This document shows positions 1 through 61,355 of a DNA stretch of 61,355 nt, in pieces (within the stretch, counting starts at the first letter, position 1; each line of letters opens with the position of its first letter). The notes under the pieces were generated by a model that saw nothing but the letters and a program-made list of their open reading frames with translations, did not search any database and was not told the origin of the DNA. The stretch lies in the IMG/VR virus record IMGVR_UViG_3300025115_000011, positions 1-61,355 of that record. One strand, given 5' to 3'. The stretch comes from a virus. Lineage: Duplodnaviria; Caudoviricetes. The position numbers were made by a program, and so were the translations under genes.

Positions 1-521
1 AAGCACTGCAAGCGCACCTATTATTTCTTTTTCAAACAACATTGGTTCGCCGCCTACTATCTCGAGGTGCTCTATTTCGGGTAGTAAGTGCATTAACTCA
101 GCTAACAAGTTATTATTTCTAATAGATGTATTCGGAGTAGTTGAGGTAGCAATCTTTTTAGCAAGAGAGTTCCACTTACTCGACCATACCGGAGAACAGG
201 AAGCGCACTGCAAATTACAGGTATTTCCGAAAGCCAGAGTTAACATTTTTAACTTGTTGTTGACCCTGAATTTAGGAAATATTTGAGTAGAATCGTTAAC
301 CCGTTTACTTAATAATCCAGCGTCTTCGTCTTTTTACACCTAATACACTCATCCGGTAAAACTCCAGACATTAGTATGTCCATTGTGTTTCTTAGTAGAT
401 CAGACGAATTATATTCAGCGATGCTACCAACGAACGGCTTAGTGAATTTACAGCAAGGTTTTAGTGTTAGTTGTGGGCTGATGTCTAAGCTAACCCACGG
501 GTGTAGACACAACGGTTTCAT
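1..521 (-). pseudogene. Radical SAM protein with N-terminal SPASM/twitch-like Cys cluster; frameshifted near 331-335, 3' end runs off the window
   Basis: ORF 309-521 has CLHPW...PCC...CIRC. Adding one A in the A5 run continues as DEDAGLLSKR...GNTCNLQCASCSP (CxxxCxxC)...IVGGEPML to position 1. Confidence 0.75.
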
Positions 522-537
522 ATAGTGTACAATTTAA

Positions 538-549
538 TAAATATATTTA
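538..549. promoter_or_regulatory. Palindromic bidirectional late promoter TAAATA/TATTTA
   Basis: TAAATATATTTA lies between divergent ORFs starting at 521(-) and 569(+); resembles the T4 late box. Confidence 0.55.
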
Positions 550-568
550 ACCTTAAAGGTAAAGCATC

Positions 569-814
569 TTGCAAAAAAAAACTAAGAGCATACTCGACGA
601 AATTGATAATCTTTTTGTACAAAGAGACAAAGAACACATCATTGAAAGTCGGGTAACTCACGTGATCCAGGGTGCAATCAATCTGATTAATCTAATTAGA
701 GAAGAGTATGATGCAGAAACCGCTTCGGAGTTAGAGAGAAGAATTATTAACAGTATTAAAGGGCAAGATTCCTCTAAATTTGCTAGAGGAATAAAGAGGG
801 TTAAAGGACAATAA
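569..814 (+). CDS. Hypothetical protein
   Basis: 81-aa ORF, TTG start, abuts the next gene. Confidence 0.7.
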   Translation: MQKKTKSILDEIDNLFVQRDKEHIIESRVTHVIQGAINLINLIREEYDAETASELERRIINSIKGQDSSKFARGIKRVKGQ

Positions 815-1459
815 ATGAGCACACGACCGGACTTATTACGAAAGTATTCAGATTTACTTGAATCGAGCGAAACCGAAGTTGAAGAAGGGGTACTAGATTT
901 TCTAAAACACCCGTTAAACACGCAGGCCAGAAATGCATCTTCTGCTCAACGAGGACAAAACGAAAAAATTAAAAATACAGCTGATACTGCATTCACTAAG
1001 TGGAATCAAAAAGCTGCAAGCATTAATCACACCGGCACACCTCCTACTCCTGAGCAATTCGAGCAGTGGGTACAGAAATATTTTAAGTTAACTGTTCCGG
1101 TTGACCAAATGAACTTAAACTTAGATGACCCTAAATCAGTGTACAAAGCAATTACCCAGATGGCCGGTCATTACTATGCAGGCACAACACCAGCACCAGC
1201 ACCAGGTGGCACAACTCCCGCAGCTGGTGGCACAACACCAGCAGCAGCAGGAGGCACACCGCCAGCAGCAGCAGCAGGAGGCACACCGCCAGCGACAGCA
1301 TTTAACCCTGCAGACTTAACATCTGCAATCAACACTGCTCTTAACGATCCGAATCTAAAATGGAACAGAGAATTAAAAGCAGCAGTTAAAAACTTGTGGG
1401 TGCGTATGGGCGGAATTAAAGCAGAGTCTAAGACCACTAACAGAAAGATGGTAACGTGA
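815..1459 (+). CDS. Hypothetical, possibly virion-internal protein with low-complexity PAAGGT linker
   Basis: 214 aa; acidic N-terminus with LLE/VEE motifs; tandem P-A-A-G-G-T repeats at about 1180-1300. Confidence 0.75.
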   Translation: MSTRPDLLRKYSDLLESSETEVEEGVLDFLKHPLNTQARNASSAQRGQNEKIKNTADTAFTKWNQKAASINHTGTPPTPEQFEQWVQKYFKLTVPVDQMNLNLDDPKSVYKAITQMAGHYYAGTTPAPAPGGTTPAAGGTTPAAAGGTPPAAAAGGTPPATAFNPADLTSAINTALNDPNLKWNRELKAAVKNLWVRMGGIKAESKTTNRKMVT

Positions 1460-2229
1460 TCCTAAGTGAAGGCGGTAATGCAATTCCGGATTCTATTCCT
1501 GTACTTAAACAGTATATAGGACCTGTTGTCCGTAAAGCTATTTCCCTATTACCACCCGAACTGCAAGGAGCAGTACAAACTGACATTGGGTCGGCGGGAT
1601 ATAAAGCAGAGTCCGGTGACATCGATGTGTTCATTGACGCACAAGCAGTAATTGATCATTTTAAAACAGGCAACGACAAAAAGTCACCAGAGACCGCAGC
1701 AAAGAAAGCGTTGGAAGCACACTTCCTTTCTAAAGGGGTGCAAGCAAACGTTAAGGGCAGGAACGTTCACGTCGGTGTACCGTTTCCATCTGGTATTGCA
1801 CAAATTGACTTCATGGTTATTCCTGATTCCAAAGAAGTTGCACCGTGGCATCAGCATGGCCCTCGTGGTATGTACAACGAGCCGAACTTTAAAGGTAACG
1901 CAATATTCATTCTGATGAACAGCCTCGGTAAACCTTTGGGATTAAAGTTCGATGCATTTGGAGCAAAGTTATTACGACGAGATAACAACGAGATAGTAGC
2001 TCGTTCACGTGATGACGTTGCTAAGTTGTTACTGAATCCGCAAGCAACAGGCAATGACTTAAATTCAGTTAAGTCTATTTTAAATGCATTACGTAATGAT
2101 CCTCGTAAAGAAGAAAAGCTTGCACAAGCAAAAGATGATGCAGCCAAAGGATTGATTACGTTACCAGAGTCTATTCAAGAAGGCTCGGTAGCCTGGTTTA
2201 GTGCAGTAAAAGCATTACTAGTAAAATGA
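1456..2229 (+). CDS. Pol-beta superfamily nucleotidyltransferase
   Basis: GSAGYKAESGDIDV (GS...DxD) plus third Asp in QIDFM; starts MILSE-GG. Confidence 0.75.
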   Translation: MILSEGGNAIPDSIPVLKQYIGPVVRKAISLLPPELQGAVQTDIGSAGYKAESGDIDVFIDAQAVIDHFKTGNDKKSPETAAKKALEAHFLSKGVQANVKGRNVHVGVPFPSGIAQIDFMVIPDSKEVAPWHQHGPRGMYNEPNFKGNAIFILMNSLGKPLGLKFDAFGAKLLRRDNNEIVARSRDDVAKLLLNPQATGNDLNSVKSILNALRNDPRKEEKLAQAKDDAAKGLITLPESIQEGSVAWFSAVKALLVK

Positions 2230-2873
2230 GAGCTAACGAGTTTTTAGCAGAGATGTATGCTGACGAGACGCCTGACCAAAAATGGGATCGATTGCAAATC
2301 GATAAATTAATAGATGCCTTGCGTACTAATTGTGCGCCGTACTTTAAAGAAACAAACCGTATTATGTATCGCGGCATAAATGCAGCAAGGATGCCAGACT
2401 TAGTATCAGTTGCATCTACTTCTAAAGAGAGATTTCCTAGGGATACCCCAAACATCCTTAATCAGTTTATTGTTGAATGGTTTGAGCAAAACGTTGGGAT
2501 TCCGTACCGCAAAGAACATACATTATTTGCTACTGGTTCACGATTGGAAGCCGACGGGTACGGAGCAGCATTTATGGTATTTCCAATCGGCGAGTTTGAG
2601 TATTGCTGGTCGCCAGTACACTCAGATTTGACTGACGCATTAGCCAGCATGTCGGGTAATAGTTTGCGTATGGATGAGATTAAAACTTCGGTGTACAAAG
2701 TGATGAATCGAGGGCAGTATGAATTTAACTTTGATTTAACTAGTGCAATTGATTCTAAGAATGAGATTATGATATATTGTAAACAATACTATGCTATAAA
2801 CTTTCATTCATTGACTGTTGATTATCGAACAAAGATCGATTTTAACCTATTTAAAGCTGAACTGTTTCGGTAA
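2226..2873 (+). CDS. Tagged (MRANEFLAE) ADP-ribosyltransferase-like paralog 1
   Basis: YRG...FATGS...YG...FP...WS...NEIMI, shared with four ORFs at 47-50 kb. The ART fold is an inference. Confidence 0.6.
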   Translation: MRANEFLAEMYADETPDQKWDRLQIDKLIDALRTNCAPYFKETNRIMYRGINAARMPDLVSVASTSKERFPRDTPNILNQFIVEWFEQNVGIPYRKEHTLFATGSRLEADGYGAAFMVFPIGEFEYCWSPVHSDLTDALASMSGNSLRMDEIKTSVYKVMNRGQYEFNFDLTSAIDSKNEIMIYCKQYYAINFHSLTVDYRTKIDFNLFKAELFR

Positions 2874-2897
2874 ATATAGTAAAGGTAAGGTATTGAC

Positions 2898-3773
2898 ATG
2901 AGAGCAAAAGATTTTATTACAGAAAAAGCTGACTACAGCACAAGGATGGAAGCATACTCCCAACTTGAGTCTTTATACAGAAGAGTGTATGCCCCTCAAT
3001 TTAAAAAAGAAAAAGTTAAACCACTTAAACCAGAAGAGTTAGAGCCAACACTTAACCAAGCGGCACAGTTGTTAAAAATAACCGGTCGAGGCACTAAGAA
3101 TTGGGGCAGTGATTTTTCAGCCGGTTATCTATATGATAACATTGTTGTTGAGATCAGAAAGATACTAGCAAAGTCTGGCAATAACATTTTCCCGAACGCT
3201 AAAACAACTATTGGGTTCGCAAAAGAGTTAGCAGCATATTACGGCGGTAGATATACCTGGAGAAATCCAACAGTCTGGTCTCGCAGTACCGGCGGCAAAT
3301 ATGCCGATCCATCTACTCACATTGCGTTTGACTCTAAAGAAAAAGCAAATGACGTGTGGGCAGATTTAGAGAAACACGGTAAACGAGTTTATATTAAAGA
3401 CAGCCCATCCTCTGCTCCTCGTACCTACATTAAAATTGGTGGCTTACTTATTACCTGGTCAAGCAGAACCCGTGGAGCATTTAGCGATAACCCAGAGACT
3501 GAACACAGTTTCTCGGTTCAAACTACAAAGATTTTAAACAACTATTTAAGAACAAAGCAGGACATCACTGACCAACAGGCAGCAGCATTACAAGATATCG
3601 CAAACACTAAAAATGCTAATGCAATGGAAATGATTAAGGCCATTGTAGCAGTGTTTAAAGGCGAAGAAGAAGTTAAACAAGTTATTGCACAAAGTCAAAA
3701 AATTGCTCCTCAAGATAAGGCAAAACTTGATGCTATTATTGCTGGTGCACAGAACTTTAAGGAACCTGAGTGA
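2898..3773 (+). CDS. Tagged (MRAKDFITE) hypothetical protein
   Basis: 291-aa ORF, TAAATA at 2871-2876 upstream. Confidence 0.75.
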   Translation: MRAKDFITEKADYSTRMEAYSQLESLYRRVYAPQFKKEKVKPLKPEELEPTLNQAAQLLKITGRGTKNWGSDFSAGYLYDNIVVEIRKILAKSGNNIFPNAKTTIGFAKELAAYYGGRYTWRNPTVWSRSTGGKYADPSTHIAFDSKEKANDVWADLEKHGKRVYIKDSPSSAPRTYIKIGGLLITWSSRTRGAFSDNPETEHSFSVQTTKILNNYLRTKQDITDQQAAALQDIANTKNANAMEMIKAIVAVFKGEEEVKQVIAQSQKIAPQDKAKLDAIIAGAQNFKEPE

Positions 3774-4906
3774 GAGCAAGTGAGTTTATAACAGAATCTA
3801 AGAAAACATTCCGTCTGAACGAAGTTGGGATGGCTCATGCTGAGGATATTATTTTCTACGAAGGTAGTAACGGAGCACTACGAGTAATTAATTCGTTTGC
3901 TAACTTACCAAAGAACAGAGATGAAGTGCTCACTATTAAGTGGGACGGGCAGGTTGCATTATTTGCAGGCCGTGAGAACGGGCAGTTTATTATGACTGAC
4001 ATGGCTGGTTGGACAGCTAAAGGATACAATGGCCTTTATACATCTGCAAAAGAGTTTTTAACACAAAAACGTAGCAAAGGCGGGAATGAAGAGTTTCTTG
4101 CAAAAATAGAAGCACTATGGCCAATTATGGAATCAGCAGTGCCACTAAACTACAAAGGTTTTGTTAAGGGCGATGTTATGTGGTGGCCTGGTAACCTTAA
4201 AGAAAACAACAACCGTTGGGTGTTTGGTGAAGGAACAACCACGTACGAAATCGATAAAGACTCAACCTTAGGACACCGTGTCGGCCAAGGCGAAGCAGGT
4301 TTTGCGGTACATGGTTACACTCCGTCTACTCAAGATAAAACGCCAACTCCTATTAAGAATATGGCAGGGTTAAACCCTAACGGCCGTTTGTGTATTCTCG
4401 GACCTGAGATTAAAGTTGAAGGGGATATTCAACTTAACAAAGGTAAGATCAAGGAAGCAAAAGATTATGTTAGAAAGAATGCAAAAGCAATCGACTCGTT
4501 CTTAGACGAAGCAACGCTTAAAGCAAACAAAATGTCAGGACTTCCTGACATGTTATATACCTTCGTTAACCAACAAGTAAAAACACGAGACTTATCTGGT
4601 TTAGCAACAAAGTTCTTACCATGGGTAGCACAGAATCCTAAATTATCTAAACCAATGATACAGAAGGTAACCGAATACGTGACTGCAAACAGTGCGGGCC
4701 TGCAAGCAATCTTTAATGTGTTCGATGCTGTGACTTATCTAAAGCATGATATTATTAATCAGCTTGACTCACACGAAGGGCCTATCCATGCACATATTAA
4801 AGGTGCACGAGGCGGCGAAGGTTATGTAGTGTCATCCACGGAAGGTCCGATTAAAGCAGTAAACCGCACACACTTCTCAGCAGCTAACTTTGCTAATCAC
4901 GAATAA
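3770..4906 (+). CDS. Tagged (MRASEFITE) ATP-dependent ligase-like (RNA ligase/covalent nucleotidyltransferase) protein
   Basis: Motif I TIKWDG, motif IV EGYVV, motif V Lys (IKAVNR). Confidence 0.6.
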   Translation: MRASEFITESKKTFRLNEVGMAHAEDIIFYEGSNGALRVINSFANLPKNRDEVLTIKWDGQVALFAGRENGQFIMTDMAGWTAKGYNGLYTSAKEFLTQKRSKGGNEEFLAKIEALWPIMESAVPLNYKGFVKGDVMWWPGNLKENNNRWVFGEGTTTYEIDKDSTLGHRVGQGEAGFAVHGYTPSTQDKTPTPIKNMAGLNPNGRLCILGPEIKVEGDIQLNKGKIKEAKDYVRKNAKAIDSFLDEATLKANKMSGLPDMLYTFVNQQVKTRDLSGLATKFLPWVAQNPKLSKPMIQKVTEYVTANSAGLQAIFNVFDAVTYLKHDIINQLDSHEGPIHAHIKGARGGEGYVVSSTEGPIKAVNRTHFSAANFANHE

Positions 4907-5976
4907 TGTTTGACTTTGATGGGTTAGTATTAAAACCTACTACTAATTTATCAGAAATAACATCATTGAGTCAAGACCCTGTTTTAGTTAATGATCATAT
5001 TTCTACTTTCACTTTAAGTGACGGTGAAAAGAGCAAAGCACATAATTCATCTTTTGATAATGTTGTATCTTTAAATCCTTCTTCTACTTTTATATTTGAC
5101 CATTATATACATTTAGATAACATACCGAATGCAATTTTCTTAAATTACTTTTTTCTTATTACTGTTCGAGAATTCATTCCAACATACATCTTTTTGCCTA
5201 AAGAAAGAGAAGTTACGAATCATTTTACTACATTAATAAACCGTATGCGCCCAACCAGGGCATTAGTTAGTTGTTGGGTTGCAAACAAATGCAGAACTAT
5301 ACCATTCGAATATAGTTTGCATAAAAATAGTGAATTACTTGGGCAAATATTACTTGCAACAGATTCGTACGGGTTAAGGACTAATAGGTTATTACAGCCG
5401 AATTTTTACGACACCGATTGTATTGCAAGTAAGGATCAGAAAGTAGTTAAGTTTACGTCTAACCTAGATAACTTTTTAAGCATTAGGAAGCAATTCTACA
5501 ATCAGTCAGTGTTAAGTTTAGTTACCGAGCCACCATTTAACGAACTTGGTATTATGTTTACTGAAAAAACAATACAGGCTTGGTATGCAGGGCATTTTGT
5601 AATCTGGGTAGGAGGTTATAAAGCAGCCGAGTATGCAAAAAAACTTGGATTCGACACGTTTGACGATATTATCGACCATAGTTACCAATATATCGAAGAT
5701 CCAGTTAACAGAAGCATAATGTCTTTAGTGTTAAACAAAGATTTAATCTTTAACTTAACCAGGCAGAAAGAATTGTATGTTAACCATTACGATAGAATTG
5801 AACAGAATGTTTTGTTACTTAAAGACATTAACCGATTAAAGCAAAATACAATAAATATAAATGATGCAGTAATGTGGGATAAGTTTTCCAACAATCCGCA
5901 CAACACGCTATATCAACAATGGGAAAAGAATCTATTTGTCAATGAAGAATACACCGTTTATACAAGAATTAGTTGA
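4906..5976 (+). CDS. Glycosyltransferase-like protein (GT10/fucosyltransferase-like C-terminus)
   Basis: VTE...FTEKT...GHFVIWVG...LGFDTF; paralogous to 30418-31575. Confidence 0.5.
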   Translation: MFDFDGLVLKPTTNLSEITSLSQDPVLVNDHISTFTLSDGEKSKAHNSSFDNVVSLNPSSTFIFDHYIHLDNIPNAIFLNYFFLITVREFIPTYIFLPKEREVTNHFTTLINRMRPTRALVSCWVANKCRTIPFEYSLHKNSELLGQILLATDSYGLRTNRLLQPNFYDTDCIASKDQKVVKFTSNLDNFLSIRKQFYNQSVLSLVTEPPFNELGIMFTEKTIQAWYAGHFVIWVGGYKAAEYAKKLGFDTFDDIIDHSYQYIEDPVNRSIMSLVLNKDLIFNLTRQKELYVNHYDRIEQNVLLLKDINRLKQNTININDAVMWDKFSNNPHNTLYQQWEKNLFVNEEYTVYTRIS

Positions 5977-6514
5977 GGCACGTTTATATAAAGGTGAAAG
6001 TACCCTTAAAGGTAAAACCGCCAAAGAGATCGCGTCTATTGTATTTTTAATGATTATGACTTTAGAAATACTTCGGCACGAAAGCCCGTCGTATGCTAAA
6101 AAGTATGTTGAGAACACTTTCCAGTTTGGTGAGTTCAACTCAATGAGATCAGTTATGTCTGACTTAGGTAATTTACTTGCAGTACTGTCTAACCAAAAAG
6201 ATTATGACAACACTATTAAAGCTGACTTCGGGATTAATATTCCGTTCTTGCAGTTAAAACGGTACTTAATGGATATGAAGAACGGGAACAAAACCTCGTC
6301 GGTAGATAAAACTTTCTTCTTAAAGTTAGAAGACTTCCTTAAGGTTAACGAGAGTTTGCATAAAACAATTCGCCGTTATGTAACTAACTGGGATACTACC
6401 CAAGCAGCAGAGAAGAAGAACGTAGTAGAGATTATTAAGCGAGAGTTTAACACCAGATCAAACTACAACGACATATACCTACATTTAAAGTCTGAATCTC
6501 TTACATTCAAATAG
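5942..6514 (+). CDS. Hypothetical protein
   Basis: ORF; ATG at 5942 (MKNTPFIQELVE). Confidence 0.7.
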   Translation: MKNTPFIQELVEARLYKGESTLKGKTAKEIASIVFLMIMTLEILRHESPSYAKKYVENTFQFGEFNSMRSVMSDLGNLLAVLSNQKDYDNTIKADFGINIPFLQLKRYLMDMKNGNKTSSVDKTFFLKLEDFLKVNESLHKTIRRYVTNWDTTQAAEKKNVVEIIKREFNTRSNYNDIYLHLKSESLTFK

Positions 6515-6587
6515 ACGCCAATTTTTGTCGCAAATGATAAATATCTATATGCAAAAATAATTTGCAAATATATTTAGGAGATTTATT

Positions 6588-6920
6588 ATGCCAACAGTAC
6601 AGAGAGTAAGCGGCGACGCAAAACACGTAGTATACACAGATATGGGTTCAATGGTTGCACCAGGTATCGGTAAGTACCCAGTTGCAGTTAAAGTAACTTT
6701 AGCAGCAGCAGCAGGAGGCAACTTAGCTTTAGGCGGCAACGTTGAATCAGCATTACGCATTTTACAAGTTAAAGGTACAACATTAGTTTACCAAGTTAAC
6801 GGTACAAAGTTAAGCGTTTTAATGGAAGCAAGCGGTTGGGTTGACGATGCAGAGATGTTAGCAGCATTAGGTGCTTTAGCATCAGCAGTTAGCACAGCAG
6901 GTGGTTTCGAGCTTGCTTAA
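6588..6920 (+). CDS. Small Ala/Gly/Val-rich protein, probably a highly expressed virion protein
   Basis: Own TAAATA (6538-6543), AGGAG SD, biased codons, own terminator. Confidence 0.65.
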   Translation: MPTVQRVSGDAKHVVYTDMGSMVAPGIGKYPVAVKVTLAAAAGGNLALGGNVESALRILQVKGTTLVYQVNGTKLSVLMEASGWVDDAEMLAALGALASAVSTAGGFELA

Positions 6921-6940
6921 TTAAAAGTTAAGTACAAAGA

Positions 6941-6968
6941 AAAGGCAGTTTTATAACTGCCTTTTTTT
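6941..6968 (+). terminator. Rho-independent terminator
   Basis: AAAGGCAGTT-TTAT-AACTGCCTTT followed by a T run. Confidence 0.85.
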
Positions 6969-6991
6969 ACGGCCATAAATATTGGCATCGT

Positions 6992-7459
6992 ATGAATTTT
7001 AGTGACTCTGATCCGTTGTTGCAGTTATACATGGGGTTTACCCTTGTTGACATCACGCAGACAAAAATTACTAACGTTAAAGATTCGGCCGCTAACCCTA
7101 AGGGCAGAAACCAGCAGAGAAACTGGGAAGCATTAGTGCAAGTTCTAGGATTACGTGCTCAACCAATCATTCTTGAATACTTAGGAGTCGAAACAGAAAC
7201 GTTATCAAGTTACGAGTTTGGTAAATTATACACTGGAACCCATAAAGTGTGGGGGTTTAAATTTGGAGTAGAACACGCAGGTGTTTATGACGGTGCATAT
7301 CCTTTTAGTGTGTTAAATTCAGATTGCAACAAAGTTCCGGTGGTTGCAAACTTAGATGAAACCATACAACTATCTAACTCTATTTTCTCAACCGAAGGCG
7401 AAACTAAGAACATATATTTTAGTGTTTTACAAAACATAAATACACAATGCGAATTGTAG
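6992..7459 (+). CDS. Hypothetical late protein
   Basis: ORF preceded by TAAATA at 6976-6981. Confidence 0.7.
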   Translation: MNFSDSDPLLQLYMGFTLVDITQTKITNVKDSAANPKGRNQQRNWEALVQVLGLRAQPIILEYLGVETETLSSYEFGKLYTGTHKVWGFKFGVEHAGVYDGAYPFSVLNSDCNKVPVVANLDETIQLSNSIFSTEGETKNIYFSVLQNINTQCEL

Positions 7460-7659
7460 AACTATTGAATAATTTATCGGTTCCTTTAACAAATGAGGAA
7501 TCGGAGATATTAGATAAGTTTGCTAACCTAACAGAGATTAGCAAGTCGTCTCTTGATCCTAGAGAGCAGTTACTAGCTAATCAGCTAGTAAACAAAGAAG
7601 TCTTAACTAGAAAAAATAATGGCCAGCAAATCATCTACAAAAAGAAAATCCGCTCCTAA
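7447..7659 (+). CDS. Small hypothetical protein (winged-helix-like C-terminus)
   Basis: TAAATA 4 nt before ATG; LANQLVNKEVLTRK motif. Confidence 0.65.
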   Translation: MRIVELLNNLSVPLTNEESEILDKFANLTEISKSSLDPREQLLANQLVNKEVLTRKNNGQQIIYKKKIRS

Positions 7660-8110
7660 AAAGAAAAGCGTCTCGGCTGATGTAGTAATTGAGAAAGCTA
7701 GGTCTCTATTAGAAACCGAACGAGACACTTTTATTGTTACAAAGATCTCTGACTCTCAATATAAAGTAGGTAACTTTTTAGTTACTGAAGATAACGGGTG
7801 CTGGTGTGTTAATAATAAAAAATTTAACTTTCGTATAAATGCGGTAGCATACTGTGCATTAGTTCATGTAGGGTATGGAAATAACGCAAACACCGTTTTT
7901 GACCTAGACAGCAAAGTGTCTCGGTTACTCAATGAAAAACTACTATTCGAACAACGGTTAGTTAACTCGATTCGAGTTAAAGATGACTGGAAAATGCAGG
8001 TATACAGTGCAAGGTATGCTGATGTTAAAGCTCATCTGAGTAAGCATCAAATCGAATTGCAGAAAACTTTAAACCTTGCTAAATACATTAAATTATGGTC
8101 TGACCAATAA
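7619..8110 (+). CDS. Hypothetical protein
   Basis: 163-aa ORF in the operon. Confidence 0.65.
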   Translation: MASKSSTKRKSAPKKKSVSADVVIEKARSLLETERDTFIVTKISDSQYKVGNFLVTEDNGCWCVNNKKFNFRINAVAYCALVHVGYGNNANTVFDLDSKVSRLLNEKLLFEQRLVNSIRVKDDWKMQVYSARYADVKAHLSKHQIELQKTLNLAKYIKLWSDQ

Positions 8111-8119
8111 GGAACAAAC

Positions 8120-8827
8120 ATGAAAATTACAGATATGAGCTTAGACTCAATTAAGAAAATTAACAAAGTAACTGAAAGTCGTTTCGGCTACAAGATCGAC
8201 TATAGCAAAATGACTGGCGCAAAAGCAAGAAAGATGCTTGCAACAGTTAACGAAACTATTAATTCAGTTCGTCGTAGTCACAGCATTCACAGTGCAGAGA
8301 AGAATCCAAAGTACATGGAATTGTTAATGATTCGCGAAGGTTTAACATCGTGGGTTAAAGCTAACAGCCGTAAGATTATGGAGAGCGAAGTTGGTCAAGC
8401 AGAAGCTATTCTTGCTGCGAAAGACATGGTTGATTCGTTACAAGACATGCTTGAGAAAATTGGTAAAATGTCGATTGAACAATTACCAGCATTAACCGAT
8501 ACTATCCGTGACCAAATCGGTAGCGAACAAGCAGTTCAGTTTAAAACTACAGTAGGGCAAACATTAGCAGGACTAATGGAGCAGTTAAATCAAGCACGTG
8601 ACGGCATGGACAATGCTGCTCGTGCATTAGCCGGCGAAAACGCTGATATGTCGATGGGCATGCCAGGCGCAGAAGCAGGTAATGAACTTGACTTAGGTAT
8701 GGGTGCAGATCCGATGGCAGCAGGCGGTGAGATGGGTGCAGATCCAATGGCAGGTGTTGAAGACGAATTTGCAGCAACAGATGCAGCAGCAGGCGGTCCA
8801 GAAGACATCGGAAGAGAGATGCGCTAA
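8120..8827 (+). CDS. Helical protein with acidic low-complexity tail; possible prohead core/scaffold component
   Basis: Coiled-coil core, acidic M/G/A/D/P-rich C-terminus, late promoter and SD. Function inferred. Confidence 0.55.
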   Translation: MKITDMSLDSIKKINKVTESRFGYKIDYSKMTGAKARKMLATVNETINSVRRSHSIHSAEKNPKYMELLMIREGLTSWVKANSRKIMESEVGQAEAILAAKDMVDSLQDMLEKIGKMSIEQLPALTDTIRDQIGSEQAVQFKTTVGQTLAGLMEQLNQARDGMDNAARALAGENADMSMGMPGAEAGNELDLGMGADPMAAGGEMGADPMAGVEDEFAATDAAAGGPEDIGREMR

Positions 8828-9309
8828 TGCGAGTTAAAGACGTAATTTTCGAAGCAGTATGGGACGAACCGATAAACGAAGCTGGATATGCTCGTGATTC
8901 AATGCGGCCAACTGGCGCTCCCTTAGATCCATATGCAGACACAGAGTCTGGTATCTTAGATGCAGAACCAGAAATGGAACTTTCGTCTAACGCAGATCAG
9001 AAGATGATTAACGCAGTTCGCAAGGTATGTGACCAGTATAAAGGACAAGGTCATGCTCAAGTCGAGTTACTACCATTCCTTACTAAGGTTATGGAGTATG
9101 TTAAGAAGCCAGTTAACCTCGCTGACTTAATTGCTATCAACAAGAAATCGCCAGAGATTCAAGCGTTAGTCGACACGATCGACGAAAAGAAAGTTAAGTT
9201 TAAGAACATGTCGGTTAAGAACGAAGATCCTGCTAAAGAACGTGCTAACGCACAAGCAAAACAAGCATCAACAGTGTCAGGTATGGCTTCAAGAGCATTA
9301 GGAAAATAA
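8827..9309 (+). CDS. Hypothetical protein (MRVKDVIFE), related to the next ORF
   Basis: C-terminus TVSGMASRALGK resembles TVDSMAKSALNKRQ of 9310-9705. Confidence 0.7.
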   Translation: MRVKDVIFEAVWDEPINEAGYARDSMRPTGAPLDPYADTESGILDAEPEMELSSNADQKMINAVRKVCDQYKGQGHAQVELLPFLTKVMEYVKKPVNLADLIAINKKSPEIQALVDTIDEKKVKFKNMSVKNEDPAKERANAQAKQASTVSGMASRALGK

Positions 9310-9705
9310 ATGCGGTTTAACGAGTTTGCAGTTAAAGAAGAATACCTCAAAGTAAAAGAGGACGACGACCAAAGTGCTCAATTAGCAGCAGTGTTGGTAT
9401 CAGTCCTTCAATTTATTAAAGGAAGAGCAGAAGACCAAAACGCTCCTGCTAAAATCAACACACAAAGTTTAATTAACTTAGTTAAAAACGTTGGTCATCC
9501 AAATTTTGGATATGCTGATTTAGTTGATGCTCACGAGCAAATGGATACCGTTAAAAATATGATCAAGTCTTTTAACAAAGATGAAGTTATATTACGCTCT
9601 GACGATGACGAAGAAGATGAAGAGCAAGTAGCAGATACCCCTGCCCAAAGTCCAGAAGATACAGTTGACTCTATGGCAAAAAGTGCATTAAACAAACGCC
9701 AATAA
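9310..9705 (+). CDS. Hypothetical protein (MRFNEF, tag-like)
   Basis: 131-aa ORF with paralog-like tail shared with 8827. Confidence 0.7.
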   Translation: MRFNEFAVKEEYLKVKEDDDQSAQLAAVLVSVLQFIKGRAEDQNAPAKINTQSLINLVKNVGHPNFGYADLVDAHEQMDTVKNMIKSFNKDEVILRSDDDEEDEEQVADTPAQSPEDTVDSMAKSALNKRQ

Positions 9706-9743
9706 ATTTGTTTAATGGAGTGTAATATACTATAATTAATAGT

Positions 9744-10427
9744 ATGTTTACTCCAAAATTTAATTACACAAAACTAACAAGAGAGACAGTAGATGGTAAA
9801 CGCCACTACTGTACTCCTGATGGGAGAAAGCTCCCATCAGTAACTACTATTCTTGACAAAACAAAACCGGAAGAAAAAGTAAAAGCACTACAGGAATGGC
9901 GTGATAGAGTTGGGCATCAAAAAGCTCAACAAATCACTACAGAGGCGGCCTCTCGTGGCACCAGTATGCACTCGCATTTAGAGAATTACCTAAAAAATGG
10001 AGAGCATAAACGTATTGGAACAAACTTAGTGCATGATCAAGGTTACAAAATGGCTGACATCATTATTAACAATGCACTAGTTAATATTGATGAAGTGTGG
10101 GGTATGGAAGTTCCAGTTTACTTTCCGGGTTTATATGCTGGATCAACTGACTTAGCCTGCGTATTTAAAGGAAAGCCGTCAATTTGTGACCACAAACAAT
10201 CGAATCGACTTAAGAAAAAGGAGTATATCGAAGATTACCTACTACAGTTGGTTGCGTATGCATTGGCTCATAATGAAGTGCATGGAACTGACATTAAAGA
10301 GGGACATATTTTCATGTGTACTAAAGACTTACAATATCAACAATTTGATTTAACACCCAACATGTTTGATGAATATTTAGAAAAATGGCTTACTCGTGTG
10401 GAGCAATTTTACAAAATTACCGGTTAA
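9744..10427 (+). CDS. PD-(D/E)XK exonuclease (Cas4/MGME1-like phage exonuclease)
   Basis: LPSVTTIL, RGTSMH, E-x-x-V, YAGSTD, DHK, QLVAY motifs. Confidence 0.85.
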   Translation: MFTPKFNYTKLTRETVDGKRHYCTPDGRKLPSVTTILDKTKPEEKVKALQEWRDRVGHQKAQQITTEAASRGTSMHSHLENYLKNGEHKRIGTNLVHDQGYKMADIIINNALVNIDEVWGMEVPVYFPGLYAGSTDLACVFKGKPSICDHKQSNRLKKKEYIEDYLLQLVAYALAHNEVHGTDIKEGHIFMCTKDLQYQQFDLTPNMFDEYLEKWLTRVEQFYKITG

Positions 10428-10544
10428 ATGCCTGGACCAATTATTGATAAAAGAAAAATAGGTCATCCTAATGTAGCATGTAAAGGTAAAACATGGAAGT
10501 TGATTGACGGGAAGCGTGTTTGGTTCGATAAAATCGATAAATAA
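10428..10544 (+). pseudogene. 38-aa remnant of a homing-endonuclease C-terminal DNA-binding tail
   Basis: Manual translation MPGPIIDKRKIGHPNVACKGKTWKLIDGKRVWFDKIDK. Confidence 0.45.
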
Positions 10545-10570
10545 CAGGTAGAAGGCAAAAGGAAAACAAA

Positions 10571-12139
10571 ATGGCAATAACGCAGATCAGCCGAATAATG
10601 CACCGTCATGGTTACCATGAAAATTTACCTCAATTAGCAACTGCTGAGTTAGGTTGGTGCTTAGATACCAAACAACTTTTTATCGGCAACGGAACAATTG
10701 AAGAAGGTGCACCTAATTTAGGTAACACTGAGATCCTAACTGAGTATAGCGACATCTTTGCACTTCGCGGTACATATACATACAAGGGCGAACGCGGCAC
10801 ATACACCGTTCAAACAGGAGCAACTGCTCTTTCTTCTATTTCGAGAGCATTAGGTGACAAATTAGACGACTATGTGTCGGTTAGAGACTTTGGTGCAGTC
10901 GGTGACGGTATCACAGACGACACCGCAGCAATTAATCGTGCAATTGCTAATCTATATAAGTCAAATTTAATTGGGTCACAACCTTTAGTTCGCCGCACCT
11001 TGTTTTTCCCAACAGGGCATTATATTACTTCTGGTGTTATTAATTTATTACCATTTGTTACAATCAGAGGCGAAGGGAAAGATGCTACAATAATTCGTGC
11101 AACTAGCCCATTAGCTCAATCAGTTATGCGAAACGTTGACGCCAATGGCCAGTTCGGAATCAACAACGGTATTAACGGCACTACATCGTCTCAGTACAAC
11201 GAAGTAACGGATTTAACTATGATTCATATGAGTGAGAGAGATATTTTAAGTATCGACTCACTTAACAGCATTCTATTAAGACGAGTTGGCTTTGTTGGTC
11301 CTCTTGTAATGCCGTTAGTTGCAGGGTCAGCAATTGCAGGTATTAGACTTAAATCGTCGGCGTTTACTACTAAAAACGTAGTAATCGACGAATGTGTATT
11401 TTCTAATTTAGCATATGGTGCAATAGTCGAGGATAACTCAACATCAATTACTATTAACAAAGCAAAACTAACTGAGTTATATCAGGGCGTTCGTATTACT
11501 AACGGATCGCATATTAGCGTAACCCAAAGTTATTTCGACTTAGTATCAGCACACGGCATCATTGGAGTAGGCAACTCAACAAGTGTTGTTAGTTCACATA
11601 ACTATTTCGCAGACGTTGGTAATACAATGACTGGTACCCAAGCAGACCCGTTACTTGGTGTAGTACCTGCAACAGCAGCGGTGGATTTTGCAAACAGCAA
11701 TTGTTTTAGTATTGCTGATGGTTTTGCAAGAACCGACGTTGCTGAAGAAGTAGTCCCATCTATTAACCTAAATAGAAAACAAAGTGCTTCTTTAGGTAAG
11801 AATGCTGAGTTAGTGTTAGGAACAAAAACACAGTATGCAGGAACTGAAGTAACGTTAGACGATAATGTTCTTTCTATGCTGTATATCGATACTCCTAAGG
11901 TATCAACCAATGCGGTGTTCCAGTATACCATTACAAGAGGTAATACGTCGAGGGTTGGTACGTTAAGAATTACTAAGGTCGGCTTTGATGTAGTATACGA
12001 TGACGAGTACACCGAAATGTCTGATGTAGGGGTTACCCTTATTCCGATCGAAGACGGCGGATATGTATCATTGAACTACACTTCAACATTAACCAACGAA
12101 GCACCTGTTTTTAACTATACATTGCACATTTTAAAGTAA
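10571..12139 (+). CDS. Tail fibre/tailspike-like protein with pectate-lyase-like beta-helix
   Basis: VSVRDFGAVGDGITDDTAAI motif; N-terminal LPQLATAELGW...LFIGNG. Confidence 0.8.
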   Translation: MAITQISRIMHRHGYHENLPQLATAELGWCLDTKQLFIGNGTIEEGAPNLGNTEILTEYSDIFALRGTYTYKGERGTYTVQTGATALSSISRALGDKLDDYVSVRDFGAVGDGITDDTAAINRAIANLYKSNLIGSQPLVRRTLFFPTGHYITSGVINLLPFVTIRGEGKDATIIRATSPLAQSVMRNVDANGQFGINNGINGTTSSQYNEVTDLTMIHMSERDILSIDSLNSILLRRVGFVGPLVMPLVAGSAIAGIRLKSSAFTTKNVVIDECVFSNLAYGAIVEDNSTSITINKAKLTELYQGVRITNGSHISVTQSYFDLVSAHGIIGVGNSTSVVSSHNYFADVGNTMTGTQADPLLGVVPATAAVDFANSNCFSIADGFARTDVAEEVVPSINLNRKQSASLGKNAELVLGTKTQYAGTEVTLDDNVLSMLYIDTPKVSTNAVFQYTITRGNTSRVGTLRITKVGFDVVYDDEYTEMSDVGVTLIPIEDGGYVSLNYTSTLTNEAPVFNYTLHILK

Positions 12140-12140
12140 T

Positions 12141-12578
12141 ATGTGGGCTGGACAGCCAGAAGAACGCTTAACTGCGTGGAAGGCTTTTAGAAAAAGCCTG
12201 TCGGGTAACAATGTCGTTGATGTACTAGATGACGTTGCACAGAAATGGGCAGATGTTCCATTTGTTCCTTACTATTTGGATATTAATGACATTAGTTCCT
12301 GGCCTGACCCATGGACATTAATCCACGAAAATCAGTATTGCAATCTTGCAAAAGGGTTAGGGATGTTTTATACTCTATATTACAGTGATTTTAAAAATAG
12401 CAATACCGTTTCCTTCTCAGTATACAAAGATGATATTGGATATGAGTACGGATTAGTTATTGTTAATAACGAACACATTTTAAATCACACCGATCGTGAG
12501 ATTGTAAATACACAACGCATAGAGCAATCGCTAAAGTTAGTAAAAGAATTTTCCAAGCAAGACTTAAAAATCGAATAA
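12141..12578 (+). CDS. Hypothetical protein
   Basis: 145-aa ORF. Confidence 0.7.
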   Translation: MWAGQPEERLTAWKAFRKSLSGNNVVDVLDDVAQKWADVPFVPYYLDINDISSWPDPWTLIHENQYCNLAKGLGMFYTLYYSDFKNSNTVSFSVYKDDIGYEYGLVIVNNEHILNHTDREIVNTQRIEQSLKLVKEFSKQDLKIE

Positions 12579-12590
12579 TAAGAGGTATTA

Positions 12591-14114
12591 ATGAGTAACA
12601 TTCAAGTTATCAAGAGGGACGGTGTACACGCACCTCTTGACTTAGTTAAGTGGCAAGCCCAAGTTGCAAAAGTGTGTAAGGGGATCGCCGACGTCAGTCA
12701 GTCAATGATTGAAATTAAAGCGCAACCACACTTCTTTAACGGTATCACTACTAAAGAAATCGACGAAATTACATTACGGGCTATAGTAGACTTAATAGAC
12801 GTTGAGTCTAATCCAGAATTAGGCCATGTAAATTATCAGTTTGTAGCAGGGAAGCAACGATTATCTATGTTGCGTAAGGATGTTTACGGTGATTACAAAC
12901 CGCCTCGTTTATACGAGATCATTAAAAAGAATGTTGCTACTGGTTTATATACCCCAGAGCTTCTTACTTGGTACACAGAAGAAGAATGGGATAAGATGGA
13001 AACCTTTGTTGAACACGACAAAGACGAAAACTACACTTATGCAGCCATTGAACAATTAATTGAAAAGTATCTTGTTCGAAATCGTGCAACTAAAGAAATC
13101 TACGAAACTCCTCAAGTTCGATATATTGTAGCAGCAGCAACGGTATTCCATATGGAAGAGCCACAGTCGGCTCGCATGAAGTATATTAAAGATTACTATC
13201 AATGTGCGTCGGACGGTATGTTTACCTTAGCAACACCTGTTCTCGCTGGATTAGGCACACCGACAAAGCAGTTCAGTTCTTGCGTTTTAATTAAGGCAGA
13301 TGATAATCTGGACTCTATATTCGCAGCAGGTGAAATGATGGCCAAATATGCCTCGAAACGAGCCGGAATCGGCCTTGAAATTGGTCGTTTACGACCCTTA
13401 GGTGCCTCGATTCGAGGCGGTGAAGTCATGCATACAGGTATGATACCTTTTTTAAAGAAATGGTTCGGAGATTTACGGTCTTGTTCGCAAGGCGGAATTC
13501 GTAACGCAAGTGCTACAGTTTTTTACCCAATTTGGCATTATCAATTTGACGACTTAATTGTCCTTAAGAATAACCAAGGCACAGAAGAGACCCGAGTCCG
13601 GCACATGGATTACGGGGTTGTGCTTAACGCAATGTTCTGGCGAAGATTTAAAAATAAAGAAAACATTACTTTCTTTGACCCGAACGAGGTTCCAGATTTG
13701 TATGAAGCATTTTATCAGAATACAGCATTGTTTGAAGAGTTGTATGTTCGTTATGAGAAACGCAAGGACCTACGCACAAAAACTATGCCAGCTGAGGAGG
13801 TGTTTAAGAGCGGCATTTTAAAGGAACGGTCCGACACGGGACGCATATATCTAACCTTTATCGACAATGCGATGAACCAAGGTCCTTTCGATCCTACAGT
13901 TCATACAATTTACCAGAGCAATCTGTGTGAAGAGATCTTGCTTCCTACAAAGCCATTTAGATCGCTAGATGACGAAGGCGAGTTTACCTTGTTATTAGAC
14001 GACGGCCAAGAAATTGTATTGCCTGGCCAGCATAAAGTTTTACTTTTTAACGGAGAAAAAAAGAAAGTTAGGGAATTAACAGAAGACGACGATATTAAGG
14101 ATTTGCTGGTTTGA
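12591..14114 (+). CDS. nrdA: Ribonucleotide reductase class Ia alpha, N-terminal fragment (NrdA-a), ending in an intein-like tail
   Basis: ATP cone VIKRDG, TPVLAG, FSSC, SCSQGG, QSNLCEEI (radical Cys); then about 44 non-RNR residues and a stop. Confidence 0.95.
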   Translation: MSNIQVIKRDGVHAPLDLVKWQAQVAKVCKGIADVSQSMIEIKAQPHFFNGITTKEIDEITLRAIVDLIDVESNPELGHVNYQFVAGKQRLSMLRKDVYGDYKPPRLYEIIKKNVATGLYTPELLTWYTEEEWDKMETFVEHDKDENYTYAAIEQLIEKYLVRNRATKEIYETPQVRYIVAAATVFHMEEPQSARMKYIKDYYQCASDGMFTLATPVLAGLGTPTKQFSSCVLIKADDNLDSIFAAGEMMAKYASKRAGIGLEIGRLRPLGASIRGGEVMHTGMIPFLKKWFGDLRSCSQGGIRNASATVFYPIWHYQFDDLIVLKNNQGTEETRVRHMDYGVVLNAMFWRRFKNKENITFFDPNEVPDLYEAFYQNTALFEELYVRYEKRKDLRTKTMPAEEVFKSGILKERSDTGRIYLTFIDNAMNQGPFDPTVHTIYQSNLCEEILLPTKPFRSLDDEGEFTLLLDDGQEIVLPGQHKVLLFNGEKKKVRELTEDDDIKDLLV

Positions 14115-15186
14115 CTACTCGAATTTTGCCCGGAGTTAAATTTAAAGTTCTTCCTTCGGATTCAGGTAACCTATAATTTTTTATGCCATCATTGAACCAC
14201 TTTTTACCTGTGATGTATGAAACATCCTTGTGTCCAGAGCAGAATGATAATTGCGATTTGCCTTCGGGAGAGAGTATAACACCAGGATGTAATGATAGTT
14301 TATTAATCAAAGGATCATTGGGTAATAGTGTAAAGTTTCTTACCCCGTCGTTGAATCTCAGTTTTCCTTTTTGTCTCGATGAATTTTTTATGTTATCTTC
14401 TAAGGATCTAGCCCAAGAAGCACCGTTTTTTATCCTAGATAAGCTATCAGCGGACAATAACCGCCCTGGAACTAACTTTAGGTCATTTATTTTTGAATCA
14501 GTCGGTTTGAGTTTAAACGATCTAATGCCGTTGTTAAACCATAATCGCCCTGCTCGGTTTTCTGATAATGATTTTAGTGATTCGGGTGAATATTGTTTTG
14601 ACCTATTTTTTCCTGGACTGCCCGGAGTTAACCCCAACGAGGAAATAATGGGGTCAGATTCGTACAGCATAAAAAATTTAATGCCATCTGTAAACCATTT
14701 CTTTCCCTTTGCCGGCGACTCTAAGGTCAAATTGAATTCTTTTACTCTAGGGGATGTTTGATGACACCTATATCTAGTGCCGTCCTCGTCGACATACCAG
14801 GATGTTCCTTTAACTTTAGAAGAAACGAGCGAGTTCCATTGCACCAACGTCTCTTTTCTAACCTTTTTAGATTGTTCAAATTGTGTCGAGGTAAGAAGTT
14901 TTCTGTAAGAGTTAGACTGACTAGAAACACTCATACAGCCAAATGCAAACCTGAGTTTATACCAAACATCGTTAAGGCCAACTTTAGACAACATCCAGTG
15001 TGCAATAAAATGTTCACGAACGGTAAGTTCGATCAAATTAGTTGCAGAATTGTCGCCACCGGCACATTTAGGGATAATATGATGAATTTCTATAATAGAA
15101 TTTGTTGGAACGATTCTATTAGACCGAGACTGTATAAATTTAATGTAGCGTCGCCAGTAAACAGAACCAGTATTAATTTTATGCAT
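14095..15186 (-). mobile_element. HNH homing endonuclease inserted antisense within nrdA, with five repeated C-terminal modules
   Basis: EIHHIIPKCAGG...NLIELTVREHFIAH; repeats of the type KGKKWFxDGIxxFxL...L.PG. Confidence 0.9.
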
Positions 15187-15202
15187 TGTGCACCCTAAGA
15201 TG

Positions 15203-15218
15203 TATAAATATATTTATA
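15203..15218. promoter_or_regulatory. Perfect palindromic double late promoter TATAAATA-TATTTATA
   Basis: Exact T4 late consensus on both strands, between the HNH start (15186,-) and the nrdA-b start (15234,+). Confidence 0.7.
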
Positions 15219-15233
15219 TGAAATGGTACAAGA

Positions 15234-16208
15234 ATGAAGATAATTAAAAAAGAATGCACTCGTGATGTGCCAAAAATAGCGTTATGCACCTTAGGTAGTA
15301 TTAATTGGGGGATGTTCAGACACCCAGACGACATGCGTCGTGTTTGCCGTGTGCTACATCGCAGTTTGAATAACATATTAGACTACCAAGACTTCCTTAG
15401 CATTCAATCTAAGTTAAGTAATGATGAAATCCGTCCGTTAGGTATCGGGGTTACTAACCTTGCATACTGGCACGCTAAACGTAATTTGAAGTACGGTGAG
15501 AAAGAAGCACTTGCTGAAGTAAAGACATGGATGGAACATCAAGCGTTTTACTTAACTGAAGCTAACGTAGAACTTGCTAAAGAACGAGGTGCTTGCTTAG
15601 ATAGCAGCAAAACACGGTACGGACAAGGGATTTTCCCATGGGAGCGTAGAGCTAAAGGGGTTAACGACTTAGTAGACTTTACTACAGACTCAGATTTGGA
15701 TTGGGAAGGTCTTCGTGAGAAGATGAAAGAGTTTGGAGTTCGCAATGCGACTACGATGGCAATTGCCCCAGTTGAATCGAGTTCAGTTGTTATTAACTCA
15801 ACAAACGGTATTGAGATGCCAATGTCCTTAATTTCGGTTAAAGAATCGAAAGCAGGGTCACTGGTACAAGTGGTTCCAGAATACCAAAAATTAAAGAACA
15901 AGTACCAATTGATGTGGGACCAAAAAGACTGTGCAGAGTATCTTAAAACTGCTGCGGTGTTAGCAGCATACGTAGACCAATCTATTTCGACTAATACGTT
16001 TTACAATCCGGTGTTCTTTCCAGAGAAAAAAATACCATCAACATTAATTGCAAAAAACTTAATGCTTTTCCATTATTGGGGAGGAAAAACGATTTATTAC
16101 TCACTCATAAATAAAAAAGGTGCTAAAGTAGTAAGCGAAGAGTCGACGGTTAGTTCAACTAACATTGAGCAGATGGATAATGACTCCTGCGAATCGTGCA
16201 AGTTATGA
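15234..16208 (+). CDS. nrdA: Ribonucleotide reductase alpha, C-terminal fragment (NrdA-b)
   Basis: IALCTLGSIN (second redox Cys), RPLGIG, MAIAPVESSS, DQSIS, KTIYY, C-terminal CESC. Confidence 0.95.
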   Translation: MKIIKKECTRDVPKIALCTLGSINWGMFRHPDDMRRVCRVLHRSLNNILDYQDFLSIQSKLSNDEIRPLGIGVTNLAYWHAKRNLKYGEKEALAEVKTWMEHQAFYLTEANVELAKERGACLDSSKTRYGQGIFPWERRAKGVNDLVDFTTDSDLDWEGLREKMKEFGVRNATTMAIAPVESSSVVINSTNGIEMPMSLISVKESKAGSLVQVVPEYQKLKNKYQLMWDQKDCAEYLKTAAVLAAYVDQSISTNTFYNPVFFPEKKIPSTLIAKNLMLFHYWGGKTIYYSLINKKGAKVVSEESTVSSTNIEQMDNDSCESCKL

Positions 16209-16253
16209 TTAATAAATAGTAATACTATTGTTTATTATATAAATAATATTACT

Positions 16254-17006
16254 ATGGATTACAAGAAACATTACACGTTACTAATTGAGAGAAGTAAAAC
16301 TAGGGTACTCTCGGGGTATACAGAAAAACACCATATTATACCGAGATGCTTAGGTGGAACAAACGATTTAAGTAACATTGCGCTTTTAACTCCGGAAGAA
16401 CATTTTTTAGCACATCAACTGTTAGTGAAAATGTATCCAACTAGTCCTCCTCTAGCAAATGCGGTTGCAATAATGACAACCCATAATTCGTTAAACCGAG
16501 TTAACAACAAGCTCTTTGGATGGTTAAGAAGAAGATGTTCAGAGTATAGAAAACAGTGGTTAGAAGAAAATGGTCATCCGAAAGGGATGTTAGGTAAAAA
16601 ACACACAGAAGAGAAGAAAAAACAAATATCTGAGTCAGCAAAAAAGGCAATGGTTGACGCAGTAGGAGTAAAAGTGTATGCTTATAACTTAGATGGGTCA
16701 TTTTTTAAAGAGTATTCTACATTAACAGAGTGCGCCTTAGAGTTAAAAACTAATCCATCTAATGTTAAATACACCGCTGAAGGCAAATTTGGGTTTTGCA
16801 AAGGGAAGCAGCTTCGGCATACATTTAGTGAAAGAATTTCTCCTTATGTAAAACCGGTGCATCCTTTAAAAGGAAAGAAAAAAACAAAAGAACATATTGA
16901 AAACTTAAAAAAATCGATGGCGCATCGACCAAAAAGAACACCCGAACAGAATGCACAGCACAGTTTAAAAATGAAAGAATATCACGCAAGAAATAAATTA
17001 AAATGA
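16254..17006 (+). mobile_element. Free-standing HNH homing endonuclease (MobE-like position between nrdA and nrdB) with NUMOD3/NUMOD1-like domains
   Basis: EKHHIIPRCLGG...LTPEEHFLAH; GKKHTEE; VYAYNLDG. Confidence 0.85.
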
Positions 17007-17227
17007 ACACTTTACCCGAAACAGAATTTGTATTAGTTAGAAACAAAAGAGAAGAAAATGCAGTTGATGCATTTGGTCAAAATTATTCTTGTCATGTTCA
17101 AATCGTCAGGAACAATGGAAAATTTGACTTTAGCGACTTTCGTTATTTAAGGATGAGCAATAAGGGAAGTTATGAAGAATGGGTGCATAAGGACGAATTA
17201 GACATGTATCAGAAGGCGGCACTATGA
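17003..17227 (+). CDS. Hypothetical protein
   Basis: 74 aa, overlaps both neighbours by 4 nt. Confidence 0.55.
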   Translation: MNTLPETEFVLVRNKREENAVDAFGQNYSCHVQIVRNNGKFDFSDFRYLRMSNKGSYEEWVHKDELDMYQKAAL

Positions 17228-18324
17228 GTTTATCACAATACGATTTTAAGAAGCCAACAAACTACCTAAAGCGTAGGATGTTCCTGGACCCAGAAGGTCC
17301 TGTAACAGTTCAACGGTTTGAAGAATTTCGTCATCCTAAGTTGTCAGCAATGGAGACTACTGCACGAGGGTTCTTTTGGCAACCAGAGGAAATCAACCTT
17401 ACAAAAGATGCAGCAGATTTTAAAGAAGCAAGCGATGCAGTAAAGCACATCTTTACTAGCAACCTGTTACGACAGACAGCACTAGACTCGTTGCAAGGTC
17501 GAGCACCAACACAAATTTTCTTGCCTGTAGTAAGTCTACCAGAACTCGAAGCACTTGTTTTAACATGGGGCTTTTTCGAATCATGCATACACAGCCGTTC
17601 TTATAGTCACATCATCCGTAATATCTATAATGTACCTAAGGACGAGTTTAACAAAATCCACGACAATGAAGCCATTGTTAAAATGGCGTCAACAGTTGGG
17701 AAATACTACGACAATTTGTATGTGCTAAATTGTAAACGAGAGGTTGGGATTGATGTTCCTATCTACGAACATAAGAAAGCAATTTGGATGGCAATGCATG
17801 CCAGCTATGCACTAGAAGCATTACGTTTTATGGTATCGTTTGCTACTTCTCTTGCAATGGTAGAGAACAAAATCTTTATGGGCAATGGTAATATCATTAG
17901 TCTTATTTTACAAGATGAGTTACTGCACACTGAATGGACTGCGTATATCCTTAACAATATGGTTAAGGAAGATCCGGACTATGGGATTATAAAAGAAGAA
18001 ACAAAAGACGAAGTGTATGGATTATACATGGACGTTATCCGTGAGGAAAAAGAATGGGCAGACTACCTGTTCCAAAAAGGGCCGGTTATTGGTCTTAACG
18101 CAAACATCCTGCGAGATTTTGTTGATTACATGGCGTTAACCAAATTGAAGGAAATTGGTATTAAGTATATGGAACCTGCTCCAAAGACAACTCCGATTCC
18201 ATGGTTTAACAAGCATGTCTCAACAGATAAAAAGCAAACAGCATTACAAGAATCAGAGTCAACATCGTATGTTATTGGGGTTATGACATCTGAAATTAGT
18301 TACGAAGATTTACCGGAGATTTAA
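17224..18324 (+). CDS. nrdB: Ribonucleotide reductase class Ia beta subunit
   Basis: FWQPEE, ESCIHSRSY (radical Tyr), LEALRF, DELLH di-iron ligands. Confidence 0.95.
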   Translation: MSLSQYDFKKPTNYLKRRMFLDPEGPVTVQRFEEFRHPKLSAMETTARGFFWQPEEINLTKDAADFKEASDAVKHIFTSNLLRQTALDSLQGRAPTQIFLPVVSLPELEALVLTWGFFESCIHSRSYSHIIRNIYNVPKDEFNKIHDNEAIVKMASTVGKYYDNLYVLNCKREVGIDVPIYEHKKAIWMAMHASYALEALRFMVSFATSLAMVENKIFMGNGNIISLILQDELLHTEWTAYILNNMVKEDPDYGIIKEETKDEVYGLYMDVIREEKEWADYLFQKGPVIGLNANILRDFVDYMALTKLKEIGIKYMEPAPKTTPIPWFNKHVSTDKKQTALQESESTSYVIGVMTSEISYEDLPEI

Positions 18325-18325
18325 A

Positions 18326-18580
18326 ATGATTAGGATTTTTAGCAAGGCAAACTGCCCTTTTTGTGATAAAGCAAAAGCGTACTTAAAGATGAAGGGCCTC
18401 CAGTTTGAAGAAGTGCGAGTAGACTTAGATCTTGCTGCTAAAGAGTTCCTAGTAGCACAAGGTCATAGATCTGTACCACAATTGTATATAGGAGAAACTT
18501 TGTTGGTCGAGGGTGGCTATCAAGGGTTAGCAAAATTAACAGAAGACGAACTTAAAGGAAAATTACATGCTGTTGAATAA
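18326..18580 (+). CDS. Glutaredoxin
   Basis: CPFC, SVPQ and GGY motifs, downstream of nrdB. Confidence 0.9.
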   Translation: MIRIFSKANCPFCDKAKAYLKMKGLQFEEVRVDLDLAAKEFLVAQGHRSVPQLYIGETLLVEGGYQGLAKLTEDELKGKLHAVE

Positions 18581-18866
18581 ATCAACGACAATTGATATTG
18601 AGGCCGTGATGTGTTTTAAGTTAGTAAACGGCGATGAAATGATTGCTAAGGTAGTAGATGTAAATGCCGATGAGGTAACGGTTTCTAAGCCGTTAACTCT
18701 TATACCAAGCCCACAAGGTATGGCAATGGTGCAATCGTTATTTGCTGCCAATTTAGACAAACCCATTCCTATTCGTAGATCTAACATTATGATGTATGGT
18801 TATCCCCGAGAAGATGTTGAGAAAGGATACCTCGAAACAACATCTGGTATTCAACTAGTTAGGTAA
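18567..18866 (+). CDS. Small Sm-like/beta-barrel phage protein
   Basis: FKLVNGDEMIAKV pattern. Confidence 0.6.
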   Translation: MLLNKSTTIDIEAVMCFKLVNGDEMIAKVVDVNADEVTVSKPLTLIPSPQGMAMVQSLFAANLDKPIPIRRSNIMMYGYPREDVEKGYLETTSGIQLVR

Positions 18867-18870
18867 AATA

Positions 18871-19353
18871 GTGGGGATAACATTTTCTCCAGAATCTGGC
18901 ACTATCACAGTAAATGAGTCACAAGATTTTACTCAGACAGTAGTTTGCACAGACGACACCGATACTGCGCCGCCAGATCTGTTGCCGGAAGAAGGATGGG
19001 AATCACCTACTGTTCTTCCGGTTATTATTGTTTCTGTACAGACTAATTTTGCAGAGGTTGTTTTTTCGGACAACACGTTTACTATTAACGGTCCGATCAC
19101 CGGTGTATTTGAAAAAATGTTGGAATATCTGGATGCGACTAACAGTCCCCAGATGGTGCTTGAATTTGAAGATATAGCAGAGGATTTTAACTCGTTGTTT
19201 AAATATGTTGCTCCGTCTATAACTACTAAAAGTGTGTTTATTACTATAAATTTTAGGCATCATGGAACACATCAGTATGAAATTATTGTTAACTTTGATC
19301 GTGACATAGCTAACACCAAACTAGTTGAAAACGTAAAGAAAGGCAAATTTTAA
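18871..19353 (+). CDS. Hypothetical, probably structural, protein
   Basis: 160 aa, directly upstream of the PAAR gene. Confidence 0.6.
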   Translation: MGITFSPESGTITVNESQDFTQTVVCTDDTDTAPPDLLPEEGWESPTVLPVIIVSVQTNFAEVVFSDNTFTINGPITGVFEKMLEYLDATNSPQMVLEFEDIAEDFNSLFKYVAPSITTKSVFITINFRHHGTHQYEIIVNFDRDIANTKLVENVKKGKF

Positions 19354-20327
19354 TGCCGGCAGCAACAAGAAAAGGGGTAGATGCAACTGGCGGGCATTCG
19401 TGCTTTCCACCACAACTTCCAACACAAGGTTCGCCGGACGTAATTACTAACGGTCAACCGCAGGTTCGTGTTGGCGACACTTATGCAAACCATGCTTGCC
19501 CATCGTCGCCGGAACATATCGAAACTCCAAAAGCATCTATTGGCTCGTCGACGGTTATAGTTAATGGCCAACCGTTGCATCGAATTGGCGATGCAATTTC
19601 GTGCGGTGACGTATCCGCTGCCGGTTCCCCAAACGTTTTTGTTGGGGACTTTGTTGGGGTGTTACCTCCAGAATACTCAGAAGAAGCCACTTTTGAGATA
19701 CGAAAAGAAGCTGGTCGCGAAGCACCGTTAGATGACCCCGAAACAATTATCTATGTCCCGTCAACCTTCCCCCCGGATAATGCGCCTGCACCATCTCCGG
19801 TACCAGTCGAAGAACCAGTGGTTGAGACTGAAAAAACAACAATTTCTACAACTTGCTTCGGCGGTGAAATTGTTATATCAGACTCACTAATCCTAACCCC
19901 GAACTTTACATTGGGGTCATTAAGTTCGCAAACCTTATTCAAACACAAGGTTCGTGACCAAGCTGGTTTTACGCTGCCTGATATTGTGTGTAACTTGAAA
20001 GCAGTTGCAGAAAATATTTTAGAACCATTATTACTTAAATACCCTAACATTCGTATCAACTCTGGTTTCCGTACAGTTACCTCTGGAAAGTCACAACACG
20101 AAAAAGGGATGGCAGTCGATTTGCAATGGCCTGGCTTGGCACCTTCTGGATATATGCCGATTGCAAAATGGTGCGTTGACCATCTACCCTTCGACCAAAT
20201 TATTTTTGAACACGGAAACACTATTTGGTTGCATATCAGTTATAACAGAATTGCAGCAAACCAACGTGGCAAAGTAATGACTATGTTCCGCGGTGGATAC
20301 GAGCCAGGATTAAAGTTATACTATTAA
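19353..20327 (+). CDS. PAAR (gp5.4-like spike tip) fused to peptidase M15 peptidoglycan hydrolase
   Basis: MPAATR.GD...GSPDVITNGQPQVRVGD...GSSTVIVNGQPLHRIGD; Pro/Glu linker; SGFR...SQHEKGMAVD...LHIS. Confidence 0.85.
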   Translation: MPAATRKGVDATGGHSCFPPQLPTQGSPDVITNGQPQVRVGDTYANHACPSSPEHIETPKASIGSSTVIVNGQPLHRIGDAISCGDVSAAGSPNVFVGDFVGVLPPEYSEEATFEIRKEAGREAPLDDPETIIYVPSTFPPDNAPAPSPVPVEEPVVETEKTTISTTCFGGEIVISDSLILTPNFTLGSLSSQTLFKHKVRDQAGFTLPDIVCNLKAVAENILEPLLLKYPNIRINSGFRTVTSGKSQHEKGMAVDLQWPGLAPSGYMPIAKWCVDHLPFDQIIFEHGNTIWLHISYNRIAANQRGKVMTMFRGGYEPGLKLYY

Positions 20328-20328
20328 G

Positions 20329-20973
20329 ATGACCTTTTCCCCTTTAAATAAAAACATGAGTGTCCGTGGGCAATTTATGTTGTTAAAGGAGAAAGTCGAA
20401 GCAGTTCCTCGCTTCCCAAATCCTGCATCTTTTACTAAATTTATATCTATACTACTCTCAGATTTTGATTTGAAGTTTAAGACTGTTCGATCATCGAAAG
20501 TTGACGACAATATGATTGTGTTTAGCGGAGCATATGATCCAGAAGATGATAAACAAATGTTTCCGTGCATCGACATCGATGTAGTTTACTCACTTAACCA
20601 AAAGATAATTGAGACCAGGAATTTAGACATTGAGCTTGTTCTGCTTGATTTATACGAAACAGTATATCACGAAAAGACGCATCAACATCAGTATCGAAAT
20701 AGGAAATTTAGACGTCCTCCAGTTTTTAAAGGAGACACGAGTGAGCAAGTATATCTTGGCTGTTGTGACGAAATAGAAGCACACGCAATTGAGATTGCAG
20801 TTGACTTATACATTAAAGACTTGCATAATTTAAACAAAGAAATTTGCGATAATTCAGTATATAAGCATTATGCAAGAACGTTTGGGTATGATCATAAAAT
20901 ACTAAACGAATTATTTGAGCATTCGAGTAAATACTTTAATAAACTACAGGAGCACGATCATGTCTTACGTTGA
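20329..20973 (+). CDS. HExxH zincin-like protein
   Basis: YHEKTHQHQ ... EIEAHA. Confidence 0.55.
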   Translation: MTFSPLNKNMSVRGQFMLLKEKVEAVPRFPNPASFTKFISILLSDFDLKFKTVRSSKVDDNMIVFSGAYDPEDDKQMFPCIDIDVVYSLNQKIIETRNLDIELVLLDLYETVYHEKTHQHQYRNRKFRRPPVFKGDTSEQVYLGCCDEIEAHAIEIAVDLYIKDLHNLNKEICDNSVYKHYARTFGYDHKILNELFEHSSKYFNKLQEHDHVLR

Positions 20974-21178
20974 AGAGCAAGAAGATTTCGATTTACATGA
21001 TGCTTACGAGGATGAGCTAACTGACCAAGATTACGGGTTTGTTCTTAGTCCAGATGGCGAGTTAAAATCGGTATTTGTCCCGCATGATATGATGGACATT
21101 CCTGATAAAGTTAAAAGTATATTTTCGATGTTTGGTATAGAAGACCCGCACATGGTAAAGGTTCACTCCGTACACTAA
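20960..21178 (+). CDS. Small acidic hypothetical protein
   Basis: AGGAG SD, ATG at 20960. Confidence 0.65.
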   Translation: MSYVEEQEDFDLHDAYEDELTDQDYGFVLSPDGELKSVFVPHDMMDIPDKVKSIFSMFGIEDPHMVKVHSVH

Positions 21179-21252
21179 TCGATAACACTGCTAATAAACG
21201 TAAGAGCGGAGCACTGTACAATATGACCTAGAGTCAGTGCTTATTTGGCAGT

Positions 21253-21714
21253 CTAATTAGAAACTATTTTAGATTCGTCTGCGTATTGTTTTAATTGCTC
21301 AAAATTCTCTCTTGCTCTTAGATTAGAAGAGAGAATTTTGTCAGCTTCTACGTTATGTCCACCTGCATCAACACGACGTTGCACCTGTTGAGCCGCTTGC
21401 TCTGGATTAGTATCAATTAGGATAAGATGGATACGGTAGTTGTACTTTTTTGCTAAAGCAATTTTGTTTATTTGACCTTTTAAGTTGCTGCCTGTTGTTG
21501 GATGTGCAACATTAATGCCAGATTGGAAGGCCTCCTCTAGCATCGGTTTGATCATTTTTATAGCACTATCTAAGTCAGTGCCAATCTTTACGGCATCCAC
21601 ATCCACGAGCCAGGCACTTGACAAACCAGGTGTGTTTTCGATATAATAGTTCTTCCCAGATCCTGCTCCGCCCATAACAAGGGTAAATGTTGGTGTAAAG
21701 TCTTTTAATCGCAT
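21253..21714 (-). CDS. P-loop kinase (zeta-toxin/AAA_33-like) with tag-like start MRLKDF
   Basis: GGAGSGKN Walker A; RVDAGGHNV; TAAATA 6 nt before ATG. Confidence 0.75.
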   Translation of the reverse strand: MRLKDFTPTFTLVMGGAGSGKNYYIENTPGLSSAWLVDVDAVKIGTDLDSAIKMIKPMLEEAFQSGINVAHPTTGSNLKGQINKIALAKKYNYRIHLILIDTNPEQAAQQVQRRVDAGGHNVEADKILSSNLRARENFEQLKQYADESKIVSN

Positions 21715-21728
21715 AATATGTATTTATT

Positions 21729-21780
21729 AATCAATGGGTTACAAAAACTCTTGACAAGTAAACCTTTTTGGTAATACAAT
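21729..21780 (+). promoter_or_regulatory. Early sigma70 promoter with upstream IHF-consensus site
   Basis: AATCAATGGGTTA 21729-41; TTGACA 21751 - 18 nt - TACAAT. Confidence 0.65.
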
Positions 21781-21812
21781 AACGTTATTATTTAACTATT
21801 AAGGAGAAGTAA

Positions 21813-22955
21813 ATGGCTGCTCGTTCTACTGCATTCAAATTCAAATACAAACCTGTAGTTAAAGTTCCGAACCCGATGGTCAAAATTAACCCACTGAAAC
21901 GGGGCAGCGGTAAGACTGTTACTTTGCAAGATCGAGTAAATACTCTGAATAAAAGTGCAGCCTGGCTCAAAACTGTAAAAGCCTGGCGAGACGGCGGCCT
22001 GCTGGTGGATTTGCTTCGTTTACCAAAAGTAGCCATGGTGAAACTTGGAGACATTTTGATCGACGAGGACATCCAACGTATCTTAGATGACAAACATTGT
22101 GCTACTAAAATTGCACACCCAACCCATTTTGACCCTGCGTTGCTGCAAACCTTGCAATGCATTAAGACCTCTCAAGGAAATTACGTTAGCATAGATGGCC
22201 AACACACTGCGTCTACTATTGCGGCGCTGATTGATGCAGGCCTGTTTCCTGCTAACACGTCGTGGAAAGATTTTGAGTTTCCGGTCCAGTACATCGAAAC
22301 AGACAATCTAGCTTTTGCCCGGCGTGCGTTTAGTATTCTAAATGGTCGCGGCAAGAAAAAGCAAAGTCAATACCAACAACTGCGTAACTCAGTGTTTATT
22401 GTTCGCATTGACAACGACACAACCGACGCAGACGACGTTGAAGTTGAAAAGAAAGTTAAAATTGCTGAAAAGTACGAGTGCTTCCCGATCGAAGAAAAGT
22501 CAGCACTGGCTAAGTATCCCGGGACGTTTAGTAACATTGCTACATTTAACTCTCTGTCACCTAACGAAATTAAAGAAGCGTGTGCCTGGCATCACAAGTA
22601 TTTCCATTATGAGAGTGTCCATGTGTCGCTGTTCTTTATTTTCCGTGATCTGTGCCGTGAGTTTAAGTCTGCTAAGATTGATGTAACTCCTGTATTCCTT
22701 GAAGAGCTTGCAGGATTGGTGCAAAGCCTGTTTGGTAACCTGCATCAATTCCAGGAAAGTGTAACTGAAGCCCACCGAAACTGGCATAAAAAGCAGTATG
22801 GTTATGTTGGTGCTTGGAATGACGATGCTTATGCCTGTTCGCTTGTGCAACTGTACCAACTGTTTGGCGGAAAAGAAAAAGTTGCTCCGACTCTTGTGGA
22901 TCGGTTTGGTGACTTGACTAAGTTTTTCGACACCGACATTCTTGCATTGGCATAA
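21813..22955 (+). CDS. ParB/DGQHR-like domain protein
   Basis: IDEDIQR ... SIDGQHT motif; strong SD. Confidence 0.6.
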   Translation: MAARSTAFKFKYKPVVKVPNPMVKINPLKRGSGKTVTLQDRVNTLNKSAAWLKTVKAWRDGGLLVDLLRLPKVAMVKLGDILIDEDIQRILDDKHCATKIAHPTHFDPALLQTLQCIKTSQGNYVSIDGQHTASTIAALIDAGLFPANTSWKDFEFPVQYIETDNLAFARRAFSILNGRGKKKQSQYQQLRNSVFIVRIDNDTTDADDVEVEKKVKIAEKYECFPIEEKSALAKYPGTFSNIATFNSLSPNEIKEACAWHHKYFHYESVHVSLFFIFRDLCREFKSAKIDVTPVFLEELAGLVQSLFGNLHQFQESVTEAHRNWHKKQYGYVGAWNDDAYACSLVQLYQLFGGKEKVAPTLVDRFGDLTKFFDTDILALA

Positions 22956-22957
22956 TC

Positions 22958-23323
22958 ATGTATTACTTGTACCTCATCGAATCACTAGGTGGCCGCGCAG
23001 GATTTGGAATTACTCAACACCCGTGGGAACGTAATAAACAGTATTGTTCTCATGCCGGCGGTATCGTTAAGTTTGTGTACCTGTTTGGCGGTTTGCGAAC
23101 TCATGCTAAAGCGGTTGAACGCACAATTAAGCAGCAATACGTTGATAACCTGTGGTTCGTTGGGGACTGGAAAACCGAATGGTTAAACGAGAATGTAAGC
23201 ATAGAAACGTTGTATGAGTATGTTCAAACCTTAATCAATCAGCGACATTACTCCTTAAAGGTAGTTGCTAAGGACTTTGACTTTAGACATCCTATTCAAA
23301 ATCAACAACTTACAGCGGCCTAA
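22958..23323 (+). CDS. GIY-YIG-like (T5orf172-type) protein
   Basis: YLYLI...FGIT...ER...E...TEW. Confidence 0.55.
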   Translation: MYYLYLIESLGGRAGFGITQHPWERNKQYCSHAGGIVKFVYLFGGLRTHAKAVERTIKQQYVDNLWFVGDWKTEWLNENVSIETLYEYVQTLINQRHYSLKVVAKDFDFRHPIQNQQLTAA

Positions 23324-23358
23324 ATTTTGGTTGACTTTTAACCAAAAAAGCGTATAAT
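23300..23358 (+). promoter_or_regulatory. Early sigma70 promoter with IHF-consensus site
   Basis: AATCAACAACTTA 23300-12; TTGACT 23331 - 16 nt - TATAAT 23353. Confidence 0.75.
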
Positions 23359-23390
23359 ACTAACTATCGTAAATGCATTAGGAGTTAGTT

Positions 23391-23786
23391 ATGTTTAAGA
23401 CTTGGAATGGACTGAGCCGCAACGAGCAACTCCACTGCGAGTATTACGACTTCTACAAAGAAGTGCATGGCATCCGCCCGCGTTGGATTTACGCTGAAGG
23501 CGGCGAGCCAGGTTACCCTGAAGCCGAAATGGAGCAGATGCTTGAATCCCTTGGCCGCGAAGCCGAGCAAGTGTTTGCTGCCGAGGCCGCAACTGAGCAG
23601 GAAAACATCGCCAAGTTCGAAGAGACGGTTGCTGCTCTGTGCAAGAGCATGAACAAGTCCCGCGAAACGATAGTGCGTTGGATGTTCGACGGTTCTGACA
23701 GCAACGGCGACTGGGATTACTACTGCTTCAACCTGGGCGTTCCGTATGGTTACTTCAAGGACTTCTACGAGAAGGAGGCTGCATAA
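23391..23786 (+). CDS. Early hypothetical protein
   Basis: YDFYKEVHGIRPR motif; SD. Confidence 0.75.
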   Translation: MFKTWNGLSRNEQLHCEYYDFYKEVHGIRPRWIYAEGGEPGYPEAEMEQMLESLGREAEQVFAAEAATEQENIAKFEETVAALCKSMNKSRETIVRWMFDGSDSNGDWDYYCFNLGVPYGYFKDFYEKEAA

Positions 23787-24016
23787 TGAAAACCGAATAT
23801 CGCAATAATGGCAACATGAATGCAACGACTGGTGCTGGTTGGTTGTTTGGCATCGATATGGATCGTGGCTTCTACGTGTCTGATACGATTGGTTCCATCG
23901 ATGCACCGGGATACATCGTTACTGGTAGCACTGTGGAGAATATTTTCGAGCCCGGTGAGAATTTCAAACCGAATGGTGCTCGCTTCGTGATCAACAATAT
24001 TGTGCCCAGGGAGTAA
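23786..24016 (+). CDS. Early hypothetical protein
   Basis: TAATG-coupled ORF. Confidence 0.65.
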   Translation: MKTEYRNNGNMNATTGAGWLFGIDMDRGFYVSDTIGSIDAPGYIVTGSTVENIFEPGENFKPNGARFVINNIVPRE

Positions 24017-24018
24017 TA

Positions 24019-24246
24019 ATGTCAGTCAATGTGTTGTTGGGTGTTCGCACTGGAACCAATGGTAAGCGATTCTATGCAATGACATACTTCTTCGGTGCTG
24101 ACATGACCGAAGATGAGGTGTTGGATACAATCATCAACAAAACGACCTTCACCTACAATGCCGGTCGCAAGGTATATGGTGTGAATCATCGTGCAAAGAA
24201 ATACATCGAAGCACGTGATTATGAAATTGTTCGGGAGACTGCATAA
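24019..24246 (+). CDS. Early hypothetical protein
   Basis: SD GGAG; ORF. Confidence 0.65.
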   Translation: MSVNVLLGVRTGTNGKRFYAMTYFFGADMTEDEVLDTIINKTTFTYNAGRKVYGVNHRAKKYIEARDYEIVRETA

Positions 24247-24473
24247 TGAAACAAATTTATTGGCTATCGCCGCTCGGTAGATTTGATGATTTTGATGACC
24301 CGTATGATCTGTCCGTTGGCGGTGTAATGTATGATGCCAAGACCAAGATGGGTCCGTGGGCAAACATGACTGAAAAGTCGTTCTGTGAGCACGGTGTTGG
24401 CAAACTCGGCACCGGTCTCGGACAAAAGTATGAAATGCAAGAGAACGGCAAATGGATGAAAGTCGCAGGTTGA
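24246..24473 (+). CDS. Early hypothetical protein
   Basis: YDAKTKMGPWANM...GLGQKY motif; coupled start. Confidence 0.7.
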   Translation: MKQIYWLSPLGRFDDFDDPYDLSVGGVMYDAKTKMGPWANMTEKSFCEHGVGKLGTGLGQKYEMQENGKWMKVAG

Positions 24474-24475
24474 AA

Positions 24476-24655
24476 ATGGGCAGATCAGAATGCGAAGTTA
24501 TTAGCATAGCCGAAGCTCGTGTAAAACGGGCTATTGCCGAATCTAAAAACGTTGTTTCTATCAAACAGCCCACAGTGATTAAGCGGAAAGAGATCGATAT
24601 GTTTCGCAAGTTGCTTGAAGATGTTAAGGAAGGTAAGGTGTGGGTTGACAAATAA
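24476..24655 (+). CDS. Hypothetical protein
   Basis: ATG at 24476. Confidence 0.5.
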   Translation: MGRSECEVISIAEARVKRAIAESKNVVSIKQPTVIKRKEIDMFRKLLEDVKEGKVWVDK

Positions 24656-25067
24656 AAATCTATTCACGTGCAGGACTGACGGTAAAGGGTTGTGGAGCCG
24701 CAAAAAGAAAACGGTTCCGGTAATTGACCTTAAAGTAGCTATTACACGGTGGGGCGAAGATACTTGGGGAGAGCTCAAAGCATACTTTCCGATGACAACC
24801 TGGAATACCCAGAAAGACGGGCTTATCTATACCGATAAACTTTGGATGGAAGAATTTCGGGTAAATCTTTGCCTTAACGGCCTTTCAAAAGAAGCTGCTG
24901 ACGATTTGGACTATTCAGAGCAAGGGATGCAAGGACATGACTACGTTAGTATGGATGTAGGCCATACTTTTATTAAAGAATTAGATGAGTTGTACCGTTT
25001 CTCTAACGGACAAAATCCTAGACGTGTTAATATTACAGTTGAAGATTTTTACGTTGAGGATGATTAA
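24645..25067 (+). CDS. Hypothetical protein (GLIYTD...YSEQGMQG motif)
   Basis: ORF; TTG start uncertain. Confidence 0.65.
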   Translation: MTNKNLFTCRTDGKGLWSRKKKTVPVIDLKVAITRWGEDTWGELKAYFPMTTWNTQKDGLIYTDKLWMEEFRVNLCLNGLSKEAADDLDYSEQGMQGHDYVSMDVGHTFIKELDELYRFSNGQNPRRVNITVEDFYVEDD

Positions 25068-25448
25068 ATGACAGATGTAAAAGACAATCTAGTGTATCAC
25101 CTGTTGGCCTACTGTAATATGCTAGATGAGAAGATAAACGAACTTGAAACAGAAATAAACAGGTTAACTACGCAAAAAAGTCAGATTGATGATTCTGGGT
25201 GTTTGTTGCACGAAGATAATGACGGAACTCTTGGTGGCCACGTTATAACCGGTGTGTCTGGTGGAGCAGATTATGTAGGGGATTTTGAAACTGGATTCCC
25301 ACGTGAGCTAACTATGGCCAGGTATGAAAATTTTAAGTTAACCGCAGCATACTATCACGAATCGGTTGTATCTGATTTAAAGGTAAAGCTTGATTCTGCC
25401 AGAAATAGTGCAGCATTGCTAAAAAGCGCAATCGAGGATAGATTCTAA
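25068..25448 (+). CDS. Hypothetical protein
   Basis: 126-aa ORF with SD. Confidence 0.65.
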   Translation: MTDVKDNLVYHLLAYCNMLDEKINELETEINRLTTQKSQIDDSGCLLHEDNDGTLGGHVITGVSGGADYVGDFETGFPRELTMARYENFKLTAAYYHESVVSDLKVKLDSARNSAALLKSAIEDRF

Positions 25449-25486
25449 ATACAGAAAACTAGGAGATGAACAGCGGTAAATAAACG

Positions 25487-27145
25487 ATGTTCTTAGGTAT
25501 AATCACTCTTTTAGTAGCACTCACTATTTCTGGTATTGCTGCTTACTATAGCATTGTTGGTTTAACTGCGATTTTCGCAGCATCTTTCTGGCCCATTGTT
25601 ATAATGGGTTCTGCCTTAGAAGCAGGTAAAATTTGTGCAACTGTGTGGCTGCACTACCACTGGAAAGAAGCTACTATTGCAATTAAATGGTATCTTATCG
25701 GTGCAGTAGGGGTCCTCATGTTTATTACTAGCATGGGGATTTTTGGATTTTTGTCGAAGAGTCACGCTGACCAAACATTAGTGTCTGGTGATGTACAATC
25801 TAAGATTCAATTGTACGACGAAAAGATCCAAACCCAACGAGATAACATCGAAACTGCAAGAAAAGCATTAACACAAATGGATGCGTCTGTTGACCAGCTC
25901 ATGTCCCGTACAACAGACGAGAAAGGTGCAACAAAAGCGTCTGACCTAAGAAGAAGTCAAGCACGTGAGCGATCAAGATTGCAGGACGACATCAATCAAG
26001 CTCAGAAAATAATTGTACAAATACAAGAAGAACGAGCACCTATTGCTGCACAAGTAAGGCAAGTAGAAGCAGAAGTTGGACCAATTAAGTATATCGCTGC
26101 ATTAATTTATGGCGAGTCTGCTGACCACACGTTACTCGATTCAGCAGTTAGATGGGTAATTATCATTATTGTTTCTGTGTTTGATCCTCTTGCTATCGTG
26201 CTAATCCTAGCAGCAATCTACTCATTTGACTGGGCTAAGGAAGCAAAAGCAAAGCGAGTAGTCCATCAGAAAAAAGAAGAGGACATTGCCCAGAAAAATC
26301 GAATTCTTGAATTAGAGAAAGAGGTAGCGTTGCTAGAAAAACAAGCACAAGAAGCTATTGTTCCCGAATTACCGCTCATTGAGCAAGATGGGCAGGATAT
26401 CGATTTACTAGAAGAAGAACTTAAAGATATGGTTGCAAATTTAAATGCAGCCGACCAAGAACACGACCAGTTACAAGTACAGTTAAGAAACATAGAAACA
26501 GAACTTGCACAACTAATACAAGAAGAAAAAGATTCTTTAGAAATTAACAACAGATTACTGTTTGACCTTGACGAAGTACAGAGTGCATACTTCCAAGCAG
26601 TTAGAGACAGAAATCTATTAGTAAACGAAGTGGCTACGTTAACAGATCAAATCGAGACTATTAAATCAACACCACCGGTTGAAGTAATTAAAGAAGTTGA
26701 GAAGGTAGTTGAAGTCCCTGTGTATATTTCTAAAGAAGAACAAGACTACGTAGAAAAAGCAATAGCTGACTTAGATGCACTTAACGACAAGTTTGATGAA
26801 ATCTTTGCAGAAGAGCCAGACGCAGTACCACTCGAAAGACCAGGTGACTATGTAATAGACGAACTGCCAAGTAAACCGTCGTCAAATTTTGGTACTGAAT
26901 TTCCGATTAACCCAACAATCGGTGACTTGTTCTTAAGGACAGATTTTTATCCTTCTAAGTTATATAAATGGAATGGCGATAAGTGGATTGAGGTTGATAA
27001 AGAGAACACAACCAGCTACACTTATAATGAACAGTATATACAAATGTTAATAGAAAAGATATCAACTGGCGAGTACGATATTGACGAGCTAAGTGATCTT
27101 GAAAGAGAAGAGATCCAAACATTCCTTAGTAAAACCAATGGCTGA
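25487..27145 (+). CDS. Membrane-anchored coiled-coil protein
   Basis: Three N-terminal TM helices, coiled coil, fourth TM (VFDPLA), acidic coiled tail; TAAATA 4 nt before ATG. Confidence 0.8.
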   Translation: MFLGIITLLVALTISGIAAYYSIVGLTAIFAASFWPIVIMGSALEAGKICATVWLHYHWKEATIAIKWYLIGAVGVLMFITSMGIFGFLSKSHADQTLVSGDVQSKIQLYDEKIQTQRDNIETARKALTQMDASVDQLMSRTTDEKGATKASDLRRSQARERSRLQDDINQAQKIIVQIQEERAPIAAQVRQVEAEVGPIKYIAALIYGESADHTLLDSAVRWVIIIIVSVFDPLAIVLILAAIYSFDWAKEAKAKRVVHQKKEEDIAQKNRILELEKEVALLEKQAQEAIVPELPLIEQDGQDIDLLEEELKDMVANLNAADQEHDQLQVQLRNIETELAQLIQEEKDSLEINNRLLFDLDEVQSAYFQAVRDRNLLVNEVATLTDQIETIKSTPPVEVIKEVEKVVEVPVYISKEEQDYVEKAIADLDALNDKFDEIFAEEPDAVPLERPGDYVIDELPSKPSSNFGTEFPINPTIGDLFLRTDFYPSKLYKWNGDKWIEVDKENTTSYTYNEQYIQMLIEKISTGEYDIDELSDLEREEIQTFLSKTNG

Positions 27146-27512
27146 TCACTCAAATTTTATTACACCTCCTGATTTTATTTCGTCTGACTCAGAAGATATT
27201 AATAACGCAACTGTTTTGGTTATTGATGCTGACTGGATTGATGTAGAGCATGTTGCTGCGTTTTGTAAAACGAGCGACAAAGCATATAATGTGTATTTGT
27301 ACAGTTCAGAGATGGACAACCTTCCTTGGCTGCACGATGCAGAACGTCGTGCAACTGCAATAATTATCAACACTGCATCTACGGTTATTTCTTCCATTAA
27401 AGACAAGTGGGCAGAAAAAGATAAAGCATTCTTTTACGGGCCAAAATCCTCTTTAAAGAATCAAAAGAATCAACTTAGAAAATTAACAGATTACTTTATC
27501 AACGATAAATAA
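27138..27512 (+). CDS. Hypothetical protein
   Basis: ATG at 27138. Confidence 0.65.
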   Translation: MADHSNFITPPDFISSDSEDINNATVLVIDADWIDVEHVAAFCKTSDKAYNVYLYSSEMDNLPWLHDAERRATAIIINTASTVISSIKDKWAEKDKAFFYGPKSSLKNQKNQLRKLTDYFINDK

Positions 27513-27516
27513 ACTT

Positions 27517-27753
27517 ATGAAAAACGTATATTCTCCTGCTGGATCAACTGTTTGGGTCGGTAACGACGGCAACGTAGGAAAAGCACTCCGTAACTTTAAG
27601 AAAAAGATTATGGAATCGGGTAAGCTTCAAGAGCTACGTGATAGAGAGTGCTATACAAAACCGACTACTGAGCGCAAGAAGAAGGCTGCTGCTGCAAAGA
27701 AGCGTTGGCAGAAGCAACTTGCTGAACAGTCGTTTCCAAAAAAACTTTATTAA
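27517..27753 (+). CDS. rpsU: Ribosomal protein bS21
   Basis: KALRNFKKK...ELRDRECYTKPTTERKKK..AAKKR. Confidence 0.9.
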   Translation: MKNVYSPAGSTVWVGNDGNVGKALRNFKKKIMESGKLQELRDRECYTKPTTERKKKAAAAKKRWQKQLAEQSFPKKLY

Positions 27754-27797
27754 CCAAAACATTTGTAATTTTCTAAGAATTCAAGTATAAATATTAT

Positions 27798-27850
27798 TGT
27801 AATGACGCTGCATAGGGCGGGTCTTACATAACTTGCTTATTTTAAGGAGA
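27798..27850 (+). ncRNA. Structured 5' leader with ROSE-like RNA thermometer (hsp20)
   Basis: Stem TGTAATGAC/GTCTTACA around GCTGCATAGGGCGG; CUU-G-CUUA/UAAG-GAG hairpin occluding the SD. Confidence 0.65.
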
Positions 27851-27856
27851 AAACAA

Positions 27857-28306
27857 ATGAGAGCATTTTCAATTGATTTACCATCGCTTCACCGTGTAGC
27901 AATCGGTTTTGATCGTCAGTTTGACGAACTAATGCGTTATGCAAATAGCGTAACATCAGAACAAAAATATCCCCCACACAACGTAGTTAAGTACAACGAC
28001 ACCGATTATGCAATTGAGTTTGCAGTCGCTGGTTTTGACGAGTCCGAACTAGACGTTGAGATTGTTAAAGGGGTTCTAACTGTTACTGGGCAGCATACCG
28101 TTACTGAAGCAAAAGAGGATGACGAGACCGGAGAGTACTTGTACAAAGGAATTGGGCTGCGTAATTTCGTTCGTAACATCCCACTTGCAGAAAATTTCGA
28201 AGTGCAAGGTGCTACAGTTAAAAACGGTATCCTCACAGTTAATATCAAGCACATTATTCCGGACGAAGAAAAGCCACGCAAGGTTGCTATTAGCTTCTTA
28301 AAGTGA
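27857..28306 (+). CDS. Small heat-shock protein (Hsp20/IbpA-like)
   Basis: YPPHNVVK, AVAGF, YLYKGIGLRNFVR, ATVKNGILTV. Confidence 0.95.
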   Translation: MRAFSIDLPSLHRVAIGFDRQFDELMRYANSVTSEQKYPPHNVVKYNDTDYAIEFAVAGFDESELDVEIVKGVLTVTGQHTVTEAKEDDETGEYLYKGIGLRNFVRNIPLAENFEVQGATVKNGILTVNIKHIIPDEEKPRKVAISFLK

Positions 28307-28319
28307 TATAATGTAGTAC

Positions 28320-28352
28320 ATGTGCTAGGGCAGTGTGCTCTAGCACATTTTT
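28320..28352 (+). terminator. Rho-independent terminator
   Basis: ATGTGCTAGGGCA-GTG-TGCTCTAGCACAT plus T run. Confidence 0.75.
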
Positions 28353-28364
28353 AAAGGACATATA

Positions 28365-28676
28365 ATGCCTCACGCTGAACCAATCGAAAAAGTAAAAATT
28401 CAACAAAATATTAATGTCAAGCCGCCTTCGATGTACAAGGTAATCTATGTTAACGACAACGTAACTACTATGGAATTTGTGGTCGAGTCGTTAGTGGCAG
28501 TGTTTGAGTTGTCTCGAGCAGAAGCTGAAGAGATTATGATGATCATCCATGAGGAAGGGTCTGCTGTTGTTGCAGTTTTGCCTTACGAAATTGCTGAACA
28601 AAAAGGCGTCGAAGTTACAGTTCTTGCTAGGAATAACGGGTTTCCGCTAACCGTCCGATTGGAAATCGCCGAGTAG
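28365..28676 (+). CDS. clpS: ClpS N-end-rule adaptor
   Basis: PPSMYKVIYVNDNVTTMEFVV...IHEEG...EIAEQK...FPL. Confidence 0.92.
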   Translation: MPHAEPIEKVKIQQNINVKPPSMYKVIYVNDNVTTMEFVVESLVAVFELSRAEAEEIMMIIHEEGSAVVAVLPYEIAEQKGVEVTVLARNNGFPLTVRLEIAE

Positions 28677-28699
28677 TAATTTTCTGATATCGAGAAAAA

Positions 28700-29248
28700 A
28701 TGACATCGTGCATGTTAGACATCGAAACTGCTGGTACAGGCACCGACGCCGTTCTTTTAACATTTGGTGCAATTAAGTTTGACCCATACTCAGACGACGA
28801 ACCGGGGCCAGGGATTTATTTCCGTATTAATGTTGATGAGCAAACAGTACTTGGCCGTAACATTGATCAAGGTACAATGGATTGGTGGTTAACTCAACCA
28901 GCAGAGACACGTGAAGAAGCATTTGCGGAAGACAATCGAATTTCGATTCTCGATTTTACTAAAGAGGTAAATCGTTTCGTTGTTGGAGTGAAAGATATTT
29001 GGGCGCAAGGTCCTGTGTTTGACATTCCGATCATTGAGAGTCTATACAGACAATTAGGAATTCCTGCACCGTGGCAATATTGGCAGATTAGCGACTCACG
29101 CACCTTGTTTAAACTAAAACCTGATCTTAGGATTCGAGACAAAGGAGCCCATAATGCGTTAGTTGACGCATACACTCAGGCTAAGTCGGTGCAGGCAATT
29201 TATAAACACTTTAATATCACAAAACAAGTATACGAGCCAACATCATGA
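28700..29248 (+). CDS. DEDDh 3'-5' exonuclease
   Basis: LDIET, FDIPI, DSRT, HNALVDA. Confidence 0.85.
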   Translation: MTSCMLDIETAGTGTDAVLLTFGAIKFDPYSDDEPGPGIYFRINVDEQTVLGRNIDQGTMDWWLTQPAETREEAFAEDNRISILDFTKEVNRFVVGVKDIWAQGPVFDIPIIESLYRQLGIPAPWQYWQISDSRTLFKLKPDLRIRDKGAHNALVDAYTQAKSVQAIYKHFNITKQVYEPTS

Positions 29249-29264
29249 GAAACATCCAACCTTG

Positions 29265-29444
29265 TCATGCAGCATGGTCGCTTGAGACTAAATTGCCTTT
29301 ATCGTTAAACACCCATAGATTAAATATCCACCCTTGATCTTTACATGCTTGTTCTTTTAACTGTAAATTTTTGTCGATAGTTACAGTAAATGTAGACTTA
29401 ACTTCAATTATTCTTTTTTCATGAGGTATAACAATGTCTGGGTT
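29265..29444 (-). pseudogene. 5'-truncated PD-(D/E)XK endonuclease remnant
   Basis: Manual translation NPDIVIPHEKRIIEVKSTFT...KEQACKDQGWIFNLWVFNDKG; no start codon before an upstream in-frame stop. Confidence 0.6.
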
Positions 29445-29464
29445 AGAGATTAAATACTTATATT

Positions 29465-30127
29465 ATGAATACTATACTTGAAACTGTTACTGGAAAACTT
29501 GTGGATTTATCAAACCCACAAGTTGATCAAATCGATATTGAAGATATTGCATGGGCACTTTCTCGAATGCCTAGGTTTTGCGGACATACTATAACTATCA
29601 CGGCATATAATGTAGCACAACATTCTGTGTTTGTTGCAAAAAAAGTTGAAGAACTTCTTCATAGTGGTGCAGATACACTTGACAAGATTAATATATCTTA
29701 CCAGGCTTGGGATATGTGGATGGTAGATCCAGACAGTCGGGACCGAATTGTTCTTAAGGCATTGCTGCATGATGCTGCGGAGATTTATATCGGTGACTTA
29801 CCATCACCGATTAAGAGGATACCTGAACTTAGACCTATCATTAAGCAAATCGAAGATAGGTTATCAACTACTGTGCTAAGTGCATTTAACTTATACTCAG
29901 TCGACGACCAAGAAGAAAAGCTAATTAAATATGCTGACAAACTAGCTCAGAAAATTGAAGCCCATGCATTTATGCAATCAAGGGGGAAACACTGGGAAGG
30001 GCTTCCGGATGTATCACTAGAGGATTTGCAAAAATTCCAAACTCCTCTTCCAAGCCTTGATGCATACAAACTTTTTAAGAAAACATTTAACGAGTATTAC
30101 ACACGGGTGAAATCACTATGCAATTAA
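29465..30127 (+). CDS. HD-domain nucleotide phosphohydrolase (YfbR/YfdR-like)
   Basis: DIAWALS..PRF.GH, VAQHS, LLHDAAEIYIGD, KYAD. Confidence 0.85.
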   Translation: MNTILETVTGKLVDLSNPQVDQIDIEDIAWALSRMPRFCGHTITITAYNVAQHSVFVAKKVEELLHSGADTLDKINISYQAWDMWMVDPDSRDRIVLKALLHDAAEIYIGDLPSPIKRIPELRPIIKQIEDRLSTTVLSAFNLYSVDDQEEKLIKYADKLAQKIEAHAFMQSRGKHWEGLPDVSLEDLQKFQTPLPSLDAYKLFKKTFNEYYTRVKSLCN

Positions 30128-30429
30128 TTTTTGGTAAAGATGCTGCTGAACAAATGAAGGACAGGTTTACTGTGCTAGAATTAGATACAATGGACTACAA
30201 AGGTACACCGGTTACTGTGTATTGTGTAGTTGCTGCTGAAGATATGTCGTTAGGGGAAATACAGTTCCTTGAAGAGAATAAGCGTATGCACGCCTACCTT
30301 ATCGAACAAATTGCAGCAGGTAACTCAGAGAAAATGCTAGAAGCTATCACACATTTACGAGGAAAATTTGGTGGTGCAGTAGATAGCTATTACGACGAAG
30401 TTATTAAACGAATGGCATTACTGAGTTAG
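30118..30429 (+). CDS. Hypothetical protein
   Basis: 103-aa ORF. Confidence 0.7.
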   Translation: MQLIFGKDAAEQMKDRFTVLELDTMDYKGTPVTVYCVVAAEDMSLGEIQFLEENKRMHAYLIEQIAAGNSEKMLEAITHLRGKFGGAVDSYYDEVIKRMALLS

Positions 30430-31575
30430 TAATTTATAAATTGTTCTCCAGTTTAGGCTATCATGTGGAATGTCTAAATTGTCTAAACATGTTTTAAGAT
30501 TTTTGAGCATCTCGTCGACAATAATGTGCTTAAAGTCATAGTAAAACCAAGAATGATTAAAATGTACAATATCTTGTAAATCTAACATGATTTCTTGTTG
30601 GTGTTTTTTAGACATGTTACATATTTTTTCAACTTCGTCAACTATTAATCCTAACCGTTTTTCGTTATCTGATTCGGAATCATAGGTTTCGTTGATATAG
30701 TCTGAGAAAGTTTTAAACCCGTATGATTTTAAATAGTGTAAATTGTTGGCTGCTCCAGCTAAAATAAATGGGCGACCTGCAACAATCGGTTTAAAAATCT
30801 TTTCGGTTAAATGTAATTTTTCATAATAAAAAATTGTTTCGGGAACTATATTCCAGTCTGACTGGAATATAGAGTCAGAAATCGATGCACTTAACGTTCC
30901 TCTAGGTTCGACGTCGACTGTTAACGGAGTAGACATATTAGATAACACTTTTGATATTCTCTTCTTTTGATCCTCTGATAGTTTTGTTTTGTTGCGGTTT
31001 ATTTCGTCTTCCCATGTTACCCCGTTATTCATCAATGACATAGATACATGCCCGTGCGGGAGTAGTTTACGATCAATGAGATCAGACACTAATGCTAATC
31101 GATATGACCGATCAGCAGTAACTAAATGATTTAAGCATGAAAACGTTTTCCGATTTGCATACTGGAATGGTAGTGTGGGTTGGATATGTTGATACGACCT
31201 AAACCAGTCAAGCGATGCTATACCGTGAAAGAAGTAATACCAGTCCTGAAAATCGTAATACTTTACCAGGGAGTTTTTAAACGTCGAGTGTTCAGAGTTT
31301 GCGAATATTATATGTTTACTTAGATGAGAGGTTATATGCTTGGAAACAGAAGGTAAATCGTTATCAGGCAAAATAGGTTCTTGGTCGTAATACAATATTG
31401 ACGATGTGTACAACAAGTTGAAAACTTTTTTTAAAAGATGATGGTACCCATCATATGATTTGTATAAGTTTTCTTCTTTAGTTGTTCCAAATGGAGAAAA
31501 ATAACTATGTGGTATTCCTAATAAATCAGTAACATTTTTAGAAATAACACGGTATAATTCTTCGGTTTGTATCAT
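30418..31575 (-). CDS. Glycosyltransferase-like protein (paralog of 4906-5976)
   Basis: VPET...LTEKIFKPI...PFIL...YLKSYGFKTF...ETYD. Confidence 0.55.
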   Translation of the reverse strand: MIQTEELYRVISKNVTDLLGIPHSYFSPFGTTKEENLYKSYDGYHHLLKKVFNLLYTSSILYYDQEPILPDNDLPSVSKHITSHLSKHIIFANSEHSTFKNSLVKYYDFQDWYYFFHGIASLDWFRSYQHIQPTLPFQYANRKTFSCLNHLVTADRSYRLALVSDLIDRKLLPHGHVSMSLMNNGVTWEDEINRNKTKLSEDQKKRISKVLSNMSTPLTVDVEPRGTLSASISDSIFQSDWNIVPETIFYYEKLHLTEKIFKPIVAGRPFILAGAANNLHYLKSYGFKTFSDYINETYDSESDNEKRLGLIVDEVEKICNMSKKHQQEIMLDLQDIVHFNHSWFYYDFKHIIVDEMLKNLKTCLDNLDIPHDSLNWRTIYKLLTQ

Positions 31576-31640
31576 AGTATAAATTAATTAAAGGTAGTAG
31601 GTGTAGCAATAAATATTCACAAGTTAACAAAAAGGAAGAT

Positions 31641-32873
31641 ATGACATATCAGATTGGGTTTATTGGGTTGGGAAAATTGGGTTTAGCTTGTGCTCAAGTT
31701 ATAGCAGAGAAGTACGAAGTATTTGGTTATGATGTTGCACCACGCGACAGTAATTCAGTAATTGTTAAGCCAACTGTGCAAGAAGCAGTTACTGGTCGTG
31801 ACTTGATATTTATAGCAGTACAGACACCCCATGATCCTAAATTTGACGGTAGTGCGCCTATCTCTCATTTAGAGAAAAAGGACTTTGACTACGCAATAGT
31901 TAAAGATTGTTTGACTGAAGTAAACAAGTATGTAACTAAAGATCAGTTAGTCGTGTTGATATCAACCGTGCTTCCTGGAACAACACGGGATCAACTACGA
32001 GATTGCATAACAAATGCAAGATTTATTTACAATCCGTATTTGATTGCGATGGGGTCGGTGGAATGGGATATGGTCAATCCAGAGATGGTAATTATTGGTA
32101 CCGAGGATGGCAATGAGACTGGTGATGCTAAGATACTTATAGATTTCTATAAACCAATTATGCAGAACAACCCACGTTATGTAGTTGGAACATGGGATGA
32201 GGCAGAGTCCATTAAGATCTTTTACAATACCTTTATATCAGCTAAGGTTGGCATTGTGAATATGATTCAAGACGTAGCAATGCGTAATGGGAATATCAAT
32301 GTTGATGTTGTGACTAACGCATTAGCAAATAGTGATATTCGTATTATGAGTCCGAAGTACATGGTCGCTGGAATGGGAGATGCTGGACCATGTCATCCAA
32401 GGGATAATATTGCATTACGTTACCTTGCAGAGAAATTAGATTTAGGGTATGATTTGTTTGACACTATTATTAATGCTCGTGAAATACAAGCTAAGAACTT
32501 AGCTGATTTCCTAGTAGAAAAATCAGATTTTTACAATCTACCTATCTATATTCACGGCAAGGCGTATAAACCGAATGTTAATTTCTTAGATGGGTCGTAC
32601 AGCACTTTAATTGGCTATTACGTTGAGGAATCAGGAAAGAATGTAACATACCTAGATCCATTAACTGAAAAAACAGTTCCCGTTTCTGTTAAAGGTGTGG
32701 TGTTGTTGGCGCACAATGCACAAATTACATACGGATACACAGGTGAACAAAAAGTAGAAATATACTCTGATATTTTACCCGGTAGTGTAGTGGTTGACCC
32801 GTGGCGCAGAAGTACACAAAATCAATTCCCAGGAGTGACCCTTGTTCATTACGGAAATACACGAGGTAAGTAA
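31641..32873 (+). CDS. UDP-glucose/GDP-mannose 6-dehydrogenase family
   Basis: GLGKLG Rossmann, STVLPG, YNP, K...N, GPCHPRD catalytic Cys. Confidence 0.9.
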   Translation: MTYQIGFIGLGKLGLACAQVIAEKYEVFGYDVAPRDSNSVIVKPTVQEAVTGRDLIFIAVQTPHDPKFDGSAPISHLEKKDFDYAIVKDCLTEVNKYVTKDQLVVLISTVLPGTTRDQLRDCITNARFIYNPYLIAMGSVEWDMVNPEMVIIGTEDGNETGDAKILIDFYKPIMQNNPRYVVGTWDEAESIKIFYNTFISAKVGIVNMIQDVAMRNGNINVDVVTNALANSDIRIMSPKYMVAGMGDAGPCHPRDNIALRYLAEKLDLGYDLFDTIINAREIQAKNLADFLVEKSDFYNLPIYIHGKAYKPNVNFLDGSYSTLIGYYVEESGKNVTYLDPLTEKTVPVSVKGVVLLAHNAQITYGYTGEQKVEIYSDILPGSVVVDPWRRSTQNQFPGVTLVHYGNTRGK

Positions 32874-33784
32874 TGTTATCTAGCAATAATGAATGGGGAA
32901 AGTTGAAAGAGATTGTAGTAGGGTCAGCCTCGTATGCAAATTGGCCCCGCTATGATAAAGTTTTTAAGAAAGAATCCGAAAAAACAAGCTGGAAAGAAAC
33001 TCCTGTTCCTTCTGGGCCGGTTCCACAGTACATAATAGACGAAGCTAACGAAGACCTCGAGATTTTAAGTAATACACTAAAGGAGTTGGATGTTATAGTT
33101 CATCGTCCGTGGCATCAAAATTATCAGAATCTGGACGGAATGTATAATTATTGTCCTCGAGATCGATTGCTAGTCGCCGGTGAAGATATTGTTGATGTTA
33201 GCATGATGTACCCGTGCCGTAATATGGAAATTACTTCTTTGTGCGACGTTGTAGATCGTGCGAAAAAAGTACACGAAATGCCTAAGTATGATGATATGGT
33301 ATTAGATGCTGCTAATATTTGCAGGTTAGGCGATACTTGGCTTTATCTGTTAAGCGATAGTGGAAATGCTAAAGCATTGTATTGGTTGCGGGATCAATTT
33401 CCACACATTAATATTGAGTCTTGTAATTTTTATTCTGGTGTACATATCGATAGCACTATTACTCCGTTAAGAGAAGGGTTAGTATTGCTCAATGGTAGTA
33501 GGGTCAATGAAGGTAATTGCCCAATGACTTTTAGAGATTGGGAAAAAATTTATATCAATGACGTTGTTGCACAGGATTTTTATCAGTATCCGTATGCAAG
33601 TAAGTGGATCGCCCTAAATATGTTAAGTGTCGATGAAGAAACAGTTATTATCGACAAAAAGCAAACTGACATTATTCGAATGTTAGAGAAAAGAGGGTTC
33701 CGGTGTATCCCTCTTGAACTACGACACTCAAGAACGCTAGGCGGTGGATTTCATTGTGTAACACTGGACTTAGTAAGAGAATAA
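32873..33784 (+). CDS. Amidinotransferase (glycine/inosamine-phosphate amidinotransferase family)
   Basis: NEWGKLKEIVVG, CPRD, DAAN, HIDST, SRTLGGGFHCVTLD. Confidence 0.88.
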   Translation: MLSSNNEWGKLKEIVVGSASYANWPRYDKVFKKESEKTSWKETPVPSGPVPQYIIDEANEDLEILSNTLKELDVIVHRPWHQNYQNLDGMYNYCPRDRLLVAGEDIVDVSMMYPCRNMEITSLCDVVDRAKKVHEMPKYDDMVLDAANICRLGDTWLYLLSDSGNAKALYWLRDQFPHINIESCNFYSGVHIDSTITPLREGLVLLNGSRVNEGNCPMTFRDWEKIYINDVVAQDFYQYPYASKWIALNMLSVDEETVIIDKKQTDIIRMLEKRGFRCIPLELRHSRTLGGGFHCVTLDLVRE

Positions 33785-33804
33785 ATACTTAAACAGAGTA
33801 TATT

Positions 33805-34923
33805 ATGGACCAAAAACTTCAATCGCTGTCGGACTCTTTTTCTAAGAGTTTATCCAACACTTTTCTAACAATGTTAGAAGAAAAAATTACCGAGGAGGTA
33901 ATCTTTGCTATTTCTCAAGAATTGCAAAAGATAGACTTATTACAAACAATAAAATATCATATCTCTGAAAAAGTTCAACCGTTACTTAAAGATGCAATAT
34001 TACAGTCAATACAAAATCAAATTAAAGGTACACCAAATTTTGGTCACGGAACAATTAGTGGTGCTGCAATTGATTTAACAACATTTTTTATTAGCGGAGA
34101 TAATGTTAAAGGTGGGGTTCATAAGAATTTCCAAAGCGTTGGTATTCAAGATAGTGCAAAATCTTGCCAGTTGACTATTTTAGATAATGGAGTAGTAGTA
34201 GAAAACAAAATTATAGCAACAGAGTTAGAGATTAAAGGGCCTGTAACAATCGATGGTGACATTATTATTAAAGGACAAACAACTGCTGACACTCCATTCT
34301 TTAAGCAAATTACTGAATATGCAATCAGCGCAGTTACTAAAACTATAACTCCTGAGTTCTTTAATGCATACCGCAACGAGATGTTCGACAAGATTGAGCA
34401 AGAAGGTCTGCATGTTAAAGAGCTTACTGTTAACGGTAAAGAGATTGTTTCTGGCAACCGGTTAGGAATGTTTGTTACTGAGTCGAACTTACAAACAGTC
34501 GGCGAATTAAGACAACTGCAAGTCAAAGGCGAGACCTTACTATATAATACTGTGTACGTGGGCAACAAACGAGTCGGGATTAACACGTTAGAACCGAGTT
34601 CCGCTTTAACAATATGGGACGAAGAAGTAGAAATTTCCATTGGTAAAAGACGTCAAGATGTTGCTATTATTTCAGCCCCAAGGAAACAGTCGTTAGTGTT
34701 AAGTAGCGGTAATAAAGATAACATAGTTTTAGATTCTGACGGCGGCACCCTTATTAAAAAATTAACTGTTGGTAAAGTTGAGATAAGCAGTTCGGCTACC
34801 ATGCCAACAGAAAAGGCTAAAAAAGGTACATTAGTGTTTAATGAATCACCAGAAATCGGACAGTCTGTTGGATGGATTTCACTCGACGGTAACAGATGGG
34901 CGGAATTCGGGAAAATTGGTTAA
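33805..34923 (+). CDS. Hypothetical late protein with fibre-like motifs
   Basis: RVGINTLEPSSAL; TAAATA upstream. Confidence 0.65.
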   Translation: MDQKLQSLSDSFSKSLSNTFLTMLEEKITEEVIFAISQELQKIDLLQTIKYHISEKVQPLLKDAILQSIQNQIKGTPNFGHGTISGAAIDLTTFFISGDNVKGGVHKNFQSVGIQDSAKSCQLTILDNGVVVENKIIATELEIKGPVTIDGDIIIKGQTTADTPFFKQITEYAISAVTKTITPEFFNAYRNEMFDKIEQEGLHVKELTVNGKEIVSGNRLGMFVTESNLQTVGELRQLQVKGETLLYNTVYVGNKRVGINTLEPSSALTIWDEEVEISIGKRRQDVAIISAPRKQSLVLSSGNKDNIVLDSDGGTLIKKLTVGKVEISSSATMPTEKAKKGTLVFNESPEIGQSVGWISLDGNRWAEFGKIG

Positions 34924-34930
34924 GAAGAAG

Positions 34931-34959
34931 TTGAAAATGTTGCGGTGCACAAGTATAAT
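34931..34959 (+). promoter_or_regulatory. sigma70 promoter with PhaR-like box in the spacer
   Basis: TTGAAA-17-TATAAT; spacer contains TGCGGTGCACAA (34941-34952). Confidence 0.6.
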
Positions 34960-34971
34960 GATAAATAGAAA

Positions 34972-35026
34972 GTAAGGTGCTGCATAGGGCGGGCCTTACA
35001 GAAATGTTCGCTTACTTTTAAGGAGA
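34972..35026 (+). ncRNA. Second copy of the structured leader with ROSE-like hairpin
   Basis: GTAAGGT/GCCTTAC stem around the identical GCTGCATAGGGCGG; UUC-G-CUUA/UAAG-GAG. Confidence 0.6.
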
Positions 35027-35031
35027 CTATT

Positions 35032-35244
35032 ATGAACACAAATTTTAAATTCCCAACCGCAGTAGAAGTCGTTGAGCAGGCTCGTAAGACTGCAACCACA
35101 ATCAGCACAATGATTCCTCAAGTTGAAATTAAAGATGCATACTCAATTATGACCAATGCACAATTAAATATTGCAACCACTTTTGCTGAAAAGTTTGATG
35201 AGTCAGTTAGCCAGTTCAAAAAGCAGTGGAAAATTACCGCTTAA
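35032..35244 (+). CDS. Small amphipathic helical protein, putative phasin-like
   Basis: 70 aa, all-helical pattern; the upstream PhaR-like box supports the call but sequence evidence is weak. Confidence 0.45.
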   Translation: MNTNFKFPTAVEVVEQARKTATTISTMIPQVEIKDAYSIMTNAQLNIATTFAEKFDESVSQFKKQWKITA

Positions 35245-35251
35245 ATTTCGG

Positions 35252-35280
35252 TTGACATAAAACCCAAAATACGCTAATAT
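35252..35280 (+). promoter_or_regulatory. sigma70 promoter
   Basis: TTGACA-17-TAATAT. Confidence 0.6.
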
Positions 35281-35289
35281 ACTAGCACT

Positions 35290-35616
35290 ATGAAAAAGGT
35301 GCTTATATTAGCGTTTTTTATTGGCTATGCTCATGCGGCGCAACCGCTAAAGCAAGGTGTTTTTACTTGCGACATAGCAAAAAACTATAATCAGACTCAG
35401 CTGCTGGTTAAACAGCATCCCACCAAACCGCACAAAGTGGTGATAAACTGGGAAGGTCGTGATCGCATCTTGCACAACGAATTTACAACGTCCGGCGCAC
35501 TTCGGTATGAAGGTGCAGTGTCGAAACTCGTTTACATTCAAACACCTAAATATAGTTTTGTTCTAGATAACACTAGTATGAAACCAATCTTGACAAGATG
35601 TGTTAAGAATCAATGA
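35290..35616 (+). CDS. Exported hypothetical protein
   Basis: Signal peptide MKKVLILAFFIGYAHA. Confidence 0.7.
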   Translation: MKKVLILAFFIGYAHAAQPLKQGVFTCDIAKNYNQTQLLVKQHPTKPHKVVINWEGRDRILHNEFTTSGALRYEGAVSKLVYIQTPKYSFVLDNTSMKPILTRCVKNQ

Positions 35617-35658
35617 CTTACAATTTTGGTTGACATTTAATCCAACTTCAGGTATAAT
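35608..35658 (+). promoter_or_regulatory. Early sigma70 promoter with IHF-consensus site
   Basis: AATCAATGACTTA 35608-20; TTGACA 35630 - 17 nt - TATAAT. Confidence 0.8.
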
Positions 35659-35690
35659 CTGTTCATAGTTAAACAACCAGGAGCAAACAA

Positions 35691-36101
35691 ATGGCGTATA
35701 TGGATCAAACCAAAAAAGCTAAACTGGCCCCGAGCATTAAGGCTGTTCTCAAGAAGTACAAGATGAAAGGCTCTGTTGCGGTCAGCAACCACAGCACGTT
35801 GGTAGTCAATATCAAGTCCGGCGTCCTGGACATTATTGGCAACTATAACGCAACCGTTGCTCAACGCGACCCGACGGGCAATAAGCATATCAACAAGGCT
35901 ACAACCAGCCTGGATGTGAACCAGTATTGGATTAAAGACCATTACACTGGCAAGGTTCAGAAGTTCCTCACTGAACTGTACGATGCAATGTCGGTTGGTA
36001 ACTTTGATGATTCGGACTTGATGACTGATTACCACTCAGTTGGTTGGTATACTGACATTAATGTTGGGAAATGGAATCGCCCGTATGTTCTTGAGGCTTG
36101 A
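35691..36101 (+). CDS. Early hypothetical protein
   Basis: DDSDLMTDYHSVGWYTDINVGKWNRPY motif; SD. Confidence 0.75.
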   Translation: MAYMDQTKKAKLAPSIKAVLKKYKMKGSVAVSNHSTLVVNIKSGVLDIIGNYNATVAQRDPTGNKHINKATTSLDVNQYWIKDHYTGKVQKFLTELYDAMSVGNFDDSDLMTDYHSVGWYTDINVGKWNRPYVLEA

Positions 36102-36726
36102 ACTTACACTTATCTAAATGCCAACGGTTCGCCATACCAACATCAAAATACCGTTGACAATAAGGACAAAACACTTTAGGGCGGGACTTATTATGTTCCG
36201 CTTTTCTTTTTCTAAATTCTTCGCTATGAGTTTTTCCGAAGAACGGATTGTTAGCGCCAGCGGTTAACCCTTTCCTGTTTTTACGCATCAGAGCTATTGA
36301 CTCTTCGGTATGGTTTTTCCCAAACATATTGTTCTTTTCGCCTTGCGCTCTCGCGCTCATCTTTTGGCGCCATTCTACATTAAAAGGAGCACGTTTCTGT
36401 CCAGTGTATGATTCTGATAGCTGGTGCCGCAGCATCTCATAAATGCGCCCTGTAACTTTAACCTCTTTATTTTTACTTGGGCGAGATTGCTGCCAAGCAG
36501 CATACACCATCTTATGTTTAACAGCATCATCGACTATCTTAATGAGTAAGAGGTGACAGATAAAATGCTCACGGGCAGTCAATGATACTATGTTATCCGC
36601 GTTGTTACTGCCGCCTAACGATTTTGGTATAATGTGGTGACGTTCGGTATAGCCGAAAATAGTTCTTGACTTTGCACGTTCGATGATGTTATAGTACCAA
36701 TTATGATATTTGTTTTGTTTGAACAT
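36058..36726 (-). mobile_element. HNH homing endonuclease with NUMOD3 repeats and C-terminal CxxC
   Basis: ERHHIIPKSLGG...LTAREHFICH; FGKNHTEE, FGKTHSEE; CPYC. Confidence 0.88.
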
Positions 36727-36764
36727 ATTTCTATTTATCCCACTTTGATGTAGGATGGTACAAA

Positions 36765-36926
36765 ATGAAAACAGTGATTTTGGTAGCAGTGGTTGCAGCC
36801 CTTAGCGGCTGTGCCACTGCGGTAGTTGATGTTGCAGCAAGCACTACAATCTACGCAACGAAAGCAGTGGTCACAACGACATACGACGTAGCAACATATC
36901 CGTTCCGAGATAAAGAAGAAAAATAA
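36765..36926 (+). CDS. Small lipoprotein (53 aa, below the ORF-track cutoff)
   Basis: MKTVILVAVVAALSG-C lipobox. Confidence 0.65.
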   Translation: MKTVILVAVVAALSGCATAVVDVAASTTIYATKAVVTTTYDVATYPFRDKEEK

Positions 36927-36939
36927 TCACTAATTTTGG

Positions 36940-36968
36940 TTGACTTGCAACCTTTTTGGTTGTATAAT
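36940..36968 (+). promoter_or_regulatory. Early sigma70 promoter
   Basis: TTGACT-17-TATAAT. Confidence 0.8.
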
Positions 36969-37000
36969 CTGCACATCATAAACAAGTAAGGCGACTTAAA

Positions 37001-39439
37001 ATGTCACGCAAAACTAAGTTCGTAAAAACCGCTATTAGCATGTCAGTTGCTGCAATGTTCTTGACAGGCTGTGTTGCAACTACCGGTCCAACTATACCAG
37101 CGACCGTGCAAGCTTCGCAGGCGCTTCGCGATGTTCCGTTCCATCGTCCGGTACGCGGCCCAGCATTTAACGCTACAGTAGACCAAATCCAAGCAGTACC
37201 GCAAAACACTACAGTTGGGTCAACGTGGCCGGTCGCAAAAGACCTAAACGGTGACGGCCTCGACGAAGTTATTGTTACTGGCAGACTTTGGCCAACGACC
37301 AAAGATTCTCTCGGGCGGTGGGGCGAATACTACCTTAACGTGTTCGGTTGGGAAAACGGCGTGCTCGTTAACAAAAACGCCGAATGGTTCCCTTTGGGTG
37401 ACAATAATGTCTACGGTAGCGAACAAGGTCCATACTTCGGCGACTTTACCGGTAACGGCAAGATTAGCGTCTTTATGCCTCCCTACTCAGATTACTCAGA
37501 TACTAACAACTCGACCAACTCAAAAGGTCAGATGTTCATTAGCAACGGAACCAGTTTTACTAAAGTTGAGATTCCGATCAACGCAGAAGTAGCAGGCGGT
37601 TTCGTCCGTGATATGAACAACGACGGCCTTGACGACATGTTTATGCAAACAAACATGAAGAGCATGATTATGTTTGGTAATGCTGCGTCTAATTTCCAAG
37701 TGTATTCGAGCAATGCAAATACAGCAGGCACATCAGCGATCGGCGCCGACTTTATGGGCAACGGCCAAACGTCGGTAATTATCACAGAAGTTGGCCATGC
37801 AAATACCCAAAGTATCTCTCGCCCAAATGCACTGTTTAGCTGGTCGGTCGACGGAAGCAACAATCTGGTAATGACTAAGATTACAGACCTTCCGACTCGC
37901 AGGTTTATGCTGCCGAAGTGGGCAAGTTATAACTTTACTGGCCCGCATGATGTTGCATCGCTTGCATATAACTTTGACAATGCAGGGCTAACCGACGCAA
38001 TTATTTTTAGCCGTCCAGAATTTACTAACAACGAGTGGCCGAAGCACAGTGAAATCCAGTTTTTGCGTAACGATGGCGGCGGCGTGTTTGTTGACGTAAC
38101 CGACACGACGTTGTTTAACTACAATACCTCTACGCTAACAACTATGCACCCAGTATTGGTTGACGTGAACAACGACGGACTGATGGACATTGTTGCGCCG
38201 ACTAGCGAAGGTACGCAGGTGCTGATTCACACTGCTGAACACAAGTACATGGCAAGCTACGCAGAAATTATCAAAGCTTTTCAGCAGCAAGTAGATATCA
38301 TCGAAAAAAAGATCCACAATCAGTTTGGTGGTTCAGACAATCAAGTTGCGTTCGTTCGCGGTCCAGATGACCAACTGTATATTGTTACAACTACACGAGG
38401 TGTTGAAAACGGAGACTTGCGTAAGACCTTGTACGTGTCGAAGCTTGGGGATACGGGTGTAGTAACTGCACAAGCCACCGTGGATGCACTCAAGCAGGCT
38501 TGGCCGTGGATGTCTCCTGCACAAGTCAACGAAACACTTGCGAAGTCGTCGATTGCTTGGCTTAACATGAGCAGCATCCAGATGCTTGACGTTGATAAGT
38601 TGTTTAAGCCGATTGGCGAGATGAAGATTATCACAATTGATGGCTCAGCCCAAACACTCACTGGTTCGATTAGCGGTGTTAATGTAGCTGGTGCAGTTAA
38701 GGACATGAAAGTGTTTGACCAAGTTGGTCGAGACTGGACGATGGACTTTGGCAGCACTAACCAAACGTCAACAAACTTCTGGGCATCACGGTTGTCTGAT
38801 GCGCCCACCGACGACACTCGCAGCATTGGCGATCTTAAGAACATTCGTAGCGCATACCTTGGTACTGATTACGGTGTGCTAAAGATTGCGTCCGACGACA
38901 AGCAAGAGGTTACCGGTTACGGGTTGACTAACATCAAGCTTAGTGACAGCGTCCGAGCTAACGTGCAGTTCTCTAACATGCCATACAGTCCGTTTATCAA
39001 CATGTCAGGTAGCTGGGGCGAAGTTAAGAAGTCGCAGATGTTTGAGGTGTCAGTAAGTGCCAAGCACGATGTATTTGAAGCTAAGGCAGGGTGGATTAAC
39101 TCAACTACTGAGATCCGCAAGGGTTTGGTTACTAACGTGTCACCGATCCAAAGTGTTTGGGCAGAAGCTGGTTACTCCGATAAGACTACTAAGGTGTTTG
39201 CAGGTGTGTTTCCTAAGGTGATTAGCGGTAAGGTGGACTTGTCGATCCCGACTTCGGTTGACGTCAACGGCAAGGCACAATACACTAATACAACTGCGTC
39301 TGTATCTAACCCGACTGTTGGTTATGTTCGTATGCAGCACACCGAAACTCTTGCAAAGCATAAGAAGCTGTCGTTTAATGCAATTGCAACTACGAACAAG
39401 GATTTTGCAGTTGGTGTAAAGTTTGAGATGCGGTTCTAA
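37001..39439 (+). CDS. Large lipoprotein with FG-GAP/VCBS-type Ca-binding repeats and a beta-strand-rich C-terminus
   Basis: Lipobox LTG-C; DLNGDGLDE, DFTGNG, DMNNDGLDD, DVNNDGLMD; ends VGVKFEMRF. Confidence 0.8.
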   Translation: MSRKTKFVKTAISMSVAAMFLTGCVATTGPTIPATVQASQALRDVPFHRPVRGPAFNATVDQIQAVPQNTTVGSTWPVAKDLNGDGLDEVIVTGRLWPTTKDSLGRWGEYYLNVFGWENGVLVNKNAEWFPLGDNNVYGSEQGPYFGDFTGNGKISVFMPPYSDYSDTNNSTNSKGQMFISNGTSFTKVEIPINAEVAGGFVRDMNNDGLDDMFMQTNMKSMIMFGNAASNFQVYSSNANTAGTSAIGADFMGNGQTSVIITEVGHANTQSISRPNALFSWSVDGSNNLVMTKITDLPTRRFMLPKWASYNFTGPHDVASLAYNFDNAGLTDAIIFSRPEFTNNEWPKHSEIQFLRNDGGGVFVDVTDTTLFNYNTSTLTTMHPVLVDVNNDGLMDIVAPTSEGTQVLIHTAEHKYMASYAEIIKAFQQQVDIIEKKIHNQFGGSDNQVAFVRGPDDQLYIVTTTRGVENGDLRKTLYVSKLGDTGVVTAQATVDALKQAWPWMSPAQVNETLAKSSIAWLNMSSIQMLDVDKLFKPIGEMKIITIDGSAQTLTGSISGVNVAGAVKDMKVFDQVGRDWTMDFGSTNQTSTNFWASRLSDAPTDDTRSIGDLKNIRSAYLGTDYGVLKIASDDKQEVTGYGLTNIKLSDSVRANVQFSNMPYSPFINMSGSWGEVKKSQMFEVSVSAKHDVFEAKAGWINSTTEIRKGLVTNVSPIQSVWAEAGYSDKTTKVFAGVFPKVISGKVDLSIPTSVDVNGKAQYTNTTASVSNPTVGYVRMQHTETLAKHKKLSFNAIATTNKDFAVGVKFEMRF

Positions 39440-39454
39440 ACAAAAGGAAATTGT

Positions 39455-39718
39455 ATGACAAGTAGAGCAAATGTAATGGAACTGGTTAAAGAAGTTTTAG
39501 AGGAGGCGGATCCAGTTCCATTCGAGAGGGTTAATCTAAACACAGACGATGCAGTCGAGTTTATTGGAAATTCGATTTGGGAAAAGTACAGCACAGAATG
39601 GTGTGTAGTTGACAAGAATAGTACCGAAGAAATTATGCTGGCAATTCTTATCAAAACACTCGCAGAAAACTTTTACCTACACACCAAGCTCATCATGCTA
39701 GGTGAAGCCGACCAATGA
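39455..39718 (+). CDS. Hypothetical protein
   Basis: ORF with SD. Confidence 0.65.
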   Translation: MTSRANVMELVKEVLEEADPVPFERVNLNTDDAVEFIGNSIWEKYSTEWCVVDKNSTEEIMLAILIKTLAENFYLHTKLIMLGEADQ

Positions 39719-39990
39719 TTTACTACAAAATTCGCAGCAAGAAAAATCCAGAAATGTTTCGCCTAGCTGACGGTCGGTGGAACAAGTCGGGCAAAGTGTA
39801 TGACACGCTAGGGAAGCTGCGGACGCTTATTACAACTAAGATGAATTCTTATCACGACCACGAGCGTGCCGAAGTACAGTTTTGGGAGTTTGTTGAGTTC
39901 GAGGTAGTTGAGAAAAACGTTAAGCAACTGCACGAAGTTGTTGATCCCAAAAAGCTCTTTACTTTACTTTCGAAGCAGCAAAGAAGCTAA
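39715..39990 (+). CDS. Hypothetical protein
   Basis: ORF, ATGA overlap. Confidence 0.65.
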   Translation: MIYYKIRSKKNPEMFRLADGRWNKSGKVYDTLGKLRTLITTKMNSYHDHERAEVQFWEFVEFEVVEKNVKQLHEVVDPKKLFTLLSKQQRS

Positions 39991-40144
39991 GTCATTGATT
40001 TATATAGGAATGCAGTAAAACACTATTCTGTTTAAAATCAATGACTTAGCAAAAACGATCCGTTTACAGCAATTTTAGGGGTGTTCCGAAGGTCAAAGCA
40101 CACAGCAAAAAAGCGTTGAAATGTAAGTCATTGATTTATATAGG
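39986..40144. repeat. Cluster of three IHF-consensus sites in inverted and direct arrangement
   Basis: GCTAAGTCATTGATTT (39986) / AAATCAATGACTTAGC (40035) perfect 16-bp IR; TAAGTCATTGATTTATATAGG directly repeated at 39988 and 40124. Confidence 0.8.
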
Positions 40145-40168
40145 CCTGCAGAAAAATGTAGATTTCGG

Positions 40169-40197
40169 TTGACCTAAATGGTAATTTCCGGTATAAT
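40169..40197 (+). promoter_or_regulatory. Early sigma70 promoter
   Basis: TTGACC-17-TATAAT. Confidence 0.8.
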
Positions 40198-40229
40198 AGC
40201 ATCATACGCTAACAACACAGGAGCAACAA

Positions 40230-40634
40230 ATGGCAAACGTTCTTAACGGTCAATTTATTAACTGGTCCGCTATGACGGGTTCGCAGATTCGCGCCAAGGT
40301 TAAGGAACTGCAAGCCCTGGCGAAGCTGCAAGAGAAGGCTCCGGAAAAGGCTGCTGCCAAGATCGCTAAGGCTGCTGCCAAGAATGCGGTGAAGTCTGCT
40401 GCTAAGACGCAGAAGGCGGTTGCCAAGCCGGTGAAGAAGGCTGCTGCTGTTAAGTCCGGTGGTCGCACTTCTACTACGGAAAAGCGTATCCGCGCAATGT
40501 CCTGGATTCCGCAGAACGGTTTGCTTGCTCTGGACAAGCTGGATGCGATCCGCAAGATTATGGCAGAGTTTGATGTTCCGAAGAACTACGCTGCGAACTG
40601 GCTGAAGTTGGCTGCTCCCCAACCCGCTGTTTAA
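40230..40634 (+). CDS. Lys/Ala-rich histone-H1-like basic protein
   Basis: KAAAKIAKAAAKNAVKSAAK...KPVKKAAAVK. Confidence 0.7.
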   Translation: MANVLNGQFINWSAMTGSQIRAKVKELQALAKLQEKAPEKAAAKIAKAAAKNAVKSAAKTQKAVAKPVKKAAAVKSGGRTSTTEKRIRAMSWIPQNGLLALDKLDAIRKIMAEFDVPKNYAANWLKLAAPQPAV

Positions 40635-40644
40635 GGAGAATAGA

Positions 40645-40881
40645 ATGGTATCGTACATTTCTCAAGAAATTGCTCATCGTTGGTCTGGAGATGCATCTTT
40701 GTCTGGCGGCCGCACTTTGCAGTTGGCATACAAATTGCAAAAGAAAGGTTTGGTAACAGTGACCCTTGTATCGCGAATCGCGACTGGGCACAACCGAAGC
40801 AATACTGTTAAGTATGTCTATTCGGTTGTGCCGACTGATAAAGGGCTTGAATATTTTGTTTTTCCTGAGGCTGCTGTTTAA
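40645..40881 (+). CDS. Early hypothetical protein (winged-helix-like)
   Basis: KLQKKGLV...PTDKGLEY. Confidence 0.6.
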   Translation: MVSYISQEIAHRWSGDASLSGGRTLQLAYKLQKKGLVTVTLVSRIATGHNRSNTVKYVYSVVPTDKGLEYFVFPEAAV

Positions 40882-40891
40882 GGAGAATAGA

Positions 40892-41175
40892 ATGAGTGAA
40901 ATTGTAGACCTGCTCAAAGCAAACAGTGAAGGCACGTTGGGCGAAGTAACAGATGAGCAACTGACTGCCTTAGCTACTTATTACTCCGTCCAAATCCGTA
41001 AGTTCGGACCGGACGGCGCAGAAGCCAGCAAGAAACTGTTAAACCTGTTCCGCAATGAATGGCCTAAGGACTTTACAAACGGTTCCAAACCTTTGTGCTA
41101 GACAGCGTTCAACATAACGACAATCCGCAGTGGCGCAAGAACCGTGACTTGATTGAGAAGATGGGAGTGATGTAA
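40892..41175 (+). CDS. Early hypothetical protein with probable frameshift at 41072-41074
   Basis: One extra T gives ...KDFYKRFQTFVLDSVQ...MGVM, ending in a TAATG overlap with the next gene. Confidence 0.55.
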
Positions 41176-41480
41176 TGTCTACGAATTGTGTAGTCCGTTT
41201 TGTCGAGAATGGCGAACCGCTTTGTGCTTTCTATAAACACTACGACGGCAACACGTTTGGTGAGAAGCTCAAAGCGTTCTACAGCGACAAGAAAATGGTC
41301 GGCGGACTCGGACTTGACTCTACTAACCAAGTGAACGGCGTAGGTGATCTTGCAGCTCAAACGATTGCTAACTTTAAGACCAGGCCAGGCGATCTGTATA
41401 TGACTGCTCCCAGTGATGAAGGTGACTACACTTATGATGTGTATGTTAAGGGTGGTAAGATTGTTGTAATGCCGCTGTAA
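41175..41480 (+). CDS. Early hypothetical protein
   Basis: YKHYDG...NGVGDLAAQ motif. Confidence 0.7.
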   Translation: MSTNCVVRFVENGEPLCAFYKHYDGNTFGEKLKAFYSDKKMVGGLGLDSTNQVNGVGDLAAQTIANFKTRPGDLYMTAPSDEGDYTYDVYVKGGKIVVMPL

Positions 41481-41666
41481 GGAGAATATTGTAGCAACGA
41501 AACTTGAAAAACTTAAAGAGAAAATTTCTAAAAAGAAGGAAGAAATGTCCCTTTATCTAAGAAAAGGGAAAAAAGAAAACGGTCCATGCGCTAATCACCT
41601 TTGTGCTGCACAAAGGCAACGGTGTATCACAAACACGAAAAGAGATTTATCTATTCTTGGAATTAG

Positions 41667-41954
41667 ATGATGATTTGTTTAGTTTGTGGTAGACCATTGG
41701 GATCAACTGGTATCTCTAAACATCATATCGTACCGAAATCGCGCGGGGGTAAAGAGGTAATTGAGTTACATAATATATGTCATGAAAAATTGCATCGTAC
41801 CTTTACAAACAAAGAATTAGAAAGTATAATATTTACGGCAGTACTTGAACACGAAGAAATCCAAAAGTTTATAAAGTGGGTGGCAAAAAAACCGATCGAC
41901 TACTATTCCGGTAGCGACGAGAGCAATGTAAGATACAACAAACGAAGGAGATAA
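41667..41954 (+). CDS. Small HNH nuclease
   Basis: CLVC...HHIVPKSRGG...CHEKLH. Confidence 0.8.
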   Translation: MMICLVCGRPLGSTGISKHHIVPKSRGGKEVIELHNICHEKLHRTFTNKELESIIFTAVLEHEEIQKFIKWVAKKPIDYYSGSDESNVRYNKRRR

Positions 41955-41955
41955 C

Positions 41956-42210
41956 ATGATCGATGAGCGTAAAGTAGCAAGGATTACCCCGTTTAGCGCA
42001 GGAGACTGTGTAAAGAATGTTCCTAGTCAGTTCGAGCTAGTTCTAATTGCGTCGAACCGTATGCGGGAACTGCAAAAAGGGGAGCAGCCGTTAGTTAATC
42101 CAGGCGGCGACCATAATATGACTATTGCCTTGCGTGAGATTGCAGCAGGCAAAGTTGGACGTGAATATCTTACTAAAGGAGCAAAGCGCGATGTTCGTAA
42201 AACTGTTTAA
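41956..42210 (+). CDS. rpoZ: RNA polymerase omega subunit homolog
   Basis: FELVLIASNRMREL...IALREIAAGKV. Confidence 0.85.
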   Translation: MIDERKVARITPFSAGDCVKNVPSQFELVLIASNRMRELQKGEQPLVNPGGDHNMTIALREIAAGKVGREYLTKGAKRDVRKTV

Positions 42211-42400
42211 AGAAGTTACTAGTAAAAAGAAGGCTAACGAGGATTGGATCGAAGCCGAAACTGCTCGTCTAAAGGCTGATTTGGAAACAAAGCGAAAAGC
42301 GGCAATCGAACGGATGGGCACTAAGTGGATTTTGCACCCGGATCACATGGTGCAAAAGAAGGACATTGAAGCAAACAGCCTTGGGTTTAAAACGGCTTAA
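42191..42400 (+). CDS. Hypothetical protein
   Basis: ATG at 42191; MGTKWILHP motif. Confidence 0.6.
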   Translation: MFVKLFKEVTSKKKANEDWIEAETARLKADLETKRKAAIERMGTKWILHPDHMVQKKDIEANSLGFKTA

Positions 42401-42409
42401 CTATAAAGG

Positions 42410-42579
42410 GGTGTTTAAAATCAATGACTTACAATCGTTACTGATTTAAACACCTTCTTTAGAATCAATGACTTACAAAATTCCTTTAATTTTAGCCCAG
42501 TTTTGTGCGTATTGATACGCAGAATTGCTGTAAACGACTGTAAATTTTGGTTGACTTTTAATCCAAATTCTGGTATAAT
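42410..42579 (+). promoter_or_regulatory. Two IHF-consensus sites, an inverted repeat and an early promoter
   Basis: AATCAATGACTTA at 42419 and 42463; GGTGTTTAAA/TTTAAACACC IR; TTGACT 42551 - 17 nt - TATAAT. Confidence 0.75.
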
Positions 42580-42615
42580 TTGTTCATAGTAAGTAACTTA
42601 ACAAGGAGAAGCAAA

Positions 42616-42786
42616 ATGGCAAAAAGCACTATGTCCGCAGAACTCGAAGCCCTGGCAACTGAGGCTGTTTTCCACCTCCAGTTCCGCACTGCTCGGGCTG
42701 CTCGAATGATTGCTGCGACCTTGGGCGTCACCGAAGACGAAGCCCGTAAGGCGGTTGCTGCTGTTGCAAAGCCCCGCAAGGGTTAA
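42616..42786 (+). CDS. Small early protein
   Basis: SD AAGGAG, ATG at 42616. Confidence 0.65.
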   Translation: MAKSTMSAELEALATEAVFHLQFRTARAARMIAATLGVTEDEARKAVAAVAKPRKG

Positions 42787-42796
42787 GGAGTAAGTC

Positions 42797-43093
42797 ATGA
42801 AAAAGTCCATCCTCATCCTGATGCTCGCGGCCTTAGCTACCGGCTGTGCAACTACCAAGCGGATGGACTTCAATGACCTTAATTACTACAAGATTGACTG
42901 TGCAAACAAAGAAGCACAGATCCGGTTCCTTGAAGGTCAATTGTCAACTCAGCCTGATCGTATAGCTGCTGGGTTTAACGGTCTCCTTAACGTGCTCAAC
43001 GGAACGTATGCTGAGACCGAGCGTATTAAGAACCGAAGTCACGATGCAGTGGCCCGTTCCTTGCTGTGGGATATTAGGACTTACTGCCCATGA
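42797..43093 (+). CDS. Lipoprotein
   Basis: Lipobox LATG-C. Confidence 0.75.
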   Translation: MKKSILILMLAALATGCATTKRMDFNDLNYYKIDCANKEAQIRFLEGQLSTQPDRIAAGFNGLLNVLNGTYAETERIKNRSHDAVARSLLWDIRTYCP

Positions 43094-43668
43094 AAACCTC
43101 TACTCTAATCATTGCTGCAATGCTGGCAACATCAACGTCAGCTATGTCAGCTGAGTGCTTCTTCCGTTCAACCACAGGAAGCAAGGTTACTGGAACGTTG
43201 AGCCTGGTTAGTGATATTAAGTATTGGATCACTCCTACGCTTAACAAGCAGAAGAAGTGCATTGCTACATTTAAGGCACTTGACGACAAGAAGCAGTGGC
43301 ACAATGGTGTCGGCGAATATACGTTCTCTACATCGGTATCAGACGATGATGGATGCGCTCTTGCAATTGAGCAAGGCAAAGCAGAGCTAATAAATCGAGT
43401 GTACGGAAGCTTAGTTGACAGCACCAGCGAAATGGTGTGCAACGAAACTGAACCCCCGAAAACTCGCCCGGTGCAAATCGGCGAAGAGATTCAAATTTCG
43501 GATGTTAGTATCCACCCGAACAAGCAACCGTTCAAGTATAAGGGCACATTCTGCCAGTGGTTTGTTGAAACGAGCGTGTCCGACAAAGACTTGTATCAGT
43601 GGCAAGGAATTGTTTGCAAAACAGGTCGGCCTGGACTTGATACGTGGACGGTTGTAGATAAGTTCTAA
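43090..43668 (+). CDS. Exported Cys-rich protein
   Basis: Signal peptide; six Cys. Confidence 0.7.
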   Translation: MKTSTLIIAAMLATSTSAMSAECFFRSTTGSKVTGTLSLVSDIKYWITPTLNKQKKCIATFKALDDKKQWHNGVGEYTFSTSVSDDDGCALAIEQGKAELINRVYGSLVDSTSEMVCNETEPPKTRPVQIGEEIQISDVSIHPNKQPFKYKGTFCQWFVETSVSDKDLYQWQGIVCKTGRPGLDTWTVVDKF

Positions 43669-43679
43669 GAAAATAATGG

Positions 43680-43708
43680 TTGACAAGATATTTAAATTAT
43701 CGTATAAT
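43680..43708 (+). promoter_or_regulatory. Consensus sigma70 promoter
   Basis: TTGACA-17-TATAAT. Confidence 0.85.
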
Positions 43709-43742
43709 ACTAACATCGTAAAAAGGTCATAAGGAGACCAAA

Positions 43743-44411
43743 ATGAAAACCAAACTGATTGCTGTTGCTGTTGCTGCTGTTATGATGACTGCCTGCGCTT
43801 CTAATCCGGCGCCCAAGGTTGATCCGGTACAAGCAATGCGAACAGCAGAAGCCAAGGCAGTTCTTGATACTGCCCCGTCCTGGTACATGAATGGTACCCC
43901 GGCCACCGCAGACCATATGTTTACCGCAGGCACGGCTGTTAGCCGAGACCTGTCAATGGCTGTGAAAAAGGCCACAATGGATGCTCAAGCTAAGATTGCA
44001 GAGTACATCCGGGCAGACGTTGATGCTTACACCAAGGTTCACAAGCAAGATGTCAACGGAGCATACAACGAAAATACCGAAGTCCTTGTACGCAAGTTAG
44101 TAAACGAAATCCAACTGTCGCGGGGAACCGTGGTTCAAAAGGTTGCTTACTCTGAAGCCGGCAGTTTCCGTGTGTATGTGCAGATTCGTTACCCAGCTCC
44201 TAATATCGAGCGAGCTGTTGCTGCAACTAACACCTACGACGGCCCGACTGCTCGAGAGCGAAAGCTTGAGGCTGAACTAAACCAACGTAAGGAAGAAGCC
44301 CGTAAGGCGAAAGAAGTTGCACCGGTAGACGTAGGCGGCATTGTAATTAAGGGGATAGAAGCAAGTCCCGAATCTAAGCCTCTTAACTTGGATTCCAAGG
44401 AAGAGAACTAA
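43743..44411 (+). CDS. LPP20-like lipoprotein
   Basis: Lipobox MTA-C; PSWY; A..KA..DA..KIA pattern. Confidence 0.75.
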   Translation: MKTKLIAVAVAAVMMTACASNPAPKVDPVQAMRTAEAKAVLDTAPSWYMNGTPATADHMFTAGTAVSRDLSMAVKKATMDAQAKIAEYIRADVDAYTKVHKQDVNGAYNENTEVLVRKLVNEIQLSRGTVVQKVAYSEAGSFRVYVQIRYPAPNIERAVAATNTYDGPTARERKLEAELNQRKEEARKAKEVAPVDVGGIVIKGIEASPESKPLNLDSKEEN

Positions 44412-44419
44412 ATATTGCA

Positions 44420-44662
44420 ATGCAACAAGAACTTGAACAAGAAATACTACAAATAACCGCAGCTCTCGGAGAATCACAAAAAGAATATGAGGCTCTGCGG
44501 TTACGCTATTCGAACGAATGGAATCTCCGCACTCCCGATGCAAATAACGAGTTCGTGAAACAGTTAGGTGATCTCGCGGCTGAAATGACCCATTACCAAA
44601 AACTGTTTAAAGAGTTATCGATTAAGTATTCTACATTAGTTTTAGGTTCGGTGCCTGAATAA
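44420..44662 (+). CDS. Hypothetical coiled-coil protein
   Basis: 80-aa ORF. Confidence 0.55.
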   Translation: MQQELEQEILQITAALGESQKEYEALRLRYSNEWNLRTPDANNEFVKQLGDLAAEMTHYQKLFKELSIKYSTLVLGSVPE

Positions 44663-44692
44663 AACGTAACTGTAGCAGTCACTAAATACAGT

Positions 44693-45178
44693 GTGACTCT
44701 TACAGCGAAAGAACAACTCCTTGAAATCTTGGCAACCCCGTTACCAAGTAAAACTGTTCAACGCAGATTGTCGTATGTTCCAACTAAAGAATTTACATCT
44801 CATGTATTTGATTTATTAAACGAGTGCGTTTTTGGCGGACATCTAACTCGTCCATGTATTAACTTCCGTTCATTATTGCCAAAGCATTGGGGACTGTGTA
44901 TTGGGTTCGACGAAGATAACTTATACTGCAAACTTCGATTAAATCGGGGCTTTTATTGTGTGCAATGGTTTGTTATAGTATTAGCACATGAAATGGCACA
45001 TCAACATCAATGGGTGGTGCAGGGGCCGCATCGAAGAACACATAAAAAAGAACCATTACTAAGTCATGGTAAGACGTTTTACTTGTACAAAAATAAGTTA
45101 GCAGAAATAGGGATACCACTTAAAGTTTACTATGACGACGTTAAGTGGTTTAAGTATCAACAGATGTTAAAGATTTAG
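44693..45178 (+). CDS. SprT-like metalloprotease
   Basis: LNECVFGG.L, LAHEMAH, SHGKTF. Confidence 0.8.
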   Translation: MTLTAKEQLLEILATPLPSKTVQRRLSYVPTKEFTSHVFDLLNECVFGGHLTRPCINFRSLLPKHWGLCIGFDEDNLYCKLRLNRGFYCVQWFVIVLAHEMAHQHQWVVQGPHRRTHKKEPLLSHGKTFYLYKNKLAEIGIPLKVYYDDVKWFKYQQMLKI

Positions 45179-46017
45179 AGCCTCTTAGCTAACCATCCTT
45201 TTTTATACGGTTTTCCGGTTGTTGCAGTTCCGATTAAATTAGTATATTGGAACCCTTTTTCTTTACAAAATTGTTTTAATTCTCTACTGTATATTTGAAA
45301 TACTTCTCCTTCAGGAGAAGTAATTTCGTATAGTTTTCTTTGTGCTAGATAAAATTTTTCTTTTGCTTCCGGTGTTCGTGTTTTATTTTTTTGTTGAGCG
45401 AGTTTCATATTTGCTTTTGCTTCGTCGGAGTAAGTTTTGCCCTTTCTTTGGGCAGAGTGTCTCTTTACCCTTTCTACGTCGTTCTTCCAAGTTCTTCCGG
45501 TATTTGCTTTGGAAATTTTTTCTCTAACCTCTTTTCTTTTTGCTGGATTTTTATCTCCGGATACCTTTTCGCTAAGTTGTTGGTAATATTCTTCTCCCCT
45601 GTTTTTATGCCAATTTAAAGACATGTTCCTTTTGTGTTCTTCTGTTTTCGGAACCCCAAGCATTGTCTTACTCTGTTTTTCTCGAGCTTCAACTGATCGA
45701 ATTATTCCTTTATTCGACTTTGCTATTTTTCTAACATTAAATCCATTGCCTTCGTCGGCAAAAGGTCGTATGGTGTCTAAATAATGCTGTTCTCTCTCGA
45801 TTAGTGTTTCTTTAGAACAATATTCTAACACCTTCCAGTCGAAATTTTCTAACCCGTGTTTCCTAAGTGCTCGGGAAACAACTTGTTTCACTTTTAATTT
45901 TTCGTTTAATGCATTATTTTTGTGTGCTTGCCATCTTGCTAGGATATCAACTGCACTCCCAATATATGACCGCCCGTCTTCTCTAAGAATTATTTGGTAA
46001 ACACCTGACTTGCACAT
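45175..46017 (-). mobile_element. GIY-YIG homing endonuclease with NUMOD3 repeats
   Basis: SGVYQI...SYIGS...R...EQHYLD...GFN. Confidence 0.88.
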
Positions 46018-46076
46018 TTAATACCCCCTTGTTATAATTATTTATGCAATCCACTCATTTAAAGGACGGAAGAAAA

Positions 46077-46658
46077 ATGACTTTAGTACCGATGATAATC
46101 GAAAAAACACAAAATGGTGAAAGAGCAATGGATGTTTGGTCTCGTTTGCTTAAAGACCGCATTGTTATGCTAACTACAGATGTTAATGAAGTGTCTGCCA
46201 ATCTTGTTATTGCTCAACTTCTATTCCTTGAGTCAGAAGATCCTGATAAGGAAGTGTTCTTTTACATTAACTCCCCTGGTGGAGAAGTAACCGCAGGATT
46301 GGCGATTCTCGACACTATGAATTTTATTAAGTGCGATATTCGAACTATTGTAATGGGGCAGGCCTGTTCAATGGGTAGTTTGCTTGCTAGTTCGGGAACT
46401 AAAGGTAAGAGAATGATTTTACCCAATGCGAGGCATATGATTCACCAGGTGTCATCGGGGGCAAAAGGCACAGCAATCGACATGAAAATTCAGCTCGAAG
46501 AAACACTAAAACTAAATCGATTGTTAACAGAAATATATGTTAAGAATACAGGAAAAACATACGAACAACTCGAAAAAGATATGTCTCGTGATTGTTTTAT
46601 GTCAGCGATCGAATCGGTCGAATATGGCCTAGCCGACAAAGTTATCACAACCAGATAA
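46077..46658 (+). CDS. clpP: ATP-dependent Clp protease proteolytic subunit
   Basis: YINSPGG, ACSMG (Ser), MIHQ (His), RD; likely start at 46077. Confidence 0.95.
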   Translation: MTLVPMIIEKTQNGERAMDVWSRLLKDRIVMLTTDVNEVSANLVIAQLLFLESEDPDKEVFFYINSPGGEVTAGLAILDTMNFIKCDIRTIVMGQACSMGSLLASSGTKGKRMILPNARHMIHQVSSGAKGTAIDMKIQLEETLKLNRLLTEIYVKNTGKTYEQLEKDMSRDCFMSAIESVEYGLADKVITTR

Positions 46659-47285
46659 CTTGCAGTTTGTGCCATGAAATCTAGACAGGATATGTGGAGC
46701 TACAACTTTTCCGCAATGCGGACACGGCTGCTTCGGAGTTAACAACCTAGAAGCAGACATTTTCTGTCTAGTTTCTAAGCTAACTTGGCCGATATTGCCT
46801 TTATTCCACGCTTCTTGTCCTTTTCTTCCGCCAACAAACCCTGACGCAACTGCTCGTTCTTTGGCTTGTACACGTTTTTCATCAGACCATCGTTTACCGT
46901 AATTTGCATTGTTTTCTCCTGAGACGTCGTGGGTAGAGTGCCATTCTTTTTTCGATTTAGCTATTCGAGCCCTTGCGTCTGGCATTAATATTTTTCCAGA
47001 GGTTCCGTCACCTCCGTCTGTTAAGTTAAGCAATATCCCGGTACCCAAATCTTTTCGGCCCCACCATTTAATAAGGCGACGCTCTAAAGCCAGCGCCCCG
47101 ATTTCAGACAACTTTGTCTCGAGTTTTATAATCAATGATTGGTTCTTAGGAACAGAGACGTTATGTTTTTTTAATAGCCTGCTGCCTTTTCCTTTACCGA
47201 TATAGTAAGGAGTTCCTGCTTTTGCTGTTATACTATCTTTACTGCGTAAGTACGCATAGACATAATAAATATTATCGCTGGACAT
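46629..47285 (-). mobile_element. GIY-YIG-family endonuclease with NUMOD3-like and CxxC tail
   Basis: YYVYAYLR...PYYIGKG...E..LI..GRK...LLNLTDGGDG. Confidence 0.85.
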
Positions 47286-47304
47286 ATAAACCTCCTTGGT
47301 TGTC

Positions 47305-47342
47305 TAGTGCTAGTGGATGCGTCAACATCGCGACTAGCACTA
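47305..47342 (-). promoter_or_regulatory. Structured leader hairpin upstream of the endonuclease
   Basis: TAGTGCTAGT/ACTAGCACTA stem with inner GATG/CATC, between a minus-strand TAAATA and an AGGAGG SD. Confidence 0.55.
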
Positions 47343-47351
47343 ATATTTATC

Positions 47352-47378
47352 AAAAGGCAGACTTGTTCTGCCTTTTTT
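47352..47378 (+). terminator. Rho-independent terminator (possibly bidirectional)
   Basis: AAAAGGCAGA-CTTGT-TCTGCCTTTT. Confidence 0.8.
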
Positions 47379-47397
47379 ATTATGCAATAAATACAAG

Positions 47398-48075
47398 ATG
47401 CGTCTTTTTGAACTACAACAAACTGTTAGTAAACCACAAGCTATTGATAATATCATATCAGTTATCCTTAGGGATTGCCAACCGTATCTACAGTTGATAG
47501 GTGGGTTAACTGATCCATCCAGATATTTGCTCAGAGGTATGGTAGAGATACCGTCGAAAGATCAATGGCACAAGTATACACAACCTTACACTACACACCC
47601 AGACCGTAAGTTCAGAGACACAAATGCACGGGTTGGGCAATTAGCAGATGACTGGTTTTTAAAAACAATCGGATGGCGTGCCAGAACTAACAATGCGCTA
47701 TTCTGTGCCGGCTTTGCTAGTGCAACACACGACTATGGTGAGACCTGCGCGATATTTCCAATTGGTAATATTGAGTATCTGTGGAGTGAAAAGGTACTCG
47801 ACTTAACGTTTGATTTACACCAGCTTGTTTATTTTGGCGACGAGGGGACTCCAGATAAACTAAAACCACAACAAGATACTGAATCGTTAGCAAAGAAAGT
47901 TAATGCGTTACTCAGTAAAGGTGCATGGCACTTTAATGAAGGATTCGACTTATACTGGAAAAAGCATAGACGTAAAGAAATGATTATCCGTTGCCAAAAA
48001 TACTACGCTATTCCGCTAGAGAGAAATATGGATAACATTAGTTTTGACGAAGTATTGATGAGAGCAAGTCAATGA
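47398..48075 (+). CDS. ART-like paralog 2 (MRLFELQ)
   Basis: CQPY, LRG, RDT, WF, YG..IFPIG..YLWS, KEMII. Confidence 0.6.
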   Translation: MRLFELQQTVSKPQAIDNIISVILRDCQPYLQLIGGLTDPSRYLLRGMVEIPSKDQWHKYTQPYTTHPDRKFRDTNARVGQLADDWFLKTIGWRARTNNALFCAGFASATHDYGETCAIFPIGNIEYLWSEKVLDLTFDLHQLVYFGDEGTPDKLKPQQDTESLAKKVNALLSKGAWHFNEGFDLYWKKHRRKEMIIRCQKYYAIPLERNMDNISFDEVLMRASQ

Positions 48076-48467
48076 GAGCAACTGAATTTTTAACCGAATC
48101 TATCATTAAAACTAATAAAGGGTGGCAGCATTCCGGGTTTGGATATAAAAATAATCCAGTTTATCCATTGCCTCGGTGGAGTGTATTTAATAGTGGGTCA
48201 AGGAATAAAGAAGGGTCGTGGGAGGATATATTACACTACTTTCGATTCTTAGACGACAATTATGCAACTGCAATGCTTGATATAACAGGTGATGAGATAG
48301 CAACTGTTTTGTGTTTGCAAGGACACACTGACAAAAAACAAGAATTAGAAAAAATGAAAATTGAACTTAAACTTAAGAACTCTAATTTTCAAACATGGTC
48401 TGAAGTCTTTAACAAGTTCAAAGAAAATAGTAAAAAAGAACGAGCAACTAGATTGGGCGGAATATGA
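48072..48467 (+). CDS. Tagged hypothetical protein (MRATEFLTE)
   Basis: ORF with tag. Confidence 0.7.
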   Translation: MRATEFLTESIIKTNKGWQHSGFGYKNNPVYPLPRWSVFNSGSRNKEGSWEDILHYFRFLDDNYATAMLDITGDEIATVLCLQGHTDKKQELEKMKIELKLKNSNFQTWSEVFNKFKENSKKERATRLGGI

Positions 48468-49078
48468 GAGCAACTGAATTTTTAAGAGAAGACATCGAAG
48501 ACCAGCAAAAAGTTTGGTCAATGATACAACAAAATTGCCAACCGTTCATAAATGAGATCGGCGGGGTTGAGAAATTATTTTCTTTGCCTATATATCGAGG
48601 AAGTTTTGATTCTCAAAACAACACTAGCATAAGAGAAATTCCAGTATTGCCAAATCGTAAACCACGAAATACACAGGCAGAGTGGCACAAAGCTGCCGAC
48701 GAATGGTTTGCATCTACTACTGGTGTCCTTTTCCGCAGTCACGCAATTTTTGCAGATGGAAACAAGGAAGTAGGCGATAGTTACGGCCGTGGATACAGTG
48801 AAATAGTTATCCCAATCAGACAATTTAACTATTGCTGGTCTGATATTATCCGTGATATGACTCTCACATTAGAACGCACACCTCGTGAAGACGATGAAAG
48901 TGAAGGTGATTTTGTGTGGAATATCTTAGACGAAGGTGGTTACAGGTTTAATAGTGGTTTGGCTGACGCTGCACAATCTGAATGTGAAATTATGATCAAC
49001 TGTGAAAAAGTATATCTCATTAATCCGGGCTTCTTCTATATGATAAAAAACAGATTGCAGGACGGGTCAATTAAATGA
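48464..49078 (+). CDS. ART-like paralog 3 (MRATEFLRE)
   Basis: CQPF, YRG, RKPRNT, RS..IF, YG, YCWS, CEIMI. Confidence 0.6.
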   Translation: MRATEFLREDIEDQQKVWSMIQQNCQPFINEIGGVEKLFSLPIYRGSFDSQNNTSIREIPVLPNRKPRNTQAEWHKAADEWFASTTGVLFRSHAIFADGNKEVGDSYGRGYSEIVIPIRQFNYCWSDIIRDMTLTLERTPREDDESEGDFVWNILDEGGYRFNSGLADAAQSECEIMINCEKVYLINPGFFYMIKNRLQDGSIK

Positions 49079-49752
49079 GAGCAAAAGAATTTTTAAAAGA
49101 AGAATACACACCAAAGGATATTGAGGATTTCTTTACTAACTGCTCGGAGTATTTTTCTTATAATAAAAATCCTTTAGTTAATATGCTATACCGCGGTGAC
49201 TACGGTAACATTCGCAAGGACAATTTTTGGATGAACCAACGCAATGTGTTACAAGGCCGCAAACCAGTTGACACTGACGAGTTTGTACATACCATCTTAA
49301 ATGATTTGTTTTCTACCGCGTTTAATTTTCCGTTCCGCAGCGGGATGATGTGTTCTGGATCCCCTGGAGAAGCAAGTCAATACGGCCGCGTGTCTATTGT
49401 TATTCCGTGCAATGGGTACACACTTTGTTACTCACCGAAGTATGAGGATTTATTCAAATCAATACCATCTACGGTGTACGATTACTTAGAGTACACTCAT
49501 TATGAAGTACACGACGGTACTCCAGAGCAAGCTAACGCAGAGAAAAGGATACGCTCAATTATTACCAGATTGTTTAAAGAAGGCAACTATGTAGCTGGAC
49601 CACAGCATACAAACGATGCTGCGATGTCAACCAACGAAGTAATGATATACCCAACTGATTACTCAGAATTGCAATACTACGCATTCTCCGAACAGTTTTG
49701 GAGCGCAACAGTAGTGCCGATGATTAGAGAGAGATTTTATGCGAGCAAGTGA
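49075..49752 (+). CDS. ART-like paralog 4 (MRAKEFLKE)
   Basis: YRG, RKPVDT, RS, A.QYG, NEVMI. Confidence 0.6.
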   Translation: MRAKEFLKEEYTPKDIEDFFTNCSEYFSYNKNPLVNMLYRGDYGNIRKDNFWMNQRNVLQGRKPVDTDEFVHTILNDLFSTAFNFPFRSGMMCSGSPGEASQYGRVSIVIPCNGYTLCYSPKYEDLFKSIPSTVYDYLEYTHYEVHDGTPEQANAEKRIRSIITRLFKEGNYVAGPQHTNDAAMSTNEVMIYPTDYSELQYYAFSEQFWSATVVPMIRERFYASK

Positions 49753-50533
49753 TTTTTTAACTGAACTCGAAGTTACTCCTTATCAGTATAGAGACTTAGG
49801 GATTAATAAAGCAATGGACTTTCTCAATGGACATTGCAGGCAAGCATTGGCTACTATTAAAAATCCAATTTGGCGTGGAATGAAAAATCACAAAGAGGAC
49901 ATTGTCTTCGCTGACCCGTCAACCGGTAAACGTATGTCTCAGAATACTACAAATCAGTATACAGCATTAATCGATTCTTCTCCGTATTTCAAGGGTTGGC
50001 CAAAACGTAGTAGTAGTTTTGTATGTTCAAGTAACCGAAGTTATGCCTCACAGTTTTCTAAAGGGTATGATGCAAGTTCTACTCTGTATGCTATTTTCCC
50101 GTTTGATGGAGTTAAGATTGCAGTATGCCCAACTAGAGATATGTGGCAAGTTCCAATTAGTATCCCTGCGTTTAACAAAAAGTTCAACCATGGCGGCTGG
50201 GGAGACGACTTGGATATGTTTAACGGTTGGCTAACAAACGAAGTTGGCATTACTGCTGACTCTGAAGGTAACCTTAAATTTGACGGGTATCAGTTAGGGT
50301 TATTTGCAAAAGATCACAACTTGCAAAAACACGAGATTGTTCCGATATTACAGAAAGCATTGTCACCTCAGAGAGCAGGGTTTAAGTTAGTTACCATTGG
50401 TGAGTTTGCGTCTGGACAGTTTAACGATAACGAGCTGTGGATTGGCGGCCCGGTAATTTGTATTCGCGAACCTCTATACAAACAGTTTTTAAATGCTTAT
50501 GAAAAACAAGGACAAATAAATGCGAGCAAGTGA
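49739..50533 (+). CDS. ART-like paralog 5 (MRASDFLTE)
   Basis: WRG, RMSQNT, KRSSSFVCSS...A..F, IFP, NELWI. Confidence 0.55.
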   Translation: MRASDFLTELEVTPYQYRDLGINKAMDFLNGHCRQALATIKNPIWRGMKNHKEDIVFADPSTGKRMSQNTTNQYTALIDSSPYFKGWPKRSSSFVCSSNRSYASQFSKGYDASSTLYAIFPFDGVKIAVCPTRDMWQVPISIPAFNKKFNHGGWGDDLDMFNGWLTNEVGITADSEGNLKFDGYQLGLFAKDHNLQKHEIVPILQKALSPQRAGFKLVTIGEFASGQFNDNELWIGGPVICIREPLYKQFLNAYEKQGQINASK

Positions 50534-51164
50534 TTTTACTAACGAAGAGCAATTAACTGAGATACCATCGTCGTTTGTTAATAAGGTAGTAGACAAAACA
50601 CAATGGGGAGCACCTGGCACAGGTCACAAGACTCCTCCAAAAGGACAAACTGCATCAGTTTGGCAACACATGTCCGACCCAACAACTGTAGTTAAGCTTG
50701 TTGGCGGCGGTGCTATGAAAAACCTTAAAGATAAACATAAGCAGGCAGCAATTGCATTTGTGGATTTTCTTGTACATCACGGTAAAGAAAGCCAGCATCT
50801 TCCGATTGTGCACGGTATTAACGTAGATGATCCTGAGGTAGTGCAAATCAAAGTCGAAGCACTAAAACCTTTTAAAGGCTATCGATATGAGCAGCTCGCA
50901 GGTTCGTTAGCAGATTTAGCTGATGTTCCGACTAGTCCTCGGTATCAAGACTTGGTTAACGAACATCTTAAAGGGCTAGGATTACACAAGAAAAATTCAG
51001 CAGCTGGTATAGTAAAATGTGTGATGTTGTTAAACAAGTATGCAAAAGAGTATTCAGATAAGTATAATTTAGACAAGTTTGTACTGGATTTGCATGAAGG
51101 TAATTGGATGGTAACAAACGACGGAGTTATTGTTGCCGTTGATCCGTGGTTTGCAGGGTGGTGA
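50520..51164 (+). CDS. Tagged protein-kinase-like protein (MRASDF)
   Basis: G.TASV, VVK, DLHEGNWM, VAVDP. Confidence 0.7.
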   Translation: MRASDFTNEEQLTEIPSSFVNKVVDKTQWGAPGTGHKTPPKGQTASVWQHMSDPTTVVKLVGGGAMKNLKDKHKQAAIAFVDFLVHHGKESQHLPIVHGINVDDPEVVQIKVEALKPFKGYRYEQLAGSLADLADVPTSPRYQDLVNEHLKGLGLHKKNSAAGIVKCVMLLNKYAKEYSDKYNLDKFVLDLHEGNWMVTNDGVIVAVDPWFAGW

Positions 51165-51165
51165 T

Positions 51166-51600
51166 ATGAAAGCCTCTGAATTTATTACTGAAGACGATGT
51201 TATTAAAATTAAATTGCCAGACGAGAGCATAGCAAAGGCGTGGATCGAGAAAGTATACAAGATGTATCCATACACCTGGGAGAATAACCACGTTATGGTA
51301 TGGGGAGAAGGCGAAGCACAGCAGTTAGCAATGTTTGAACTTGTACCAAGTAAATCTAAGAAAAATGCAGTAGAAGTAAAATGGTTTAGTGCATACCCAA
51401 TGAGAGCAGGTGTGGGATCACGTGCGATGGGTGAGTTGCAAAAAATAGCAAGAGAAGATGGTATTGCCTTAACATTATTTCCCTGGGACCATGGACAAGT
51501 TAGCCAAAGTAAGTTAATGAAGTTTTACAAAGGTGTTGGGTTTAAGCCAACTACAAAAGCATCTAAGAATATGTATTGGGATCCAAATGAGATTTCTTGA
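51166..51600 (+). CDS. Tagged GNAT acetyltransferase (MKASEFITE)
   Basis: RAGVGSRAM (motif A), KFYKGVGF (motif B). Confidence 0.75.
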   Translation: MKASEFITEDDVIKIKLPDESIAKAWIEKVYKMYPYTWENNHVMVWGEGEAQQLAMFELVPSKSKKNAVEVKWFSAYPMRAGVGSRAMGELQKIAREDGIALTLFPWDHGQVSQSKLMKFYKGVGFKPTTKASKNMYWDPNEIS

Positions 51601-52054
51601 GATCATGCAAAACACTAGAAATCTGCGAATTGAGAAATTAGTAGAGTGGGCTAAGGAAAGAAAGCAGTTAACAGAATCTGATGACTTCTCAGTTGAGGTC
51701 AATGAGTATAGACAATTTATAGAGAAGTTCTTGACTGATGTTTGTGATCTTAAAGTAGGTAACGAGTATTATCCTGTGATGTTGTTCACCCAACCATCAG
51801 CTAAAATAATAGAAGTTAATGTTCCGGCAAACTCGATAACCCTTGTGGGAATAGACAAACAAGGAGATTTCGGTTTTTTGTTTAAAGGTCGAAGAGTTAA
51901 GTTTCCTAAGTACTACGAAGAGCAAGACGATCAACTTCCTTATTTTATGTCTACTACCGTGTTTGTTGGGCCAAGTGAAGTAAATCAATTTTTTACTATG
52001 CTTAATTTACAATTTGCAGGTCGATGGAAGCTAATACAGAAGGAAGTTAAATGA
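51587..52054 (+). CDS. Hypothetical protein (MRFLEI)
   Basis: ATG at 51587; internal QLTE. Confidence 0.65.
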   Translation: MRFLEIMQNTRNLRIEKLVEWAKERKQLTESDDFSVEVNEYRQFIEKFLTDVCDLKVGNEYYPVMLFTQPSAKIIEVNVPANSITLVGIDKQGDFGFLFKGRRVKFPKYYEEQDDQLPYFMSTTVFVGPSEVNQFFTMLNLQFAGRWKLIQKEVK

Positions 52055-52716
52055 GAGCAGACGAATTTTTAACTGAAGGACGAGGGCATCCTGTTATTGT
52101 GGTCGACGTCCAGCCCGAGTACTCTGGTATGAACGACGGTGAAGAAAGTTCGGTGTTCCCAGAAATCATAAAATTCGTAGCAATCAACCAAACCGGACCT
52201 GTGCTAATGTTTGTTAATGCTGAGGACCAAGGAATGTCGGGCGACACAGTATTTGATGTACAACGATACTGGGAAGACACTCTGCTTGAAATGGGTTACG
52301 GTAAACCAGAAGAAGAATATTGGGACGAAGATGATGAATATCATTATACTGAAGCAGAGAGTCCAATTGATTGGCGCCGTTATGAGATTGTTGATAAAGG
52401 ATATGGATTCTTCAGAAGTTTCATGGATCAAGGGGTAGACGACGCTACAATTATTAAAATGATCCGCTACCTGTATCAACATAAATTAAACGATGCAAGG
52501 CAGCTAGATTATGATGATTATGTTGCAATAATGGGCAGTGACAGATTGCAGGATGAAAACTTTACCATTAACTGGACAAGCGTTGCACAATTAAAACGAT
52601 TTAACGGTGCTTATATTGTTGGTGGTGGTAGAAACGAATGTTTGCGTGAAGTTGAGTTGCTAATGAATGCGTTTAACATTAAATATCGTCGCATCGACTC
52701 TTTAGTCTACGGGTAA
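52051..52716 (+). CDS. Tagged isochorismatase/nicotinamidase-like cysteine hydrolase (MRADEFLTE)
   Basis: VIVVDVQ (Asp), DKGYG (Lys), GG..NECL (Cys). Confidence 0.65.
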   Translation: MRADEFLTEGRGHPVIVVDVQPEYSGMNDGEESSVFPEIIKFVAINQTGPVLMFVNAEDQGMSGDTVFDVQRYWEDTLLEMGYGKPEEEYWDEDDEYHYTEAESPIDWRRYEIVDKGYGFFRSFMDQGVDDATIIKMIRYLYQHKLNDARQLDYDDYVAIMGSDRLQDENFTINWTSVAQLKRFNGAYIVGGGRNECLREVELLMNAFNIKYRRIDSLVYG

Positions 52717-52725
52717 ATACATATT

Positions 52726-53112
52726 ATGAGAGCAAATGAATTTTTAATAGAGTATGTAACAAAAGAAGACCTTAGGGCTCTAACGATTTACTTAGATCGT
52801 TTTTATAGTACACTTGGGTTAGATATCGAGTTTACCAGACATTTCTTGGACCGAGTAAACGATCCAAGGAACGGTAAGGATATCACAGTCCAAGAACTAG
52901 CAGATTTATTCAAGAAAGAATATGAGAAGTACGGTCCTGTAATAGCAAAGCTTCCAGACGACTCTCAAGCGGTACTAAAGGATTTATCTACTAAAATTAA
53001 TGTACCGTTTGCTATAGACGATAATCCGAAGTCAAAAGATAAAGACATTGTGCCAGTTACAGTAATGCGTAAAAAAGATTTTAGAACGTCGAATCGAGAG
53101 TTTAAGGTATGA
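52726..53112 (+). CDS. Tagged protein, possible BECR-type RNase fold (MRANEFLIE)
   Basis: FTRHFLDR...VTVMRK pattern; fold is an inference. Confidence 0.5.
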   Translation: MRANEFLIEYVTKEDLRALTIYLDRFYSTLGLDIEFTRHFLDRVNDPRNGKDITVQELADLFKKEYEKYGPVIAKLPDDSQAVLKDLSTKINVPFAIDDNPKSKDKDIVPVTVMRKKDFRTSNREFKV

Positions 53113-54239
53113 GAGCAAAAGAATTTTACATTGAACACACACTCCTTGAGGCCGCATACCAAGGCAACATCGGTATGATGGAGATGTTTAAGTTTAAACA
53201 GAAAGCCTCGCCGGAACAATGGGCAGAGCTACAAAAACTAATCAGTAAAAAACTGTTTAAAGCAGCATGGACGTTAATACAAAGTGTTACAGGTGTAACG
53301 TTGCATCAAAAAGGGCTTACAGAAGGCGGCTGGGCAAGCACACTAACGCAAGGTACAAAGATTACGCCGCAGTTAGTTCAGTATGTAATGAAACTCTTAC
53401 AGCAAGAATTTGTGCCATTACTTAACACCTTCTTAAAGCGTAATGGGTTAGGTGAAACTGAAGTTTCTGCCCCAGGCGGTAGTGCTACTTATTACGAACG
53501 AGATTTAGAAAAGCAACCCAACAAAGAATACGGCGATGTTGATGTTCAGTTTCATATCCCACGCATTGAAGGAACAACTAACAATGCAAACATGAACATC
53601 TACAAAAAAGCAATTAAAGAGTTTTGCGACGGCACAAACAATTACTCAACTGATAACGGCACTAATATTATTTTGCGTGTTGGACAAGACTATGTCCAGG
53701 TTGATCTGGTTTATTCATATTATGAAAACAAAGAATGGACAAATGCATTGCGCCCGGAGTGGAATTTAAAAGGGGTTTTGGCGAACTCACTATATAGTTC
53801 ATTCGGGGAAGCATTAAGTATTAGTTTTGGTGGCGGCCATGGTGTCCAAGTTAAAACCCAAAATGGCCAAGTTGTTCCGTTTAGAACAGTTAAAGATGTT
53901 AAACTACATACAATCACTAATAATCCGAAAACGTGGGCAGTTGATATTGCAAAATACTTTGGTGGTAAGATGAACTCGCAACTACAAAAGTATCCGGGAC
54001 TACTAGATGAAGTTCGTGTTAGCGACATTGTTAATTCGTTTAAGGGCATTGCACAAAGTTTAAATAGGCCAGAGCTACTACAACAAACAAAAGACATCTA
54101 TCTTGCTAAAATAGAAAAGGCTGCAAGTAGTTCTAAGTTCGATAAAGCGGCTACACCGGAGATGCAAGCAAAAGCAGAAAAAACAAAGCATATGCTCTTA
54201 ACTAAGTCGCAAGAAATTGCACAACTATTTGGAGTTTAA
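53109..54239 (+). CDS. Tagged nucleotidyltransferase (MRAKEFYIE)
   Basis: GGSA...YGDVDV...VQVDL; internal LTE-GG as in 1456. Confidence 0.7.
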   Translation: MRAKEFYIEHTLLEAAYQGNIGMMEMFKFKQKASPEQWAELQKLISKKLFKAAWTLIQSVTGVTLHQKGLTEGGWASTLTQGTKITPQLVQYVMKLLQQEFVPLLNTFLKRNGLGETEVSAPGGSATYYERDLEKQPNKEYGDVDVQFHIPRIEGTTNNANMNIYKKAIKEFCDGTNNYSTDNGTNIILRVGQDYVQVDLVYSYYENKEWTNALRPEWNLKGVLANSLYSSFGEALSISFGGGHGVQVKTQNGQVVPFRTVKDVKLHTITNNPKTWAVDIAKYFGGKMNSQLQKYPGLLDEVRVSDIVNSFKGIAQSLNRPELLQQTKDIYLAKIEKAASSSKFDKAATPEMQAKAEKTKHMLLTKSQEIAQLFGV

Positions 54240-54240
54240 A

Positions 54241-54654
54241 ATGAAAGAACTATTAGTAATATTTTTCTTAGTGCTATCAGGGCAGGTGCAGGCAGAACCG
54301 TGGACATTACCTATCGCGGCAGTAGTTGACGGTGACACAATTAAAACACAATTACCTCTTCCTACTCCATTAGATAAAGTGTCAATTCGTATCTTAGGTA
54401 TTGATACTCCTGAAAAAGGTAGTAGAGCAAAGTGCGAAAAAGAAGCAGCATTAGCATTGAAGGCATCAGCTAAAATCAAGCAACTTGCAAAAGGTCATAA
54501 GACCATGACAGTTACTGAGTACAAGTGGGATAAATTTGGTGGCAGGATTGACGCCGTAGTTGTAATTAATGGAGTTAATGTTGGCGATGCTCTAATTAAA
54601 GATGGATTAGCAAGACCTTACTTCGGTGAGAAGAAACAAAGTTGGTGCGAATAA
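54241..54654 (+). CDS. Staphylococcal-nuclease-like (thermonuclease) exported protein
   Basis: Signal peptide; VVDGDTI, IRILGIDTPE, DKFGGR, GLA. Confidence 0.9.
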   Translation: MKELLVIFFLVLSGQVQAEPWTLPIAAVVDGDTIKTQLPLPTPLDKVSIRILGIDTPEKGSRAKCEKEAALALKASAKIKQLAKGHKTMTVTEYKWDKFGGRIDAVVVINGVNVGDALIKDGLARPYFGEKKQSWCE

Positions 54655-55160
54655 TGAGAGCAAATGAATTTATCAACGAAATAAACATCGATAATCATGA
54701 TGGTTGGGGACAAACTCCAAACAATGCCAGCGTTGATTACATGGGATTAAAGGTTTTAATGAAGCCGTCTATCTTTCTGAGGTTGGCTGCAGAACTGCCA
54801 CTTGACGACGAAGCTAGAGAAAAAATTGCAGTAATGGTAGCACACGCTAAAAAAGGTGGCTCGTTTGGTGCACCAACGTTGTACGTGTCTGTTCCTGAAG
54901 AGTGGGAAGATAATGTGTTTAAACCGCACACTATAGGTAGAGTAAAAAGTCACGAAGGTCGGCACCGAATGAACGCACAGTTAGAACTAGAAGGCGACGT
55001 GCCAGTTGAAACCCACATCTTTATCCCTTACTTTAAAACAAAGAACTGGGCAAAAGATTATCAGAACGATTACACCCCCGAGATTGTTAGCAGATTGCAA
55101 CAGCAAATGGAATCAGAAGACGGGTATATAATTGTTACTAACCCGCTATTTACAATCTAA
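54654..55160 (+). CDS. Tagged ParB/Srx-like protein (MRANEFINE)
   Basis: MKPSIFL...P.L...HEGRHR. Confidence 0.6.
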   Translation: MRANEFINEINIDNHDGWGQTPNNASVDYMGLKVLMKPSIFLRLAAELPLDDEAREKIAVMVAHAKKGGSFGAPTLYVSVPEEWEDNVFKPHTIGRVKSHEGRHRMNAQLELEGDVPVETHIFIPYFKTKNWAKDYQNDYTPEIVSRLQQQMESEDGYIIVTNPLFTI

Positions 55161-55171
55161 TAAATATAGCT

Positions 55172-55561
55172 ATGAGAGCAAATGAATTTTTAACTGAAGA
55201 ACAACTTGATGAACTAAACTGGAAGAATGCATTGATAACTGGAGCATTGGCCGCAACAACTGCTCTGGGATCTATGTCACCTGCCCATGCAGGATCTGGT
55301 GATATGGATTTGTATAACGCAATATATAATCGAGTATACCAAGAGCAATTAGTTAAACACAAAGACCCAGATGGTCAACTTAGATTAGACCGTCGGGATC
55401 AAAATAGAATTAAAGCAATAGCTCAAGATAAAGCTCAAGCAGAATTCCAACAACGGGTATCACAATTAGATATCCGAGGGTCTCAGGTAAAGCAAACTCA
55501 AAGCAATTTTCCATCTCAACGATCCGAAGTTCGCCGAGCAGCAGATTTTGATAAATTCTAA
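55172..55561 (+). CDS. Tagged protein with internal signal-peptide-like segment
   Basis: MRANEFLTEEQLDE followed by LNWKNALITGALAATTALGSMSPAHA. Confidence 0.7.
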   Translation: MRANEFLTEEQLDELNWKNALITGALAATTALGSMSPAHAGSGDMDLYNAIYNRVYQEQLVKHKDPDGQLRLDRRDQNRIKAIAQDKAQAEFQQRVSQLDIRGSQVKQTQSNFPSQRSEVRRAADFDKF

Positions 55562-55564
55562 ATA

Positions 55565-57469
55565 ATGAGAGCAAAAGAATTTTTCTTCGAGTCGATACTA
55601 ACTGAGCTTAATATGAGCCCGTCGTATCTGCAACGATTTGCAGATAAGATACAAGGTGCTAAAGCAGGTATCGAATTCGAAATGATTGTACCTGGACAGT
55701 TTGGGGACAGTAATAATCAGGATATGGAATTAGATTGGGATCAGGATCGCCCCGCCGACGATATACAAGAGATCATTGATTTCTTTAGTGAAGATACTGG
55801 GTACCAATCATCCGACAGAGATCTAGCACAATTAGAAGAAAAACTGAGACAGCAGCATTGGGAGTGGTTAGAAGATAAGATCAACGAAGGATGGTACCAT
55901 TCAGATGATGGCCCTGAATTCTTTAAGGAGTACTTCAGAGAAAACTGGTACGACGAAGAATCCGACGGCGACTTTGATAAAGCAGCAGACGACGCATGGG
56001 ACTTACGTGGGCGAGCATTTGATGATGCATACGATGCGTTTAGAGAGCAGTACGACCAGGATTTTACTGATGCAGACTGGTGTAAAGAGCAACGGATTAC
56101 TATGTCAGAAATACACAACAATTATGGTGTGTATTGGCCGCATGTAACTTTTACCGGCGGCGATGATTTAGATGATATAGCGGATAGTTTCCGTAACGGC
56201 ATTAAGCGAAGTGTAGAAACAAGTAGCACATACCACAGCGGAACGAAATCAACAACCGCATACACAATCGAACCAGATGCAAGTTTAGAGCCAGACGACG
56301 ATTATTCACATTCTGGTTTAGAATTTGTTAGTCCCCCTTTACCATTACCGGAAATAGCAAAAGACCTAAAGAATGTAATGCAATGGGCTAAAAACAACAA
56401 TTGCTACACAAATGAGTCATGCGGTCTGCATATGAATGTGTCTGTGCCAAATTTCCATATAGCAGCATTAGACTATGTTAAATTTGCGCTGTTTATCGGT
56501 GATAACTACATATTAGAACAGTTTGGTAGAACTGCGAACTCATATTGCAAATCTGCGATTATAAAAATTAAAGACAAAGCCATTAAACGCCCTGACTTAG
56601 CAGCACAGGCCATGAATATGTTAAAAGGTCAATTAAACAGTATAGCCGGAAGTATAATACACGAGAACCACACCGACAAATATACATCTCTCCATATACA
56701 TGACAACTATGTAGAAGTAAGAAGTCCTGGCGGCGATTGGTTAAGCGAACCAGTTGACAAATTGGTAACATTGTTGTATCGTATTACTGTGGCGTTAGAT
56801 GCAGCTTGTGATCCAGAAAAGTATAAAGATGAGTATGCTAAAAAGTTTTACAAATTAATATCATCACAAAGCAATGACGATATTACCCAGTTATTTGCAC
56901 AGTATGCGTCTGGACAAATTAACAAAGATGCACTTAAAGTAGCATGGGCAGATAAAGTAATGAACAGTCCTGCACCAACAAATAAATCAGCTAGAGCAAT
57001 GCCGTTAGCAAATAAAATTATGCGAGGAAATACTAGTAAGAGTTGGTGGAGTGTGGGGTTCTTTAACCCAAATCGTGGAGAAATTATTAGGACTGAAAAG
57101 TTTGCTGCTAAGACCGAAGCAGAAGCAATTAGTTATGCTCGAACACAGTGGCAAATTCCGTCGGGCAGTTTCCCGGACCAATATTTTGAAGTTAAAAGAC
57201 TCGGACCATATGCAGAACCAACACTTGCTGGAAAGAGTAAACAGGAAACCGGCCAAGCAATTCAAGCAGCAAGAAATGTAGTTAATTCAACTGGTAATGT
57301 TCGGTGGGCAATTCGAGATGAAAATACAGGCGATGTATTGCATACTTTTTGGAACCGGGCAAGTCAGAACGACGCTAACCAATATGCAAGAGATTGGTTA
57401 ACAAGGAACAATAACGGGGTAACCAGAGTAGAAGTTTCTCCAATCCCCTTAGAACCAGGAGAATTTTAA
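55565..57469 (+). CDS. Tagged putative amidoligase (COOH-NH2 ligase) with acidic insert
   Basis: GIEFE, DASL, GLEFVSP, CGLHMNVS, VEVRSPGG. Confidence 0.8.
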   Translation: MRAKEFFFESILTELNMSPSYLQRFADKIQGAKAGIEFEMIVPGQFGDSNNQDMELDWDQDRPADDIQEIIDFFSEDTGYQSSDRDLAQLEEKLRQQHWEWLEDKINEGWYHSDDGPEFFKEYFRENWYDEESDGDFDKAADDAWDLRGRAFDDAYDAFREQYDQDFTDADWCKEQRITMSEIHNNYGVYWPHVTFTGGDDLDDIADSFRNGIKRSVETSSTYHSGTKSTTAYTIEPDASLEPDDDYSHSGLEFVSPPLPLPEIAKDLKNVMQWAKNNNCYTNESCGLHMNVSVPNFHIAALDYVKFALFIGDNYILEQFGRTANSYCKSAIIKIKDKAIKRPDLAAQAMNMLKGQLNSIAGSIIHENHTDKYTSLHIHDNYVEVRSPGGDWLSEPVDKLVTLLYRITVALDAACDPEKYKDEYAKKFYKLISSQSNDDITQLFAQYASGQINKDALKVAWADKVMNSPAPTNKSARAMPLANKIMRGNTSKSWWSVGFFNPNRGEIIRTEKFAAKTEAEAISYARTQWQIPSGSFPDQYFEVKRLGPYAEPTLAGKSKQETGQAIQAARNVVNSTGNVRWAIRDENTGDVLHTFWNRASQNDANQYARDWLTRNNNGVTRVEVSPIPLEPGEF

Positions 57470-57894
57470 TGTACCTATTTACATATGGCTTACTCACTCA
57501 CCCAAGTTACATGGTTGGATTTACAGGAAAGCGGGCGCACATTGAAAACGCAAAATTTGACATCCATCATTTCGCTAATGTAACTACCGGAACAGATAAC
57601 GTGTACGGAGTGCTGTGGGAAGTAAACGAAAACAAGATTGAATTACTTGACATGACCGAAGGTGCTCCGGATTTTTACAAGAGAATTACAGTACCAGTGG
57701 TATGCAATGGCAGTATAGTAGAAGCATTTATGTATGCCATGACCGACGACACTGTTGCAAAACATTTAAACGAATCTCCAACGTCGCAATATTTGCGTAT
57801 CTTAGAATTTGGGTATATGCACTTTAATCTCGAGCGGGGCCAGTTTTTAAATTTACCTAGTTTATATGAATCCACAATTAACCAACCCCACTGA
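57469..57894 (+). CDS. Gamma-glutamylcyclotransferase (AIG2-like)
   Basis: FTYGLL, VYGVLW, LDMTEG, Y.R..V; typical amidoligase neighbour. Confidence 0.85.
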   Translation: MYLFTYGLLTHPSYMVGFTGKRAHIENAKFDIHHFANVTTGTDNVYGVLWEVNENKIELLDMTEGAPDFYKRITVPVVCNGSIVEAFMYAMTDDTVAKHLNESPTSQYLRILEFGYMHFNLERGQFLNLPSLYESTINQPH

Positions 57895-58252
57895 ATTAAT
57901 TGACAGGTTTAACAAAACGTTAGACATACTAATTCCTACTTTGAATTATGTAGATACATTAGATGAGGCTGAACGAGATTTTTGCGAAGAAACTTTCTAT
58001 CAGATTGCTCCATGTTATTTGTTTATGTACTCAGTAGTAGTTAAAGATAAACTGCCGGATGCTTACCAAAAAACAGAAGCACAGTTAGAAATATTCGAAC
58101 AAATTAAATTGGTTGCCCAAATTAGTGCAGCTACTTATAAATCGATGCGCTCTACGATAGACAATGCAGACCAATACAAAAAAGGATTCTATGCATTGTT
58201 AGAGACATATTTGTTGCTGTATTATGCGTACCTAAACGGTTTACCAAAATAG
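57866..58252 (+). CDS. Hypothetical protein
   Basis: 128-aa ORF. Confidence 0.55.
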   Translation: MNPQLTNPTELIDRFNKTLDILIPTLNYVDTLDEAERDFCEETFYQIAPCYLFMYSVVVKDKLPDAYQKTEAQLEIFEQIKLVAQISAATYKSMRSTIDNADQYKKGFYALLETYLLLYYAYLNGLPK

Positions 58253-58281
58253 TTGACATTTGGGCAAAGGTGCAGTATCAT
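58253..58281 (+). promoter_or_regulatory. sigma70 promoter giving a leaderless mRNA
   Basis: TTGACA-17-TATCAT, ATG 6 nt downstream. Confidence 0.65.
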
Positions 58282-58287
58282 AACACC

Positions 58288-58830
58288 ATGTCTACATACT
58301 TTACAAGCGATCAGCACTACGGGCACAGAAATGTTATAAAATATTGTAATCGACCGTTTGCAGATGAGCATGAAATGGACGAAGAGCTCATATCTCGCCA
58401 TAACAATACAGTAAAGCACGGCGACACCGTTTACATGCTCGGCGACTTTACATTTAAAGATCCAAGCAACTATCTGCGTAGACTTAACGGAAATCTGATT
58501 CTTATCCCAGGCAATCACGACAATCTAAATAAGTGGATGCACAATTCGTCTGGTAAAGTAGTACACATTGCACCACAACTGCACGAAGTAAGTGTAAACG
58601 GGCAGTTAATTGTTCTATGCCACTATGCAATGCGGGTATGGAACCAATCACACTACAATGCATGGATGCTATACGGGCACTCACATGGTAGTTTGCCAGA
58701 TGACCCAAATGCACTTTCGGTGGATGTAGGAGTTGACAAGTGGAACTATACTCCTGTATCATTCGAACAACTTAAAGAAGTAATGAAAAAGAAAACCCAT
58801 AAACCAATTGATCATCACGGAGCACAATAA
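58288..58830 (+). CDS. Calcineurin-like metallophosphoesterase
   Basis: SDQH, LGDF, GNHD, HY, GHSH. Confidence 0.9.
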   Translation: MSTYFTSDQHYGHRNVIKYCNRPFADEHEMDEELISRHNNTVKHGDTVYMLGDFTFKDPSNYLRRLNGNLILIPGNHDNLNKWMHNSSGKVVHIAPQLHEVSVNGQLIVLCHYAMRVWNQSHYNAWMLYGHSHGSLPDDPNALSVDVGVDKWNYTPVSFEQLKEVMKKKTHKPIDHHGAQ

Positions 58831-59883
58831 ATGACTTTTTATCTTAAGAACGGCGCAAATTTTAAACCAGCAGACGAAGAGGCTCTTAACCTACACGAAC
58901 ATCTACCTGCTGGTAACTACGTCATTAAAGTAGATCCGTTTGAAAATCTATACTTTGAGCAAATCGACGACTTTGATCTTCCATCCCGAATCTACGGCGA
59001 CACTATTCGAAATGCAGAGCGCATTATCAACACTTTCCAAGATCGCCCTGCAACAACTGGCGTTCTTTTAAGCGGCGAAAAAGGCAGCGGTAAAACTATG
59101 CTGGCAAAAATGCTTTCTGCACGTTGCGCTGAAGCAGGTATGCCGACTATCGTTATTAACTCTGCTTGGGTTGGTGACAAATTTAACACCCTTATGCAAA
59201 ACATTGAGCAGCCTTGCGTTGTCCTGTTTGACGAGTTTGAAAAAACATACGACCGCGATGAACAAACTCAAATTCTTACGTTGCTTGATGGTGTATTTCC
59301 AAGTAAGAAACTGTTTATTCTAACTTGCAATGATCAATGGCGAATTGACAATCATATGCGTAATCGTCCAGGTCGCATTTACTACGCACTTGACTTTGTT
59401 GGTCTCGACCAAGACTTCATTACTGAATACTGCAACGAAAATCTGATCAACAAACAGCATACTTCGTCTGTCTGTAAACTTGCAACACTGTTTGCTGAAT
59501 TTAACTTTGATATGCTAAAAGCACTGGTTGAAGAAATGAATCGTTACGGCGAGTCTCCGCAAGACGCCCTTGAGATGCTTAACGCTAAACCAACTACTGA
59601 CAAGAGTGGCAAGTATCATGTTACTCTTACTCGTAACGGAACTTCTGTAAAAGTTGAAAGCGACAGCGAGTTTTGGCACGGTAACCCAATTGCACACAAA
59701 GATGGCATTACTGTGTATGAGGACGAACCACCGGAAGGTGAAGATTACACCCACGTCTTCAGTCTGAACGACATCACCGAAGTTAATCCAGTTGAAGGCT
59801 CGTTTATCTTTAAGAACAAAAAAGGCATGATTGTAAAGTTTACCAAAGTAGTTAACAAAGAATTTAATTATTGGGCTTTTTAA
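58831..59883 (+). CDS. AAA ATPase
   Basis: GEKGSGKT, LFDEFEK, NRPGRI. Confidence 0.9.
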   Translation: MTFYLKNGANFKPADEEALNLHEHLPAGNYVIKVDPFENLYFEQIDDFDLPSRIYGDTIRNAERIINTFQDRPATTGVLLSGEKGSGKTMLAKMLSARCAEAGMPTIVINSAWVGDKFNTLMQNIEQPCVVLFDEFEKTYDRDEQTQILTLLDGVFPSKKLFILTCNDQWRIDNHMRNRPGRIYYALDFVGLDQDFITEYCNENLINKQHTSSVCKLATLFAEFNFDMLKALVEEMNRYGESPQDALEMLNAKPTTDKSGKYHVTLTRNGTSVKVESDSEFWHGNPIAHKDGITVYEDEPPEGEDYTHVFSLNDITEVNPVEGSFIFKNKKGMIVKFTKVVNKEFNYWAF

Positions 59884-59940
59884 TCAATGACTTACTTGTA
59901 CTAAAATTTGGTTGACTTTTACCCCAAATTCCGGTATAAT
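59882..59940 (+). promoter_or_regulatory. Early sigma70 promoter with IHF-consensus site
   Basis: AATCAATGACTTA 59882; TTGACT 59912 - 17 nt - TATAAT. Confidence 0.8.
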
Positions 59941-59970
59941 ACATACATCATAAACAAGCAGGAGTAGAAA

Positions 59971-60102
59971 ATGATCAAGTTTGTTGCTGGTTTTGTTACT
60001 GGTCTTGTTATTGCTACCGTTGGCTTCAGCGGTGTTGCTAAGTTGGGCGATCAAGTAGTTAGTGAAGCTAAGGTGCAGCTCGAACAGCAAGTTAAGAAGT
60101 GA
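59971..60102 (+). CDS. Small membrane protein (43 aa)
   Basis: SD AGGAG; MIKFVAGFVTGLVIATVGFSG. Confidence 0.65.
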   Translation: MIKFVAGFVTGLVIATVGFSGVAKLGDQVVSEAKVQLEQQVKK

Positions 60103-60374
60103 AAGTTAAACAGTTAAAATCTCGATTCTGAATCGAGATTTTTCCGCCAAGCGGTTCTTACTGGCGAAAAAGAGATGCTGTTAGGGTCTTAGCCAGAGAA
60201 TTTTGCAAGGAAAAATTCGGTAAAACATTATATATCCGGCCGATTGAAGAATTGCGGTGGTATGTTCCGTTTAATCGGCAAGGAGTCTACGTTTACTTTA
60301 GGAACGAAGCTGATGCTACTTACTTTCTCATGGCATTTAACCTCAATGAAATCAATGACTTACAACAGTCATAA
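60099..60374 (+). pseudogene. ORF with an in-frame TGA at codon 11
   Basis: GTG start overlapping the previous stop; open after TGA (60129-31) through ...YFRNEADATYFLMAF. Confidence 0.5.
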
Positions 60375-60409
60375 TTTTGGTTGACAAATAGGCCAAATTC
60401 CGGTATAAT
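60350..60409 (+). promoter_or_regulatory. Early sigma70 promoter with IHF-consensus site
   Basis: AATCAATGACTTA 60350; TTGACA 60381 - 17 nt - TATAAT. Confidence 0.85.
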
Positions 60410-60441
60410 AACATCATACGCTAACAAAACAGGAGCAGCAA

Positions 60442-60600
60442 ATGGGCACTTACCAAGTTCGTTTCCAATACGTTACAACTGGACATACATTTTTCCGTAA
60501 CTTGTGGGCTGCTAGTTTGGACCACCTGTACGAACAGTTTAATGACTATGCGCCTTACTGCCGTGTGGTCGGTGCTGATGCAATCACTCGCATTGCTTAA
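60442..60600 (+). CDS. Small early protein (52 aa)
   Basis: SD AGGAG, ATG at 60442. Confidence 0.6.
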   Translation: MGTYQVRFQYVTTGHTFFRNLWAASLDHLYEQFNDYAPYCRVVGADAITRIA

Positions 60601-60614
60601 TAAGGAGAACAACA

Positions 60615-61013
60615 ATGCTCGACAAAAACACCGTTGCCCAAATCCGTAAGGATGTTGATGCTGCCCTTGCTGCTGTTGCTGCCAAGCATGGGATCACTTT
60701 TAACATGGGCACCATCCGTTTTAATAGCGAGTCTATGCGCGGCACGTTGACTGCAACTGCTAACAATGCTTCTACTGGCCTTGCTGAACCGTTGGAGCTT
60801 AAGGAACTCAAGATCAAAGGCATCCGCATCCTGGGCATCGTCGAAAACGATCTGACACTGACTTACACTTCGCCCACGCTGGGCAAGGTCAAGTTCGTTG
60901 GCTACCACGCTCGCAAGCCGAAGTATCCGTTCATTATTGAAAAGGTTGGTAGCAAGAAGCGGTTTAAAATTTCGACCACTGCTGCAATGTCGATGATGAA
61001 GACGGGGGTTTAA
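60615..61013 (+). CDS. Early hypothetical protein
   Basis: RKPKYPF motif; SD. Confidence 0.75.
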   Translation: MLDKNTVAQIRKDVDAALAAVAAKHGITFNMGTIRFNSESMRGTLTATANNASTGLAEPLELKELKIKGIRILGIVENDLTLTYTSPTLGKVKFVGYHARKPKYPFIIEKVGSKKRFKISTTAAMSMMKTGV

Positions 61014-61234
61014 TGATGAAAACTTATCGGGAAACTGTAGAGCATCTAGGTATGCAAGTTTGGCATTCGTACATGAGCGGGAGCCTCAAATACTGGGATT
61101 GCGTGGATCTGGAGCTGGTTGCCTTCATTTATGAACGCAATTCCGATGACGTTTTTGATGATGTTGATGCTGCATTTAAAAAGCAGATCGAAATCAGTTA
61201 CGACAAGACCAAGGAAGTTGGTAAGGAGGGTTAA
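61013..61234 (+). CDS. Early hypothetical protein
   Basis: Coupled ORF. Confidence 0.6.
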   Translation: MMKTYRETVEHLGMQVWHSYMSGSLKYWDCVDLELVAFIYERNSDDVFDDVDAAFKKQIEISYDKTKEVGKEG

Positions 61235-61355
61235 ATGATGAAATTTAACGCAATCTTTGCAACATTTATTCCATGGATAGTGTTGTTTGTTGGGTATGTG
61301 TCTGATCGGTTCTACGATGCTGCATTGGTTATGGCTGCGTTTGCTCCGGTGTTGA

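Follow-up and report, generated by a model that had tools for sequence, protein, structure and literature searches.

Phasins are the strongest and most general targets of the regulator PhaR (AniA). Its operators in Cupriavidus necator (Ralstonia eutropha) and Sinorhizobium meliloti are palindromic, with AT-rich arms that carry TG/CA around a TGC-RNY-GCA core, and they overlap the core promoter, the place expected for repression. In the portions of the two papers used here, the motif published for R. eutropha is YTKNTGCRNYGCANMAR (PMC12849132), the core YGCRNYGCR is validated by EMSA (PMC12849132, PMC12542648), and the S. meliloti motif occurs in 50 promoter regions, far beyond the phasin genes (PMC12542648).

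A second described system is the short ROSE-like ibpA thermometer (RF02523; the two-hairpin type of Pseudomonas), a 5′ UTR of about 60-65 nt in which a stable GC-rich hairpin I is followed by a hairpin that pairs U(U/C)GCU to the Shine-Dalgarno sequence (SD) around a bulged G and leaves the AUG free. Such U(U/C)GCU-SD pairing after at least one stable hairpin is what defines the ROSE-like type, according to the part of PMC3669281 drawn on here.

We find counterparts of both systems in front of one small gene of a virus. The window, i.e., the whole stretch of 61,355 nt that was analysed, comes from a clade of uncultured freshwater jumbo phages of about 320-360 kb, and its positions 34931-35244 are one instance of a conserved module. 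The regulatory kinds themselves, a PhaR-type operator and a ROSE-like leader, are known; here they stand in a phage.

Results

Organisation of the ORF70 cassette

An earlier note on this DNA had described a box in the spacer of a promoter, then a TAAATA box, a structured leader and an ORF of 70 aa, and we found each of these where it had been placed:

34931..34936, plus strand: −35 hexamer TTGAAA of the sigma-70-type promoter P1 (promoter scan: 11/12 matches, 17-nt spacer)
34938..34952, no strand: putative PhaR-type palindromic operator TGTTGC-GGT-GCACAA (15 bp; the extended 21-mer is 34935-34955)
34954..34959, plus strand: −10 hexamer TATAAT of P1 (sequence inspection and promoter scan)
34962..34967, plus strand: TAAATA box (P2), a proximal −10-like element that is conserved and ends 4 nt ahead of hairpin I
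34972..34999, plus strand: leader hairpin I, with a covarying lower stem and the invariant top GCUGCAUAGGGCGGG at 34979-34993 (fold, covariation, CM R1 47.4 bits)
35008..35025, plus strand: leader hairpin II, with the ROSE motif UCGCU (35008-35012) opposite the SD AAGGAG (35020-35025) (ROSE_3 RF02523, 21.2 bits)
35032..35244, plus strand: ORF70, gene of a small two-helix protein of 70 aa, ATG at 35032 (ORF, homologue family, AF2)

The sequence TGCGGTGCACAA at 34941-34952 is a portion of the 15-bp palindrome. The palindrome fills the TTGAAA-17-TATAAT spacer and also overlies the −35 region belonging to the proximal TAAATA, which we infer to act as a −10 (P2); both promoters are predicted ones.

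Comparison with host PhaR operators

The proposal that the box fits the PhaR motif holds up well. The sequence ATGTTGCGGTGCACAAG of the window has one mismatch to the R. eutropha motif as printed in the excerpt of its source, the box cannot be told apart from the palindromes that precede phasin genes in Burkholderiales, and its position is conserved. Among 31 such host genes, 27 have TGC-N3-GCA within 250 nt upstream (shuffles: mean 1.4, maximum 5), and just one has the N4 spacing. Two boxes 50-59 bp apart are present in 12 of the 27 box-bearing host promoters, compared with the one box of the phage cassette.

By itself, the IUPAC box TGCRNYGCASMA is not significant, as it occurs once in the window and at least once in 46 of 100 dinucleotide shuffles; the operator is convincing because of the comparison across relatives and host phasin promoters. 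For the latter we used a weight matrix (PWM) derived from 42 boxes that precede phasin genes of Burkholderiales. The top sites in the window are 44410-44430 (19.3 bits) and the operator at 34935-34955 (19.0 bits, compared with a host-site median of 20.3), and the third-best site reaches 10.0 bits. A score of 19.3 bits was attained in only 7 of 300 random windows, and the scan of these windows gives an estimated chance rate of about 3.5 × 10−5 per 90 nt for a 19-bit site. In related loci totalling 189 kb, sites scoring 14 bits or more were confined to the cassettes. The complete 354-kb record G007 contains ten sites of the core pattern YTGCRNYGCAR, which does not match the window's own box (GCAC), and one of the ten, the cassette, is intergenic with extended arms. 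The reversed control contains three such sites; the excess lies mostly in coding regions and we draw nothing from it.

Taken as a comparison of sequences, the reading of the box as a PhaR-type operator is well supported, PhaR binding being putative. The phage box shares the palindromic form, the core and the arms of the host operators, and, like them, overlaps the core promoter. It differs in lying in a phage genome, in being single where paired boxes are common in hosts, in the N4 spacing seen in one third of the palindrome-bearing phage versions, and in preceding a gene that is no recognisable phasin.

On the host side, the genus named in the title of one metagenome-assembled genome (MAG), Polynucleobacter, is at most a candidate host of the phage; among 31 genomes of this genus, 28 encode PhaR (PF07879). 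The link to Polynucleobacter consists of one 6-kb contig in this one MAG, and a near-identical cassette also lies within a MAG titled Haliscomenobacter, so both contigs are probably misbinned phage DNA. The scan of bacterial genomes for the exact hairpin gave four stretches, namely two phage-like contigs inside MAGs and two unrelated contexts (L112, L114).

Conservation of the operator in related phages

In IMG/VR, 29 stretches contain the hairpin I 15-mer in exact form, 19 of them with the whole cassette and 10 in unrelated GC-rich contexts. The 19 stretches, together with the two MAG contigs, yield 14 distinct small-protein cassettes (the window's included) and two cassettes of small heat-shock protein (sHSP) genes. 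An N3 box scoring 13.5-22.4 bits lies 44-58 nt upstream of the 15-mer in 8 of the 14; four (L088, L097, L107, L113) have the N4 variant, with the half-sites one base wider apart, and two (L087, L095) have no box whatever. The half-sites TGC and GCA are constant and the central triplet is variable (GGT, GCC, CCT, GGC, ACT, ATT, AAT). The DNA flanking the cassettes has diverged past blastn detection, and the box position is kept.

A further locus, L170, was found through protein similarity alone in a metagenome scan; it encodes an ORF70 homologue of 41% identity behind a perfect TGTTGC-GCC-GCAACA box (AAATGTTGCGCCGCAACAATA, 20.7 bits). The earlier note had asked for co-conservation of box and ORF in related phages and had named a box not kept upstream of homologues as a refutation; in L170 the box is kept. 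A −10-like element (TAAATA, TATAAT or TACAAT) is likewise present in L170 and in each of the 16 aligned cassettes, 4-9 nt ahead of hairpin I.

The window has a fibre-like gene of 372 aa; in L086, L087, L092 and L097 the gene filling the slot behind the cassette lies downstream of its homologue, and in L170 the fibre-like gene immediately precedes the ORF70 homologue. The slot gene is upstream of a phrog_10415 homologue in L087 and L095, and in some relatives a prohead-protease homologue is found 2-3 kb away. The 323-kb record G001, which carries the phrog_10415 gene, is without ORF70, and its sole R1 match, inside a Clp-ATPase ORF, was rejected as chance. The window showed no DNA similarity to cultured phages, and tblastn of ORF70 and of one protein of the second slot family, MFT (see below), gave no match among 50,697 phage records.

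A ROSE-like leader shared with a heat-shock gene

The ORF70 leader is a ROSE-like, ibpA-type two-hairpin element, common to the phage's own sHSP gene. The earlier note had called the leader structured, which is correct for the hairpin at 34972-34999, and had overlooked both its ROSE-like nature and its sharing with the sHSP gene. The fold of the ORF70 leader is unremarkable on its own (z −1.55), and the evidence for hairpin I comes from its conservation: across 15 distinct sequences, 90.3% of the pair cells are paired and 5 of the 11 pairs change on both sides, with a covariation score attained by none of 500 shuffles. L170 adds two compensatory changes in the upper stem. The second copy of the leader and its gene are:

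27786..27856, plus strand: second leader copy, with TATAAATA, hairpin I with the identical 15-mer (27807-27821), UUGCU and SD (R1 41.9 bits)
27857..28306, plus strand: phage small heat-shock protein (Hsp20/IbpA-like; PF00011, E 3.6e-17), behind the second leader copy

The PhaR-type box is absent from this second copy (best PWM score −11.8). A ClpS-like gene follows the sHSP gene.

As in the ROSE-like type, at least as defined in the available portion of PMC3669281, the ORF70 leader, a 5′ UTR of likewise about 60-65 nt, has a U(U/C)GCU-SD hairpin, with the bulged G and the free AUG, preceded by a stable GC-rich hairpin I. U(U/C)GCU is found in 7 of the 16 aligned cassettes and UYGUCU in the other 9; L170 has UUGCU. 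The top-ranking Rfam match of the two leaders in the window and of the L088 leader is ROSE_3 (RF02523), at 21.2 (ORF70), 20.8 (sHSP) and 25.0 bits (L088), all under the gathering score of 43. The sHSP leaders from the genus of the Polynucleobacter-titled MAG likewise stay under 43, at 31.6 and 26.2 bits; the SD hairpin in them is almost the same as the one in the phage sHSP leader. In the sHSP promoters of sequenced genomes of this genus, CCTTAAATAG stands at the place equivalent to TAAATA.

The phage leaders depart from ROSE_3 not only in score but also in the top of hairpin I, which is enlarged and invariant. When the ORF70 leader is folded in silico at 10-45 °C, the predicted probability of an unpaired SD in hairpin II hardly changes, from 0.43 at 10 °C to 0.47 at 45 °C, a weak thermal response; in the sHSP copy it rises from 0.29 to 0.73. 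The association with a small heat-shock gene holds for the copy at 27786-27856 and not for the ORF70 copy, which is another departure from the ROSE family. Phage-encoded sHSPs have precedents, hsp20 reportedly occurring in T4-like cyanophages. Here, too, an Hsp20-family gene sits in a phage, but, unlike in the other phage sHSPs, a host-type ROSE-like leader has been retained and copied onto a second, unrelated gene.

The Rfam motif freshwater-2 (RF02980) likewise has a hairpin followed by ...AAGGAGAAAACAAAUG. It matches the sHSP copy (27806-27859) at 25.4 bits, under its gathering score of 49.9, and gives no match to the ORF70 leader; our literature search found no text on this motif.

The slot proteins

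ORF70 belongs to a family of viral or metagenomic proteins of 70-81 aa, in which E ≤ 1e-3 was reached by 14 cluster representatives out of 1.84 billion, and its closest homologue (P0002, 76% identity) is encoded on a 359-kb contig. The description of ORF70 as an amphipathic helical protein stands for the helices, which AlphaFold2 places at residues 10-26 and 31-65 (pLDDT 80.7). Its amphipathic part is weakly supported, since the maximal hydrophobic moment of 0.52 is within the range of five host phasins and is as high in 27 of 500 shuffles. The small amphipathic helical character is thus present, yet generic and not discriminating for phasins.

The phasin identity proposed earlier gained no support and is unproven. 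Pfam gave no phasin match to ORF70 at E ≤ 1 and none to five ORF70-family members at E ≤ 10, hhalign of the family alignment A2 against 31 phasins gave a probability of 0.4%, and PHROGs offered no phasin support for the product. There was no PDB match to ORF70 by sequence or fold and nothing in Foldseek at E ≤ 1e-3; the ESM Atlas gave no feature match, and its structure matches were generic helical ones. ORF70 resembles the phasins (Phasin_2 PF09361 and other families) in being small, largely helical, moderately amphipathic and presumably PhaR-controlled, and differs from them in length (70 aa, compared with about 180-200 aa in the sampled phasins) and in the lack of significant sequence or profile similarity, with granule binding hypothetical. 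Mobilisation of PHA by the phage, also proposed earlier, is speculative: the 7 related phage records, two of which are complete to 92% or more, yielded no PHA depolymerase or synthase family. The literature search returned nothing relevant on phage-encoded phasins or on phasins as viral auxiliary genes.

In related phages the same slot behind the same cassette is filled by a second helical family, 'MFT' (82-94 aa), unrelated to ORF70 (hhalign probability 0.9%); the earlier note had overlooked that this slot is used by two small-protein families without relationship to each other. Two of four MFT proteins tested come no closer to Phasin_2 than E 0.027-0.041, and hhalign of MFT against the phasins gives a probability of 0.5%. 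The three named ESM-Atlas clusters nearest to MFT are all PHA-related, namely Phasin_2 (0.86; 13% of members), PHB_acc (0.85) and PHA_synth_III_E (0.84), and all lie below the bar of 0.9, so that they are leads only. Because the unrelated ORF70 and MFT families have a common box, the factor that would bind it is external to the slot gene; PhaR is found in none of 6 phage records.

Discussion

On balance, we consider it somewhat more likely than not that the cassette is a conserved module in which a small helical slot protein stands under a composite of PhaR-type operator and ROSE-like leader. A sigma-70-type promoter pair (TTGAAA-17-TATAAT, then the proximal TAAATA −10) would be overlapped, at its spacer and −35, by TGTTGC-N3-GCAMCA, a palindrome that appears to be of the operator type preceding Burkholderiales phasin genes and bound by PhaR in R. 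eutropha and S. meliloti. Host PhaR would occupy this operator and silence the gene as long as the cell has no nascent PHB granules; granules would titrate PhaR and release the gene. The transcript would begin at or just before the stable 5′ hairpin, followed by the weak hairpin in which U(U/C)GCU masks the SD; temperature or stress may also gate translation, and the 5′ hairpin may stabilise the mRNA. In the weakest step, the slot product would act at PHB granules or protein aggregates, in a phasin-like or chaperone-like manner, a role suggested by its regulation and not by its sequence. As the control region copies a host PhaR operator and a heat-shock-type leader, the phage may tie the gene to the carbon-storage and stress state of its host.

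Several observations weigh against the module, namely the N4 spacing (4 of 14 cassettes), the two boxless cassettes, the single box compared with paired host boxes, ROSE_3 scores below 43, UYGUCU in 9 of 16 leaders and the near-flat response of SD accessibility to temperature in ORF70. The granule-acting product is opposed by the absence of a phasin family match for ORF70 and by phages without PHA enzymes. A fuller version, in which one gene is wired to both PhaR and a ROSE-type thermometer, and ORF70-like and MFT proteins are interchangeable members of a virus-specific granule- or aggregate-coating class that reshapes the carbon store or proteostasis, seems doubtful to us.

The palindrome could instead be the operator of a regulator other than PhaR, a phage repressor or another host factor for TGC-N3/4-GCA, its likeness to phasin operators being convergent or coincidental. 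The N4 spacing, found in 4 of 14 cassettes and in 1 of 31 host phasin promoters, and the single box per cassette fit this idea, and a novel regulator could hide in phages of 320-360 kb that are mostly unannotated. We nevertheless find it unlikely, as the extended site occurs once in the complete 354-kb genome, so a phage regulator would serve one gene; the arms AATGTTGC...GCAACAAT, besides the core, match the host phasin boxes (PWM 19-22 bits, host median 20.3); and, since slot proteins of two unrelated families share the box, they cannot themselves be its common binder. That a good sigma-70 promoter merely contains a TGC-rich 12-mer by chance would agree with the IUPAC motif appearing somewhere in 46 of 100 window shuffles, and is hardly credible when 8 of 14 relatives, and L170 as well, keep the box in place despite flanks diverged past blastn detection, and a 19-bit site has the low estimated chance rate given above. 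As far as sequence comparison goes, the chance reading is already contradicted.

A T4-type middle or late promoter (TATAAATA-like) with a stabilising 5′ hairpin, in which the palindrome and the ROSE likeness have no regulatory role, would account for the (G/T)ATAAATA that both copies in the window have 4-5 nt ahead of hairpin I, where the ORF70 copy has GATAAATA, a 7/8 match to the T4-type late box, for the occurrence of this box in L084, L087 and L095, and for its three plus-strand sites in the window, which all lie just upstream of genes. The box is not enriched in the window (5 exact sites, 4.8 expected), many cassettes have TATAAT or TACAAT instead, and such a promoter leaves unexplained both the position-conserved palindrome with its variable centre and the near-identity of the SD hairpin to the sHSP leaders of the Polynucleobacter-titled MAG's genus, which makes it improbable. 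Quite possible, in our view, is a PhaR-type operator whose product is not phasin-like and serves as a stress or proteostasis helper with the sHSP, as a factor of host takeover, for example against PhaR, or as an accessory of the virion or its assembly whose timing is simply linked to the physiology of the host. Significant phasin similarity is absent from Pfam, hhalign, PDB and Foldseek, the leader is common to an sHSP gene itself followed by a ClpS-like gene, the prohead-protease homologue is nearby in some relatives, and the S. meliloti motif is reported, in the part of PMC12542648 used, for 50 promoter regions. A phasin-like product is favoured by the little sequence conservation of phasins, which are small helical proteins, and by the three PHA-related ESM-Atlas clusters nearest to MFT (0.84-0.86, below the 0.9 bar). 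It also agrees with the place of phasins at the head of the PhaR targets.

If host PhaR controls the promoter, the module would clearly show that a lytic jumbo phage can read a regulator of host metabolic state (carbon storage) via a borrowed operator. PHB physiology would then join the things that phages sense, and the range of ROSE-like leaders would widen past sHSP genes and take in viruses. An independent handle on host assignment for this uncultured clade would also come from the operator, because the hosts must possess PhaR. The MFT family counts 2116 metagenome proteins at E ≤ 1e-3, and the module is therefore ecologically widespread and not a one-contig curiosity.

Promoter, box, leader and gene

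The features that the earlier note had named, from the promoter to the 70-aa small-protein gene (ORF70), were all found where it had placed them.

Features of the ORF70 cassette
34931-34936, -35 element TTGAAA, followed by a 17-nt spacer
34941-34952, TGCGGTGCACAA, within the palindrome TGTTGC-GGT-GCACAA (34938-34952)
34954-34959, -10 element TATAAT
34962-34967, TAAATA box
34972-34999, leader hairpin
35020-35025, AAGGAG
35032-35244, plus strand, ORF70, 70 aa

The IUPAC box alone carries no weight, because 46 of 100 shuffles contain one, and the single-sequence fold of the leader is ordinary (z -1.55). The cassette can be compared with that of an ORF70-family protein, P0007 (41% identical to ORF70), whose gene lies on L170, a metagenome contig of 1.4 kb that was chosen without any DNA motif. 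On the 5' side of this gene come, in order, the C-terminal end of a homologue of the window's fibre-like gene, the palindrome, TAAATA, the hairpin, UUGCU and AAAGGAG. The box (AAATGTTGCGCCGCAACAATA) is a perfect palindrome of 20.7 bits, and the hairpin matches R1, our covariance model of leader hairpin I, with 31.1 bits and two compensatory changes, CUGC/GCGG to CCGA/UCGG, in an upper stem that is invariant elsewhere. Box and gene are therefore co-conserved, which is the check in related phages that the earlier note had asked for. The promoter, operator and leader are genuine, conserved features assembled from two host-type regulatory parts. What is new here is that a PhaR-type operator and a ROSE-like leader, each of a known kind, are recombined in a virus, before virus-specific proteins.

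Conservation of the cassette and its genomic slot

A self-search of the window revealed that the leader is partly repeated at 27807-27850, ahead of a gene for a small heat-shock protein (sHSP), and the 15-mer common to both leaders, GCTGCATAGGGCGGG, has just these two exact copies in the window. Scanning IMG/VR with this 15-mer gave 29 stretches, 19 with the window-type layout (promoter-like region, TAAATA/TATAAT/TACAAT box, hairpin, UYG(U)CU...AGGA segment and ATG) and 10 with unrelated GC-rich contexts. Across the 19, the lower stem of the hairpin differs in sequence with pairing kept. The gene behind the cassette encodes an 82-94 aa protein starting MFT or MFA (the MFT family) in 18 stretches; in L084 the cassette precedes an Hsp20-family sHSP, as does the second copy in the window. 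Two more copies came from 185,579 species genomes, on a 6-kb contig (L115) of a MAG titled Polynucleobacter and a 70-kb contig (L113) of a MAG titled Haliscomenobacter; both have a near-identical cassette, an MFT gene and other phage-like genes, and are probably phage DNA misbinned into bacterial MAGs. Two other species-genome matches to the 15-mer were unrelated and set aside. After duplicate removal, 14 distinct small-protein cassettes (the window's included) and two sHSP cassettes were retained.

In L086, L087, L092 and L097 the MFT gene comes after a gene homologous to that of the 372-aa fibre-like protein of the window; for L094 and L097 the genes before it are homologues of the window's UDP-glucose dehydrogenase and 303-aa protein; and in L087 and L095 it lies 5' of a phrog_10415 homologue, which is the exact position of ORF70 in the window. 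No kinship was detectable between the two families (alignments A2, 15 ORF70-family sequences, and A3; hhalign probability 0.9%). None of five MFT-bearing records, of which two are 92% complete or more, has an ORF70 relative, and no MFT relative was found in the window, which is only 17% of a genome (CheckV completeness; the 61,355 bases are the whole IMG/VR record and imply a genome of ~360 kb). In both predicted folds a long helix comes after a short one (ORF70: H10-26 and H31-65, pLDDT 80.7; MFT: H4-22, H26-69 and H73-88, pLDDT 73.7). The threshold E<=1e-3 gives a large MFT family of 2116 proteins, many of them encoded on ~348-kb contigs, and a small ORF70 family of 14 cluster representatives out of 1.84 billion.

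The PhaR-type box and its candidate binder

The palindrome TG(Y)TGC-N3-GCA(S)(M)A is present in 8 of the 14 small-protein cassettes, 44-58 nt 5' of the hairpin 15-mer, where it overlaps the promoter -35 and spacer; its half-sites are constant and its central triplet is variable. Four cassettes (L088, L097, L107 and L113) have a palindrome at the same position with half-sites one base wider apart, and the position lacks it in L087, L095 and both sHSP cassettes. The window box has one mismatch to the R. eutropha PhaR motif, YTKNTGCRNYGCANMAR, given in PMC12849132. For S. meliloti, PMC12542648 gives the PhaR core YGCRNYGCR, with sites supported by EMSA and by mutation abolishing binding.

On the side of the putative hosts, Phasin_2 genes were taken from 41 genomes in the order to which the Polynucleobacter-titled MAG belongs, with the locus of one unpublished genome left out. 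TGC-N3-GCA is found within 250 nt upstream of 27 of 31 phasin genes (shuffles: mean 1.4, maximum 5; examples ATGTTGCGCTGCAACAA and ATTGTGCGGTGCAGCAA), and the N4 spacing upstream of only one. With a weight matrix of 42 phasin sites from this order, the window box scores 19.0 bits; the median of these putative host sites is 20.3. The sole comparable site in the window, at 44410-44430, is the top-scoring one, with 19.3 bits, a value that 7 of 300 random windows attain; the third-ranked site has 10.0. Across related loci totalling 189 kb, sites scoring 14 bits or more are confined to cassettes, and in a complete 354-kb relative the cassette site is the only intergenic one with extended arms. The site of operator quality at 44410-44430 (AAATATTGCAATGCAACAAGA) overlaps two ORFs, 43743-44411 at its stop codon and a helical one of 80 aa, without PHROG match, at its ATG (44420); no promoter is evident there, and the site is missing from the homologous regions of L083, L086 and L113.

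The box could in principle be bound by a phage or a host protein. The PhaR N-terminal domain (PF07879) was found neither in the window nor in five related records, and the slot proteins, being of two unrelated families, cannot both autoregulate with a single specificity. In the genus of the Polynucleobacter-titled MAG, 28 of 31 genomes encode PhaR, and one phasin gene of that MAG has two boxes, TGTTGC-GTC-GCAACA and ATTGC-AGT-GCAACA. On these grounds PhaR of a putative host would be the simplest candidate binder. We regard the box as probably a PhaR operator.

The leader RNA and the sHSP copy

Covariation supports hairpin I: 90.3% of its cells are paired, compared with 31-50% in slid controls, 5 of 11 pairs vary on both sides, and the covariation score is reached by none of 500 shuffles. 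The top of the hairpin is invariant in these sequences because they were selected by the 15-mer; independent variation comes from L170. Model R1 detects no copies in the window beyond the two leaders; in three large relatives it detects one each. The best Rfam match of both window leaders and that of L088 is ROSE_3, with 21-25 bits, under the gathering score of 43.

Two genomes of the genus of the Polynucleobacter-titled MAG encode an sHSP 42-43% identical to that of the phage. Upstream of these genes lie CTTGAAA-14-CCTTAAAT, which we take to resemble a sigma-32 promoter, a hairpin GAUGCC...GGGUC, and ACUUGCUUAAUUUAAGGAGAAAAC, almost identical to ACUUGCUUAUUUUAAGGAGAAAAC of the phage sHSP leader; these leaders score 31.6 and 26.2 bits against ROSE_3. 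The phage leader has the same architecture as the two-hairpin Pseudomonas ibpA thermometers, for which PMC3669281 describes a stable hairpin I, pairing of the Shine-Dalgarno sequence with U(U/C)GCU, and an AUG left free. We regard a ROSE-like ancestry of the leader as quite likely; on ORF70 or MFT genes, such a leader would be an exception. By folding calculations, the predicted chance of an unpaired Shine-Dalgarno sequence rises with temperature in the sHSP copy (0.29 to 0.73), whereas in the ORF70 copy it is nearly flat (0.43 to 0.47). We judge the chances that the ORF70 leader actually senses temperature to be evenly balanced.

The Hsp20/IbpA-like sHSP gene itself (27857-28306, in the region 27786-28676) has the ROSE-like leader with the hairpin 15-mer of ORF70, and behind it lies a homologue of a ClpS-like 'ATP-dependent protease' adaptor (28365-28676, phrog_27368); the two look like a small proteostasis cluster.

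The gene product

The phasin similarity that had been suggested for ORF70 was supported by no test. Against Pfam there was nothing (best match UBA_2, E 0.1), none of five ORF70-family members matched phasin families at E<=10, hhalign of the family against 31 phasins gave 0.4%, and the PDB had no match by profile or fold. Weak hints come from the MFT family, in which two of four proteins match Phasin_2 at E 0.03-0.04 in differing registers, and whose nearest three named ESM-Atlas clusters are all PHA-related (0.84-0.86, below the tool's bar). ORF70 is moderately amphipathic, comparable to host phasins, and none of seven phage records contains a recognisable PHA depolymerase or synthase. A granule-associated, phasin-like role is a tentative and rather doubtful assignment. 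As a combined explanation, we lean slightly towards a PhaR-type operator and ROSE-like leader ahead of a granule- or aggregate-type protein.

Other features of the window

The window encodes ribonucleotide reductase, a tail-spike-like protein, UDP-glucose dehydrogenase, homing endonucleases, a ClpP-like prohead protease and many unknowns, and the cassette region has no DNA or protein match among 50,697 cultured-phage records. A single public sequencing run contains the stretch; it carries the label freshwater metagenome and may be where the DNA came from. The ribonucleotide reductase large subunit is split into an N-part (12591-14114, profile positions 60-497 of 975) and a C-part (15234-16208, positions 504-795), with two ORFs without PHROG match between them. 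An HNH/NUMOD homing endonuclease (16254-17006) lies ahead of nrdB (17224-18324); a second, HNH-NUMOD3, of the same PHROG (phrog_655), is on the minus strand at 36058-36726 and overlaps the end of the oppositely oriented phrog_10415 gene (35691-36101). A large paralogous family packed head-to-tail occupies 2226-5976 and 47398-57469, every member starting MRA(K/N/T)EF(L/I); three tested members (53109-54239, 55565-57469 and 48072-48467) had no PHROG match.

Downstream of ORF70, in the region 35252-35616, the gene for a 108-aa protein has its own promoter, TTGACA-17-TAATAT, and its product has an N-terminal signal-peptide-like segment, MKKVLILAFFIGYAHA, and no Pfam or PHROG match. Near-consensus sigma-70 promoters at 35612-35669, 36922-36979, 40162-40233, 42533-42590, 59894-59951 and 60363-60445 have a common upstream extension, AATTTTGGTTGAC...GGTATAAT, and some run into a leader, also shared, with CAGGAGCA(A/G)CAAATGG at its end; as a group they are likely phage early promoters, distinct from that of ORF70. 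The repeated motif T(T/A)AAATCAATGACTTA (35601-35620, 40029-40048, 42412-42431 and 42456-42475; inverted copies at 39988-40020 and 40124-40156) occurs in both orientations, clustered immediately 5' of strong promoters.
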